Shown: piece after piece, positions 1 through 64,000 of the stretch
Layout: each line of letters begins with the position of its first letter
Position numbering within the stretch: the first letter of the stretch is position 1
DNA from: Dudresnaya verticillata
Taxonomy: Eukaryota
Assembly: GCA_977862235.1 (NCBI GenBank)
Contig: OZ374563.1
Span: 1,302,001 to 1,366,000 of the forward strand
DNA length: 64,000 nt
Direction of reading: 5' to 3'
Notes under the pieces: generated by a model
Databases searched by the model: none
Told to the model about the DNA's origin: nothing
What the model saw: the letters and a program-made list of their open reading frames with translations, nothing else
Translations under genes and position numbers: made by a program

Positions 1-219
1 TAAGGCGAAAATAATCTCAACTGGCAGTTACTGGCTCGTGGTTGAATGGGTGACTTGGCTGCAGCGCTAGCATTGATTATGTTCCAACCCACTCGCGAGC
101 GTGCCACAATGGTGGCACGTGCGGTGCCAGCGGTTTGTCAGAACCGCCGAAGTCTATCAGCATTACGCACGAGTAATTCAATGCAGTTTGTCACACCTTT
201 CCTGCTGATTGGTTATTGG

Positions 220-3200
220 TTACTGCTGCTTGCTTTTTGTGCGAAGCGCGTTGATCTTATTCATCACCTGTTTCTGTTCCGGGAAGTCCGGGGGCAATAG
301 GCCTTGAGCGTCGCGAAAGAAGTCAACAAAGTCCTTGTACATATACCTTGGTTTTGGTCGCTTGATCTCGGGAATCTTCAGATACTGCTCATGCATATCC
401 GTGATCTTCTTGCTGTACAGAGGATTCATTCGTGACCTGCCACTAGATGCATTTTGCGGGTCTTCTTCATAGGAAACAATAGGCGTACCATCCTTTCCGA
501 TCATATAGAAGCGCTCGATATTTTTTCCGGCCTGATACAGCTTGTACCAGTATTGAAGCCTTCTCTCACTCGGAATATCACTTTTTTCCGGATGTCGAGA
601 GCGGAGGATGTTCTGCAGTTCAGCAGGACTGACTTCTTGCCCTTCTTCCCGTGAATCTAAGAGCTTAATCACTTCAGACCGGTACTGAACAGCAGCTGCG
701 TTCTCAACAAGGCCTTCTAGCATTGATGAGCGACGTCGGACTACTGGCTGTCGAGCCCACCCGAACACTAAGCTCCGAACAGTAAACTTTGCTGGCCCTC
801 TAAAGTCAAGTGCTGATAATGATAGCTGGTCGGAAGCGTCACGGAAGACAGGAAGCTTGCCGACTCGTAACATTTCAGAAACAACAACACTTGCTCGAGC
901 AGAGACATCCTTATCCACAGGCGGGCCTTTGCAGGCATGAGATCTTAGGCAGCTTTCGTTCTTGAAGCTCCGTTTGCAGCCTGAGCAGGTTGGGCCAGCC
1001 GTAATACTGCCGACAACGTTAGAGCCCTCTTCTTCCGGGACAGACTGCTTGTCGTCTTCAACATCACCACGTGCGACCGAGTACAGCTCTCTCATCGTAT
1101 CCGCAACCACTCCTCCAGTCACCCCATCCTCTTCTGCTGTCTTCCATTGCTGAAATGGCTTCAGCCTTTGCGCACAAATGCTCACCCTTACACCTGTAAC
1201 AGAACCAATCCAGGCTGCGCCTTGCAGTGATCCCATCCTTCTACCTTCAAGCTGTACATGTGCCCGTAGAACATTCAGCATCGAATCCTTTATCTCGAGG
1301 GATTGACCTTTACCAATCCCCGCATAATCATGAAGCCGTGCGATGACGCTGAGATTCCCCATGTCGCCTGAAGGATGGGCATCAGAGGCCGTCCATGCTT
1401 GGTACACAACGTCATTCTTGTGCCCAATGGATGGAAACATGGAGGCATCACTCTGCAAAGAGTTGGAAAATACATCATACTCGGGACCGAGGACAATGAG
1501 CTGGGCACCCATGCTCGCAAGACTTTGCTGCGTGTTGACACCGTGGACTATCTGCTCGGGGTTAACAACATTTTCAGGCAGAAACCTGCCTACAACGCCA
1601 AACTGGGCCTCTGTGAGGAACTGACAGACCTGAGAGCATGAGTAGATATACCTGGCTGCTCGAAAACCTGCACTCCTCGCTAAATGGGGAAGCAACGAAG
1701 GCAGGATGTGGTTCTTATAGCTGGGAGAGTTGTCACTGACAAACACCACTTCAGTTGCGCGAGGGAGATCCGCATGAATGCGATGGAGCAGCGCTTCCAA
1801 TACAAATGCCACGACTCTCAAATCTTTGTCGCGATCATTGCAAACCACATGGTTATAAAACAAAGTTTCAAAGTCTGATCCTGATTGATCTCCACCATTC
1901 GCCAAAGAGAAGACAACGCTGCCATGAATGCTGACGTCTTCCAGAGCAGGCGGGACGTGGGTTTGGGTTTTGTCGTCACGCAAGACGTCAGCATAGCTTG
2001 CATGGCTGATAAAGACAACTACCCGATTGTGCATCTTTTCGGACACTATTTCGGTAAATGTGGCTCTTATAGCTCTATCTTGCGCAGCTTTGGCGCAAAC
2101 TAAACCGAGATAGCATAGAAAGCGTTCCCTGCAGTTGAGGAGAGTCTGAGTGTCCGGGGTGGTGTCGTTGAGACCTGCTGCGGCATACATGCGGTCCAAC
2201 AAGACAAAGGGACACTGAAATCCTGCGCAATGTACAGGCCTGTCACACATCTGACGTGGACTCGACTGCAGGGTATCGCAGAGCAGAGCAAACTTCAAAT
2301 CGTGACAACCACTGCTGTCCTTGCCGATATGGCTCTCGGCAAAGGAATGGATGAGGAACCATTCCACCTTGTCAGCCTGCTTGAGGAAGTTTACACGGTG
2401 TTGGTACGGAATGATTCGCATAATGAAATCTCGAAGAAGTGTGAGCGGATCATTGACCAAAGTCATGGTCATAATGTCTGTCGGGACGATGCGACGGATC
2501 TCTCGACGGGTGAGGGTTTTGGCGACAGCATAGAAGGAACCTCTTGAAAGCGGTTTCTTACCAGTCCTGTGGATGAGCTTGCAATATTCATCATGTAAGA
2601 CACCCCCCTTCTTTGAGCAGACAACGGCGGGCAGCTGCAAGGTCCTACCGTGGGCGATTATTCTTTGGCGCGTCCAGGACACAAGCGAGACATTCGGGGC
2701 AGAAAAAAGAAAGGCCAGAAGCTGGCGCAGGGATTCGTCCTGAACCCTGGCACGTCCAAATTTGGCGGGTTGGAGCTCGCCGTAATCCATCAAGGTTTTC
2801 CAATCGCGCTTGGAGCGTGAGAAGGTTTTGCTGCTCATTCTCGGGAAAGTGGAGTTGCCGACGAGGCCCCTGGCGTCGCTCTCGTCATCATCGTCGTCAT
2901 CATCATCTTCATCATTGCGATGACCATTGTTGGCGTCCTCCGCGGAACGACGGCCAAGCCAAGTGGTGGAGCCAGTCGAGCGAGACTGCGAGAGCGGGGC
3001 AAAGGTGCTGACGCTCTCATTGTGGTCCAAGGGCTCTGTGGGGTGGCCTAAGACTTCGTTGACATCGGCGCGGGACATGGAATCTCCGGACAGGAGGCAT
3101 CGAAAGTATCGCCTGGCAATTGTACCGCGCTTGGTAGCCTTCATGGCGGCGACGACATTGTTGACGAGGTTCTCCTGGACACGGTTGGGGAGCGGGCGGC

Positions 3201-3696
3201 CCTCCCTCGGTAAAAACAGAGCGGCGAGACCATCCGCATCTGCCGGGCACAATAAGCGGGCGGCAGCACAGATAACGGACTCCATGAGGTCAACGGCGGG
3301 GCGGTTGGCGGGTGTGCGTGGGTTGAACCTTGCACCGGACGGGACGGGGTACTGCAGATGAGCCAGGGCGGTAGTATCGACGCCCATGGCGGTGAGGGCA
3401 TCGCGCAAGGCGAGACGCTCGGCCTCATAGGCCGGATGCGGCGGGCGGACGTTGGTGGAGACGAGGCAGCTGGGGGCTGTGGCCGGGCGTGGTGCCGGGA
3501 GCGGAAATGGCGGGGGTGGCGGCGGAGCCGGGGCGGGGGCTGGCGGGGCCGGGAGGACGAGAAAGGCCGGACCGGGCAGGGCCGGGGTGTGGCGCGGGCG
3601 CTTCGGCGGGGGCGGGTGCGGACGGCAGGCGCAGGAGTAGTGCGGGCAGGCGCGGCAGCGGTGGCAGCGGACAAGGCCGCAGTGGCAGGAGGGCAT
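220..3696 (-). CDS. Transposase-derived protein resembling Sola-type DDE transposases, with degenerate catalytic motifs, an N-terminal Cys cluster and a C2H2-like zinc finger
   Basis: Intact intronless ORF; first ATG at 3696 (MPSCHCGLVRCHRCRACPHYSCAC). Ordered motifs PLSRGSFY, CHDLKFAL, VSIHGSVV, DLRVVAFVLEALL and VFVSDNSPSYKN resemble Sola-type transposases as recalled. Zinc finger CSGCKRSFKNESCLRSHAC. The gene itself is well supported; the family call is moderate. Confidence 0.6.
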   Translation of the reverse strand: MPSCHCGLVRCHRCRACPHYSCACRPHPPPPKRPRHTPALPGPAFLVLPAPPAPAPAPPPPPPFPLPAPRPATAPSCLVSTNVRPPHPAYEAERLALRDALTAMGVDTTALAHLQYPVPSGARFNPRTPANRPAVDLMESVICAAARLLCPADADGLAALFLPREGRPLPNRVQENLVNNVVAAMKATKRGTIARRYFRCLLSGDSMSRADVNEVLGHPTEPLDHNESVSTFAPLSQSRSTGSTTWLGRRSAEDANNGHRNDEDDDDDDDDESDARGLVGNSTFPRMSSKTFSRSKRDWKTLMDYGELQPAKFGRARVQDESLRQLLAFLFSAPNVSLVSWTRQRIIAHGRTLQLPAVVCSKKGGVLHDEYCKLIHRTGKKPLSRGSFYAVAKTLTRREIRRIVPTDIMTMTLVNDPLTLLRDFIMRIIPYQHRVNFLKQADKVEWFLIHSFAESHIGKDSSGCHDLKFALLCDTLQSSPRQMCDRPVHCAGFQCPFVLLDRMYAAAGLNDTTPDTQTLLNCRERFLCYLGLVCAKAAQDRAIRATFTEIVSEKMHNRVVVFISHASYADVLRDDKTQTHVPPALEDVSIHGSVVFSLANGGDQSGSDFETLFYNHVVCNDRDKDLRVVAFVLEALLHRIHADLPRATEVVFVSDNSPSYKNHILPSLLPHLARSAGFRAARYIYSCSQVCQFLTEAQFGVVGRFLPENVVNPEQIVHGVNTQQSLASMGAQLIVLGPEYDVFSNSLQSDASMFPSIGHKNDVVYQAWTASDAHPSGDMGNLSVIARLHDYAGIGKGQSLEIKDSMLNVLRAHVQLEGRRMGSLQGAAWIGSVTGVRVSICAQRLKPFQQWKTAEEDGVTGGVVADTMRELYSVARGDVEDDKQSVPEEEGSNVVGSITAGPTCSGCKRSFKNESCLRSHACKGPPVDKDVSARASVVVSEMLRVGKLPVFRDASDQLSLSALDFRGPAKFTVRSLVFGWARQPVVRRRSSMLEGLVENAAAVQYRSEVIKLLDSREEGQEVSPAELQNILRSRHPEKSDIPSERRLQYWYKLYQAGKNIERFYMIGKDGTPIVSYEEDPQNASSGRSRMNPLYSKKITDMHEQYLKIPEIKRPKPRYMYKDFVDFFRDAQGLLPPDFPEQKQVMNKINALRTKSKQQ

Positions 3697-4263
3697 GGCA
3701 CTGGAGAGGGAGACGGCGGGCGGGGGGGGGGGGGGGGTTGGGGGGAAGGAAGTCGGGAGGAGGTGTTGGGGGTGGGGGCTTTGGTCAGAGGACGGTGGGG
3801 GAGGGGAGTGTGTTTCGTTGTGTGCGGACTGCCGGTTTGAAGATACAGTGAGAAGCAAAGGTGGCGGGGCGCTGGCGCTGGCGGCGGCACCTTCGAGTGG
3901 GCGGCCAATGGTGTGCGCGCGGGGCGCACGCGCGCGCGCAACGCGCGGCTATTTTGAGATCGGCGAAGAGGGGACGCCGCCACTGATACCGTTGTTCGGC
4001 ATAAAGCAACACGTCTCGCGTGCCATCTTCGTAATGTTTTTGAGCAACCAACACGTGCCGCTCCGCTTTCTGCTCCCGGCCGAAGCCCCCCCGCCCCGTA
4101 TCCCCACTGCCGCTGCCGCCACTGCTCGCCCCCGACCGCCCGCACCCCCCCCCGGCTGTCCGTCCCCGAACGCCCGCCCTCCGGCCGCACGCTGCCCGCT
4201 GACTGCCGCCGCTACCCGCCGCCGCTACCCGCCACCGCCACCCGCCGCCCGCCGCCCCGCGCC

Positions 4264-6723
4264 ATGCTCCCGGAGCCCGCGCCGCCCGCCGAGCGCTTCC
4301 GCGCGCTCTTCCACCGCCTCGACGCCGCCTCCGCCTGGCAACCGCTGCTCCCTCCGCCGGCGCTCCGCCTCGCGCGCCGCGCCGCGGCTTCCCCAGGCTC
4401 GTGGCACCGCTTCTTCACCTCCGCTGATCCGGAAGCGGCCTCGCCCCCGCCCTCCTCCCCCGCGCCGCCCCCCACGCGCACCTCCCCAGCCGCCACCCCG
4501 CACCCTTCGCCGGCTGCAACCCCGAAGCCCTCCCCGTCCGCAGCGCACCCCCGAACCCCCCGCAGGGGCCGTCCGCGCTCACCGGCTCTCGTCGTCGGAC
4601 GCGTTGTGCGCCGCCGTCTCGCCATTGCCGCTGTTGACCGTGCCGTCTTTTCCGACCTTCCGGTCGTCAACCCGCCACACGAGAATGCTGCCTATGAGCC
4701 CGATCTGGGTATCATGCCCGGCGACGATGGCGGTTATACCGACTATGCAGATCTGCATCGCGAGGAGCGTCGTGCACTTCGCCAAGTCACCGGTGTTTAC
4801 ACCTTGCTTGGCTGCGACGATGACCCGGAAGCACCCGCTTGCGATGAAGATCCTTCCCAGAGAGTCGCCCGCCCAGCTTCCAGTCCGAAACGCCCTAGGC
4901 GAACCCCTGCTCTCGGACTCGCCGATGAGATGGAGGCCTTTGTGCGTGGCTTGAGGCAGTTGTGCGAGCCGCATCGCGATGCTGCCCAGGTGGAGAGCGA
5001 CAAGGGACGCGACGTCCCCAAGAATATTCATCGGAAGGCCGTGTCGGCTGCGAGTGTTGTGGAGGAGCTCAAGGAACTCGAGCATAAGGCTGCCATCGGC
5101 AGGTTTGAGCGAGTCGAAGAGTGCATTTCCGCCGTGTCGGCCTGTATTGGCAATCAGGATGAGACGTTTCGTGATGTCCTCGGCTCTGTTGATGACCGCG
5201 CGGAAACTTTGCGTGATCTGCAGCGACAGCGTAGGGAGAAGATAGAAGCTGTTGCCGCCGTGAAGGAGTTGACTACTGGAATTTTGGGGGGCGACACGAG
5301 TGAGGTCGACGCCTTGCAGTTGGATGACGAAATGGATACCGATGATGAGACAAAGCCGGATATCAACCTCGAAGATGTCCACGATCTTGAGTCGACTACG
5401 ATGCAGATTCCGTACTCAGAAGCAGATCTGCGTTGCTGGCCGTCTAACGATTTGTCTGAGTTGTCGGAGATGTCGAAAGCCTTTCCTCGGCTCCCCGTTT
5501 TCCACACTACTGCTATGGACAAGTCGCTTGATGGAACGCTTATCGATTCCACTAACGCGAAAGAAAAGAAAAGAGCTCAGGACGACCTTGTCTCTATTAT
5601 TGGCCTGGATAATCCGGTCATGAAGAACGTCTTGGGCCTGCTTCGCATACACCGTCTACGCAAAGCTGGTTTTGCAAAGCTGCAAGTCTTGACGAGACGA
5701 AAAGCTCAGGTTTCTGCAAAAGCCGCGACTGGTAATGCCCCTGCAGGTCAGAACGCGAGAGCATCAACTACAAAAACAGAACACGCTATAGTGCCAATTT
5801 CTACTCCTGGCGGTGCCTCGCAGCCTATTAAGGTTGTTTCGCCTCAAGGGCATTTGTTGAAAGGATCGATAGAACGTGGATCGAATCAGTCACGGGAGGG
5901 GCGCCTTGTAGACCTAGACATCAAGAACGATCCTTTCTCAGATGCTGACAGCGGTGGGCAGGCGTGTTCGGAAGCTAGAGAACGAGCTCTTGCTCGTTCT
6001 GCCTGTGCGCTGATGCTTTGCCATGGAGGTTTCACTCATGCTTCTTCAACAGCGTTAGATATCACTGCAGATGTCCTGGAGCACTTTGTTACTCAAATCG
6101 GCCGATCACTCACATCCTGCCGAGAGAACATTGACCGAGAGGAAGAAGAGGAAGGGGATCCGAGAACCCAGCGCGTGATGTCCAAAAATGAAGCCATGGA
6201 ACAGCTGGATATCATAAGCAACTCTGGGTTTCGTGGAGGCTTTCCCCGCCTTGTCAACTACATCAAGTCTGATCTTGTTCGCATAGAGCAATCGAGTCGA
6301 GAGGCAGAAAGCAGGTTGCGAATGCAGCTTTCCAAACTGGACTCCCTAGCAGAGGAAGCGCATCTGAGGCTTCCTCCATCGCCAGGCGAAAAGGATAAGT
6401 CGTCTATGTCTAATAAGAAGGATGGCGTCTCTGATAGTGCAGCCGACACCGAGAAACTGGAGGAGACGTCAAAGGAGGAAATTTACCTCGATGACGCAGC
6501 TTTCACATTTGGATACGTGACGAACACAGTCCGTTTTGATGTTCTTGGTTCGATCAATGTGCCACGGGAACTTGCTCTAAAGGATTCCGGTCGTGATCCG
6601 AGCAGTGTTGACAAAGCTTTCTCAGAAGCCGCTACCAACGGTATAAAGGTCGAAGGCGCTGAAACACAGCTAGAGGGTCACGTGGCAAGTGCGGAACGCT
6701 CTCCCATGGATCTTGAAACGTAG
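4264..6723 (+). CDS. Histone-fold (Bromo_TP) protein, SPT7/SUPT7L- or TAF-like transcription cofactor subunit
   Basis: 819-aa ATG ORF. ALARSACALMLCHGGFTHASSTALDITADVLEHFVTQIGRSL matches the bromodomain-associated histone fold. Confidence 0.7.
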   Translation: MLPEPAPPAERFRALFHRLDAASAWQPLLPPPALRLARRAAASPGSWHRFFTSADPEAASPPPSSPAPPPTRTSPAATPHPSPAATPKPSPSAAHPRTPRRGRPRSPALVVGRVVRRRLAIAAVDRAVFSDLPVVNPPHENAAYEPDLGIMPGDDGGYTDYADLHREERRALRQVTGVYTLLGCDDDPEAPACDEDPSQRVARPASSPKRPRRTPALGLADEMEAFVRGLRQLCEPHRDAAQVESDKGRDVPKNIHRKAVSAASVVEELKELEHKAAIGRFERVEECISAVSACIGNQDETFRDVLGSVDDRAETLRDLQRQRREKIEAVAAVKELTTGILGGDTSEVDALQLDDEMDTDDETKPDINLEDVHDLESTTMQIPYSEADLRCWPSNDLSELSEMSKAFPRLPVFHTTAMDKSLDGTLIDSTNAKEKKRAQDDLVSIIGLDNPVMKNVLGLLRIHRLRKAGFAKLQVLTRRKAQVSAKAATGNAPAGQNARASTTKTEHAIVPISTPGGASQPIKVVSPQGHLLKGSIERGSNQSREGRLVDLDIKNDPFSDADSGGQACSEARERALARSACALMLCHGGFTHASSTALDITADVLEHFVTQIGRSLTSCRENIDREEEEEGDPRTQRVMSKNEAMEQLDIISNSGFRGGFPRLVNYIKSDLVRIEQSSREAESRLRMQLSKLDSLAEEAHLRLPPSPGEKDKSSMSNKKDGVSDSAADTEKLEETSKEEIYLDDAAFTFGYVTNTVRFDVLGSINVPRELALKDSGRDPSSVDKAFSEAATNGIKVEGAETQLEGHVASAERSPMDLET

Positions 6724-7046
6724 GGAATCGACTTGTCTTTTGATCAAGCCCTACATGATGGTTCACGTTGACTCGTGGAGTGAGCGCCTTGTTGCCGAGT
6801 CTCGTCATGACTGACACCCAATATCTCACTTTGATAAGTTATACTATACATACACCTGCGCCTGCAACGAGACACACTTATTTGGCATCTACTGAACCGT
6901 CATTTCGTCTAAACTCTTGCAATGCCGTTCCCACATAATGGGATTGACTTTTAACAAAACTGCGTTTTGAAGGCCGCATCAACCCTTGGAGGTTCTTGTT
7001 AGTTATATTTCTCGTAAGACTATTGCCTACGAGCGGATGGCGCATC

Positions 7047-9545
7047 TTACGCCGGTAGAGCATGTTTTGTCGATGCATCAATTGGAAGCATACCTGGCTT
7101 CTCATTTCCCTTCAGGTTTTGCAATGCTTGTCGGGCACTGTAAACCACTTGCGAAGCGCTCATTCCGGAAGAGGACAGTGCAGTAAGTAGTCTCACAGCT
7201 CCTGCCTTGGTGAGGACGGTTCTCGTGATGCCCTCGGAATACGCGACATTGCAAATTCCAATGGTAGCGTACTGCATGACCTCGGGTGCATCTTCGCCGC
7301 GCCCGCCGTTCTTCGAGACCATGTCAACAAGCCATTTTATCGCCCCACTGCTTGCAAGGGACCCGTGCACTTCTATCACTTGGGATAAGTGGCTAAGACA
7401 CAGCGCCACATCCCTCACAACCATTGGATCCTCAGAAGCTGATTTGAGAAGCACAGAAACGATGTCTGCCTCGATGAGTTTGGTAGCGTGTTCGTATGCT
7501 TCAGATATCTTGGCTAAAGCGCCGATCGCATACCTTCGCGCATCACCTGTCATTAAAGCCGCTGTTTGTACTAGCGGAATTAGCGCTCCTCCTTGACCAA
7601 GCATCACTCGGCTCACACCTCCGAGGGATAGGTTGTACAGTCCTCGTGCTCCTTCCCGCCGAGCATCATCGTTCCCCTTCGCTGACAGAGCCAGAAGTAG
7701 TACCTTCAACGCCCCATGGGCGATCTCGGCGTGATGCTCTTGACTTCGAGCCATGTTGGCGAAGAAGGCCGCAGACCAACGGCCGTTCTTTTCTAAACAC
7801 GGTCGTTGCAGGACTGCCCTAAGAGCTCCCCGCGATTCGAGAAGGTTCGTGAACTGATCCCGGCCAGAGAGCAAGCTTAATGCGGCTACCGACTCCTCCC
7901 AGTATTCGCCTTTCCCTTTGGTCGCCCCGCGCACAAGGGCCTCTAAGAGGCCCTTATCCACCATTCGTGTAGCCACAGCAATGTCCTTACACATACACCG
8001 AACAGCGCGCAAAGCAACCACATCTCCACGTGCCACATCGCCATGAATTATTTGACCAGTTTCTTCGGCAAGCAACATCGCCATCTTTGGGGGAACAACA
8101 GTTCCCACCGGTGCGTGTGTGCTTTTGTCCTTCTCCGTATCTCCGAATAGTGCCATCAAAGTGCGATAAACGGACCGCTTGACGCCAATGTTCTTCTCTC
8201 TGAGCAGCTTTGCAAAACTTGCGAACGAGGGTTCAAGCCACCTGCGAATAATATCAGCTTTGTAATGCCCCGTGGTCATCAAATCGCCAAACGCTAACGT
8301 AGCAAACAGCTGCGTCTGCGGGTTCGACTTGCTTTCCATACCAGAAACCAACGCGTCAACCACACCACTCACAACCAGTTCCCGATGCACACGCCATGCG
8401 TCTGTCCCCTTTTCCTCTCCATGTCGTGCTAGGTTTCGAATGCCACCCGCAGCGTACATCTGCGACACGGAATCAGCCTCCTGCTGCATGAAATGTATCA
8501 ATCTTTTATGTCCACCACCCGCCACAACATCCGCAGGAGCAGACTTTGCCAACGCTGCTACAGACAAGATTGTGTATCGTAACAATTCAATCAGCTCTTG
8601 GTCAACGTCTTCGCGTACGTCCGCACGTTTGAGTGCGTCATTGAGTAGGGGAAGCACACCCGCAGAAAGCAGCTCACCATGCATGCCCGAGTTTCTAGCA
8701 AGATTGGAAAGGCAGCGCATAGCATGATAGGCAATGCCTGCACCGAGATCAATGTTAGGCAGAGCCGGGGTGGTGGGAAGGCCAGCAGAGAGGTAATCGA
8801 CCATGGCATCACCGTTGGATATTCCAGCACGACGATCCCCTGCAGCGTCTTCTGCCTCCTTCTTATTCTTTTCCACGGCAGGTACAGAGCTATACCCAAA
8901 TGGGGAGAGTAGCCATGCCAACCATCCGGTGCTTGCGGTTGCAGGCGGCGGGTACTGACGAAGCACGTCGGTCAGGCGGGTGGCGATGGAGCTGTTTCGG
9001 AAGAATTGGTGGGCTGGCTCGGACTTGGAGAGATCTGCAAGGACCCGTAACAGGTTGACGCGCAGCGGAGCAGCGACGTCGGGTGGGTGGGCTGCGCAGG
9101 CGGAGAGAGCCGAGGAAAGCGCCGAGACGGCTCCTGCGCGCAGTAGCGGAAGGTGGTTGTCGACGTCGTTTGCAAGGACAGCGAGCGCTTGCACGGCGGG
9201 CATGTCCGCCTCAGCAACGGCGGATAGTAGGGCGACATGGGGTGAGGGCGGAAGTTGAGGTGCGGAAGCTGCAGTTGGGTGAGTTGGTGAGGTTGCCGAA
9301 GGGCGGTCCACGATGGACGTCGGGGTTGTATACAATGGGGCGGAAGAGGGCGCAAGGTCAGCGCGGGCGGTTCGTTGTTGCGAAACGGCAGCACCCGCAG
9401 CGGCGAGCGCGAGCACGAGCGCTGGGGAGACCGTCCTTTGGGCGGATTCGGATCCGGCCGTACCGGTCGGGGCCGGGTGGTGGCGGCAGAGCCGGGCGGC
9501 AGTCGTGGAGAGAGCACGCAGGGCGCCCCGCGATGGCGCAGACAT
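7047..9545 (-). CDS. Armadillo-repeat protein, possibly mitochondrion-targeted
   Basis: First ATG at 9545 (MSAPSRGALRALSTTAARLC, an Arg/Ser/Ala-rich presequence). Repeated ARM helices include AMRCLSNLA, AAGGIRNLA, GARGLYNLS and AIGALAKIS. Confidence 0.8.
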   Translation of the reverse strand: MSAPSRGALRALSTTAARLCRHHPAPTGTAGSESAQRTVSPALVLALAAAGAAVSQQRTARADLAPSSAPLYTTPTSIVDRPSATSPTHPTAASAPQLPPSPHVALLSAVAEADMPAVQALAVLANDVDNHLPLLRAGAVSALSSALSACAAHPPDVAAPLRVNLLRVLADLSKSEPAHQFFRNSSIATRLTDVLRQYPPPATASTGWLAWLLSPFGYSSVPAVEKNKKEAEDAAGDRRAGISNGDAMVDYLSAGLPTTPALPNIDLGAGIAYHAMRCLSNLARNSGMHGELLSAGVLPLLNDALKRADVREDVDQELIELLRYTILSVAALAKSAPADVVAGGGHKRLIHFMQQEADSVSQMYAAGGIRNLARHGEEKGTDAWRVHRELVVSGVVDALVSGMESKSNPQTQLFATLAFGDLMTTGHYKADIIRRWLEPSFASFAKLLREKNIGVKRSVYRTLMALFGDTEKDKSTHAPVGTVVPPKMAMLLAEETGQIIHGDVARGDVVALRAVRCMCKDIAVATRMVDKGLLEALVRGATKGKGEYWEESVAALSLLSGRDQFTNLLESRGALRAVLQRPCLEKNGRWSAAFFANMARSQEHHAEIAHGALKVLLLALSAKGNDDARREGARGLYNLSLGGVSRVMLGQGGALIPLVQTAALMTGDARRYAIGALAKISEAYEHATKLIEADIVSVLLKSASEDPMVVRDVALCLSHLSQVIEVHGSLASSGAIKWLVDMVSKNGGRGEDAPEVMQYATIGICNVAYSEGITRTVLTKAGAVRLLTALSSSGMSASQVVYSARQALQNLKGNEKPGMLPIDASTKHALPA

Positions 9546-10214
9546 GGCGATGAGGGTGGGATGGCTGGGCGCGGCCAAGGTGAGTTGAACGAGAAAACGG
9601 CGTCCGATGAGGACGACGGCTTCGGCGCTTCGACCGAAGCCTGGGTGTTTGCATGGGGTTCGATGCGCCGTCCACCGCCGGTGGGCCGGATCAAGTGACC
9701 AACGTGTCACGTTTCACCAGCCAATTGCTATGGTCCACTTGGCTGATGAACAGCGGCATGACACAACTCTCAAATAGTCGTCCGACACCTGCCGATATAT
9801 TGTTGGCGAGATGCATCTTGCACACCAAGTGCTGATTGGCTTAGCCGAATAATTCATTCAGATCGGCCCACATAAAATATCTCGCGCGCCGTGACCGGAG
9901 ATCTGCCTCTTGCAGCCACAGGAGAGGGCACGTGAACACGTTTGGTGCGCTGAATGGTCCCCCTGTCGCCCGCTCCGGTTTCTATGGAAGTATCCATCTC
10001 GGCCAATTGAGCCCTGTTTGATGCCGCATAGCCTCCAGATATACCCGTCTCTCAAACATACACAGTTGTGCTCTCGGCTCCAAGGGGAGCTTCCATGACT
10101 ATAAAGTTCGAGCCAACTCGAGCTGCACCGCAATGCGGCACCGACAACTCTGAAGGATGCTCCGCGGAAACTATTCTTGAACAATTTCACGAAGCAAAGT
10201 ACCCCCCGATAAGC

Positions 10215-11365
10215 ATGTCAGCTTTTATTGCTACGGTTCCACTCCTTCGCCTCCGCAACACGTGCTCAAACATGACCCAATCCCGCCCAACTTCGTCAAG
10301 AGACACAGTCGCTGTAGCATCTGCCCATCGGCGCCGCAAGGAAAACGTTCCCGGCAATGTTTTTGTGGATTCAAGTTGTATCGACTGCGACACCTGTCGA
10401 TGTAAGTCATTCACCCAGCAATTACACCCATTTGAGCACAACACCCAGCAACGATACTCAGGTTCTCTAACAGCATTTTCTCCGTACCTTCCATTCATAT
10501 ATCAGGGCTAGCACCCGATGTATTCCAAGCCGAAAATGGTATGTCCGCAGTATATAAGCAGCCCACCACACGAGAGCAGACCCTGCAAGCACTACGTGCT
10601 GCAGTCGCGTGCCCAACAGGCAGCATTCGTACGGAGGAGCCTTCGCCTCTAGTACGTGATGCTCGGGATTCCTTTCCGTTGCCTGCAATTGATTCTCTGT
10701 CAAACAGCGTAGTCCCAAACGTGTACTACAACGGCTTCGCGGCTGAAGGCACGTTCGGAGGCTCGTCATGGCTGCTCGTCCATCCGGAAGGTCCGGACCC
10801 GTACGCCGTCATGTTCGACTGCCCTCGCTTCTTCGGCCCGCTGGCAAAGGCCATCCGAGAGCTCACGGCCCCTGTGGGCGGCGTGCGCTACCTCGTGCTG
10901 TCGCATCGTGACGACGTTGCCGGACACGACAAGTGGGCAGAGGCGCTTGGCGCGAAGAGGGTCATGCATAGAAGAGAATGCAACACGTATCAGGGCACTG
11001 ACGCGTGCGAGGTGAAGCTGGATGATACCGACTTTCCGTATCGGCTTGCCGACGGGGCGGAGATTCTGCACGTACCGGGACATACCAGGGGGTCGATTGC
11101 AATGCTGCACGGCCCGTCAAAGAGCATGTTCACTGGCGATCATCTGTTCTATTCGGCGAGGACCAATATGCTCGCTGGATCTCAGCGGTACTGTTTCTAC
11201 TCGTGGAAAGAGCAGATAGAGTCAGTTGCAAAGCTCTTAGAGGTGCCATTCCTCCACGGCTGGCCTGCACATGGGCGGCATTTCCACTTCCGCAATGACG
11301 ATGAAAAACGTGATGGAATTGAAAGGGCAGTGGAGTACATGAGCGAGCAAACCGGTAGGGGGTAG
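10215..11365 (+). CDS. Ferredoxin-like domain fused to a metallo-beta-lactamase-fold hydrolase, cyanobacterial type, probably plastid-targeted; 2 exons
   Basis: Exons 10215-10401 and 10506-11365. The intron at 10402-10505 (GTAAGT..CTAAC..CAG) restores CIDCDTCRWLAPDVF. MBL motifs SHRDD, PGHTRGS, FTGDH and PAHG are present. N-terminus MSAFIATVP. Confidence 0.88.
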
Positions 11366-11799
11366 TGAAGCTTTGTGAAAGCATTTTCAGCGTTTTGCAC
11401 AGTAGATGCTCAGTGCTGGGTGGCACGCTGCCATAGTGTGCGTTACTTAGCTCTATGGCGAAACTGATGCAGAAACTAGTGCTTGTATGTACAGTAATTT
11501 CCGCATGAGCTCGAGAGTATACAGTATACATAGTGTGTTGTTGCACAGTACAGTATACTGTACTGTACATATATCTGCGAATGAGACGGAGTGATTCTAT
11601 CTGTGCAGGTCTCAGGCTAAGAAAAGAATAATGCTTGGATTATAGAGGTTATTATTAATGGCTATTTCCAAAATGGCGAATACAGTAGTGTAGTGTAATT
11701 AATGTAGTCGGAAAAAGCGGAAAGCAAGGTACCCAAGGGTACGTGCCAGGCTGGTAAGATACCAGTTATACACACTCATGCTAGCCAGTATCCTTGCTC

Positions 11800-12606
11800 T
11801 CAGTAGTATCTCTCAAAGGTGACGAAAAAGAACTCCGGGAGTGTCCGCAACCTATCCTCCTTGCCGCAGTCGACAACGAAAACTAAACTGGCTAGCGTCC
11901 TTGCGAACAGAAACCAAGAACTCAGGATCTGGGCAAACCTTCTTCTGTCGTCTGTTTGAGGCAACACATAGATGAGGGGCACGAAAACGTAAAACCAATA
12001 GCCAATCTGTAGGGCAAACTTGTTTCTGGACACAATGCGGCCAATACCGGCCACGTAAGTGTAAAAAGCCAAGACGAAGAGCGGCAGGGCTGCCACCACG
12101 CGCACGGGCAGCAAAAAACCAGCTGGACCATAAGATAGCCAGAAATCACTGCCACTGCCCTGATACGCCACGAACATAGCAAACAAAGTGGTGCTGAGGA
12201 CGAACAAGGAGCGCGGCCAAGTCCACAACTTGTAGCCGCGACGCTCGAAGATATCCAAGAGCGTGATGACGCAGGCTTGGACGGCGAAAGTGGTGATGAC
12301 AATGATGGAGCTCTGACGGGCATCGCTGCATGTGAGATCCTTGGAAGTTATACTATCAAAAATGTCATTGACGCACTCCTGCAGCACGGTGGCAACCACG
12401 ATCATAATGGCGGCGGCGACCGTGGCGACGAGCGAGATTGCCTGCATGAGGAGCGGCGGCTTCTGCCATCGGCGGAAGAGCACGGTCTCCACCAGCTGGA
12501 GTATGGCCGACGCGGCGAGCAGCGAAAAGGCCAAAACGCTGATGACGAAGAAGGTGGTCTCGCCAGGGTACCTCTGGCGGACGAGCGCGGGTAGCAAGTC
12601 GTCCAT
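11800..12606 (-). CDS. Multi-pass (~7 TM) membrane protein of unknown function
   Basis: ATG at 12606 (MDDLLP) followed by about seven hydrophobic segments; no family recognised. Confidence 0.7.
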   Translation of the reverse strand: MDDLLPALVRQRYPGETTFFVISVLAFSLLAASAILQLVETVLFRRWQKPPLLMQAISLVATVAAAIMIVVATVLQECVNDIFDSITSKDLTCSDARQSSIIVITTFAVQACVITLLDIFERRGYKLWTWPRSLFVLSTTLFAMFVAYQGSGSDFWLSYGPAGFLLPVRVVAALPLFVLAFYTYVAGIGRIVSRNKFALQIGYWFYVFVPLIYVLPQTDDRRRFAQILSSWFLFARTLASLVFVVDCGKEDRLRTLPEFFFVTFERYY

Positions 12607-14197
12607 GTCCGGACTTGAGGCGGGCGCGAGCAGGGCGGAAGGCGGGCGATGGGGAGGTTGGGGGTCAGCGCGGACGTGGGGTAGTGCGGGTAGAAGTACT
12701 CTCAAGAGATGACGGGGGCGCGGAGGGGCATAGCGGCGGCTGGGGGAGACGAGGCGATTATGCCGAAGGTAATTACGCTCTAATTACGGTAGCAGTGCAT
12801 GGCACGGAGGCGTGGGCGTGGTCGATTGCGGTGATCGCTTTGGGTGCGTGGTGGGGTGTGCTGCTCATGATGTTGCCAATGGCCAATGAAAACGAGGCAG
12901 GGGATTGTGCATTGTTGCACGATGTGGAGGCGCAACTGCCGGAAACGTACAAATTTGTTCTGCCCGCCGAGCACACAGAAGCGCCATTATTTATTGGCCC
13001 ACAAAGGTACTGTACAGCGTCAGTAGATGAAAGCACATGTACTGTACAGACATGCCGCATTGCTGCGGGAGCAAATTTCTGCTTCTGAGTAAAAAGAATT
13101 GCTCTGTGTTGCATATCCATAAAGCATACTGTGTATCACCGCCGCCGCAGGGGGCTCCAGCGCCAGAAAATGCTGTTTCCCAGAGCATAATGTGCTGGTA
13201 AACCAGCATTCCCTTGATGGACAGCAAAGAAGCAACGAATGCCTTCCCTTGGCCAGATGGCTGCGCTTGTTAACACCCTCTGCCGCTGACCTTTGCCTTG
13301 TTGCGTCTATCGCGCTTAGAACCGAACAGCACACCCACGTCTCACCGAGCTTTATCTGAGGGTGTGGATCCTGTCATCTTCCCTACGCACATCGCTTACA
13401 GATCAACTCGATGACAAACGACATCTGAATCAGCTCTTCATTGTGCCTCTTTGGGAGAACAACTGAAAGGTTATTTGTTGGTGAATGGAAAAGCTTCCTG
13501 TCAGACACTACCGGTACTGTAAGCCTCCGTTTGACGGCTCTCCATTTCATTACAGCTGTCACAATATTACAGTGTTGGCGATGGCTGCACGTGTAGGTGC
13601 AACGATGATGCCTTCCACTGGCGCGCCGCAATCCCCAAAACTTTCATGAAAATTACACAACATTTACTAGCAGAACGAAAAAAACTCCATGAATTCCCCA
13701 CAAATTACAGCGCACGAGAGCACAGTATCCCTCTCAGCCAATAATATGACAGAACATGCTGCCACAGATGAGGAAAAACTACGGCAATAATCCGGTTTCC
13801 CAAATATTTCTCACAGGCGTGATCCACAGCGCACGACGATTGGCGGTGCGTACGGCCTCCACTTCCGTGGCCCGCGCAAGGCTACTGGCGACGACGCGCA
13901 ACGAGTGCGACTGACAAGCCGTGTAATCCAGATCACATGTTGCTCCCAATAATGTCCAGATCACATAGTGGTCCTGATTAAGGTCACAAAGTGATCCCGA
14001 TTAAGAAACCTGTGACTGGTTGCTTGAGTCGGGGCCATTACAGCCCCGTGCTCATTACACCGTTGGCGTCACAGCCAACTCGCTTCCACGGCGCGACGCA
14101 CGTGGCTCAGCACAAAACACGCGGGCCGGTTGCTTCGCCACTTTCGTCCGCGACTCCTCGCTGCTAGCGTCGGTGCGACCCGACCCAGCCGCACGAG

Positions 14198-15382
14198 ATG
14201 GAGTCCCCGCCCGATCTTTCTGTCGCGCAGCCGACATCCACTCACTCCGAGTCCTTATCCGAATGTTTCGCCCGTTTGTGCGCCACCGATCAGCCGGAGC
14301 CATCAAGGGATCCGCCGCTATCGGGACTCACCGCGGACGAGTCTCGATTCCTCACCAGAAACGCGGACGGAGAGGTCTATCTGACTCCAGACGCTGTCCT
14401 TCATGCAACAGGTCCTCTCCGTCCCGCCGTTCTGTCGGCTTTCCGGAAGGCACTTGTTCACGCATTTGGTGACGACCCCGCCGCAAAAGCAGCCGCAGCT
14501 GAAATCCACGCCAATTCCGACAATTCAGATGGTCACGCAAAACCTGACCAACCCACAGAAGATCAATCCAGAAAGAAACAGAGGTCAGAACCCGTTGTCA
14601 GCACGTTCGCTCAACTCTTGGGGGTTGAAGAGTTTGTCCCGGTGCAACAGCTTACCACTTTTGCATGGGCCGATTCTGTCTCGAAGGAAGCCTTTGAGCG
14701 CTTCAATACCACAATTGAGGCGGAGCGAAAAGCTCGCGAAGAGGAAGACGCCGCTGAAGCTCAACGCGCAATGGCCCGCGCAGCTGCTGCTGCCGCGAAA
14801 TCCACTCACACATCTCGCCCGCGCCGTCGACCGCAAGCAAAGCATCCGCAAAGCTTCAATGCCGATCCGGTTGTTTGGGCTGCGCAAGAAGAAGCACTTG
14901 CTTCTTCTGTCCTGCGCGAACTCCGAGCTAGCTTTTCACGCATCAGAAAGGGTTCATCCCGAGCTCCACCAGAGGGCAGCCCAATATGGCCACTCTTATC
15001 ACAAAAGAATAACAAGCTTAAGCCCCAGGCTGCTGCGGAGATGGCTAGAGCCAAAATTGCCGCCGCTGCCGCCGCCGCAGCAATGCGGGAGGATGACTTG
15101 GCTGACCACTCAAATGAATCCCTTGCAAACTTGAACACAGCTTCAGCTCCCGGCTCTGAAGCAAATATTCTTTCTAAGAACCAAAGTCGTAGCCACAGGC
15201 ATACGCAGCACCGACAATCGCTTACGCAGCGATTTTCCTTGCAGTCCCATAGTGTTACATTCTCCAATAACCCTGGCTTTCCACGTGCGCTTTCACATGA
15301 CTCCAGCAGCCGACTGAAGAACACATCCAAGAAGAAGCGCGTTGAGTTTGCAGAGGGTACCGTTTTCAATAAACAGAAGTGA
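14198..15382 (+). CDS. Hypothetical protein with a coiled coil and a basic C-terminus (possible NLS KKKR)
   Basis: 394-aa ATG ORF with protein-like composition, convergent with the next gene. Confidence 0.65.
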   Translation: MESPPDLSVAQPTSTHSESLSECFARLCATDQPEPSRDPPLSGLTADESRFLTRNADGEVYLTPDAVLHATGPLRPAVLSAFRKALVHAFGDDPAAKAAAAEIHANSDNSDGHAKPDQPTEDQSRKKQRSEPVVSTFAQLLGVEEFVPVQQLTTFAWADSVSKEAFERFNTTIEAERKAREEEDAAEAQRAMARAAAAAAKSTHTSRPRRRPQAKHPQSFNADPVVWAAQEEALASSVLRELRASFSRIRKGSSRAPPEGSPIWPLLSQKNNKLKPQAAAEMARAKIAAAAAAAAMREDDLADHSNESLANLNTASAPGSEANILSKNQSRSHRHTQHRQSLTQRFSLQSHSVTFSNNPGFPRALSHDSSSRLKNTSKKKRVEFAEGTVFNKQK

Positions 15383-15465
15383 CGTATGTACAGAACTTCA
15401 CGAAGCTGGTGCGCATCTGTCTGTGTGTTTTTCAAGAGTTAATATTTGCACTGATGACAATGCAA

Positions 15466-18030
15466 TTATCGGTGCTGACCGCCCTCAGTCCGAGCTTCTT
15501 GTTCGTTCATATAACCAATGATCCTCCCGAATAAGGCATCTTCGTGCAGCGAGTCCTTGTACACCGGAGTTGGTGTCGCTGAGCCCTCGGCAATCTTTTT
15601 CTCCATGCCAAGACCGGGAATTCTTCCGCGAACACCGTAAGTTGATCTGTGCTTTCCTTGCCTCATCAGAGGGTCATCATTGCTGTTAAAAGTGAAATAG
15701 ATGTTATCTCGCACCTGACAAAGAGCTAAATGCTCCGGCGACTGTTTCCGCTCCCAGTCATCTCTGGCGGGGTCTGACGAAGCGTAGCAAGGGTCGAGCT
15801 CCCTCAGAGCCAGGGGCAGGTCTGTGTACTTGACTTCAACGGGCTTATCGGGAGATATGAACCGTTGCTTTGGTAGAGCAGACAATAACGCCCGGCATAG
15901 TGGCCCCAAGTTCGTCAGGTTAATACCTAGTGTAGGTGAGAGGATGAGTTCTTGCAGCAGCTTAAAAGCCAGTTTGTCAACATCGGTTCCGTCCCGAAAC
16001 ACGTTTGCCCTTAGCTCAAGCCACTCAAAATGCGACATCGGTTCCTCCAACCACTTGAAAGGAATGAAAGGTCCAGCCTCGTTACCCGCATCGGAAGGAG
16101 CTGATACCTCACTAGCCCGGGTAGTGCTACCTGCTGGTGGGTTTGGGGCCGCAGTCTGCGGTTGACGCAGGTCGGCGGGGCGCATACGCAGGCCTGGAAG
16201 CTCCACAGGTCTCCCGCTACGAAGCCCCGTTCCGCCAAGGCCACGCGCTACACCAGTCGGCTGGGAACGAAGTAGGGCTCCAGACTGCTGGCGTGGATTG
16301 CAAGGATGTGCATCACGCCTGATGGCCTCACAGCTAATCACATTTTCTGTTTCGACCGCAGGCTCGACTACTTTCGTAGGTTCGGGCCGTTCCGAATTGC
16401 CCAGGGAAAGGTCATTATTTTGCGCATTAGCTGGGACATCCTCCACCCGCCTTCTTTTCGAGTAGTTTCGATCACAAGTCTCACTCTCGGCCACGTCAAC
16501 ACTCCTTGGGCGTGGCACTGCGGCAGACACCTCCCTCCCTCCACAGTCTCCTCCAACTTTTTGATCTTGGCTCAAGGGAGTCTCTCGTTTCTTATCGTGA
16601 ACGACTACCGAGCTTGGATCTGCCACGAGCTTCTTTCCATCACTGGCACTGCCACCTGTGCTTGCCCTAGAGCCTTTGTTGGCCTCCGTATCTCTTGCAG
16701 GAGGGACATCGGAAATGGGCCTTTTCGGGCGTTTGCCCTCACTGCCGCTGCTGGTCAGATAGTTGCCGTGACTCGTACCAGCCAATTCACGTTGCGAGGT
16801 TGTTCTTGAGCTACTTGGCATCTTCGATGTAAGGCGTTTTGATGAGATCTCTTGCCCAGTGGCAGGTGCTGGAGGCGTCGCAGTCGAAGCAAAAGACTCT
16901 TGGGCCGCAATAGGGCTTTTGGCACTTCCTAGAACCGGTGCTGGTGCTGGTGTCGACTGTAACGACAGGTTTGTATCCCTGGCTGGTTGTGTGTGCTGTC
17001 CACTAATTGCGCTGGACTGCTTCTCTCCCTTTGGGGGAGATGTTTCCCGCGTCACACTTGGATCCGCAGAAACAGGTGTATCACGGTTGGTGTCCTTCGA
17101 TGCCTTTTCGCTGGCGGCATGTGGCGAGGACGTGCTGTCTACAGCAGATGGTGGGGAAGCTCTTGCAGAAGATGCTGGTGGCCCCGAATACCGCGTTGAT
17201 GGGGCCTGGGGATGGCCATTCGCCACAGGAGTGGCATCTTGGCCGGCGGGCGTCGCTGAGATCCTAGAGCGTTGTGACTGAGCGATTCCTAGGTTCCTAT
17301 GAGCATTGAGATCATTGCGTGCGCGCAACTTTGCTTGGCGTTCCTTGGTCTTGTGCTTTCCGCCTCTGATATGCGACTCGAAAGTAGCCTCACCTGTGCA
17401 TGTGATGTTGCAGATCTCGCACCTAATATGCTTGTTACCCTTCTTCTTCGGCTTGCGCGGATTCCCGCTGCCCGGACGCTGGCCAGACTGGTAGCGATAC
17501 AGGACGCCCGCCTGCGAGGAAGTTGGTGACGGACCTCGGCGATCCCTATCACGGGGCTCGGGGCGCCTCCTATCGAGCTCTTCGCGTCTGAGGGGGTCCT
17601 GGCGAATATCAGAGGTTCGTCGTGCAAAATCTGCACGCTCCGCGACAGACCGCTGAGCCTCACCCGCTTCGCGGGGGCTGCCATTGGGCCTAGCAGTGGA
17701 ACTAGAGGGACCTGGGTGCGGGTCTGGTTGGACATCGCGTGGGCGGGTACCACCCGACGGGGGCCTTGGCTCCGGGCGGCCCGGCTGTTGCTGAGCCTGA
17801 GGACGACGGCCGGCATCCGCGGACGGCGGGGGCGGTACAGCCGACAAGGCCACAAAGTCAAGCTCTTCGTCATGATCAGACTCAACCTCTTCCCAAGCGA
17901 TCGGTTGGTCGTGGTCGACGTTGGCGGGGCCCGGCGACGCGGCGCGGTCGACTTCAGGGGAGCGGGAGGCCGGGGCAGCCGTAGGACCAGAGGGGCGGGC
18001 GGGCGGCTCAAGGGCGGCAGCTCCAGCCAT
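15466..18030 (-). CDS. U1/matrin-type C2H2 zinc-finger protein with long disordered regions
   Basis: Contains CEICNITCTGEATFESHIRGGKH. Likely start is MAGAAALEPP at 18030, although the ORF is open to 18330. Confidence 0.75.
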   Translation of the reverse strand: MAGAAALEPPARPSGPTAAPASRSPEVDRAASPGPANVDHDQPIAWEEVESDHDEELDFVALSAVPPPPSADAGRRPQAQQQPGRPEPRPPSGGTRPRDVQPDPHPGPSSSTARPNGSPREAGEAQRSVAERADFARRTSDIRQDPLRREELDRRRPEPRDRDRRGPSPTSSQAGVLYRYQSGQRPGSGNPRKPKKKGNKHIRCEICNITCTGEATFESHIRGGKHKTKERQAKLRARNDLNAHRNLGIAQSQRSRISATPAGQDATPVANGHPQAPSTRYSGPPASSARASPPSAVDSTSSPHAASEKASKDTNRDTPVSADPSVTRETSPPKGEKQSSAISGQHTQPARDTNLSLQSTPAPAPVLGSAKSPIAAQESFASTATPPAPATGQEISSKRLTSKMPSSSRTTSQRELAGTSHGNYLTSSGSEGKRPKRPISDVPPARDTEANKGSRASTGGSASDGKKLVADPSSVVVHDKKRETPLSQDQKVGGDCGGREVSAAVPRPRSVDVAESETCDRNYSKRRRVEDVPANAQNNDLSLGNSERPEPTKVVEPAVETENVISCEAIRRDAHPCNPRQQSGALLRSQPTGVARGLGGTGLRSGRPVELPGLRMRPADLRQPQTAAPNPPAGSTTRASEVSAPSDAGNEAGPFIPFKWLEEPMSHFEWLELRANVFRDGTDVDKLAFKLLQELILSPTLGINLTNLGPLCRALLSALPKQRFISPDKPVEVKYTDLPLALRELDPCYASSDPARDDWERKQSPEHLALCQVRDNIYFTFNSNDDPLMRQGKHRSTYGVRGRIPGLGMEKKIAEGSATPTPVYKDSLHEDALFGRIIGYMNEQEARTEGGQHR

Positions 18031-19045
18031 GGGGCCTTGGGCTTGCTGAGCGAATCCCAGCAAGCTGACGAAGCGACGAAGAATGATTGCTTGCCGCTGG
18101 GGGGGGGGGGGGGGCGGTCGCCGGGGCGGGAGCGGGCGACGTGGAGGGTGCAAGTGTGAGTCAAGAGAAAGGTTTTGGAATGGTAGCGGCTGCGGAAAGG
18201 TGACAGTTTTGAGGGCACGGCTCAGGGTGTCTCGCATAGAAAGCGCAACGCATTCGGATGGGGGCGGGGGCGGGGCGGGCGGGTGTTGCGGCTGCTTTTT
18301 GGGGCATTTTTTGAGCCTTCCGTCGATCACCGGGTGGGCACGCGGGTGGGATGGATAAGTGACTTGCGCTGATTTTGTGCAGTTTTTTTCGTTATTCTCA
18401 GGGCCTGGACGCGACGATTCGGGTGTTTCGCGCCAGAATGGTGGCCTCGACTGTTCGCTTCTTTTGTTTGGTCGCGTGACGCGTGGCGGAGCATTATCGT
18501 CATATCGTTGAAATTTAACTGTATTTTTAAGTTGAATGGGGGGCTTTACACGGCAACGCTATCCTTCCTGGAAAACGGTGCTCCTCCCAGAGAGTTGCGC
18601 GCATCCGCTTGCGATGCGCCCTCTCTCCGTGCGTTGCTGTGTGCGGCGGATGGCATATGAGCAAAAAAACAGCCACAGCAGGTCCGTTCAACGCACGCGG
18701 AGGGGAGGAACGGCATGCCATCGCGACCGGTGCCGGAACAGCGAGGCTGTTACCGGCAACGACTCCGCCAGCGGGCTGCACTGCAACCCCAAACGACTCG
18801 TTTCGGAACAGCATCGCCTGATGCACATCGCCCACCCACCGCGGATGCGCATCAGCGCGACTATCAAAGTCTGCGAAAGGCAGGCGATACCGTACAGTAG
18901 AGATTATTGGCCTTATTTCACAGAGTTATTCCTATCATAGCGTTTCAATTATGCACAAAAAGTCAGTTCAAGTAGTCAAACAGGCAGTCAGATCATACAA
19001 ATGCAATTAGCGTCGAGCACCGTCGTGTGCTGCTTTGGGCCCAAC

Positions 19046-19750
19046 CTACAATTGTCCCATGCACCGCTCAATCAGCCGCTGCACTTCATCATCCTCATTC
19101 AGCGCAACGTGCCTCCCCTCGCCCTCATCTCTGGACCGCCCATTGCGGCTGCCGCCCTCGCTCTGGCTCCCGATCCCCATGCTCTCCGACCGGCTAGGCG
19201 GCCCGGACGCGCTGCCGGGCTGAGACACTTGCACGACGGCGCCGGCGGGCAGCGGCGGGGGCGCCGTCACGAGCAGCTTCTGGAACCCAATGCCGCCCAG
19301 GAACCGCTCCATGTGCGCCACGCGCGCCTCCACGTCGGCCGACCGGTGCAGCAGCACCTCCAGCGACCGCCCCAGGTTGGACACCAGCTCCTTGCGTCGT
19401 CGTCGGCTGCGCCGCGCAGACTCCTTGTTCTGCTTCTTGCGAATTGCAGGCTTGAGCTCCTCGGGCGCGCCGCGCACGCTGTCGGGAAGGGAGGGTATGC
19501 CGCGAGGCGCTTGCAGCGCGGACGCTTGCGACATGTGTGGGATGTGCTGCTCGGCGGGCGAGCCTGCTGCGCGAGCGGTAGACATAGGGTCGCTCGACGG
19601 CACTGCCGATTGTGGGATGGCGAGAGGCGCGGGCATTGCAGCGGTCGAAGACGGGGGTGATGGAGTCGGATCTTCAATAGCAGAGGAGGAGGGTTGGTTG
19701 TCGCCTGCGTCGCTGTCTTGCGAGGTGTGGCTGTATGTGTCGACTTCCAT
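19046..19750 (-). CDS. bZIP transcription factor
   Basis: Basic region IRKKQNKESARRSRRRRK followed by a heptad zipper (L..L..V..M). Confidence 0.85.
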   Translation of the reverse strand: MEVDTYSHTSQDSDAGDNQPSSSAIEDPTPSPPSSTAAMPAPLAIPQSAVPSSDPMSTARAAGSPAEQHIPHMSQASALQAPRGIPSLPDSVRGAPEELKPAIRKKQNKESARRSRRRRKELVSNLGRSLEVLLHRSADVEARVAHMERFLGGIGFQKLLVTAPPPLPAGAVVQVSQPGSASGPPSRSESMGIGSQSEGGSRNGRSRDEGEGRHVALNEDDEVQRLIERCMGQL

Positions 19751-22017
19751 ACGCGGCTATACGCGGTTGTTTTGTTCTGCGAGGTGTTTGCCGGGTTGCG
19801 CTGTGTTGTTGTTCTCCTTCTTGTTAGGTAGTTCAAGGTTGTTGGTTTCTGAAAGTAATTAGGTGTTGGGTGAGTGGGTCTGGGCGATAGAGCTCCACCG
19901 GGAGACAGAGGAGGGAGGTATTGGTACAGCAAGGGGGATATATATCCAGGGGGTAGGGGTATATCTTCGGGACAGGGAATGCCACAGTCCGGCATTGCCG
20001 GAGGATGGGAGAATCACAGGGCAGATTGCAAAAAGGGATGAAGGCTCAGAGGTGGAGCGAACGCAAGTTAGTAGCACGTCAGATAGAAAGACGGCGGCGG
20101 GGCGTGCACGAAAAGACAAGCACGAGTATAATGTAACCAAGATGCCTAAGAGTCCAAACGAGCTAGGTAGTAGGGGAGCAGGAAGGAACGTGGGATGTGG
20201 CGGAAGACCATTTATACGGGGGGGCGAGAAAAGAGCGAGCGCCGGAAGGGCGAGAGCTGAGCGGATGGGAAGTCTAAAGTTTGGGCGTTGTAGGAACAAA
20301 GAGGCATTGCCGAGGTTGGAAAGGCAGACCGAGAGGGCTAGCAGCAGACGATAGCGGTGCGGCGGTCTCAATGGACGAGCGTAGAAACACAGTAGGGGAG
20401 GTCATAGAAAAAAAAGTGTCATACGTGTGATGGGGCGGGGGCGGATCTACGTCAAATACGTCAAACGAGAGCGTTCTGGTGGTTTCCGTGCGACGGGGGC
20501 CCACTTGCTTCCGATCGGCCAACGAGCACACGCCAGCAGTGTTGGTAGCCCGGGTATCCGCTGGGCAGGCTGAAAAGCGGAAGAATCTGCGGCGGTTTCG
20601 TTAACGCGGAATGCGCTCCGCCGCCGTGCGCTCTTCGGGATCCGCCCCGCGCCAACCACCCTGCGCCGGTTTCTCTCGAATCCGCCTCTCCATTGCTGTT
20701 TCCCGCCCGCACGCCCGGTCGCCTCGCGCCTGGTTGCCGACCTTCGCGAAGCCCGCCGCGGCGCTGACGTCCGTTTCTGGTAGAAATTCATTTCCGCGCC
20801 CTCAGCTGCGCTTCACGCTTTACATTGCACTGCCGCGGTTCGACAATTTTTGCTTGCTCCCGTGAAAAAGGGATAAGCCATCTGCTGCTGCTGCTGCTGC
20901 CCAACCCACCTTTCGCATCACCCACCCCGTCCACTTTTGCCGTTCCTTTCCCTCTCTCTTACCGCAAGATAACGGTTGTTGTACATCTTTTCGCGAGTCT
21001 CCAGCCTCTGCCGTTCCTCCTGTAACAAAGGCAACAAATGTACTCACCGAGAGCACTCGCACCGGAGAATCTCCAGTCGCCCGTTCCCACTATTACCGCA
21101 CACGCACACAAACGCACAACGCTCCAGTCCCAGATGTCGCCGAATGCCCCACGCAGCCCTACCCTTGTGCTCGTCTGGTCGCATCTCGCTTGTCTCCCGC
21201 CCCAGCAATGTCGCTCCGCCGCGCAGAGAAACCTCTCAGACTCTGCCTCGCTCCATAATAATCACCTCCGCGATCCCGCTTCCGCCGTCACGTCCACTCA
21301 AAAAAACCCACCCATGCACCGCCACATTCTTCCAACCTTTTTGCAAATGAGCACAACTCCCCTGCATTCCAGCCGTAATTCGCAACGCAATCTGCAACTG
21401 TCATCAGCCGCCCCGCAACTCTCGTCTAGATGCGGTTCGGCATACCCCACTGTAACGATTCCTTCAATGCGAGCGGCTCGCCGCGTCGGAAATTCTGCTG
21501 CCGTTCCCGAACTGACCCCCATGCGTCAGCCTCAACACAGCCAGAGTAGCCCTCATCATTGCGAGACCACATCGCTTCGCATCTCTATCGCAAATGTCAA
21601 TACCTTTCGCTCATCTTGCCTTGGTGTACATCGCAGACGCAATGACCCTGCTAGGTAAAGAAAATCACCTATTTTCTTATCTATCTCCGATGCTGGCAAG
21701 TCTTCTTCCGCCATGATAGCCCGGTCTGGCCTCATGGCGTCAGTGCCACGACTACGCCTGTCGTGCTCTCAAGAGAACATACGTACTGACTCTTTTTGCA
21801 TCTAGAAAGACGCTAAGCGAACGTGGCCCTCGCTCCAACTTGCGATCATGTCCATAACGCGGTGCCCTAGCCAGTACTGCTCTCAGTACTGTCTGCACTT
21901 GTGTTTAAAAAGCCGCTGCTACTAGCCGTTTTCCAGTAGTCCTGGGGCGATACAAGATCGCCTGCACCGAACATGACGTCAGGCACAGACTGACAGACGT
22001 CCGCAATGTGTCATCAT

Positions 22018-22092
22018 TCGTGCTACTGGGTCCCTTAGCTGCCTACGTCTTCTCGTAACTCGTGCTACTGGGTGCCTTAGCTGCCTACGTCT
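22018..22092. repeat. 33-bp direct repeat, 2 copies, 42-bp period
   Basis: TCGTGCTACTGGGT(C/G)CCTTAGCTGCCTACGTCT at 22018-22050 and 22060-22092, with one mismatch. Confidence 0.85.
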
Positions 22093-22229
22093 GGCCCGCG
22101 TCAAGCCCCTCGCATTGCAGGAAAACGAACGCGTGTTGGAAGCGCAAAACAATAAGACACGATCAAATTTTGTACCCCACGGCCCCCACAGTTTACCCCC
22201 AACAGGTTCTGAAGAAAAAACGGGAGACA

Positions 22230-23170
22230 TTACAAGAATGGTACAGAACCTAGTCCATATGCTCCATCCTCCATATACTGAACATGCGCGTCTATACAGC
22301 TATCAAGCAATTCATCAAGGTCTTGCACAAAAGCAATTCCAGGATCCACGTATGCTGGAGGTGGTGGTGGCGTAGGAGGTGGCGGTGTGGACAATGGAAC
22401 TGAAGGGGTTATTGGTGGCATGGCAGCAGCAGAGGCGGCAGCAGCGGCGGCAGCGGCGGCAGCGGCGGCAGTAGCGGCTGCAGCGGCTGTGGTGGAGATG
22501 GGCGGTTCTGGCGGGGGAACCTGCAAGACTTGACAAGATGACGTGCCCTCCGGTACGAAGGGCTGTGATGGCTGGTCGGTGCAATCCATTTCCGGCTCCA
22601 TATCTACGTCCAACGACGAGACTGAACCGTCATCAGAGCTGCCTTCTTCCCCTTCGTCGTCCTCCTCCTCCTCGCGGCGCACCAACTCTGCCAGTTCGCG
22701 TACACGCCTCTCGAGAGCTGAGATGCGCTGACACTGCTGGTCAAAGTGGGTGTAAAACTTCTGGGCGGCCTCTTTCCGGCGCAGGCGGCTTCTCTTCGCC
22801 GACTAGAAAGACATGAAGACACGTGGGATAGCAGGCGAGGGTAGAAAGTCAGCGACGGGTTGTCTGGACAGGAGACACAGAACAGCGGAAGGAAGGGGCA
22901 TGAGTGGAGAAAAAAAAAACCTACCTCTGAGTTCTGGCGCTTGCGGATGACCTGTCGTAGATGGGCCGGGGCGCCGCGCACAGAGTGCGGGATGGCGGGG
23001 TCGCCCTCCTCGGATGGTTGCGAGTCTGTGGAGGCGCGATTCTGGGCGATGCGCATGGGGGTCGGGTCGGGCGGGGCGGCGGTGGAGGTGGAGTGCGACA
23101 GCGGAAGGGGCTTGGGGGTGTGCTGCGCTGGTGGATGGGAGCGCGAGACAACGATGTGGCTGCGGGTCAT
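22230..23170 (-). CDS. bZIP transcription factor, paralog of 19046-19750; 2 exons
   Basis: Exons 23170-22925 and 22802-22230. The intron at 22803-22924 (GTAGGT..GCTGAC..CTAG) joins IRKRQNSE to SAKRSRLRRKEAAQ..ISALERRVRELAEL and continues in frame into ORF 22230-22685 (acidic, poly-Ala tail). Confidence 0.85.
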
Positions 23171-24207
23171 GGCGCGGCGGGGGCGGCGAGCGGTTGGGCT
23201 GGGCGGGTCGGCGATGGTGGCTGTGCGGTAGGTAGGGCGGGCCCGGGGCGGGGAGTGGGTGAGGGTTGGGGCGCGGGAGAGAGAGAGAGAGAAGGGGGGG
23301 TGCACGAGGTTTGGCGGGAGGGGGACGCGGGGAGGGGGGAATGCAGCGGGGTGAGAAGGGGGGGAGGGGAGGCGGGCGACGGGGTGGGCGGCGAAGCGAT
23401 AGCTGAAATGCGGCGAGAATAGGCCACGCTCTGTACACTCGGATTGGGTTTTGGGTGGGTCTGGCAGGTGGCGTGTGGCAGATGGGCGGCAGATCCGAAA
23501 GGGCTTCGGATCTGTGGAAGAAGGGCACGGACAGGCGGTGCGCGTGGCGCTGGGGCTGGGGGCTGTTCAGGGGCGGCCAGTGGTGGTCGCGAGACGCGCG
23601 GTCCGGAGCGCGGCGGGGCGCGCATGTGTGCATGCGCACGGTCGAAGCGCATTATGCTAATAAAAACAAATGGACTGGCAGCGGTGCGGTGGAGGGGGCC
23701 GCGATCAGACCTGAGCACCGAACCGACTCAACAAGCCAACAATGAGACAGCAGCTGTGACGTGTGGCTTTTCTTCCAGCGATTCTGAGTGCGTGGCCGAC
23801 GCAGGCGTCTCCCCTGACAGAATTCAGCCACCATTTCGTCCACGCTCAACAGGAGCCGTCGCGCGGCCTGATTGGCTGGCCGCGCCGCCTGTGCGAGAAA
23901 CAACGGCGTGTGCCGTTTCTGCGATCTCCACGTCGGGCTGAAAGCGCAGCGACAAGTGCAGCTCAACTCCATAAATCCACCTCCCGCGCCTCCGCAACCC
24001 TCCTCCGCGCTTACGCTGTAATGCCCGCCTCCATTTAGAAGCTTTATTCATCAGAACACAGAGTGCACAACGAGAGGCGTACCTTAAGGTACTCCTGTAG
24101 CCTGTTACGGCAACCTGTTATGGTACTGTAGTGCAACACTTCCGTTGGCCTTTGAGTGCTTGTTGAATGGCTTCAACCCATAGCCGGCGCTCCTGCCTGC
24201 AGAGACG

Positions 24208-24247
24208 ATACAGTGTACTGCACTGTTATACAGTGTACTGCACTGTT
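24208..24247. repeat. 20-bp perfect tandem repeat, 2 copies
   Basis: ATACAGTGTACTGCACTGTT x2; each unit contains the inverted repeat ACAGTG..CACTGT. Confidence 0.85.
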
Positions 24248-26503
24248 TTATCCTACAGGCTCTGTGCTGCGGATACTTACTACTGTGTACTACTGTACCC
24301 TGCACTGCGCCCGTCCCGGACGCAGTTGCACTTCGTCCACGCTTGCGGTTCAAATCCCTTTCGTTCACACGCGCCCGCGCCCTCTCAGAGGTTCAGAACA
24401 CAGTCGCGCACCCTCCGCGGAGAACGGCTCTGCGACACTGTAGAATAATCTCTCGCGATCACATCTTTCCCCGCTGATCTTTGCTATGTATACAGTTGCA
24501 GTAACATGCTAAAATGAATCCAATCTTGTCTTCAATCTTGTGCCTTTCAGAGGAATACGTCGAAGGTCGAAGGCAATGCTGCATAACATTTAAATATCTA
24601 CTGAACAGTATGTCGCTACTACGCCATGTCCGCTGCTGTTTCACAGAACACGCGTTTTAATGCAGAACTGCTGCTCTGAAATGCGTCTTGTATCTACCCT
24701 TCACAGACCTTCGACGGCCCGAAGCACCTCACAAATTGCAATAGATCTCTCGAGACAACAGAAATTATACTGTTTATCTCAAAACAACTGTCCAGTTATC
24801 TTATTCCGAAGCCTGTTATTCGTCCCAGCGGTTCCAACTCTCCAAACCCTTACACTTCCCATTCTCGACTAACATAACTTTACTCTATAACTACACGTAT
24901 CCACTCAGTGAGGTCTTCAATGCCCACCCATCTTTTTCTGCTGTTCTGCTTCAGCCTCGTCAGCTATCACCTTAACAAAAAAATCCTTCGGCTCTTCAAA
25001 CTTCCTGCGCTTCTCTCACAACTCTATTCATGCCCTGTACTGTACCATGTCATTACTACCAGAGTAGAGCAGTACTACTGCACTCTGCTTAAACCTCGCC
25101 AAAAGCCTAAGATTGCAGACAGCATTCTCGCTCGCGTCATTCCGAAACCATCCATTCTGTTCACCCAGCGTGCGTATCGCGAACAACCAAACTATTCTTT
25201 TGTGTCAATAGCTCAAAACTCTTTCGCGCTGCCCATATGTTTTCCCAGTTACGTTAATACACGCATACTGCAATCTCATGCGCTCACGCATTCACCACAT
25301 CATTCGACCATGATAGTCAAAACATCCTTGGAAAACCAATTTGTCTATGCTGTCTTGTTAATGCACTCTACTTCATATTTTGTTGCCTACGGCCCTCGCA
25401 CCGCTTCGCTTTCCTCGATGCCACTACTCGATCACTACAGTGCCCTGTCAGCGGTCAAGTACGTCCTTTTAGTCCAACATCACAGAACACCCGTCAAGCT
25501 GCCACTGGCTCTTTCAAGGCATAGCAATTGGATGCAGCTTGGTTCAGAGTGTGGCCAGGAACTCCTAGGGGGCTCGTCTTGGTCAAAACCTCCGCAGGAA
25601 ATATATCCAAGTGCTGGATGTGCTGCGTACTATTATGGGCTTCTCTACTGCGAGTTTCCGCGCCTGAAAACGGTCTCGTGCAAATTTGCCCTGCTAGAAG
25701 GACGGACGGAGAAAGTAAGTTGCACAAAACGGTTCGGTGCCCGCCATAGTGGCGAAGCAAGGTTAAACGTCTATCTCTTCAAAAAGCGCTGCTGGGACTC
25801 GACTCGCAAAGTCTGCTTTCAGCCGCGCGACGATTGCTCTAAACGTTTAGTGTGGCTTGCGATGCTACGGTAACAGGGAGACGACCAATGTTTGGGCTGT
25901 TGCGTTTCCCTTCGCGTGCAATTGTGCTCTTCACCCGGTGCTGCACGCGCCACGTGTGCACCTGTTGGGTGAACGATGTCCACTCCGCGGGTGCTCTGCC
26001 AATCACACATCGCGAACAAGAACAAGTGGAGATTAAGTTCGCGAACGGGCGGATATTTGCGAGATATACTGTAAGCAACAATAATTTAGCCGCTTGAGGC
26101 CAATCACTGCAGACGAACATGCCAAGTGGCATGCTCGAAGGGACTCATCTGCCTCGCAGCTGAGTTTTTGGCTATTGCCAAAAACAACTCGAAAAAGACG
26201 TAATTCGCGCTCACACAAAGCCCCACGACTTTCCTTGGTCTTCTTCATCCCTTCTGCACGTCGTGCCCCAGCTTCCAGCCCTCTTTCTTCGACCCACGCA
26301 TATTCGTGCGCTGCTCAGGGCGGGCGAGCTCTTTACTACCTTTGCTCAGCCTCGGATTATCTCCACTTCCCTCACGACCTAGCTTGCTACGTCTCTTGAA
26401 AACAGCATTTCGAGCTGTTCTTCGAATTGCACTCTAAGACCCTGCCCGAGTCTCTTCGTTGCTATCTCGCCAAAGCTCGACCCCACTGTCAATCCAGAGC
26501 ACC

Positions 26504-27181
26504 ATGGCCAGATTCTTGTACCGCGTTCTTCGCGTTGTCAACTTCGTCGGTTCTATTGAGGAATCTCAGCTGCGCGGCGCGATGCGCTCAAGTGCCGTAA
26601 TGTCCCGTCTTCAAGCCCTCATCGCAGCCGAACTTGACAAGCCCTTATCGTATGCCTTGCCGCTGACAGGAAATGCAATGGCCCCTATTCTCAACGCCAA
26701 TGTGAACGATATGGATTCAGCAGCAGACCGCGTCGTCATACGTCGTCTGTCTGGAAATGTCCAATCCTTCCTCAATCGAGTCTATGTAGACGACGTCGTC
26801 ATAATACGAGACCCAAACGACTCGCGCCGTAAGTACGTCAGAAGAATTACCGCCTTGGAAGGCGCTCAGATGGCCAGTCATAATGAGGGTGACCCGCCGT
26901 TCCGTGTGCCGCCAAGACATTGTTGGGTTGCTCGCGATAACCACACCGCAGCCTCCGCCCCTGACTCCACATATTTTGGACCGCTTTCGCTAGACTATAT
27001 CATCGGCCGTGTCATGTACGCCATTCGGTCTGCAACAGACCATGGCCGAGTGTCGAACTCACCGTATGCGATGGCCTCGGATTCAATTGTTCTAGCGCAG
27101 GAACCTATCGCGCCTCATCTCCACCCACCACCAGAGCACCCTGAGGGCCCCACCAACGACAAGTCGCGTCCTGGAGAGTGA
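26504..27181 (+). CDS. Peptidase S26 (IMP1-like) family protein, predicted non-catalytic
   Basis: Motifs TGNAMAP, DVVIIRDP, YVRRITALEG, CWVARDN and DSTYFGP..IIGRV. The catalytic Ser and Lys positions are occupied by Ala and Arg. Confidence 0.8.
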   Translation: MARFLYRVLRVVNFVGSIEESQLRGAMRSSAVMSRLQALIAAELDKPLSYALPLTGNAMAPILNANVNDMDSAADRVVIRRLSGNVQSFLNRVYVDDVVIIRDPNDSRRKYVRRITALEGAQMASHNEGDPPFRVPPRHCWVARDNHTAASAPDSTYFGPLSLDYIIGRVMYAIRSATDHGRVSNSPYAMASDSIVLAQEPIAPHLHPPPEHPEGPTNDKSRPGE

Positions 27182-27391
27182 GATGGAGCGCTCCCTGTCA
27201 CTACGGTGGGACCTGAATTGTCCGTCAAAGTGTACATTGCGATGACAGGTTTTATTAACTGTACCATACTCACCGAAAGCAGCGCCGGCATAAGTAATAC
27301 CGTTCCGGGGCGTCTCAGCAATTGAAATATAGCTTAAAAGGTTAGAGCTCCCGAAGAGTGTAGCGCTGCCTCCTCCTCATGCAGTGAGCTT

Positions 27392-28066
27392 TCAGCGATT
27401 TGCTTTTCTCCCGCGCACCCTTCTCGAGCGAGGTGCGGTTCGCTTCTTAAACGAGCTCTCAATTTCTGCTCGTATGGCTTGTTGTTTTGGGTTTTGAGAA
27501 GACGGAGCTTCTTCCTGACGCACGTGGTTTCCATTTTCTGCGTCTTGCTGCTCGCTAACATTCTTCAAACCAATGCCCATTGTCGCGCTTGCAGCGGACG
27601 CCAGGCCTGCTTGATCGTTTCCCCCGTCACTGTGACTTGGTTCAGCTGGCGTCCACTCACCATACAATGCGTGCATCGGCAGTGGAAATCCGATGGCGTC
27701 GAGCTCTTCTGTGGCTTGGTCTTCAGTTTGCCAGTCTACAGCTCTGCTAGGATTCAGTTTCATAAATGGCTGTCGCGCCTGCGAGGACCCAGCACCCGCA
27801 GTTGCACTTGCAACCGACTCCAACAGTTGCATTTTCGCTTGGCCACTAGCTGCTGCAGTGTTGACACAGTCCGTGTTGCCAGTGCTAGGGAGTTGCTCCT
27901 TTGCCGCCTTGTCATTCTTTCTGGCTATTTCTGCTAGTAGTTCTCTAAGGGCGTCCCGATGCTTTTGAGCCTGTTCATGCTGCTGCTTTTGGATTTTGTT
28001 GTCAGCAAGCCATACGCCACAGATCTTGCACCACGTTCGGCTATTCGATGCTCTTCTCCGCTTCAT
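27392..28066 (-). CDS. WBP4/FBP21-like spliceosomal U1-type zinc-finger protein without WW domains
   Basis: WCKICGVWLADNKIQKQQHEQAQKH zinc finger, internal YGEW motif and C-terminal FKKR..SRRVRGR. First ATG at 28066. Confidence 0.7.
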   Translation of the reverse strand: MKRRRASNSRTWCKICGVWLADNKIQKQQHEQAQKHRDALRELLAEIARKNDKAAKEQLPSTGNTDCVNTAAASGQAKMQLLESVASATAGAGSSQARQPFMKLNPSRAVDWQTEDQATEELDAIGFPLPMHALYGEWTPAEPSHSDGGNDQAGLASAASATMGIGLKNVSEQQDAENGNHVRQEEAPSSQNPKQQAIRAEIESSFKKRTAPRSRRVRGRKANR

Positions 28067-28877
28067 GGCTCCAAAGGGTACTTGAATTGGTAGACACAAA
28101 TTGCTCGACTTGGCTCCGCTGGTTTCATTCAAAGGCCTTCCAAGCTCCAGCCACGGATCATCGGCCACACTGGAAGAGAGTCACGGGCTAGTTTGAACAG
28201 ATGCCTGGATGAAAATCAAGCCGAGAACTTCAGCCGACGGCTAGATTCACACTACAGTCAGAGCAGTACATGAGCAATGGAGCCCCGGCTGCTGCATACC
28301 AAGCTCGGTGCTGTTGGGTGTCAAGGCAGGGAGGGAGGTGCGGTCGACGGGTCGCTCCTGCGACATACAGTACGTGTAGTAGCTGTGTGCGAACAGTGCC
28401 CAAACCGGTTGTTCCGTCACGCGCAGAAAAAGAAGAAAAAAAGACCTTTCTTTTTTGCGTTGTGACTAGTTCCTGTTGTTGCCTTTCGATTTCAAAAACG
28501 GAGAGAATCATAGTTCATGCTTGCTGCTCCAGCTCTCTCAATCGAAGGTCCCGCAAACTTTGATCCGCTGGAACGAGTAAACGTTTGCTGCTGTCTTTGC
28601 TAGGTGCTGGTGGAGAGACTGCAACTACTGAGCTAGGCGACTCTCATCGTTGGAGTTAGACACCCACGATCCCAGCTTGTATCTGCTTCGACCGCGCCAC
28701 CAACGTCGCCAGGTCATCCGAACAGAATACATTTGCGTTGGAAGGTTTGCCGCGTGCCAGATTTTTTGCCGAAGGCCTTTGCCGCAGCAAGCTTTCAGCT
28801 TGTCTGTTATAGACCAGGGGTGGTGCCGCTCATTTTGGAGTTTCTAGACAGGGCGTGTTCCTCGCAGTTGGATCACC

Positions 28878-31800
28878 ATGGTGGATGAGCGCGAGTTTCT
28901 CAAGCAATACACTTACAAGGCTACATCCAATCTCGTCTTGGAGCAAAACAGAGCTTCACGGAGAGAGCGTGTAACGGGCTCCGGAGAGGTGGCCCCGCTT
29001 AAGACAGATGAACTACCAGGGAGAATGGGAGATATGGCTGGTCTCCGCAGCGAGAAGGTGTCGCCATCTGGCGACCAAGGGCGAGGACAGCGCGGACCGC
29101 CTGGGCCACGGCGTACAGAATTTGATACTCACCAAACTCCCATGGGAAAAGCACCAGTCCTTGGAGCTGCCTCGACTGGTGTTCGCGATACGAAGGTAGT
29201 AGCAGATCTGAATGTTGTGGACGTTGCAAATGAGCTCGAGCTAAATGAAGGTCATGGCGGTTACGCGCCCACCACTTTGCCATCTCAGAGAGCGTACGAG
29301 GCTTTGCTCGGTTTCATCGTGTCAAAGTTGGGTGATAAGCCGCGAGATTTGTTGCACAGTGCCGCAGATGAAGTCCTGGCAGTTCTCAAAGCTGAACAGC
29401 TTTCTGAGACAGACCGGAAGAAGAATGTCGCAGAAATTCTGCTTTCGTCGATATCGCGAGAAGAGTTCTCACAACTTTCAGATCTTGGGAGACGGATTTC
29501 AGATTTCCAGGACCCGAATGCCCCTACCCGCCATACTAGAAGCGATACTATTCGAGGCAACCAACTCCATGATGGTGAAGAGGTAGCACTCCTTTTTGAA
29601 GAAGACGGAAATGAGGAGAATGGTACTGCTACTAATGCCTTGGATGAAGTCCTTGACCTTCGGGAACCGTCAGACACAGAAGCTCCTGTATTTGAAAGTC
29701 TCGATGTTGCTCCCTCCACTGGCCGGAGCTTACCCGACGGAGAATTCAAACCAGAGTTCCAGTCGCTCCAGCAGCCCACCTTCACTGCGCAGCACGTTTT
29801 TGAGGGCATGGATGCGCTGCATATTCGTGACGTTCATGGCTATTGGGTCCAGCGACAACTGAAGACGTACTATAGGGATCCACATCAATGCCAACAGGTG
29901 GCGGAAGAAGTTTTGAGTATTATCTCCCAGAACGAGGATAATCGAACTTGTGAGAATAGGCTCGGACTACTATTGGAGTTTGATAAGTTTGAGCTCATTT
30001 CAGCGCTTCTGAAGCACCGGGAAGTTATTGTCTATGGCACCAGGTTGTCGCGTGCGAGCACAGACGCGGAAAGGCAGGCAATAGAGAGTGAGATGGCGCA
30101 GACAGGGAGTGGTCGCAAGTTACTGTCTGACTTGAGGAAGGAGGACGTGACAACGGAACAGGCTTCAGATGTTGTCGCAAATGCAGCTCATCCTGTAGGT
30201 GTACCGCGTCTAGATTCAGGTTCTTGTCGCGAACCAGAGGTCAACAGGAGTCGAAAGAAGCGGAAGAGGGCTTCTTTTCCGCTGAGAAAACTTGATTTGG
30301 ATAGTTTATCGTTTCAGAAAGGAGGAAGGGTGGTGACCGTTAGGGACGTGAAGCTACCCGCAGGCTCGGCACATGTTGAGAAGAAAGAATACGAAGAGTG
30401 GCATATTCCTGCCGTGTCCGCTGTAGCTGATGGTAAGGAGCAGCCTCTAGTGCCTCTGACTGCCCTTCCAGATTGGGGAAGGTTAGCCTTTCCGAATGTG
30501 CGGACATTCAATCGCGTGCAATCCTCTGTTTTCTCATGCGCTTTTGACTCTGACGAAAACATGCTCCTCTGTGCCCCAACCGGGGCAGGAAAGACGAATG
30601 TTGCGGTGCTTACCATTCTCCGTACCATTCGTAATTCGTTTCAGCCGGGCAGTGAGATGAAGGATATCAAGGCGGCAGATTTCAAGTTATTCAAGATTGT
30701 TTATGTCGCGCCGATGAAGGCTTTGGTTGCAGAGGTGGTTGATAATCTTGGTCGGAGACTCGCCGACTTAGGTATCTCAGTGAAGGAGCTCACAGGTGAC
30801 GTCAATCTGTCCAAGCATGACATTGACCAGACGCAGATCATTGTGACTACGCCGGAGAAGTGGGACATTCTGACCAGAAAAAGCAGCCAGAGGTCTTTCA
30901 CGAGCCTGGTTCGTCTGCTCATCGTAGATGAGGTGCACTTGCTTCATGATGAAAGGGGACCAGTGTTGGAAGCCATCGTGGCTAGGACGTTGAGCGGCAT
31001 TGAGGCATTGACCAAGACTACAAGAGTCGTTGCTCTGAGCGCAACGCTTCCCAATTACCGAGATGTTGCAGCTTTCCTACGCGTGAAGCCAGAAAAAGGA
31101 TTGTTCCACTTCGATTTGTCGCATCGCCCTTGTGCACTTCAACAGTGCTACGTTGGCATCAGCGCCAAGAAGCCTCTCAAAAGGTTTCACGTGATGAATG
31201 AAATAACCTATGAAAAGGTGAAGCAGCAGTTGCAGTCATCAAACCAGGTTATTATTTTCGTCCATAGCCGGAAAGAAACGTCCGCGACATCGCAATACCT
31301 CGTTGACAAGGCTATTGATGACGAGACAACTCACCTGCTTATGAAACCTGGTGAATCACTCGAAGTCATTCGAAGCGAACTACCGAACTTGGATGCGAGA
31401 GATCTTGGTGACCTGCTCGAGCAGGGGCTCGCCACCCACCATGCCGGTATGTCGAGAAGTGATCGACACTTGGTAGAGGCCCTGTTCGAGGGTGGGCACA
31501 TTCGTGTGCTGGTTTCAACTGCGACTTTGGCTTGGGGTGTTAATCTTCCTGCGCACGCAGTAATCATCAAAGGAACACAGGTTTACGCTCCAGAGTTTGG
31601 CCGATGGATTGAGCTCTCTCCAATGGACGTCATGCAGATGATGGGAAGAGCAGGGCGGCCTCAGTTCGACACATACGGAGAGGGTTACATTATCACGTCC
31701 AAGGGAGAGATACAGTACTACCTTTCTTTGCTCACACATCAGTTGCCCATCGAGTCGCGAATGATCTCAAGGATTGTCGACATGCTCAATGCTGAAGTCG

Positions 31801-34800
31801 CTATCGGATCTGTCTCGTCTGTTCAAGAAGGGTCTACTTGGCTGTCTCATACCTATTTGTACGTCCGCATGCTCTCAAACCCCAGTTTATACGGTGTATC
31901 AGTCGATGAACGCAATACCGACCCTACTCTTGAGCGTCGAAGGGCAGAGTTAGTGCACACGGCGGCAAGTCAGCTTCATCAGTCAGGGCTAGTTACGTAC
32001 AATCCCAAGACTGCTGACATAACGCCCAAAGAGCTCGGCAGAGTGGCAGCCGACTTTTACGTGAGTCATGAGACGATGTCACTATACATGCGGCACCTGA
32101 AGCCTTCCACAACCGATGTAGATTTGCTACGGGTGTTCTCGATGTCTGGAGAGTTTCGGCACATGCGCGTGCGGGAAGAGGAAAAGTTAGAGCTCTCAAG
32201 GCTGGCTGAGCGAGTGCCAATTCCTGTGAAGGAGTCCCTTGATGAGCCGTCTGCGAAAGTCAACGTGCTGTTTCAGGCATTTGTCTCGAATTTGTCACTT
32301 GATGGCCTTGCGCTTAAGGCGGATATGGTGCACGTCACGCAAAGTGCTGCACGCCTTATGAGAGCTCTTCTTCAGGTTGCTGTACAAATGAAGCGTGCCG
32401 CCCTAGTTGAAAGGTGCTTGTCGCTTTCCAAGGTCGTAGCAACGAGGCAATGGCCATCTCAAACACCGCTCCGGCAGTTTCGAGACGCACTGAGTCGCCC
32501 TCTGTTACACAGGGTCGAAAGGAAAGATATTTCTTTCGAGCGGTACTACGATCTTTCTGTGTCTGAACTTGGTGAGCTTCTTAGAGATCCCAAACTCGGT
32601 CGTGCCGTACATAGACTTGTTCACTCCATTCCGCGTCTCGAGCTGGATGCTCATGTCCGTCCATTGACAAGATCAATGCTGGAAATAGATTTGACCTTGT
32701 CTCCAGATTTCCGGTTCGATGAAAGAATTCATGGGAAGGGAGAAAGATTCTGGATTTTTGTTGAAGACTCGGATTCTGAGGTCCTGCTACACACGGAGCT
32801 GTTTTTCCTCCAGCGTTCGCTTGCTACGGAGGACCATTTTCTGAAGTTCACAGTGCAATTGTCTACCCCAACGCCCCCACAATACTTCATCAAGTGTATC
32901 AGTGATGCCTGGATCGGCCCAGAGTCAATCCTCCCAATTTCTTTCCGTGGTCTTCTTCTTCCTGAAAAGTTTGCTCCTCACACCAAACCACTGGATCTCC
33001 ACCCCCTGTCTGTGGCAAACGCGTTTCCTTTGAAGGAATTGGAAGGAGACAGCGTGGATGGGACCGCTCACAATGAAACGATGAAAGCTGTTCGCTCATA
33101 CTTTGCTACAACATTTAGCCACTTCAATTCATTGCAGACACAGATGTTTCAGTCGTTGTTTAATAGTGGTGCTAACGCCCTGGTTGCAACGCTTCCGAAC
33201 ATGGACAGACTGGTGTGTGCGGAGTTGTGCATTGCAAGGCTTTTCTGCAGAAATCCTGCTGCAATTGCCGTATGGGTTGTGGGACGTGGCAGTGTAGCAG
33301 TTGATGGCACTCAGAGACTTCTTGAGACTGGAATCGGTAGACATCTTAACCTTAAAGTTGTTTCCTTTTTGTCGGATCGAGGTGCTGATTTGAATTTGCT
33401 GCGCTCCTCTGGGACAATCGCAGTAACGACGAGTGAGAGATGGGACATGTTCTCTCGAAAATGGAGGCAGAAGAGGGAAGGGAAGATCATCAGGAACATC
33501 GATCTTATCGTGATTGACGGTCTACATATGATTTCGGAGTGGAAAGATAGCGGTGCAGCTCTAGAAGTAGTCTGTTCTAGAATGAGATATATCGCTGCTG
33601 ATATGACTGAACGGGGCAAAGAACCATTTCGCATCGTCTGTCTCAGCGATCCGATTGCAAACGCTAAGGAGCTTGGATATTGGATGGGGGCTCCACCGTC
33701 AGCTGTATTTTCTTTTCATCCAAAGGAGCTGGAACATGGAATTCGTGTGGAGTCTACGGCTGTGTCTCCGCGGTCAGGAACGCGTGCGTCGTATGTCGCA
33801 GCAGTTAGCCAAGCAATTGCTTCAGAAATAGGTACGCGCTGCAGCGGGCGCTCCGTGCTAGTCTACGTGCCATCCCGAAAGCTGGCTCGAAGTGTAGCCC
33901 TAGAAGTTCTTGATGCCGCCGCACAACATGGCAATCCGAAAATATTGTTGCACGCATCTGGATTGCGTGACGCTGACGTTGGAGGTATCAGTACCAATGC
34001 GCTACGGGAATGCATACAGCTTGGCATTGGCTACATTCATCAGGGCATGAACCGAGGAGACATGAGAATTGTGGAAGGCCTGTTCCAGACATTGGCAATA
34101 AGGGTTCTTGTCGCAACATCAGACTACGCCTGGGAGTCAAATTTATCGCGGTCTTGCCGCATCATTATTGCTGGTACACAACTAGATATCTCGAGGGAAG
34201 TTGCCTTAAGACATGATGAGTATCCAATGACAGACCTCTTGAAGATGATGTGCAGTGTGAAAAATGAGAGTTCTCCCGACCAGAACCCTACTCTCATAAT
34301 TACGAGCACTTCCCGTCTCGACTTTTACCGTCTTCGCAGTGTAGAACCGATGCCTGTTGAGTCCCAACTTCAGCCGTGTCTGGCTGATCACTTGAACGCA
34401 GAAATATCCGCTGGTGTTGTCGAGACAAAGCAAGAGGCAGTAGACTACCTCACCTGGACTTTCATCTACAAAAGATTGCCAAAGAACCCGAACTACTACG
34501 GTATGAGCACGCGGTCGCTCATTGGGATTTCAAATCACCTGTCTGAAGTAGTTGAAACAGCTCTTTCCGATCTAGAGGCATCAAAATGTGTTGCTGCAGA
34601 AGGAGAAGAAGATGTTACCCTGGGAGCTCTGAACCTAGGGATCATTGCTTCTCACTACTACATACGACATTCGACGGTCGAACTCTTCGCATCTTCAGTG
34701 ACACCGAAGACGAGACTACGCGGACTGTTGGATATCCTGTCCCTAGCATCTGAATTCAGTATGGTGAACATTCGGGCAGATGATGCAGAAGCCCTTAGAA

Positions 34801-35711
34801 GCCTGTCCAGAAATCTGCCCCTGAGACCTCCAAGCAAGGACTCATTCTCGCTCTCCAGTCCTCATTCAAAGACCCATCTCTTGTTACAGGCCCAGCTGAG
34901 CCGCCATGTCCTCAGCCCAGAGCTCACCAGGGACCAGTCACTAATTCTACCCGTGGCTATGCGCTTGTTGAGAGCCATGGTAGACATAATTTCCTCTGCT
35001 GGTTGGCTAAAACCGGCAATAGCAGCTGTCGAATTGACACAGCTGCTTACGCAGGGACTCTGGGACACGGACCCGCCACTCATGCAACTGCCCCATATCG
35101 ACAGAGTGCTAGCATCTGAACTGCGGGATGTCCACAATGTATCTGATGTCTTCAGCTTCCTCGACATGGACCCAACCACTCGTTCAGGGGTGTTGCAAAA
35201 CCTATCTAATAAGGAGGTCTCTGAAATCGCCACGGCATGCCAACAATTTCCGAGTTTGGACGACATTCAAATTCAATCCGTGGATCTAGCGCGCGGGGAC
35301 GGCAACGAGATCATAGTGAAAGTCACCGTAGGCATAAGGCGAAACGATGAGGCCGAAAACGGGTCCGGGTCTGACGATGCCAAACGGGTGTCTTCCACTC
35401 CTGTAATGGCCCCGCTGTATCCTGACCGCAGAGACGAAGGTTGGTGGGTTGTCATCGGCGATGTGCGGACAAATTCCGTTCTAACTCTCAAACATCTCAT
35501 ACTCAAACAAGAGGCCGTCATCAAGCTTGAGTTCTCGCCACTAGCCCCAGGCAAGCAGACGTATCAATTGTATCTATTGTCTGATTCATACTTTGTCGAC
35601 TGCGATCTTGAGGAAGAATTTGAGTTGAACGTGCCAAGCTCTGACGCAGGGCACTTGAACAACGCTTTGGCCAAAGGCGAACTGGACGTGGAGCCTCCCT
35701 CGGCTTCTTAG
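28878..35711 (+). CDS. BRR2: U5 snRNP 200-kDa helicase Brr2
   Basis: Intronless 2277-aa ORF. N-terminal QYTYKATSNLVL, then APTGAGKT, DEVH, SAT and QMMGRAGRP. Two helicase-Sec63 cassettes, the second degenerate. Confidence 0.97.
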   Translation: MVDEREFLKQYTYKATSNLVLEQNRASRRERVTGSGEVAPLKTDELPGRMGDMAGLRSEKVSPSGDQGRGQRGPPGPRRTEFDTHQTPMGKAPVLGAASTGVRDTKVVADLNVVDVANELELNEGHGGYAPTTLPSQRAYEALLGFIVSKLGDKPRDLLHSAADEVLAVLKAEQLSETDRKKNVAEILLSSISREEFSQLSDLGRRISDFQDPNAPTRHTRSDTIRGNQLHDGEEVALLFEEDGNEENGTATNALDEVLDLREPSDTEAPVFESLDVAPSTGRSLPDGEFKPEFQSLQQPTFTAQHVFEGMDALHIRDVHGYWVQRQLKTYYRDPHQCQQVAEEVLSIISQNEDNRTCENRLGLLLEFDKFELISALLKHREVIVYGTRLSRASTDAERQAIESEMAQTGSGRKLLSDLRKEDVTTEQASDVVANAAHPVGVPRLDSGSCREPEVNRSRKKRKRASFPLRKLDLDSLSFQKGGRVVTVRDVKLPAGSAHVEKKEYEEWHIPAVSAVADGKEQPLVPLTALPDWGRLAFPNVRTFNRVQSSVFSCAFDSDENMLLCAPTGAGKTNVAVLTILRTIRNSFQPGSEMKDIKAADFKLFKIVYVAPMKALVAEVVDNLGRRLADLGISVKELTGDVNLSKHDIDQTQIIVTTPEKWDILTRKSSQRSFTSLVRLLIVDEVHLLHDERGPVLEAIVARTLSGIEALTKTTRVVALSATLPNYRDVAAFLRVKPEKGLFHFDLSHRPCALQQCYVGISAKKPLKRFHVMNEITYEKVKQQLQSSNQVIIFVHSRKETSATSQYLVDKAIDDETTHLLMKPGESLEVIRSELPNLDARDLGDLLEQGLATHHAGMSRSDRHLVEALFEGGHIRVLVSTATLAWGVNLPAHAVIIKGTQVYAPEFGRWIELSPMDVMQMMGRAGRPQFDTYGEGYIITSKGEIQYYLSLLTHQLPIESRMISRIVDMLNAEVAIGSVSSVQEGSTWLSHTYLYVRMLSNPSLYGVSVDERNTDPTLERRRAELVHTAASQLHQSGLVTYNPKTADITPKELGRVAADFYVSHETMSLYMRHLKPSTTDVDLLRVFSMSGEFRHMRVREEEKLELSRLAERVPIPVKESLDEPSAKVNVLFQAFVSNLSLDGLALKADMVHVTQSAARLMRALLQVAVQMKRAALVERCLSLSKVVATRQWPSQTPLRQFRDALSRPLLHRVERKDISFERYYDLSVSELGELLRDPKLGRAVHRLVHSIPRLELDAHVRPLTRSMLEIDLTLSPDFRFDERIHGKGERFWIFVEDSDSEVLLHTELFFLQRSLATEDHFLKFTVQLSTPTPPQYFIKCISDAWIGPESILPISFRGLLLPEKFAPHTKPLDLHPLSVANAFPLKELEGDSVDGTAHNETMKAVRSYFATTFSHFNSLQTQMFQSLFNSGANALVATLPNMDRLVCAELCIARLFCRNPAAIAVWVVGRGSVAVDGTQRLLETGIGRHLNLKVVSFLSDRGADLNLLRSSGTIAVTTSERWDMFSRKWRQKREGKIIRNIDLIVIDGLHMISEWKDSGAALEVVCSRMRYIAADMTERGKEPFRIVCLSDPIANAKELGYWMGAPPSAVFSFHPKELEHGIRVESTAVSPRSGTRASYVAAVSQAIASEIGTRCSGRSVLVYVPSRKLARSVALEVLDAAAQHGNPKILLHASGLRDADVGGISTNALRECIQLGIGYIHQGMNRGDMRIVEGLFQTLAIRVLVATSDYAWESNLSRSCRIIIAGTQLDISREVALRHDEYPMTDLLKMMCSVKNESSPDQNPTLIITSTSRLDFYRLRSVEPMPVESQLQPCLADHLNAEISAGVVETKQEAVDYLTWTFIYKRLPKNPNYYGMSTRSLIGISNHLSEVVETALSDLEASKCVAAEGEEDVTLGALNLGIIASHYYIRHSTVELFASSVTPKTRLRGLLDILSLASEFSMVNIRADDAEALRSLSRNLPLRPPSKDSFSLSSPHSKTHLLLQAQLSRHVLSPELTRDQSLILPVAMRLLRAMVDIISSAGWLKPAIAAVELTQLLTQGLWDTDPPLMQLPHIDRVLASELRDVHNVSDVFSFLDMDPTTRSGVLQNLSNKEVSEIATACQQFPSLDDIQIQSVDLARGDGNEIIVKVTVGIRRNDEAENGSGSDDAKRVSSTPVMAPLYPDRRDEGWWVVIGDVRTNSVLTLKHLILKQEAVIKLEFSPLAPGKQTYQLYLLSDSYFVDCDLEEEFELNVPSSDAGHLNNALAKGELDVEPPSAS

Positions 35712-35725
35712 ATTGCAGTGCTGTA

Positions 35726-37295
35726 CTAAGACATGCTGTGCCTCGGAGTCGCATGCTGGTCCTCATCCGATGTCCTATAGAATAGTGACGGATCAGTTGG
35801 GTAGGCATGCTTTTGAAACTGTGTAAATTTCGGTAGCACCTGTACTCCATCAACCTCAGCCCCGAAGATTGTTGCAATCGCCGCCTTATTCTGCCTTGGG
35901 CGATCCGGTGCTTCACTCGCATACACCGGAAAAAGAAAAAATTGACCCACACATGTTAGTATCAAATCCTACATGAGCCCCTTGTATCAGGTATCGTCAC
36001 ACTTACGATATCCCGCGGCAGAAAACACTGTTGCGACGAATCCAGAGCGTAGTTCCATATCCACGGAGAACCCTTGGAGCATATCACCCATTTCAGGGCG
36101 CTTTTCTCGCATATCTGGACCTTCATGAGCCCGCAGCAGGCCATCCAAATGATTTCGCGTAAAGAATGATGTAACCGCCCCATTCCCAAACAGAATTCCC
36201 GCCCCGCGAAGCACGTTCGCCGCAACGCCTGCAGCGCTGGTTTGCGGGTCACTCCAAAGAACGTCTTCCAAAATGCTTTGAAAAGGGTCTTCAACCCGAC
36301 GGTTTATGTTGTCCAGATCAGTCAGGTCCGCAAGTTCCATCGATACCTTTCCTTGAGCACGCCATGATCGGAAGAGCCCACCATGCACAACCAAGATACG
36401 ACGTTCACCAGGAATGGGTACCCGACTCCAACCCAATTGATTAGAATCCTTCTCCTGATCCCTTGTTCTTCGCTTCTTCCGGGTTCCTTGCCTGGCGGAC
36501 GCAGCTTTGTTCTTTGAGGCCACACTCCGACAATTCGGATTGATCTCGGGGCGTTGCTTCTCTCGCGGAAGAGTTCTAATAACAGCTCCGCATGGCAGTT
36601 CTCGAAACGTTTTAACAAAGGCTGCGAATACCTTCTCATCGTATTTTCTTAGAACTTCTTTTTGGAAGCCGTATCTGAGTGTTTGTAAAGAAGGTCCAAC
36701 CACACATAAAACGTATTCCCGTTAGAGTTCAATACCGAAACAGGTGAAAAAGCAGTAGTTGGATTTGTTACCTTGCAGCGCAGCCTGTCGTTTCGTGATT
36801 TCCTCTCAGCACGAAAACATGTGCGGGCTGCCAGAGCTTCATCGCGAATATAGACACAAGAACCTCAACACCCCATGACCCGCGATCGACGCAATCCCCG
36901 GCGAAACAAAGGTAGTTGTCGGAAGAAGGCCAGCCTGCAATGGCCAGTCCTTCAAGGAACGAGTGCAGGTCACCATGAGTATCTCCAAACACGTGAATGC
37001 GACCACGTGGAGGGATAACAACGTCCAACACATTTCCTTCCCGGGAAAAGACCTGCCTTACATTCCCCAACAACTTCAGCAATGCGTCTTTTCTGAACGC
37101 AAAGATACTCAACAAATCTGGAGGGCGAAAAGAAGCAATAAAGAATCGAGCAAGCAGAGTCGAAACAAAATCGGAGCCAACATTGTCACCAATTGGCCAC
37201 ACTATGGGGGCGCACAGTTCCAACGGTTTGCCTTCTGGAACAGCACCAGCTTCAACTCCATGCTCCAGCTTGAGAAATCCCGGGATACGCGACAT
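35726..37295 (-). CDS. Ser/Thr phosphoprotein phosphatase, PP7-like; 3 exons
   Basis: Motifs GDTHG, GDCVDRG, RGNHE, HGG, DVLWSDP and RAHEGPD. Exons 37295-36772, 36674-36007 and 35910-35726; introns 36675-36771 and 35911-36006, both with CTAAC. The second acceptor (AAG) is less certain. Confidence 0.88.
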
Positions 37296-37354
37296 TGCAC
37301 CCTACGATGTAATCACTCGCAAGCCCAAAACGCTTGTGTGCCTTCTTCTTCTTC

Positions 37355-37676
37355 TTAACCCTCGCAGACTGGGGGGTTATGTGCATGCCCCCCCTCCCCC
37401 CCCCCCCCCCCCATTATCAGCCCCCTGGTTATTATGGATCAAAATGTAGAATCTGGCGCCCTTAGTGTGTGGCAGTATGGACGCTGTCAGCAGAAGAGCT
37501 TACAGAAGCGCCTTCCTTTTTTTCGCGGGACAGACTGTCCCTTAATCAGGACAGCTGTCCTCTCATCGCTGTACACGTGGATGCCACATGGAATACACGT
37601 GTGTACACGTGTGTACACGTGGCCCTACAGCTGTACACGTCGACTTACAGCTATACACGTGGCGTACATGTGGCAT
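37355..37676. mobile_element. Possible end of a DNA transposon (piggyBac-like TTAA-CCCT) with ACACGT-rich subterminal repeats
   Basis: TTAACCCT at 37355, a poly-C tract, and about six TACACGT units at 37570-37665. No matching second terminus was found in the window. Confidence 0.3.
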
Positions 37677-38277
37677 TGTAATGACGCCAGTTGGACACCT
37701 CGTATTGGTTGATTTATGACGCGCCGCTGCGCTCCTACTCACGAACGAGGAGCACCTCTGCGCTCAGGGTATCGACAGTGCAGCCGGGACCTCGGCTTGC
37801 GCACCGGCGTATCCGCCACCAAGTCCCCTAACTGGAATGCATTCCCACTTTTGACTCGTACTGACAGTACTAACCTACGTAACTATAATCATAGACTAAC
37901 TTAGACCCCCTTTCGGGCTGATAGACTTTTCGGCTGTCAAGCCCTACTTATGGGCGCCGGACTAGCCGGCTGTGGAAGAATGAGCCGCAACAAGAGTGCT
38001 GGCGCACTGTATGTGGCCGCTCACGCGTCCCGACGCGGTACTACCACTAATCCGTATTTATAACTGACAACAGTACGATTAGATTAATAATTACAGCTAG
38101 AATAGCTTAGAATAGCTCATAGGAGGTAAGAGCATTTTCGGCCCTGGATACTTGATAGGCCCCTGAGTAGCAGGGGCCTCCTGAATAGAACCCACGGTGG
38201 GTTTCGGGTCTTTACCCCTTTTCTGGAATTCACGGACTCACCGTAACCTCCCTTTCAGGTGCTTTACGAGCCTTGCC

Positions 38278-40083
38278 TGTAGTGCAAAGCGTCTTTGACG
38301 GACACTGCCGAGCAGTTCGGGGCTCGGTGGTAGCGACGCCTGCGGCGATGAATGGCCTCGCCGTGGGCGTCTGGTGGTAGAGCGGTTGACTCGCCTTGGG
38401 CGGACTGTAAACGCCCTTTGCGGAAAAGAAGAACAAAAGGAAACAGAGAAAGGAACACGTCAAGGCCGATGGTAGACGTGGAAGCACGGGAGGTAGACGC
38501 TTAGCCGTAGGCCGCGGTAGGGTACGCGCGTGCTGAACGGGGAAGTCTGGACCAAGGCCGGCTTACCGGGGTTTACTGTGACGTCTGAGACGGATCAACT
38601 AAGTACAGGATTACCTAGCGGCGGCGACGCGGATGTACGCGTAACGCGGGAACTCGGGACACGTGTTGTCCCGAGGCGCGTCTGACAGATCCGTCCGTCA
38701 TGCAGCCGCGCTCCTGACAGATCACTGTGTTGCAAGGGGAGGCGAGCCCTTTTTCGCTGAAAGCGGTCGGACTAAATACGTCGACGGACGGAGAAACCGC
38801 CACCGGCGCTCACCACCGCCGTTGGCGCGCGAACACGTCATCGACGGCTTGCTGAGGCGCGCGCGCGCACGGCGCGCCGCGCGCCACGCGGGCACCGTAC
38901 AGTGCTGGGCCGACCTGGCGCCTCGGGGCACTGTAGCGCGAATCCGGATGCGATCCGGATCCGGCATCCAGATTGGCTATCTGGATCGCCTAAGCTGTAA
39001 GGTATGCGCCTGTAAGGCTGCGGGTATCAGCATTGCTGGTCCAATCCGGATGGGATCAGGATCGGACAAGTACCAGATTAGATCTAAGGCATACGCTCTA
39101 CAGTGCGCGCGCACGCGCGGCTGTAAGGCACACGCGTCCACGTGTACGTGTAAGCACCCACACAGGGGATTGTACGGCGATCTATCAGACGCGCGGCTGC
39201 ATGCGACGCGTGATCTGTCAGACGCGCCTCGGGACGACACGTGTCCCGAGTTCCCGCGCTACACGCACGCCGCCGCGCCGCCGTACTATACTTAGGTAAG
39301 CCGTCCCAGACGTCACAGTAAACGCCCGGGCAAGCCGGCCTTGGCCCAGACTTCCCCGTTCCGCACGCGCGCATTCTACCGCTGCCTACGGCTAAGCGTC
39401 TACCTCCCGTGCTTCCACGTCTACCATCGTCCTTGACGTGTTCCCTTTCTCTTTCCATTTTCCTTCCTTTCCGCCTCGGGCGTTTACAGTCCGCCCAAGG
39501 CGTGCATGCCCCTTTTGCTCTACCACCAAGTCGCCCACGGCGGGACTACCTACCGCCGAGGGCGCAGCTACCCACCGAGCCCCGAACTGCTCGGCGGTCT
39601 ATCGTCATTGGACGCTTTGCACCACAATCACGCGTAGTTCCCCGCGCGAGTCCTTACACCTACACGTGGATCCTTTCCTTACAGCCGCGCGCGCGCCTCA
39701 TGGCGCGAGCGATCTCGATCCGTACCGATCCCGATCCAGTCCGGATTCGGGCCAGCGATGCGGATGCGCCAGGCTTACAGGCGCGTGCCTTACACCCCTT
39801 AATCCCGATGTGGGATCCCGATTGGATCCGGATTCGGGCCACGCTTACAGCGAACGTTCCCGCCACTGCGCCACGCGCGCACGCGTGGCGCCGTACAGTG
39901 GCCGGGTTCAGGCGTGCGGTCTGCACGCCCAGCGAGCCGTTCTGGGCCAAGTGGCCAGGGGCATGCGTCGGTGACGTGTTTGCGCCGCGGGCGGGTTGAG
40001 CGCGCCGTTGGCGGTCGTCCGTCGGTAGACGCTGCATATCAACGCTTGAAAGCGAAAACGGGGGGACCCCCCCTGGCACTACA
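38278..40083 (-). repeat. 3' LTR of element A, interrupted by a solo LTR
   Basis: 38278-38725 plus 39632-40083 (900 bp) matches 52250-53162. Confidence 0.93.
38726..39626 (+). mobile_element. Solo LTR of a related subfamily, inserted in inverted orientation
   Basis: Termini TGTGTTGCAA..TTGCACCACA; TSD ATCAC at 38721-38725 and 39627-39631. Its reverse complement is similar to the A LTR. Confidence 0.9.
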
Positions 40084-40097
40084 CGACCCCCTCCGAA
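40084..40097 (-). other. Polypurine-tract-like sequence of element A
   Basis: Minus-strand TTCGGAGGGGGTCG lies immediately before the TGTAGTGCC start of the 3' LTR. Confidence 0.65.
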
Positions 40098-40546
40098 AAC
40101 GCAAACACGTCAACCTGCTTCAGCCTGCCTGCCTTCCCGCGTCTGCGTCTCTTCCAGTGCCGATCGTGTCGGTCACCCGCGTCTTCGCGCCTGCGTTTGC
40201 CCTCCCTTGGCGTTGGTTGAGCCCCGTCAAAGACGCACGTTCAGTTGTCCACCCGCCGTCGGCGCAGCAACAACTCCCGTCGAAGACGTGTTGTTGACTA
40301 ACTTCGCCAGTGGCGTGCGTGAAACCCCGTCGTTGACGTCGTATCTTGTGCACGCGTGCGTGCGCTCATCGCCTAGGGCGTTTCTTTGAGGTCCGCCTTC
40401 GGCGTTGTTCAGTCCAGCGTCGTTGACGTGTGCCGTGTTTGCTTCCGCCTTTGGCGTAGTTGACTCTACTGCGGAGTCCGAGACCGTCGTTGACGTATCG
40501 TGTGAAGTCCGCCAGTGGCGTGTGATTACTCAACGTCTCAGACGTA

Positions 40547-42852
40547 ATGGCGCAGTTCAATGGCCTGCAAGTGGCTGCGTCTTCGGCGGCGCCGGTGTAT
40601 CCGTCCCCCTTCGACTTCGTCGGGAGGACGCCCCGCAACGATGCGCGATTATTCTCGCGGGCCCCCTGTTTCGACCAGGAGGCCCTGCGACACGAGGATC
40701 TCATCACCCATTACGCTGTGAGCGGATTTTTGCCAGGGGGGTTGCCCCTGGCCGTCGTGTGGACGAACGAGTGGCGCCACCGGTGCGCCATTCCGCGGGG
40801 TTGTCTGCGTATTGCCGCTGGCCAGACGCGTGCAGATGCACATGCGCGTTTCGTCGTTGACGTGTATCGGCGGTTTACCCGCTATCCGGGGTCGGTATTG
40901 ACGCCCACCGTCTTTGAATTTGACGCAGGGCAGTACCGCACAAATGGCGAGGTGGGCTATGGAGACCGTCTTGGGACGTTGTCGTTAAGCCATGTGGCTG
41001 TTTCGGCTGAGCCGCGGGTGCTTCAGGAGGCTAACCTCCTTGGTGTACGCTTGAAAGCGGATTTCCGATACTTGCATCGGACGGGTACCTTCTATTGGGA
41101 GCGCTGCGTCCGTTGGGAGTGCGAAACGCGCCGCCGCAAAGGCGTTTTTGCACCGTACCAAGATACGCAGGTCGATCGCATTGAGCGGGAAAAGTTGCCG
41201 CATTGCTTCATTCGCGTCCCGCCGATGTGGCGGGACTTGAGGTCTGCGAGGGCTTTGCGGCTGAATTGCCTCCGTGTGTCACGTATATTGACTCCGAGTT
41301 GCGGATGGATCCGTACTCCCGATGTTGGATCGTATTTTTCACCGAGTGGGTCGTCAACGTAACTTACGCATGGATGTGGGAGGTGTATGACACCTTCCGG
41401 CTCTATTATGTGCCGCCACGCGTAGTCAGCCTCCTTGGTGGGCTTGACTTGACCGAAGTGCTGGGTGGTGCCAGGAACTGCCAAGAGTTCTGGGATTTAC
41501 GCCATGTGGCGGATAACGTCAACTGGGACGACCCGGTAGCTGTGCCGCCGGGAAACCGGCGCCGTAAGGCAAACCGTCCGCGTTACGCGATGAGTAGGAA
41601 TCATTCCGCCTGTGGCGATTGGGTATGGTACAACCCGTGGACCAAACGTCTTACGACGGAGAACATCGCTGAGAGTCATCGTCGAACGGACCGCTTCACG
41701 CCAGCGAATCACCCACGTGGGTTGCGCAAGAATTGCGACTTTGCGGGGGATTTCCCACCCCACTTGAGCGCCTTGATGGCGGAGGAGGATGCGTTTCACG
41801 CTAACAGCGGACCGGTTAACCCGTCTGGGACGGACGTCGTTACGCCTATGGCGGTTGAGCTTGCTGCGGGGGCGTCAGCTCCCGCGACGATTTCGCCAGC
41901 GGCGGTAGGGCCGTCGGCTGTGGTGCCTGTTGGCTTGCCGTCGGTTGCGCCATTGGATCTCTCGGCGCCCGTCAATGACGGTGATGGTGATGCCATCATG
42001 GCTGCGCCCCTGGCGAGTTCTGCGTCTGCAGCTACGCCTCAAGGCGGAGTTTATAACGTCGCTGACGATGCGAACCGCCGTCCTGCAGTGCCAGAATGGA
42101 CTGAGGAGCAGCGCTGCACGGTGCTCGCATTCTTGCGGGCCACCGGTGTCATCACTGACGGGTCGGGCGGGTCATCCACGACGCCCCTCGGGCACTCGCT
42201 GCTTGCTGCTCTGCAGCCCAGCGTTTCTGCGGTCCCGGCGTCGGCCGTCGTTGCGACTGTGCCGTCTAACGACGAAGGTGCGGCGTCTAATGACGGAGTG
42301 GCGAAAAAGCCGTTGTCGCCTAAGGCGGGTTGTGCGGGTTCGTCCGCCATTGCGTCCACTGACGTTGTTAACAAAAGTCCGCCAAAGGCGAGTGCGGTGG
42401 CAGCGCCTACGGCGGCTTCGCAGGCTCCAGTGGCCTCTTCGTCGGTGACGGATGTTGATCGTTCAACGCCTTTGGCGGTTAATGCGGTCCCGTCACCGGA
42501 GGTGCCGGGGCCGTCGACTTCGCCCAAGGCGGTTGAGGATGCTCCGCCACCAAAGGCGAGTGAGCTTCCTGGTGTAGCGCCTGAGGCGGATAATGACTCT
42601 AACGTTGCGCCTATGGCGGTTGACGAACAGTCGTCGCCTAAGACGGGTTGTGGGACAGGTGCGTCGCCAGCGGCGGATGTCGCGACTTCGACAGCAGTGG
42701 TTGTGGCGGGTCCCTTGCGGTCCATTCCTGCCCCTGCTGCGAGCGTACCGTCGGTGACGGAGGACGACCTCTATGAAGAGGCGTTAAGAGAGTCCGCCAA
42801 TGGCGTTGGGGATGATGCCCCACTTGAGCCGTCTGCGACGAAAAAGGCGTAG
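40547..42852 (+). pseudogene. Antisense accessory ORF of element A, unknown family, with one frameshift near 41230
   Basis: ORFs 40547-41362 and 41203-42852 joined at CFIRVPPMW/GLEVCEGF align colinearly with 57093-58820. Confidence 0.85.
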
Positions 42853-44056
42853 CCTTTGTTAGATCGTTAAGAACGGTTAGCGAACGCGCGAGCGCGTGTG
42901 GTGTCGCTTTGCCTGCCCCGTGGTGGGGCGGCGAGCGAGGGATTCATACGTCATAGACGGTTAGTGCCGCGTCTCACGACGTAGGTCGTAGTGGAAGGTC
43001 ATGCGGGCACGGGGGTTACCCTCGCTTGTGAAGCCCGAATAAACTTGACCGTTATCCAACGTAGTTACTTATGTGTCCGCTTGATGTAGAGCGCTGCGAT
43101 AGCGAGCAGTAGGTAGCCGACGGTTCCCGTTCGTATAGACGTTGTTTTTGTCTGTCCGCTGTAGTAGCGTTTGCGTAAAAGCTTGGGGCGGTGCCGCCTT
43201 GATGGCTTTTTTCTCTTTCCTTGATGCCGCTACAGTAGCGTAAACCCTTTTGGGAGGGTCCATTTTCTCATGCCGACTTAGTCGTTTTGTTCCAATTGTG
43301 GTTCCGCTTGTTGAGCGAATATGTAGTTGGGGAGCCGTTTGTCGGTAGGCTTTTCGTCTTTGACGTAGAGCATGTTGGGTTAGCGTCGGGGACGGTTAGC
43401 TTGGCGACGTGCCGCGCGTGGGGCGCGTTTCTTGCGACTCCTGGGCGTGGATGCCGCGCCCAGCGGCGGAGTCATTTTTGCGATTAGCGCGTCGTGCACG
43501 AAACGTAGCCCAACTCCGTCTTCGACGACTGCTTCTTCTCTCGTGTTCGCGGGCGACCCCTTTTTCGACTTGAGACACGTCGTTGACGTTCGCGGGCGTC
43601 ACCCTCGAGGCGGTTGCGTGCGCCGCCCGTAAGGGTGGCGAGTTTCGGACTTGGCCGTGGGTGGCGCGCCTGGGCGAGGACGTCGGAGACGGTCGGTCGG
43701 GTCCGTGCTCGGGTGCCTCGTGGGCGTTCGTAGTGCTGGGCACACGCTTGTCAGGTTCTCGTTTGTTGGGTGCCGCCGCCTGGCTGGTGCCTTCGCGTTA
43801 TTATTTTCACATTAAATTTTTCCATTTCGTTTGTTGCCCGATTTCGTGTGGTGCGTGCGCCCTCCACCCCTCCTGACTACTGTCAGCCGTCCTGTCCTTA
43901 CGGACCCCCTCCGAAGAGGGTTGCCTATTCGCGTGTCGCCAACCCAATCGTCCTTGATCCGGTTGATTACACCCCCCGTCGTTCGTAACGAGTGCACGTC
44001 TGCTGCACTTTGTATGTGGCATGTGTTGTCGCTTCCAGCGTCCACTCTGACTAGGG

Positions 44057-44257
44057 TTACCCGCGTTGCGCGTCGTCGATGTTTGGCGGCAGGCGCGTGT
44101 GCTTCTGACGGTGATACCATACGACGTGCGATCGCGGTAAACTGGACACTGGTTCCCAGGTATTCGCTGAAGCGGGGTATCCAAACCACTTGACGCGGTA
44201 GAGGATCTCGCCGTCTTCTGCGTGTGCGTGCGACTCAACCCGTTCGATAACGTACTC
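44057..44257 (-). pseudogene. Chromodomain at the C-terminus of element A integrase
   Basis: EYVIERVESH..ILYRVKWFGYPASANTWEPVSSLP. It is now separated from the integrase by a stop at 44647 and a frame change. Confidence 0.85.
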
Positions 44258-44646
44258 CGTCGCGCTTGTAGCGGTCGACGTGGGCTCCTGCCGTGCTAAC
44301 GCCTGGGCGGTTCACTTGGTTGCGTGATGGGCGTCTGCACCGGTTCTGCAAACCGTACTCGACGAGTCGATCGCCTAAGGCGCTGGGTCGGTGCCCCGAG
44401 CGCTTGCGTAGCGGGTTGTGGTTCGTCGCTTTTGCGTACTGGTTCCTCGCTTCTAGCGGCGTCCTTTGCGTTAGCGCGGTCTTCCTCATCGTCAGTCGAT
44501 GCGCTCGAAGCGGGACCTACATTGGTAACCGGCGAAGCCGAGGTTGCGTGTCCCATTCGTGTGCGGATGCCTGGACCCTCCTCCTCGTCGGAGACGGATT
44601 GCGATACACCGTCGTCGGGGTTAGCGGCGAAGGGCGAGAGCTCTGC

Positions 44647-47600
44647 TCACCCGCGGCTGCGCGGCGTTGCATTCAGTCGCTCTTGCGAGTCGTCCGTGCT
44701 TCGCGGTGTCTCTGTGCCTCCTGCCGGGTCCGCCTGCGGCGTGTCTGGGTTTCCTGCTCCTTCGTCAGTTGACGTGGGGGTAGTGGGTCCCGGTACGTGA
44801 GGTGGCCCCGGTGGTTGCACGGTTGCGGGGGCGGTGTGCCCTGGTGGGGTTGGCGCCCATACCACGCGGTCCCGGGATAAACGCTCGCGTTCCCCGCGTC
44901 CCTTGTCGACGGTGACTGTCCCTTTGTCGACGTGAGTGACTCGATACGGTCCATCCGCCACTGGCGCGAGCTTGTGCTTGCGCTCTGAGCGATCGGTACT
45001 CCCGCCCCGGGCGAAGTATTCCTTCCGCACGAATGCAAAGTCGCCCACAGCGATGTTCTCCTTCGATTTCCGCAGACGAGTGTCGAAGTTCCGTTCGTAA
45101 CGCGCCTGCGTTTTCGCGAGCGACGCTTTAGCGGTTCCCATCAATGCGGACAGCCAGGTTCGCCATTTGGTGTAGTACTGTCCGGCAGTGGGCACGCTTT
45201 CGAGCGACGGTTCCGCTTCCAGCGACAATGGCCGCGGGGGCTTAGATAGCACCAGCTCGAATGGATCGAAGTTGGTGGACGAGTGCAGTTGCGTATTGTA
45301 CGCGAACGTCAGAGCATCGGTGAACAAATCCCAGTCCCTGGGGTGGTCTGCTACGTAGTGACGCAGGGAGGCGAGGATGGTTCGATTGAATCGTTCGACT
45401 TGGCCGTTACACTGCGGATGGTACGTAGTAGTGACGAGATTCTCCACCCCTAAGATGCGGCAGACGTCCTGGAACAACTTGGCTACAAATTGCGGCCCAT
45501 TGTCGGACAGCAGCTTCTTGGGTGGGCCATACACCAGCACCCAGTGTCGAACAAACGCTTGAGCGATTTCCAATGCCGTAATCTTACGTAGGGGCACCTT
45601 CCGGACCAGCTTCGAGAAGCGGTCTACGATGACGAGTAGAAACTTATTCCCCCGCTTAGTGCGTATGCGCTCCCTCAGTATATCGATGGACACAAACTCG
45701 AGAGGCTCGGTTGCTGGGAATAGTTTAATCTCCTTCACGTTCTTTCGCATCAGTACCCGGTTCCTCGCGCAAGTAACGCAGTTGCGGACGGTCGCGTAAC
45801 AATCCACCGACATAGACGGCCAATAATACTCACGTCGAAGCGTATGGTATAGCTTCCGTCCTCCGGGATGTCCTGCTAATTTAGCATGATGCCGGAGATG
45901 GAGCAATCGAACGCGTAACGCGGATGGTACAACGACTTGGGGTCGGGCCTCGACGGTCCGAACCAATAGTCCTTGTTCGTCCGTTGCAAACGGTAGGTTG
46001 TCCCCATCATCCAGACGTTTCCGGATCTCGGAACAGTAGGGGTCACGGCTCTGAACGTGCACCAACTCTTCATGCGTCAATTGACGGAGGAGCACTTCGT
46101 CCGCCGGTGGCGCGTTGGTAACCAACATCTGGTCATACTCCTCGAAGTCTCGTTCGGAGAAATCGACTTCGCCCTTGGCGCTTGACGTATCGCTTTCGGC
46201 GTGAGCGTAGCCGTCTGTAGTGCAACGATATTGCCCCTTTTCGTGTTACCACGTGATCAGCGCGTTACTCGCGAAGGTTTACACACGTGTGTTCGTTAGG
46301 TAGCACACGTGGCCACGCCGGCCCACTTCGGACGCGCGCAGCCCATTCTGGGCCTGCCCGCGCGCGCTCCTATTACTTACATTTCCCTTTACAGTAGTCG
46401 ACGCTCAGTGTACACTAGGTACACTGAGGTGTCAGTGTTAGTTTATTGTAGGTAGTGTATGGTAGCCCTAGCTATCCTACAGCCGTGGCCAGGGACTTAA
46501 GGCGAGTAGCGCCGGCCACCCTCAGTAAACCAACCCCCAAGCATGGGCTCTGCAGCTGAGTTCCCCCGCGCCTGAACCACGAGCTCGTTGCTCGGCGTCA
46601 CCGCGGGCTAAGGCTAGCGCAACCCGTGCCAACCGCCTGCCCGACGCTCCCTACGCGCACCTCCCTGCTGCTCCTCCCCGCGCCGCGCTCGGCTCCCTTC
46701 ATTTCCCCCGTTTCTACCTCTCCAGCACACCCCTTCCGGTCCTCCCCTTATCCCTTCATCCTCCCTTCACCTTTGGCGTCTACGCCCCTTCACTGGTGTT
46801 TACACCTACTGTTGGCGTCCACGCCCACACACAACCCGACGGTGTTTACAGTCTGCCGCCGGATTGCTTCCTAGCTCTACCACTGCGTTTACGCGATACT
46901 CACGCGTGATCGCGCAGCTACCCTCCCGAGCCCGAACTCTCGGGGGTGCTCTACAGCCGCGTACGGCCATTGCACCACACCGTCTTCCGACGAGTGATCC
47001 TCGTCTTTGACGCAACTTCCGTGGTAACACGGGATATCATCGTCGATCGGTTCGACCGTTTCGCCGTTCGTCTGTAGACGTGAGAGGGCATCTGCCTGAG
47101 TATTCAGGTATCCCTTTTTATACTTCACGACGAAGTCGAACTCAGAGAGGCGAAGACGCCATCTCATTAACCGTCCCGAGGGGTCGCTGATTTCCATTAG
47201 ACACCTCAATGACGAATGGTCCGTATGGACTACGAAGGACTCCATCTGAAGGTACGGTCGCAACGTCGTGATGGACCAGACTACTGCTAGGCATTCCTTT
47301 TCGGATACCGAGTAGTTGCGCTCCGGAGCGGTTAACGAGCGTGACCAGAAGCCAAGCGGCTTCCGTTCGCCGTCAGGTTGCGTTTGGAAGAGTGCGCAGC
47401 CAACTTGGTATTCGCTCGCGTCGCAATCAATGGAGTACGGGAGTCCTTGTTTTGGCAACGCCAGGATGGGCGGGTAAGTCACCGCTTCGACAAGCGTGCG
47501 GAATGCCCGAGCCTGCTCCTCGGTGAACGGTTGTAACCGGAATTCTTGCTCTTTCCTCAACAACTTGTTGAGGGGAGCGGCGACGTGCGCGTATCGCGAT

Positions 47601-49575
47601 ACAAACCGTCTGTAGACGTTGCACAATCCGAGAAAGCTCCGTAATTCCTTCTGGTCCCGCGGATGCTTGGCTTCGCGTAACGCGGCTGTGACCGTACGGT
47701 CTACTTCCAATCGTCCCGGACGTATCACATGGCCTAAATAGTTGACGGTCGGGGTGAAGAAGTCGCACTTGGTCAACTTCAATGTCACCCCGGCCCGATG
47801 CAAGGTCGAAAGGATCTCGTCAACATGACGGAAGTGACTGTCACTATCGTTCGAGAAGATGATCACATCGTCAAGGTAGACGAGGCATGAGCGCCACTTA
47901 TAACCAGCAAGCAGGATATCGAGGGTCCGTTGAAACGTGGCTAGGGCGTTAGTAAGTCCGAAGGGCATACGCTTGTAGCGGAATAATCCGGCATGGCACG
48001 TGAACGCCGTCTTGTCGCGATCTCGCGGATTGATGGGCACCTGCCAGTAACCATTATTGCAGTCTAGGGTAGTGAAGACGTTCGCTTCCCCTAGACTGTC
48101 AATACATTCGTCGATTCGCGGGAGGGGGTACATATCCCGTACCGTTACTGCGTTCAAGCGACGGTAGTCAACGCAGAAGCGGAGTGTACCGTCCTTCTTG
48201 GGAGCAAAGACGACCGGTGACGCCCATGGCGATTGTGCGGGTTCGATAACCCCCTGACGCAACATGCGATCAACCTCCGCTTGAGCGAGTTGCCTTTGCT
48301 TGGGGCCAGCGCGGTAAGGCGGGGATGAAATCGGCCTGGAGCCGGGGAGCAAGTCAATATAGTGCTCCGTGGTTGCGATTTCTCCTAACGAACCGTCCCA
48401 CATCGACGAGTACCTGCGCAGCATCTCCTTCACCCGTCCTTGATGTTTGGCTGAGAGATGACTCAGGTCCAACTCGTCCACTGGCGGAGGTTTAGCTACA
48501 GTTGCTTCGATCGACTTAGCGAATGTATCCGGCTGCGCCGTCACCCCATCGTTCGTTTGAAAACGGAAATCTTGATTCGCTTCCTCCTCCTTTGCCTGCT
48601 CCTCGGTGATACCTAGGACATCGGCCAGACTTATGTGACTGGGGAACACTGCTGTGGGATGTGGCAACGCGGTGGCGACGACTTGTCCTTTGACGAGCGC
48701 TTGCGGGCGCGGGGAGAAATTTGCGACGAGAATCCGGAACACTCTCAGCGGCTCTACTTGAGCGACTCCGTTAGTAACGGCCAAAGCTTGCCGATCATAT
48801 AACGTTCCAAATGGTTGGATGGTAATGACCCCTGCTCGCTCGGTCGTTACCGAGATCCACTTTTGCGCCTGCGGCGGGATGATCGTTCGTTCCGCAACGC
48901 GTATTTTGGGCGACGTTCGCCCTTCGGCCGTGCCGTACTCTTGTTCCGTTGGCAACGGGGGGTACGACGGAGGCCGGCGCAGCGGGCGGCGCGTTATAGG
49001 GACACGGGTCCCGTCGTCGAGCTCAATCTCGCGACTCCGCGGATAAATCGCTTCGACGAAGCGGTCGCAAAAGTCGTAACCGAGTATAACCGGCGCAGCG
49101 AGCCGTTCGCAGACGATCAACTCCAACTTGACGACCCTTCGTCCGAGACGTACGACTAAGTCGATAGTGCCCCGGGTCTGAATCGCATTGTTGTTAGCGT
49201 CTGATATGACGGGGAGACTCTTAGATACGATCCGTGATCGCGCTTCTAGCGGAATATCGTCAATACGGATGAAATTCGGACCAGCCCCCGTGTCGAGGAC
49301 AGTGAGTTTACGTGCCAAGGTACCTACAGTTACGCCTAGATCGGCGTACACTTTGTAGTTCCTTTTGGCCATTACGAACAACTGTCCCCGGGCTTGTGGG
49401 GGCTGGCACCTACGCCAGGGGCGCTTCAAGGACGTCTGTGACGAGTCTACCCGCCCATCGGCGTATTTGTTAACTAAGTTCGGGCCCTCCTTCCGTGTCA
49501 GCACCCGAGGCGGGAGCCTCTCTGCTTGGTGCGACACCCCAGTGTCAGGAGTTGGTACCCTCCTTAGTTTTTCGC
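44647..49575 (-). pseudogene. pol: pol of element A (protease, RT, RNase H, integrase), interrupted by a solo LTR
   Basis: LDTGAG, YLDD, CDAS, HH-CC zinc finger, SDNG..GQVERFN and GPY. Removing 46216-46984 restores the frame (..SSEDGYAHAES..DQMLVTN). Confidence 0.93.
46216..46979 (+). mobile_element. Solo LTR inserted in pol of element A
   Basis: Termini TGTAGTGCAA..TTGCACCACA; TSD CCGTC at 46211-46215 and 46980-46984. Orientation is inferred from the shared CCGAGCCC(C)GAACT motif near its right end. Confidence 0.9.
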
Positions 49576-52122
49576 CTGTGGCGGTTGTAGCGGCGCTGTG
49601 TAGCGATTAACCACCGTCGGATGACGCTCCGCTGCATGCGGCATAGGTCCGCCTCGTGGCGACGGCGGGCGCGCTGTACGGCGTGCTGCTTCGCGCGCAG
49701 CGCGTTCCTTGTACCGATTGTACGCATCGGCGGGGACCCCCGCCTTCTCGGCGTCTCTTAAGCCTTCGTAGTTGGCGATCGCTTTCATATACTCGCTCAT
49801 GCGGAGGAAGCAGTCCGGTGCGATGTGTCCACGGGCATAACACTGATGACAGATCAACTGTCTGCGAGCGTCTTGACGGAGCGGGCCCCTGTCTTGCCAA
49901 CCTGGCCTCGCCCGATGGACGTGGGGGGCATACTCCGAATACGGGACGCGTGGCGCGGGCACGACGGAATGCCCAAAGGCGAGTGCAGGATTCATTGCCT
50001 CTGTGTCCTCGTCTTCGACGTAGCTGTCCGTTGGTAACGCTGAAGTTGGCACTGATGCTTGTTCGTCAGCCAAATAGAGATCGCCATCGGCGTGTGTTTC
50101 CATATCGTCCGCATGACGGGTGACATCACGGAACTCAACGGAGGACTCCGCTATCATAGCGCGCGCGGTAGGTTTCGTGCCCCTCGTCTGCTGACGTAGA
50201 ACCGTTCGGTTGCCGCCAATGGCGGGGCGCAATGCGCGAGCGGCTTGGGCCGGGGCCAATATATCCCGTCTGACTGACGTCGAGGCGGCTCTGCCGTGTC
50301 TTGCGCGTTGCGCGTCACCTTCTTCCTGCGCGAAGTGGACTAAACGTTCAAAAGATAACTCCGCCCTCGGCGTTTCTTCGCGGAAGCGGGCCACTAAGGA
50401 CCTGATCGTCGGGTCTAACCCATCGATGTACAGTGTCATCTTTTCCCATTCGGCATAAACGTTACCGCAACGAATGCATGCGCCGGCGAGTCTCATGCCG
50501 TAAGTCGTTTCGTCTTCGCCCTGCTTCTGACTAGTTGACCACAGGGCGAGGACAGCGTCTCGAATCGCCGAAGGCGTGGCATACGTGCGGAGTAGGTAGT
50601 GCACCGCCTCCGGGTACGATGATACGCCGCCGCGGTGGCGGGAGGATGTCGATTTGACGGAGCGGAATTGCGTGGCTGCCGTGCCCTTTAAGAAGTACGG
50701 CAGCGCGACGAACGCTTGTGCTTCGCTCATCTCTAGCGTGTCCGCTTCATCCGCGAACCGCGTTAAGAATTCGAGGACCATGACGGGGTCGCTGCCGTTG
50801 AAGGCGGCGTCCTTCATCGTTAACTCGAGTCGCTTGATATGGTCTTTGACCTTCCCGGTTTCGCGACCGGAGCGCTTCTGTCCTACGTCTTGGAGACGGT
50901 ATGTGCGGTACGATAGTAACTAGTCGAAGAGAGGATTGGAGGGGCTCAGCTCCTTCAGTCCCTTGTATCGCTTTCCGCGGGGTCGCATTGCACTGCCGTG
51001 AGCCACGTAGTCGTCATCGTCCGACGACGAAGAGTCTGTTGACCCGCCGTCACTAGACGTGTCTGAAGAGGATGAGGATGAGTCCCCTCGTCGGCGACGG
51101 TTCTTCTTCCGTCCATGACGCGACTTGCGGCGTTTCTTGCCCCGTATCTTGCGATCTTTGCGTCGTCGACGGTCTTCTTCGGAACTATCGTCGTCGGACG
51201 GCGGCCCTTGGCGCCATTTGGCGGTTTCCAGTCGCTCTAAGCGGGTTGCCAATTGTTGAAAACGTTCGCGTGAATTCAGTTCCGACTGGGACTGGACCGT
51301 CAACGCCGTTGGCTGCTGAGCATCTACCCCTTGGTTGGGGTTCGTCATTAGACGGTCGAGGTCGGAACGGAGTCCTTGAAGGGTACCGTCCCGATCTTCT
51401 TCCAACGTCTGTAGACGGCTGAAGATACTTCCGACATTGTCGTCGAGCATCTCCGCGAATCGAGCGAGTAAGTTACCGTCTTCGGCGACGCATACTTCCC
51501 GAATCCGCTCGCGAGGTATCGTGAGATTACCAACGCGAGCGGATGCTGGGGACGCCATTGGCGGTGTGTGCGCGGGGGTCGACGCCTGCGGCGGACCTCC
51601 CGTGCTGCGCGGTTGCGCTAACGGCCTGGCCGGTGAACACCCGGCACTGCCGTGGGGTGAGGGACAACAGCCCCTTGGGATTGGTGATTCGTCTACGACG
51701 TCGCGCCCTGCAGGGCGTCTTTGGTCGTCTTCGACGGGTATGGTTGGTTGGTGGACCGGAACTTCCGGCTGTTCTTCGACGATGTCGGCTTGGGCTCCGT
51801 CCTCGACGGGTCGCTGTTCGGCTTGTACCTTGTCAGCGGAATCCACGTGCGAGTGGTAGGTTCGGAGGGCCGATTCGTTGGGAACGGTGGTGCGGACGAC
51901 GACGGGTATCGGCGGGGGAGGTATTTCTCCCCTGTTGAGCGATATATGGGAGTGGTCGTGGCCTGGACCGGTCGGGAAGGCCGATGCGATCTCGGGGCTC
52001 ACGAGGCGCCCAGACCTCGTTGTCATCGGCTGTAGCGACCGCTCCGACGCGGGGACACTGCCCGGCGTCGATGACGGTCTTCTTGAACTGGGGCCTCGCG
52101 ACGGCGGCGGTCGTGAGGCCAT
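49564..52122 (-). pseudogene. gag: gag of element A with one in-frame TAG (50920-50922)
   Basis: The two ORFs are in the same frame. Capsid-like FNGSDPVMVLEFL..EAVHYLLRTYA and zinc knuckle CHQCYARGHIAPDC. Confidence 0.88.
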
Positions 52123-52229
52123 AATGCAGTCGTAGAGTTGCCTGAACGTCGTGGACGATTATCGATGGACGTCTAGAGACGGAAAGTCGGACGTCGCACG
52201 ACGGAGTAACTCGTTGAAACGTAGCACAC

Positions 52230-52247
52230 TTCTAGGTCGGGAGACCA
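52230..52247 (-). other. Primer-binding site of element A (tRNA-Tyr-like)
   Basis: TGGTCTCCCGACCTAGAA begins 2 nt inside the 5' LTR boundary. Confidence 0.75.
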
Positions 52248-52249
52248 GT

Positions 52250-53162
52250 TGTAGTGCAAAGCGTCTTTGACGGACACTGCCGAGCAGTTCGGGGCTCGGT
52301 GGTAGCGACGCCTGCGGCGATGAGTGGCCTCGCCGTGGGCGTCTGGTGGTAGAGCGGTTGACTCGCCTTGGGCGGACTGTAAACGCCCTTGGCGGAAAAG
52401 AAGAACAAAAGGAAACAGAGAAAGGAACACGTCAAGGACGATGGTAGACGTGGAAGAACGGGAGGTAGACGCTTAGCCGTAGGCAGCGGTAGGGTACGCG
52501 CGTGCTGAACGGGGAAGTCTGGACCAAGGCCGGCTTACCGGGGTTTACTGTGACGTCTGAGACGGATCAACTAAGTACAGGATTACCTAGCGGCGGCGAC
52601 GCGGATGTACGCGTAACGCGGGAACTCGGGACACGTGTTGTCCCGAGGCGCGTCTGACAGATCCGTCCGTCATGCAGCCGCGCTCCTGACAGATCACGCG
52701 TAGTTCCCCGCGCGAGTCCTTACACCTACACGTGGATCCTTTCCTTACAGCCGCGCGCGCGCCTCATGGCGCGAGCGATCTCGATCCATACCGATCCGGA
52801 TCCAGTCCGGATTCGGGCCAGCGATGCGGATGCGCCAGGCTTACAGGCGCGTGCCTTACACCCCTTAATCCCGATGTGGGATCCCGATGTGGGATCCCGA
52901 TTGGATCCGGATTCGGGCCACGCTTACAGCGAACGTTCCCGCCACTGCGCCACGCGCGCACGCGTGGCGCCGTACAGTGGCCGGGTTCAGGCGTGCGGTC
53001 TGCACGCCCAGCGAGCCGTTCTGGGCCAAGTGGCCAGGGGCATGCGTCGGTGACGTGTTTGCGCCGCGGGCGGGTTGAGCGCGCCGTTGGCGGTCGTCCG
53101 TCGGTAGACGCTGCATATCAACGCTTGAAAGCGAAAACGGGGGGACCCCCCCTGGCACTACA
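52250..53162 (-). repeat. 5' LTR of element A (913 bp)
   Basis: Termini TGTAGTGCAA..GGCACTACA. By eye it differs from the 3' LTR by about 7 substitutions and a 13-bp duplication (ATCCCGATGTGGG). Confidence 0.95.
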
Positions 53163-53367
53163 TTGCCTCCACATGACGGTTTCTCTGTGCGAGCTGGGTG
53201 GCGCCGCCCCTTTTCCCCCTTTTCCCCTTTTCGCTTAGGCTCTGTGCCTTTCAAAGACTCTACCATTCCCTTTTCCCGAGCTACCTCAGCTAGTGTGTTG
53301 TGCATCGTCAGGACAGCTGTCCTTGCCGGCTGGCGGGTTTCTGCCTTGACGGGCAATACTACTACAG

Positions 53368-53388
53368 TGGTCTCCCGATCTAGAATCG
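53368..53388 (+). other. Primer-binding site of element B (tRNA-Tyr-like)
   Basis: TGGTCTCCCGATCTAGAATCG, 1 nt after the LTR end CA. The complement reads as a tRNA T-loop, stem and ACCA end. Confidence 0.78.
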
Positions 53389-53873
53389 TTTTCAGGGTCG
53401 GCCCCTTCTTACTACCTCATCCGCAAGTCGTCGTTCGGACCTTCCCACGGGACGAGAATTCCCCGTGCAAGAATTCAAGGAACTACTTCCTGAGGGTGAA
53501 ATCCTAGTCGGCCAAGTGTCGACGGTTTCTCAGCTTCACATCAAGCTTCGAAGTTGCGTTAAATTCGAGGCAAGCAACTGCCACCGCTTCTGCGGTTTTT
53601 AATCGTGTACAAGGAACAAGATCCTGGTCGTGGAGTGACGCCCCTTCAAGGAACTCTTCCTGCAGGTTATCGTAATACCTGTCATCAAAAATACGTCTGA
53701 ATACGGGCTGTGCGGGCGCGCGCGTTGGGAGTTCCTCGCGGACAGAATCGCCCGTAACCCCGAGAACTACGGTTCTGAGAAGTTTGCCATCCTAGGGAGA
53801 AGTTCCCCGATTAGTGCAACCACAGGACCGAATCCTACGTTTTAAGGTTGTCGATAACAACCTCGTTTAGAAG

Positions 53874-56175
53874 ATGCCGACATCTAACGGTGAAACCACC
53901 CGCCCAGGCTTAACAAGCCGGGGTGGTAGCCGTACCGGCAGCTTATCCTCCGTGAGGACCACGGGAGCAAGAACCCGTGCTGTAATAGCCGCTTTGGCTC
54001 AAGGTCCTACAGTAGGAGAAGTGGAACGCCCGCCCCGAAATGCGGGCGCACCAGGAGACGAAGACCCGTCTGCCCATGGAAAGGGACAGATCCGTGAAGG
54101 AGAAAATACGGCCCGGACTGCAGCCGCAAGCACCGCCAACACCGGTGCGAATGAGGGTCCGGACCCTAGTATGCTGCCACCGCCGATGCTTCAAGCTGGT
54201 TACAGCCAGCACGACACAAGCGGACTGGCCTTAGAAGAAAAAACGACTTCATCGCTTCCACCCGATATCGGAATGCCGATGAGAACGAAGGCAAACTCAA
54301 GCGACCAACGGTGCTTTACGGAGCGTGAAATTGGTCACTTGGTTGAGACCGGCATCGAGAAGGCTCTCGGCACTAGCGTATTGGCGCTGCTTGAAAGCCA
54401 AGCGGATGAAACCCTCACACGGGTGAAACGCTATTTCGACGACGCCACCGCGCGTCGAGACGACCAGCTACTGGCTAAGTGCCAAGAAATGGTCAATTCT
54501 CGTTGCCAACAACGCCCCCTGAGGGGTTTAGAAGAGGAAAGGGTCGAGACCCTACAAGCCCAAGTGGACTCAATGGGGGACCAGTTGGAATCGGTTCATC
54601 TTGAATTAGATGAAGCCACGAAAGCTGCCGACCTTTCCAGGACAGAAGCCGCAATGGCTATTGTGGACGTTCAATTTAACGTGGACAACGCACGGTGCGT
54701 TGAACAGGACAGAGCCATCGAGGTCCAAAGGAAAGAACTCGATGAGGAGAAGCGTCGTGTCGCTTTTCTGGAATTGTAGATGCGGCGCGTAATCCGCGAG
54801 AGAGATAATATCCCTGAAGGCATGAGACGGCGCTCACCAGTGCCTCGCGGTACGCGCGACTGGCGTAGGAGGCTACCCCATAGGGGTTCGGACAGTGGGT
54901 CCCAAGGTGAAGGAGATGGAGGCCGTTGCCAACAGGGTTGCAAGTGCACGAGACCAATTGGGTCTTCTGCACACCGCGACCAAGTTGATTCTCATCGTGA
55001 CAGATATTCAAGCCATCGTCACGAGGAGAATCCTCGGTCAGGGTCTCACCCTAATCCGGGTCCCTCGGATGAAGAAGGACCGGGTTCCCGTTCGCATTCT
55101 AGACCGCCATGGTCTTCCTGGAGGGGTCCCCGACGTTCCGGTGTTAAGGAGCTGACTCCTAGGAATCCTGCCTTCATACAGGTGCTGTCCTATAGAAGGT
55201 ATAGGTTATTGAACCTGGATGATTACCGCGGGCCCGAGGTGACCGAGGCGACCACGAAGAAAATCAAACGTGTCAAGTCCGTTATGCGGAGTCGCCGTTT
55301 TGACAGGAGTGACCCGGTGTCCATTATTGGCTTCTTAGCCACGCTTAAGAGGCAGCTCGATCAAGCCCATATCAGCGAAGGTGCCGCTATCCTCGTCATC
55401 CCCGAGTTCCTCGAGAAGGATGCGAAGGATATATTTGAAGCGAATTTTGACGCTGCGGGTGACGACAATGGTGGTTTCATCGAATGGCCCGAAGCCGTGA
55501 ATTACCTTCTTCGGACATATGCCAAGGACGTCTATATTGAGAGGATTGCCTCTGAGATGGACACCATGGCGCAGGAGCCAGATGAGGACGAAGTAACCTT
55601 TTCGAGAAGGTTGCAAAACAAAGCGCGTCGAGTCGCTGGGGTGTACACCGAACAAGGCTTGATAACCAGGTTTATTCGGGGGTTGTTACCAGCGGTGAAG
55701 CCGCTTTTAAGTACGTCGTCATTGGACCCAAGGACGGCCAGACTGGCGGATTACGTCGAGCTTGCGACGGCACAGGGAGATTCCCATCGGGCACTAGTGG
55801 GTGGCGGACGAACGCCAAAAGCGAATAGGACGCTACCAAGGAAGACCTTAAAGAAGGTTCGTACCCACAAGTCAGGGCGGGCGCTCCTAATTCGCCAGGC
55901 AAAGGATGCATCCGCCTCCGATTCGGATACTTCAAAGAGCAGCGGCTCTGATGCGAAAAGTGAAGACGCAGTCGTAGCTGCCATCGCTAACGAAGCGCCA
56001 CCATCAACGGCGACCCAATCGGATTCGTGGTAGACACAGTATTACTACGACCAACCGTATCCCGGTGAAGCTGATGCGGTACTGCAGAACTACAGTAATA
56101 GGCTCCCAGCCTGGGCACAGCCAACCAGACTCAACGCCCTGGGTAGGTGACGGTTGAAGACCAACCCAATGATAT
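53874..56175 (+). pseudogene. gag: Decayed gag of element B, truncated by element C just before the zinc knuckle
   Basis: KELTPRNPAFIQVLSYRRYRL, FDRSDPVSIIGFL and EAVNYLLRTYA are homologous to A gag. Stops occur at 54777, 56031 and further downstream. Confidence 0.82.
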
Positions 56176-56950
56176 TGTGGTGCAATCCACTCGGTAGAAT
56201 TGAGGGTGCACCTCAGGCGGTTCGGGGGCCTGGCGGTAGCAGGTGAGGTAGTAGCGGTAGAGCAGGGGAGTAGCCCCGTAGTGCGACTGTAAAACACTAT
56301 AAGGCCGAGAAAGGGGGTTACCCTAGAAAGGAAGAGAAAAAAAGGGAAAAACAAGAGAAAAACAGGATTCTGTACGATGAAGAAGGGTAGCGGATGTACT
56401 GGAGTCCAGCCTAGAGAGGGAGTCGATAGGGTAGGAGGGTACGTCTCGCTGGGCCCAAACTTAGCCGTTTATTGTATGGGGGCGCACCTCAGGGCCCTAA
56501 TATACTATGTAGGAGGCGGGTGCGCCTTGGTGGCAGATTAAGGTAGGGGAAGGGGGCGCGCCACTTGGCATTACGTGGCAAGCGCAATTCTATAATTATC
56601 TAAAAATATCAACTGTCAGCCTAGCGGTAGTGCGGCTGAAAGGTGTGCGCCAAGGGGGCGCACGTGTGCACGTGTACGCGTTGTCGCGTTGCGGGGCCAT
56701 CCTTGCTAGCAGAGGGCGCCGCGTACTGTCAGGCCGGGTGCCTTACAGAGGCATTTCCCCATTAGCATTGCTGGTGCGTGCGCGTGGTGCCAGAGCTCAT
56801 TATAGAAATTGGCTCTGAGCTCAATCACCCGCACAGCGGTTGATCCGCAGGAACCGGCCGTTGGGCGTCCGTCGTCCGCAGTCGCGTAAGCCGCGGGTGG
56901 CGGCATTATGAAGAATTCTTCAGTAGGGCGCCAAGGCGATTTGCGCCACA
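56176..56950 (-). repeat. 3' LTR of element C (775 bp)
   Basis: Termini TGTGGTGCAA..TTGCGCCACA; preceded on the minus strand by PPT GGGGGGAGA (56951-56959). Predicted TSD GATAT. Confidence 0.8.
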
Positions 56951-57092
56951 TCTCCCCCCGTTAAGCGGCGAGTACCCGCACGAGCCCACAGGGACCACTT
57001 CCTTCTTCAGGCGTAAGTTGGCACGACGCCTCGCCATTTCATCTTGCGGGGGTCCGCTCATCGTGTGTGCACAGCGAAGCGGACGTGTTGCG

Positions 57093-58820
57093 ATGCCTCC
57101 CCACTTTTCTCTTGCGGAACTTGACCGCGTGTTACTGCACGCGCCGCAGAGTTCTGCAAGTTATCCGACGCCGGCCGACTTCGAGGGCAAGACGCCGTGG
57201 AACGACTTAATCGACTTTGCGAATGCACCGTGGATGTTCCACTCTAACTTTGGCAATCATGCCCTGATTGAGCAATATGTCTCGAATGATGGTTACTTAC
57301 CTGGGGGACTTCCCCTCCGCGTCCTCCGTACGCCTGACTGGCGTCGTCATGGTGCGATTCGGCCGGAGTGGATCCGTCGCCATGGTGGCGAGGACGTCCG
57401 CAAAGCGCGACTGCGGTATGTCCGCTTGGTTCTGCAGCGATTGTCGCGTACACCGGGTCGAGAGGTTATTCCTCATGGATACTGGTTGGATTTGGGTGTG
57501 TATCGCACCAATGGGGAAATCCCCTATGCGGACGCCCTCGAGAACCTCCCCATCCCGCACGCGTGGGACGGGGTGGAGCCGCGGGTTCGTCAGTCGGCGC
57601 TGCTGATGGGCGTACAGCTCCGTGCGGAATTCCGCTTCATACGCAAGCGGGCGAACAACGCGTATTGGGATAAGATCAGGTGGGAGCGGCACGTCCGCTC
57701 CCGTCTGGGATTCCTGGTCCCATATCCAAATGTCGAGATCGACGCGATTCACCGCAACTATCGAGATCGATGTTATATTCGGCTGCCAGTCCCGCAATGG
57801 GGACTGGTGGGGATCTGTGAGGGATTCCTCGTGGAGTTGTCGCCTGCGGTGAGTTACACCATGTCGTCGGTCATCGGCTACCCGCAATCCGGGTTGTGGA
57901 CCGTCTACTACACGGAATTCGTGGCGAAAACGGCGACTCAGTGGCTGTGGGAACTTTACGACACGTACCGCATGTGGTACGTGTCGCCCACAGTCCTGGG
58001 GTGCTTTGACCAGTTGGACTTCAAGGTGGTTCTTGGCGGCGTTAATAATGAAGCGGAGTTCCGCGTATTGTTGGGGTTCTTCTCCCAGATCGACTGGGAC
58101 CGCGACGAACAGCGCGTCCCGTTGTGTAACAACAAGAGGAGTTCCTCGGCTACGAACTTTTCGCCTGGGCGTCGGCATCCCGTGTGTGGCGATTGGGCGT
58201 GGTTCGACCCATGGACGCGCACATTTGTTTCTGCGGACCGTGCCGCTTGGTTGCGCAGCCATCCGCGTTCGATGCCACCGGGGCAGCCGCGAGGCTACCT
58301 GGTGGATCCCGAAGCGGTTGGGGTACCAGAGTCGGACGACGAGGAGTATTTCTCGGGTTTAGGTGACAATGGGGAGTTCCCCGAGGACGATACGATGACG
58401 GTTGATGAGCCGGTGGGGGAAGACTGCCCAGCCGTGGCATCGCCGACTACCGCGGATGCCCCGGTTGCGGCGATGGGAGTGGCGGCTGACGCGGGTGGGA
58501 GCAGCGGCGGCGGCGCTGTTATTGCGAGCGTGCCAATCGTTCGGCCGCCCGCTATTCGGCCGCCGTCACCTGACCCGGAAAGCCAGCCTCGCGCACGTCG
58601 CGTGCGACTGAGCTTCAGTCAGCGCATTGCCGTAATCGGCTTTTTGCGTAGAACGGGAATTCCCGAGATTGCCATTGGCGGCAGTGATGAGGAGCTCTCG
58701 AGGTTGCCGTGGGTAAAGGGCATAACCCGGATGGCGAGGATGAAGCAGGCCCAAGCGGGCCTGCTGATGTCTAGTCGAGCGTCGACATTTGGCGTGGGGC
58801 AACCGACCCTGTGGGAGTAG
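57093..58820 (+). CDS. Antisense accessory ORF of element C, intact, ~575 aa, unknown family
   Basis: ATG at 57093; Trp/Tyr/Arg-rich domain homologous to 40547-42852. Confidence 0.85.
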   Translation: MPPHFSLAELDRVLLHAPQSSASYPTPADFEGKTPWNDLIDFANAPWMFHSNFGNHALIEQYVSNDGYLPGGLPLRVLRTPDWRRHGAIRPEWIRRHGGEDVRKARLRYVRLVLQRLSRTPGREVIPHGYWLDLGVYRTNGEIPYADALENLPIPHAWDGVEPRVRQSALLMGVQLRAEFRFIRKRANNAYWDKIRWERHVRSRLGFLVPYPNVEIDAIHRNYRDRCYIRLPVPQWGLVGICEGFLVELSPAVSYTMSSVIGYPQSGLWTVYYTEFVAKTATQWLWELYDTYRMWYVSPTVLGCFDQLDFKVVLGGVNNEAEFRVLLGFFSQIDWDRDEQRVPLCNNKRSSSATNFSPGRRHPVCGDWAWFDPWTRTFVSADRAAWLRSHPRSMPPGQPRGYLVDPEAVGVPESDDEEYFSGLGDNGEFPEDDTMTVDEPVGEDCPAVASPTTADAPVAAMGVAADAGGSSGGGAVIASVPIVRPPAIRPPSPDPESQPRARRVRLSFSQRIAVIGFLRRTGIPEIAIGGSDEELSRLPWVKGITRMARMKQAQAGLLMSSRASTFGVGQPTLWE

Positions 58821-60611
58821 CCCATGCGCTGTAGTAGGGAGAGCGCCGCCATGATCAGGACTTATTAAAGTTTGTGCCTGTTGGTTGTGTTGTTTGCCGT
58901 AACGCGGCGCGTCGCTCTTGGGGGAGTTTCCCTCGGCGAGTGGTAATGCGTAGCGACTCGTGTAGGCATATGCCGATTGCGGACGACGAACGCGATATGT
59001 CGCCAGTGAGGCGCATGCTGTTCAGTGTGGAAGTCCACATTTCGTTAGCGACTTGGACGGAGGGGTTCCCCCGTCGCTAGAGGTGCGAACGCTCAAGGCC
59101 GTTGGCGGCTTAGAGCGGTAGGTACGGATTTCCGTTTTGGGCATGGCTCGTAATGCCGACTTAGTCGTGAACGACTTGGCGGAGGAGGTGCGGCGTGCTT
59201 GCGGTCGTCCGCTAGGGTGGGCCGCTGTGTGTACGCATGGCAGGTGATTGGTGCGGATTGCGCCGGCACCGTAATTATCCAATGGATATTCATGGAGTGG
59301 CACGCCGCACGTGACTTGAATGCCCACTGCGGCGCGTACAGTAGACCAAACGCGTACTGTGATCTAGCCACATTAATTGGCTATACAGAAGTCTGTTGAC
59401 GAGCGTGCTTGCCTACGTTGCATGCTGACCCGGCTAACCGGACGCAGTTGCGTACGCGCCTCTCTGAGTAGTTAGGCGATAGGGCGATCCAGCCCGTCTA
59501 GATAAGTGGAATGCCACGCGAACAATGGCCTGCCCACTGTAGGAGCGCCGAAGGGCTTGGGCGCGGATTTTCGGTTGTGTGGAATACCACTTGTCTCGAA
59601 CGTTTCCGGAGGTAGGTGCCGCATGGGCACACGCAGGCGGAGGTACACCCTTATCGTTGAGTCAGGGGTACACCAGTCCGCCAGTGGCCCGCGGTGAGTG
59701 TTCACGGAATTCCGTTTCAGCATAGTTGCTGTTATAGAGTCTGCCGTAGGCAATGGGGAGGTGGCTACAGTAGTTGGCTATGACCTTTGTAGGGGTGTTC
59801 CCCATTTGTTGGTCATAAAAGGGATTTCGTGGGGCACCATATCGTAGTGAGGTAGGGGGCATCGCGTCGGGTCCGATACGTGCGCCCCATGATGTGGCAT
59901 TCCACTTTTCGTATGCGGCCTAGGTGAAGGAATCCCCTTTCAAATGGGGGAGCCGATGCCTGAGGCAATCGACGATACACGGTAGGGGTTACCGAATCCC
60001 ATGTGAGGCATAATTGCCTTTGGATTTGCGGGCCCATTCGTGACGGTATCGGCCGATGATTACGGAGTTCCGTTATAAGCATGAGTGCTCTTGGCAGAAT
60101 CCGCCGTGGACGGCTTTGGCGGCAGCTGTGAGTGAAAAGGAATATGGAGAGGTTGGAGTTGAACAAGATGAGAAATGGAAGTCGCTTGACTTCGTTTACT
60201 GCAGTCGACCATCCGACAAGGCTTATATCAGCTTTTCGGATGAGTTGCTGCGTGAACACAAACAAAACAAATCATTAAAGAAACGCCCAAAATCCCTATC
60301 ATCAAATGGGCGGGAAAAAGTAAAGCAATTAAATCTACCAAATCATACTCTCAGCACACTCACATCCGCCACCAAAATGGGCGGGAACTTGCACACCAGT
60401 GTTGCTAACTGCTGACATCAGCAATCCCTCTTGCGACCGCATTTCCTGCCATCCATATGTACTCCAACTTTGGGCGGGAACTCGAAAGTATCGAGTGTCC
60501 CCGCATGGCTGCTGTCGGACAACACTGCACACCACGTGGCCGCACTTACGAGCTCAAGTCCGTCCATGAATATCCAACTTGGATCATTGACCACGTAATC
60601 ACCCAGATTTG

Positions 60612-60693
60612 CCTACGTGGCAGCTGTAAACCAACGTGTCGGCCGCACGACACCTACGTGGCAACTGTAAACCAACGTGTCGGTCGCACGACA
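60612..60693. repeat. 41-bp tandem repeat, 2 copies
   Basis: CCTACGTGGCA(G/A)CTGTAAACCAACGTGTCGG(C/T)CGCACGACA x2. Confidence 0.85.
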
Positions 60694-61668
60694 ACTGCAT
60701 CTGCTGATATCACAAGCCAGGCTCCACGTAGCGCAAGTCCCTGCAGTACCAACTCAGACGCCATCAGCACATTGCATGGCACGTTCATGTGTACTCGTGG
60801 AGTACAGTGCGCGTCATACCAGTACCATTCCATGCCATACCACGTGCATTCATGTGGTCCAATCAGATCGTTCCACTTGGCCGTTCCTGTTATAACCGCC
60901 AATTCCAGCACAACACTTGTAAGCCATATAGACCATGGAGGCGGTTTGTAAGAACCAATCAGAAGCCCGTTTCACGTTGCTTTTGCAAAAGGCCTAAATG
61001 CGCCGTGATTTTGGAAGCCCGGAAAAAGGGCTGTCGTCTCCGGAAGCTTTGGTGAAAGCGTGCCAGGGTACCATCTGGGGTACCTGACCCGTGACGTGAG
61101 GTGCCAGCGACCATGTCCTCAACAGTGAGGCGTACTGCGCCGACTGCGCTGTGCTACAGTCCGTGCAGGGGTGTTCCCTATTTGCGTTTGCCGACAAGGG
61201 CGTTGTGGGGCGCCTCATATGAGCGGGGTCGGGAGCGTTGCGTTGTTTTTGGACGCGAGTGTCCCGTGTTGCGGAATTCCGCTTTTCGTGTGCAACCTGA
61301 GTCGCGGCGTTCCCCTTCGTATGGGAGAGCGGGCGCTCAAGGCCATTGATGGCTTGGAGCAGTAGTTACGGAATTCCGTTTTGTGTTTGCTCGCGTTATG
61401 GACTTAGTCGCATTCGACTTCGGGAGTGGTAATGGCGATAGCTTGCGGCAGACCGCTAGGGTGAGCGGGCGCGCGTAGGCAATATCCGATTGGCGCTGCG
61501 ATAATTAATATCTCGTCCGACGAATAAGGTGCCATACCGTGGTGTACAGTAGTCCCATTGTACTTGCGCCAACTACTGTAGCATCGACTCTTGGGCCCGA
61601 CTCTTCAATGTGGTATGTCCACTCTATTTGTGAGTTAGCAGACGTCTGCACGCTTGCTGTCTTGGGGT

Positions 61669-64000
61669 CTAGCCCACCATGGCCTTTGTAATAGTGGCGG
61701 GGACACCGAGGCGTCTCCTTTTACAGTAGGAGATGACTTGGCTCCGGGGGAGGTGCTGTATGGGCTCCCACGATTTTGGGATGACGGGTACCCGTACCAT
61801 TTCACTTCGAACAGAAGCTCTGTATTATCATAACTGTGGTTCGCCACTTTTTCTATGACATACTCGTCACGTGGCGGAGTATCTCCATTGTGTCGACGCC
61901 CTGATGACAGGGTGTCGTCTGGCGCCGGTGCTTGAGGTGGATCCTCTTGCTGAGGGCCTAGCTGCGACGCGCGTGGCGCGACGGCAGCAATACGGCGACT
62001 CCGTCTGGGGCTTGGCGTGCCAAGGGTCACGGTTGCAGCCCGATTGCGGCCTGCCACTTCCGATCCGAGGCTTCGGCTCGCGAGAGGCCGCGTAGGGATT
62101 TCCCTAATGCGGTCGTCAAATGTGACGCTCTTTCTTGATGGGCGTGGAGAATTCTCCTTGGGATGGTCTTGCGTTCTAGACGCACCTGGCGACACATCGC
62201 GTGTCGCGCTGTCGAGGGCGTGATCCTTCCCATCAACGGGTCGGGTTTCGGCTCTTCTAGGGGACCCTGGCTTGGGGCTCTCGGTTATTCGACGAGTAGG
62301 CGAGCCTTTGCGTAGTATATCCGGCTTTGTTGACTCTTGTGGGATATCCACATTTTCAAGGGTAGTTCTCGTTGGTTGCGAGAGGGGCTTCCCTTGAGGA
62401 GTATGCCCCAGGGCGGCAGTTGTGCCGGTATCGTGTGCAGGTTGCTGCTGGCGAGGCATTTCCTCTCCTACTGTACCGTCGACGGCCTTGGTGCTTTTCG
62501 TAGCGGCGTGCGGTTGATCCGCAGTGGGGTGCCCATTCGCGTGGGCGTCGTTCGCTGGCACGGATTCCGGCTCCAGACTTGCGGATGCAGGGGTTGGAGT
62601 GGGGACGGCGGCTTCGGCGCGTGTGGTAGGTAGCGAGTGCATTGCGGTAGTCCGCGCGCGGACGCCAGCGGTGCGTCCTGGTACCGTCAGCGGTGGTAAA
62701 TCCGCCAACCCGCGATCATTTCGTGGCTGTATGGCTGGTGCCACAGCATGAAAAGTAATTGGGGCATTTTCCCCGCGAGACACAGTAGCTCCGTCAGCGC
62801 ACTGCATTCGAGTATGATCATTATTGGGATCGTTTGTTGGCGGTAATTCCGCATCTATCGGATCTGCCGTCCCTTCGGCGTTGACTTGGTTGGCCGCGTC
62901 CCTTGGTGGGGCGGGTGCCAACACGACTCTGTCGCGGGAAATCCGCTCGTATTCAGGCCCGTCCTTCTCGACTATGACCGTCTTATCATTTGCGTCACTC
63001 ACGCGATAGGGGCCGTCGGCGATAGGCGCCAGTTTGTGTTTCGGGGTATCCTTCCCATAGTACTCCTTGCGTACGTAGACATAGGAGTCTACTCCGATGA
63101 CGTCGCGTGAGGGACGTACCCTGTTATCAAAATTGCGCTTGTATCGCACTTGTGTCTGGTCAACGCCTTTTGTGGCTGTTGATAGTAGTCCTGTGAGCCA
63201 GGACTGCCACTTGGCGTGGAATGTAGCCGAACTAGGCACTGGTTCCAATGAGGGATGTGCCTCGACGCTTAAAGCGGGTGGAGGTCTGGAAAGTACCAAC
63301 TGGAAGGGGGCCAGGTTTGTGGTAGAATGAACTTGCGTATTGTACGCGTAGGTGATGGCATCTGAGAATAAATCCCATTCACGCGGATGGTCCGCAACGT
63401 AGTGCAGTAGCGCGGCGCGCATTGTGCGGTTGAACCGCTCAACCTGCCCATTGCATTGGGGGTGATAGGTTGTAGTAAAGAGGTTTTTGATCCCCAAAGT
63501 TCCACATAACGACTGAAACAACTTTGCGGCAAATTGTCCGCCATTATCCGATAGTAGGTACAACGGGGGTCCGTAGACGTAGACCCAATGCGTAATGAAC
63601 GCTTCGGCAACTTTCGCAGCCGTAATCTTCTTCATCGGAACTGTCCGAACGAGTTTGGAGAAACGGTCTGTGATGACCAAGAGGAATCGATTGCCTCGTT
63701 TCGTACGAATCAGTTCGCCATACATGTCAATGGAGACAAACTCCAGGGGTGCTTTGGCTGGAAACAGCTTCATATGCTTGGTATTACGGCGTAGCATAAC
63801 GCGATTGCGTGCACACGTTGTGCAGTTTCTTACGGTGGCGTAACAGTCCACAGCCATGGAAGGCCAGTAGAAGGATCTACGGAGTGAGTAATACATCTTG
63901 CGACCACCGGGATGTCCGGATAGTTTCGGGAAGTGTGCCAGGTGCAGCACACTTGCGCGAAGAGTAAAGGGTATCACGATTTGAGGAAGTGCCTCTCGAG
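61669..64000 (-). pseudogene. pol: Integrase, long linker and chromodomain of element C (partial; frameshift near 61770)
   Basis: HFPKLSGHPG..CTTC, SDNG, GQVERFN and GPY. EYVIEKV..VKWYGY continues in another frame as WEPIQHLP..MVG*. Confidence 0.9.

Follow-up and report, generated by a model that had tools for sequence, protein, structure and literature searches.

An antisense gene and family-specific mini inverted repeats in two Ty3/Gypsy chromodomain elements of a likely red-algal host

Results

The antisense gene and the elements that carry it

Two Ty3/Gypsy elements, A and C, in the window (the whole 64,000-nucleotide stretch analysed) carry, opposite to gag-pol, a gene whose product is very probably an accessory protein maintained by selection; and element-wide mini inverted repeats, specific to each family, constitute a new observation. 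In both elements a plus-strand ORF lies between the minus-strand integrase/chromodomain and the 3' LTR, as the initial annotation had claimed. One long antisense ORF per element had also been proposed, which description holds for C (575 aa, intact) and fails for A, where a frameshift at about 41230-41245 leaves two pieces; nor do the ORFs begin within the 3' LTR, as had been supposed, since in A the start lies 463 bp, and in C 142 bp, to the internal side of it. The features of element A, and of the solo LTR B nested within it, are the following:

38278..40083, minus strand: 3' LTR of A, with TGTAGTG...CACTACA ends, split by solo LTR B
38726..39626, plus strand: solo LTR B, from a related family and in inverted orientation inside the 3' LTR of A; TSD ATCAC
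40084..40546, plus strand: PPT and antisense-gene leader of A, where A-type repeats are most tightly clustered (12 in 463 bp)
40547..41362, plus strand: 5' piece of the A antisense gene, covering core profile positions 3-227 (iE 2e-67)
41185..42852, plus strand: 3' piece past the frameshift, with the core remainder and a low-complexity tail
42097-42222, plus strand: helical motif within that 3' piece
43270..43285, no strand assigned: 16-mer ATGCCGACTTAGTCGT, a CGAC-N3-GTCG repeat 417 bp past the antisense stop
44060..44266, minus strand: A chromodomain (PF00385, E 7.2e-10), in a different frame from the integrase ORF
44647..49606, minus strand: A pol (PF00078, PF17917, PF17921, PF00665), broken between PR-RT-RH (46889-49606) and integrase (44647-46245)
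49564..52122, minus strand: A gag (PF03732, E 1.4e-4), interrupted by an in-frame stop
about 52230-52248: A PBS, adjoining the 5' LTR
52250..53162, minus strand: 5' LTR of A, 913 bp, with 10 A-type repeats

Element A has two TG...CA LTRs, a 5-bp TSD (TTGCC, at 38273 and 53163), a PBS and a PPT, and its order of gag, RT-RH, integrase and a chromodomain behind the integrase is that of Ty3/Gypsy. With B excluded, its 3' and 5' LTRs align with 893 matches, 7 mismatches and 13 gap columns (99.2% identity); that the antisense gene is frameshifted despite this identity indicates that the element can do without the gene product in cis, at any rate once inserted. Solo LTR B, for its part, matches the A LTR at 643 positions and differs at 222. 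Element C is represented in the window by its 3' LTR, PPT, antisense gene and integrase/chromodomain, and both A and C lie in an older element, D, whose 3' end falls outside the window:

53168..56175, plus strand: element D, the older host of A and C, with a 5' LTR end, a PBS at 53368 and gag
56176..56950, minus strand: inferred 3' LTR of C, followed by the PPT; ends TGTGGTGCAA ... TTTGCGCCACA
57093..58820, plus strand: C antisense gene, intact, 575 aa, with the core at 15-405 and then a linker (iE 9e-139)
58611-58736, plus strand: helical motif of the C antisense gene
59153..59168, no strand assigned: 16-mer ATGCCGACTTAGTCGT, identical to that in A and 332 bp past the antisense stop
61635..63998, minus strand: C integrase and chromodomain, the latter frameshifted

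The bounds of the C LTR were deduced from the terminal inverted ends and the PPT because a single LTR copy is present in the window. The C integrase is 66% identical to that of A over 289 aa and is separated from the antisense ORF by a stretch of roughly 0.8 kb (about 60200-61000) that looks unrelated, while its chromodomain scores under the cut-off (E 0.0014), the frameshift breaking the domain; thus the chromodomain of each element is either broken or in another frame than the integrase. The ORFs at 42051-42770 and 57297-58358 on the opposite strand were rejected as genes, the codon-position pattern favouring the plus frame.

Selection on the antisense protein

The A and C proteins are colinear, with 39% identity in each of two aligned stretches, of 231 aa (E 1e-48) and 161 aa (E 2e-35), and both contain the sequence motifs listed in the initial annotation together with the C-terminal FLRxTG helix. 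The LTRs and spacers of the two elements, by comparison, gave no extended alignment, the top shared stretch being the identical 16-mer (E 0.003). Over 387 codons the identity at positions 1, 2 and 3 was 0.56, 0.62 and 0.32; and between the cores (about 390 aa, 39% identical) we obtained a dN of 0.64 and a dS of 2.46, which latter value, coming from a single pairwise comparison with saturated synonymous sites, should be read as about 2 or more. Cores still 39% identical when synonymous sites are saturated indicate purifying selection on the protein, the dN/dS lying well below 1 rather than near it. The product does not resemble an env protein, as had been argued before: the gene is antisense, and C contains no transmembrane stretch, the highest 19-residue hydropathy being 1.23 in C and 1.57 in the A 3' piece, with a range of 0.99 to 1.57 across six sequences.

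That the gene is a captured or host gene riding along with no function for the element is very improbable. The contexts of the homologs leave some room for it, none of their loci having been confirmed among metagenome, viral or prokaryote contigs; the same slot and orientation in two elements with saturated synonymous sites nevertheless speak against it, as do the family's diversity (a median identity of 30% among 58 near-complete core rows, which resembles many mobile families more than one host gene) and the want of a functional name in any of the 20 clusters looked up.

Protein family and predicted structure

The family comprises 429 clusters (50% identity; E<=0.001), in which the only named members encountered, from Gracilariopsis chorda and Gracilaria domingensis, are annotated as hypothetical proteins; the four from G. 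chorda are near-identical and lie on four scaffolds, as expected for a mobile gene. A word-index protein search reached 1, 2 and 11 proteins, and in a quick tree A, C and the sequence P0002 grouped with an SH-aLRT of only 94.

The earlier description of an undescribed protein with an unrecognised domain agrees with our searches. No Pfam family matched across 84 members, nor did an NCBIfam scan assign one, and the best hit in a PDB sequence search had an E of 0.35; the Plavaka protein PAG1 was compared by its description only. Stray Pfam matches to MBD (1/84), E3_binding and Rubredoxin (2/84) and Clp_N (2/24) were taken as chance. AlphaFold modelled the core with a pLDDT of 93.5 and a pTM of 0.91, and with this model, searched as one undivided piece of 410 residues, so that a lack of match is no proof of a new fold, Foldseek gave no match at E<=0.001 in PDB and BFVD, whereas VIA-align over 48,161 chains gave six rows with Z>=2 (best Z 2.4, rmsd 3.8, 89 aligned). 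The ESM Atlas held no usable match.

Conserved residues in the family are Arg, Glu, Asp, Trp and Tyr, with D133, R138, E142, E198, R199, R202, E240, Y255 and D367 near-invariant. These charged residues, along with Y255, might suggest that the core is an enzyme with an unknown fold and modifies the element's own DNA or chromatin, in the manner of PAG2/PAG3, and red-algal transposons do carry such cargo, according to the portion of the Plavaka report consulted (bioRxiv 10.1101/2025.02.11.637652). We consider this improbable: neither by sequence nor by fold was there a match to a methylase, SET, 2OG-oxygenase, glycosylase or nuclease, the family alignment contains no conserved Cys/His set that could bind a metal, and the charged residues may form structural salt bridges.

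The C-terminal motif of 39 aa is a predicted helix-linker-helix with the size of SAP/HeH/Rho-N motifs. Its likeness to the Rho-N of 1a62 (Z 3.3, rmsd 2.7, 36 aligned) and to the SAP structures 2do5 (Z 3.0, 2.6, 34) and 2do1 (Z 2.9, 2.5, 34) is weak, all of these scores being tied with those of unrelated helical pieces, and the top row is a TFIID chain (Z 4.2). The motif had no significant match by sequence, and Pfam Ish1 appeared in one sequence of 24 (E 0.047).

Family-specific mini inverted repeats

Element A is strewn with the repeat CGCC-N3-GGCG/CGTC-N3-GACG, which occurs 78 times in the 13.1 kb of A, 9 times in B, never in C or D, and 3 times in 37.5 kb of host DNA. The C-type repeat, NNGG-N4/5-CCNN, numbers 54 in the 7.0 kb of C, 21 in A and 16 in host DNA, counts that come from the same sequence in which the motif was chosen post hoc. 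The repeat dyads had E-values of 4e-48 and 5e-42. Among CG-x-C-N3-G-y-CG sites x pairs with y in 92 of 101, which covariation of the inner bases is one across sites, homologous A/B sites showing no compensatory switch. Independent recognition of CGYC half-sites was discarded, given 1 + 2 hybrids versus 41 + 37 perfect sites. The A-type density is highest in the antisense leader (25.9/kb) and in the low-complexity tail of the A antisense gene (16.5/kb, 18 repeats); and since the repeats in gag and pol outnumber those in synonymous-codon shuffles, they are placed wherever the sequence is free. A and B have retained 12 of the 17 LTR hairpins in common, at an identity of 74%. Element D is rich in short perfect hairpins as well. 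Integrase and RT queries, intended as a hairpin control in other Gypsy elements, found no loci.

The antisense protein might act on element RNA (Rev-like export, chaperoning, RNAi shielding), with the hairpins as RNA signals read by it or, for packaging, by Gag, an explanation that we regard as rather doubtful. It gains from the coverage of the whole transcribed unit by hairpins, coding parts included, and from the complementarity of the outer stem pair in only 7 of 78 repeats against an expected 26% (p 1e-4), since stems that avoid extension would also avoid long dsRNA; for the antisense ORFs of plants, moreover, analogies with retroviral accessory proteins have been put forward (PMC7264820). 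The A-C mismatches of element C, which would be G-U on the antisense RNA, number 124, just past the shuffle maximum of 123, and so leave room for an RNA role. The genomic strand, however, has no excess of G-U (observed versus expected, 108 vs 135 in A, 73 vs 68 in C and 41 vs 33 in D) when strict pairs are enriched 2.1-2.3-fold in the elements, and the hairpins occupy both the U3 and the U5 parts of the LTR. Rfam gave no match in 37000-64000.

It is likewise unlikely that the repeats have no relation to the gene, arising instead from template switching by RT or serving as sites for Gag, integrase or host factors, with the protein working through protein contacts, for example as an integration-targeting helper or an inhibitor of host defence. 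Templated copying predicts strictly Watson-Crick stems on both strands, which is what the data contain; all three elements have hairpins, and the predicted structure offers no positive sign of nucleic-acid binding. The invariant CG ends of the A repeats, the GG/CC that is invariant instead in those of C, and the absence of longer stems, on the other hand, are a poor fit to unselected templated mutation, and integration targeting is already served by the chromodomain.

Discussion

Proposed mechanism

We put forward, as a tentative reading to which we grant somewhat less than even confidence as a whole, that the antisense protein is a VANC-like self-recognition factor, located in the nucleus, that binds the repeats of its own family and counters silencing. 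Transcription would proceed antisense from the LTR or the leader, and the promoter may sit in the leader, that of maize Grande being located upstream of the gene (PMC7264820). The product would be nuclear and nucleic-acid-binding; its core, of a predicted new fold, would read the mini inverted repeats spread over the element that encodes it, which it would most likely meet in the form of DNA hairpins or cruciforms; the SAP/HeH-like C-terminal helices might tether it to chromatin; and the reading of the repeats would protect the activity of the family from host silencing, in the way that VANC protects VANDAL. The anti-silencing role already suggested in the initial annotation draws indirect support from the family-specific motifs, which that annotation had not noted. 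A bolder reading, which we hold to be doubtful, is that red-algal Gypsy elements bear from end to end, in coding DNA as well, a family barcode made of 4-bp mini-hairpins and encode its reader, of a new fold, on the other strand; this would be the first self-recognition/anti-silencing system of an LTR retrotransposon, using DNA structure in addition to sequence.

Some observations run counter to a repeat reader: element D is hairpin-rich as well, with the 3' end, where any such gene would lie, beyond the window; the A copy of the gene is frameshifted; the SAP/HeH likeness is weak; and the A and C repeats differ from VANC motifs in being palindromic and in occupying coding DNA. The mini inverted repeats are noteworthy whatever reads them, and two candidate target motifs, different between the families, accompany a confident protein model. 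If the link between protein and repeats were true, retrotransposons would own a counterpart of VANC, a compact reader specific for both sequence and structure would become available as a possible tool, and a clue would be gained to the expansion of red-seaweed genomes by LTR elements.

Comparison with known systems

VANDAL elements are Mutator-like DNA transposons, and the VANC domain is DUF1985; binding to the motif and demethylation have been demonstrated for VANC. In the available part of the VANC study, the proteins have conserved and variable repeat regions, and the short motifs, specific for each family and highly dense, lie mainly in non-coding DNA, with palindromes never mentioned there (PMC5735166). 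The A and C elements share with that system an extra element-encoded protein with conserved and variable parts and a dense, family-specific short motif. They differ in that the protein has no sequence or fold match to VANC, the VANC-type Pfam domain being absent in 84 members, and in that the motifs are spaced palindromes with covarying stems, found also in coding DNA; binding between protein and motif, and removal of silencing, are proposed here by analogy.

The Plavaka elements of red algae carry the mobile accessory genes PAG1-3, PAG1 being devoid of a detectable domain and PAG3 a proposed binder of the inverted repeats of its own element, as far as the consulted portion of that report describes them (bioRxiv 10.1101/2025.02.11.637652). 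Ours is similarly an accessory gene of a mobile element, from a likely red seaweed. The PAGs form a three-gene cassette on DNA transposons, and the A/C protein had no ParB, 2OG, SET or methylase match.

Retand/Tat elements likewise carry antisense ORFs (TRP28, PF04195; maize Grande gene23, rice RIRE2), which, according to the parts available of two reports, are conserved across families, have been proposed to bind DNA, and have a function that is still an open question in this pol-3' LTR slot (PMC11963269, PMC7264820). The antisense gene described here occupies the same interval of a Ty3/Gypsy element. Hairpins occur here, whereas the available part of the Retand paper contains no occurrence of them and reports tandem arrays (PMC11963269). 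In further contrast, PF04195 was found in none of the 84 members at E<=10, the core measures about 390 aa, and Retand elements are non-chromoviruses of flowering plants, while A and C bear chromodomains, their host is likely a red alga and the named homologs are red-algal. That a large and distinct protein family fills this interval in a lineage so remote from flowering plants points to independent recruitment.

Organization of the retrotransposon nest

Nested LTR retrotransposons fill the rightmost 26 kb of the window, adjoining long host ORFs (the Brr2 helicase, among others). The nest has four levels (37600–64000), element D holding the Ty3/Gypsy elements A and C, and the 3′ LTR of A holding the solo LTR B.

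Features of the nest
38278–40083, minus strand: 3′ LTR of A, containing B in inverted orientation
38726–39626: solo LTR B, from a related family, inverted in the 3′ LTR of A; TSD ATCAC
40547–41362 and 41185–42852: antisense ORF of A, in two frames, with the shift at ~41230–41245
52250–53162, minus strand: 5′ LTR of A
56176–56950, minus strand: 3′ LTR of C, borders inferred
57093–58820: antisense ORF of C, intact, 575 aa
61635–63998, minus strand: integrase of C

Element A, on the minus strand, is complete—5′ LTR, PBS, gag, PR-RT-RH, integrase, chromodomain, and 3′ LTR—and was inserted, with the TSD TTGCC, into the 5′ LTR region of the older plus-strand element D, its LTR pair displaying 7 differences per 900 paired positions. 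A and D have in common the PBS TGGTCTCCCGA, which we take to resemble the end of tRNA-Tyr. Element C, also on the minus strand, splits the gag of D, and the window covers its 3′ part only. The chromodomain of A matches PF00385 (E 7.2e-10), the match in C being weaker (E 0.0014). Despite 99.2% LTR identity, A (38278–53162) is disabled at several points, the lesions being an in-frame stop in gag, breaks in pol, a chromodomain out of frame, and a frameshift in the antisense gene; its CpG observed/expected ratio is 1.2–1.4, without CpG loss.

In the host DNA (1–37500), TAC[A/T]GTA is enriched (20 vs. 2.3 expected), with clusters at 11490–11681 and between genes, and is found again in element spacers. 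The host ORF at 10436–11365 combines a ferredoxin-like 4Fe-4S with a metallo-beta-lactamase-fold domain.

The antisense gene and its selection

The initial annotation had proposed a long ORF opposite to gag-pol in both A and C, which holds for C, where the ORF is intact, and fails for A, where a frameshift leaves two pieces; moreover, the starts, formerly placed within the 3′ LTR, are 463 bp inward from it in A and 142 bp inward from it in C. The two proteins were indeed alignable, both A pieces having 39% identity to C. Over 387 codon pairs, the identity at codon positions 1/2/3 was 0.56/0.62/0.32, with dN 0.64 and a dS of 2.46 that is near saturation, and the integrases of A and C gave 0.75/0.81/0.30 with 66% amino-acid identity. 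From these codon-position identities and dN/dS, set beside the integrase, it follows that the antisense gene is, as had been surmised, under purifying selection, and that it evolves about 2.5 times faster than the integrase; that the gene should be a passenger appears highly improbable.

The non-coding DNA of A and C, reputedly unalignable, is so in general, save for one identical 16-mer past the stop codon (E 0.003). This hairpin (43270–43285 in A, 59153–59168 in C), a few hundred bases beyond the antisense stop and with a looser third copy at 61398–61411, is a candidate 3′-end signal or shared binding signal.

The protein family and its predicted structure

A phmmer search of 1.84 billion cluster representatives returned 429 relatives at E≤0.001 (the best 150 of which were listed), 181 at 1e-10, and 59 at 1e-30. 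Eighteen of 20 clusters examined were nameless and the other two consist of hypothetical proteins, namely KAI0562882 of Gracilaria domingensis and, in one 90% cluster, PXF40140, PXF49255, PXF40362, and PXF47852 of Gracilariopsis chorda, from four scaffolds differing in length. These named relatives point to a red seaweed as the probable host of the elements. Family members are presumably located in retrotransposons. Members start with a variable N-terminal extension, followed by a core of ~390 aa whose median identity, over the 58 near-complete cores in an 84-row alignment, is 30%; next come a low-complexity linker and, in many members, a helical motif of 35–40 aa. A pattern search detected this motif in 36 of 78 complete tails (a count that takes in A, C, and five near-copies of P0006), and a profile search detected it in 4 of the remaining 42, vs. 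0 of 420 shuffled tails.

The AlphaFold2 model of the core, built on the 84-row alignment (pLDDT 93.5, pTM 0.91), is mostly helical with long ordered loops. Foldseek found no match at E≤0.001 in PDB or BFVD, and VIA-align against 48,161 chains reached a top Z of 2.4. No Pfam family recurred consistently among the 84 members at E≤10; NCBIfam, with six proteins, gave no match except one in a tail (E 0.053), the PDB sequence search had a lowest E of 0.35, and the Atlas search gave no usable match. These searches, in which the model was used whole against PDB and BFVD, are compatible with an undescribed fold, without proving one. The conserved core residues are Trp, Tyr, Arg, Glu, Asp, Pro, and Gly, a conserved Cys/His set being absent from the alignment; an enzymatic role seems improbable. 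No transmembrane stretch is present. The C-terminal motif is modeled as helix–short helix–helix (pLDDT 90), and its likeness to Rho-N and SAP domains (Z 2.9–3.3, level with unrelated pieces among the 50 matches listed) is no more than a lead.

Family-specific mini inverted repeats

A dyad scan, run with the C border 148 bp too far left, revealed in A 41 CGCC-N3-GGCG (0.95 expected) and 37 CGTC-N3-GACG (0.92 expected). With corrected borders, these A-type repeats numbered 78 in A (13,079 bp), 9 in B, 0 in C (7,026 bp), 0 in D (3,008 bp), and 3 in host DNA (37,500 bp), whereas NNGG-N4/5-CCNN with paired outer bases, a C-type pattern picked after scanning the same elements, occurred 54 times in C, 21 in A, 7 in D, and 16 in host DNA. 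Within CG-x-C-N3-G-y-CG in A, x pairs with y in 92 of 101 sites (41 C-G, 37 T-A, 8 G-C, 6 A-T), so that the inner bases covary; the 78 A-type sites have 40 different loops, and their stems avoid extension (7/78, p 1e-4).

With that same displaced C border, 4-pair hairpins with 3–5-nt loops exceeded expectation in A (423/184), C (202/89), and D (77/37) and barely did so in host DNA (489 observed, 462 expected, shuffle maximum 473); one-G-U hairpins were not enriched on the genomic strand (A 108/135, C 73/68, D 41/33), and A-C versions matched expectation in A and D and were slightly in excess in C (124/105, shuffle maximum 123). Against synonymous-codon shuffles, hairpins gave z 1.8–8.5 in 9/9 element coding segments (two inside the shuffle maximum) and −1.4 to 0.6 in 5/5 host ORFs. 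Of 17 CG-ended hairpins compared between the A and B LTRs, which are 74% identical, 12 are preserved while loops and flanks vary, with no CC/GG to TC/GA switch, in either direction, seen at matching sites. A-type repeats are densest in the antisense leader, at 25.9 per kb, followed by the low-complexity antisense tail (16.5), the LTR (11.0), gag (4.4–7.5), and the conserved enzyme and core regions (0–2.9).

The counts, covariation, shuffles, A/B retention, and density indicate, at the sequence level, that the mini repeats are selected, family-specific, and specified by both sequence and pairing. The strict Watson–Crick pairing favors a DNA-level role, an RNA role being also allowed; that the antisense protein acts as an RNA-level helper we consider unlikely.

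D (53168–56175) is rich in 5-bp stems with 3–5-nt loops (loop 4, 18 vs. 2.9, counted with the displaced C border), a third geometry lacking a clear fixed sequence. The C spacer (58990–61470) contains degenerate repeats built around GGAATTCC-like sites, with 59026–59222 resembling 61270–61466 (71%) and 59788–59953 resembling 61164–61330 (67%); many C-type sites look to us like NF-kB sites (GGRNNYYCC). An insert in C (~60200–61000) has lower GC and a 41-bp tandem duplication (60612–60693); it lacks repeats of either the A or the C type, and its ORF gave no Pfam match.

Comparison with known systems

PMC7264820 reports antisense ORFs in the same slot, with no function given, in Retand, Grande, RIRE2, and the fungal Boty, the Grande protein being nuclear and its gene having its own upstream promoter. 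The Retand antisense domain is TRP28, according to PMC11963269; the slot is alike, but the present family does not match TRP28. Red-algal Plavaka transposons carry PAG1–3, of which PAG3 is a proposed binder of its own element's inverted repeats and PAG1 is described as devoid of any domain (bioRxiv 10.1101/2025.02.11.637652). Full-text searches, outside Repbase and most subscription journals, listed no paper that deals with the antisense protein or with comparable repeats in LTR elements of red algae. The antisense protein is apparently a new family in a known architectural slot, and within that literature the element-wide repeat code is undescribed.

The reader or cause of the repeats could also be Gag, integrase, RT, or a host factor, and a complete disconnection between repeats and antisense gene is somewhat less likely still than the RNA-level role. 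The simplest joint reading, which we advance tentatively and by analogy, is self-recognition, because a family-specific cis pattern needing a reader and a fast-diverging extra soluble protein share the same elements: the antisense protein would read its own element's mini repeats and might thereby lift silencing of its own family, after the VANC model. In VANDAL transposons, according to PMC5735166, each VANC protein binds a high-density family-specific short motif, lifting silencing; A and C also encode an extra protein and carry a dense family-specific motif.
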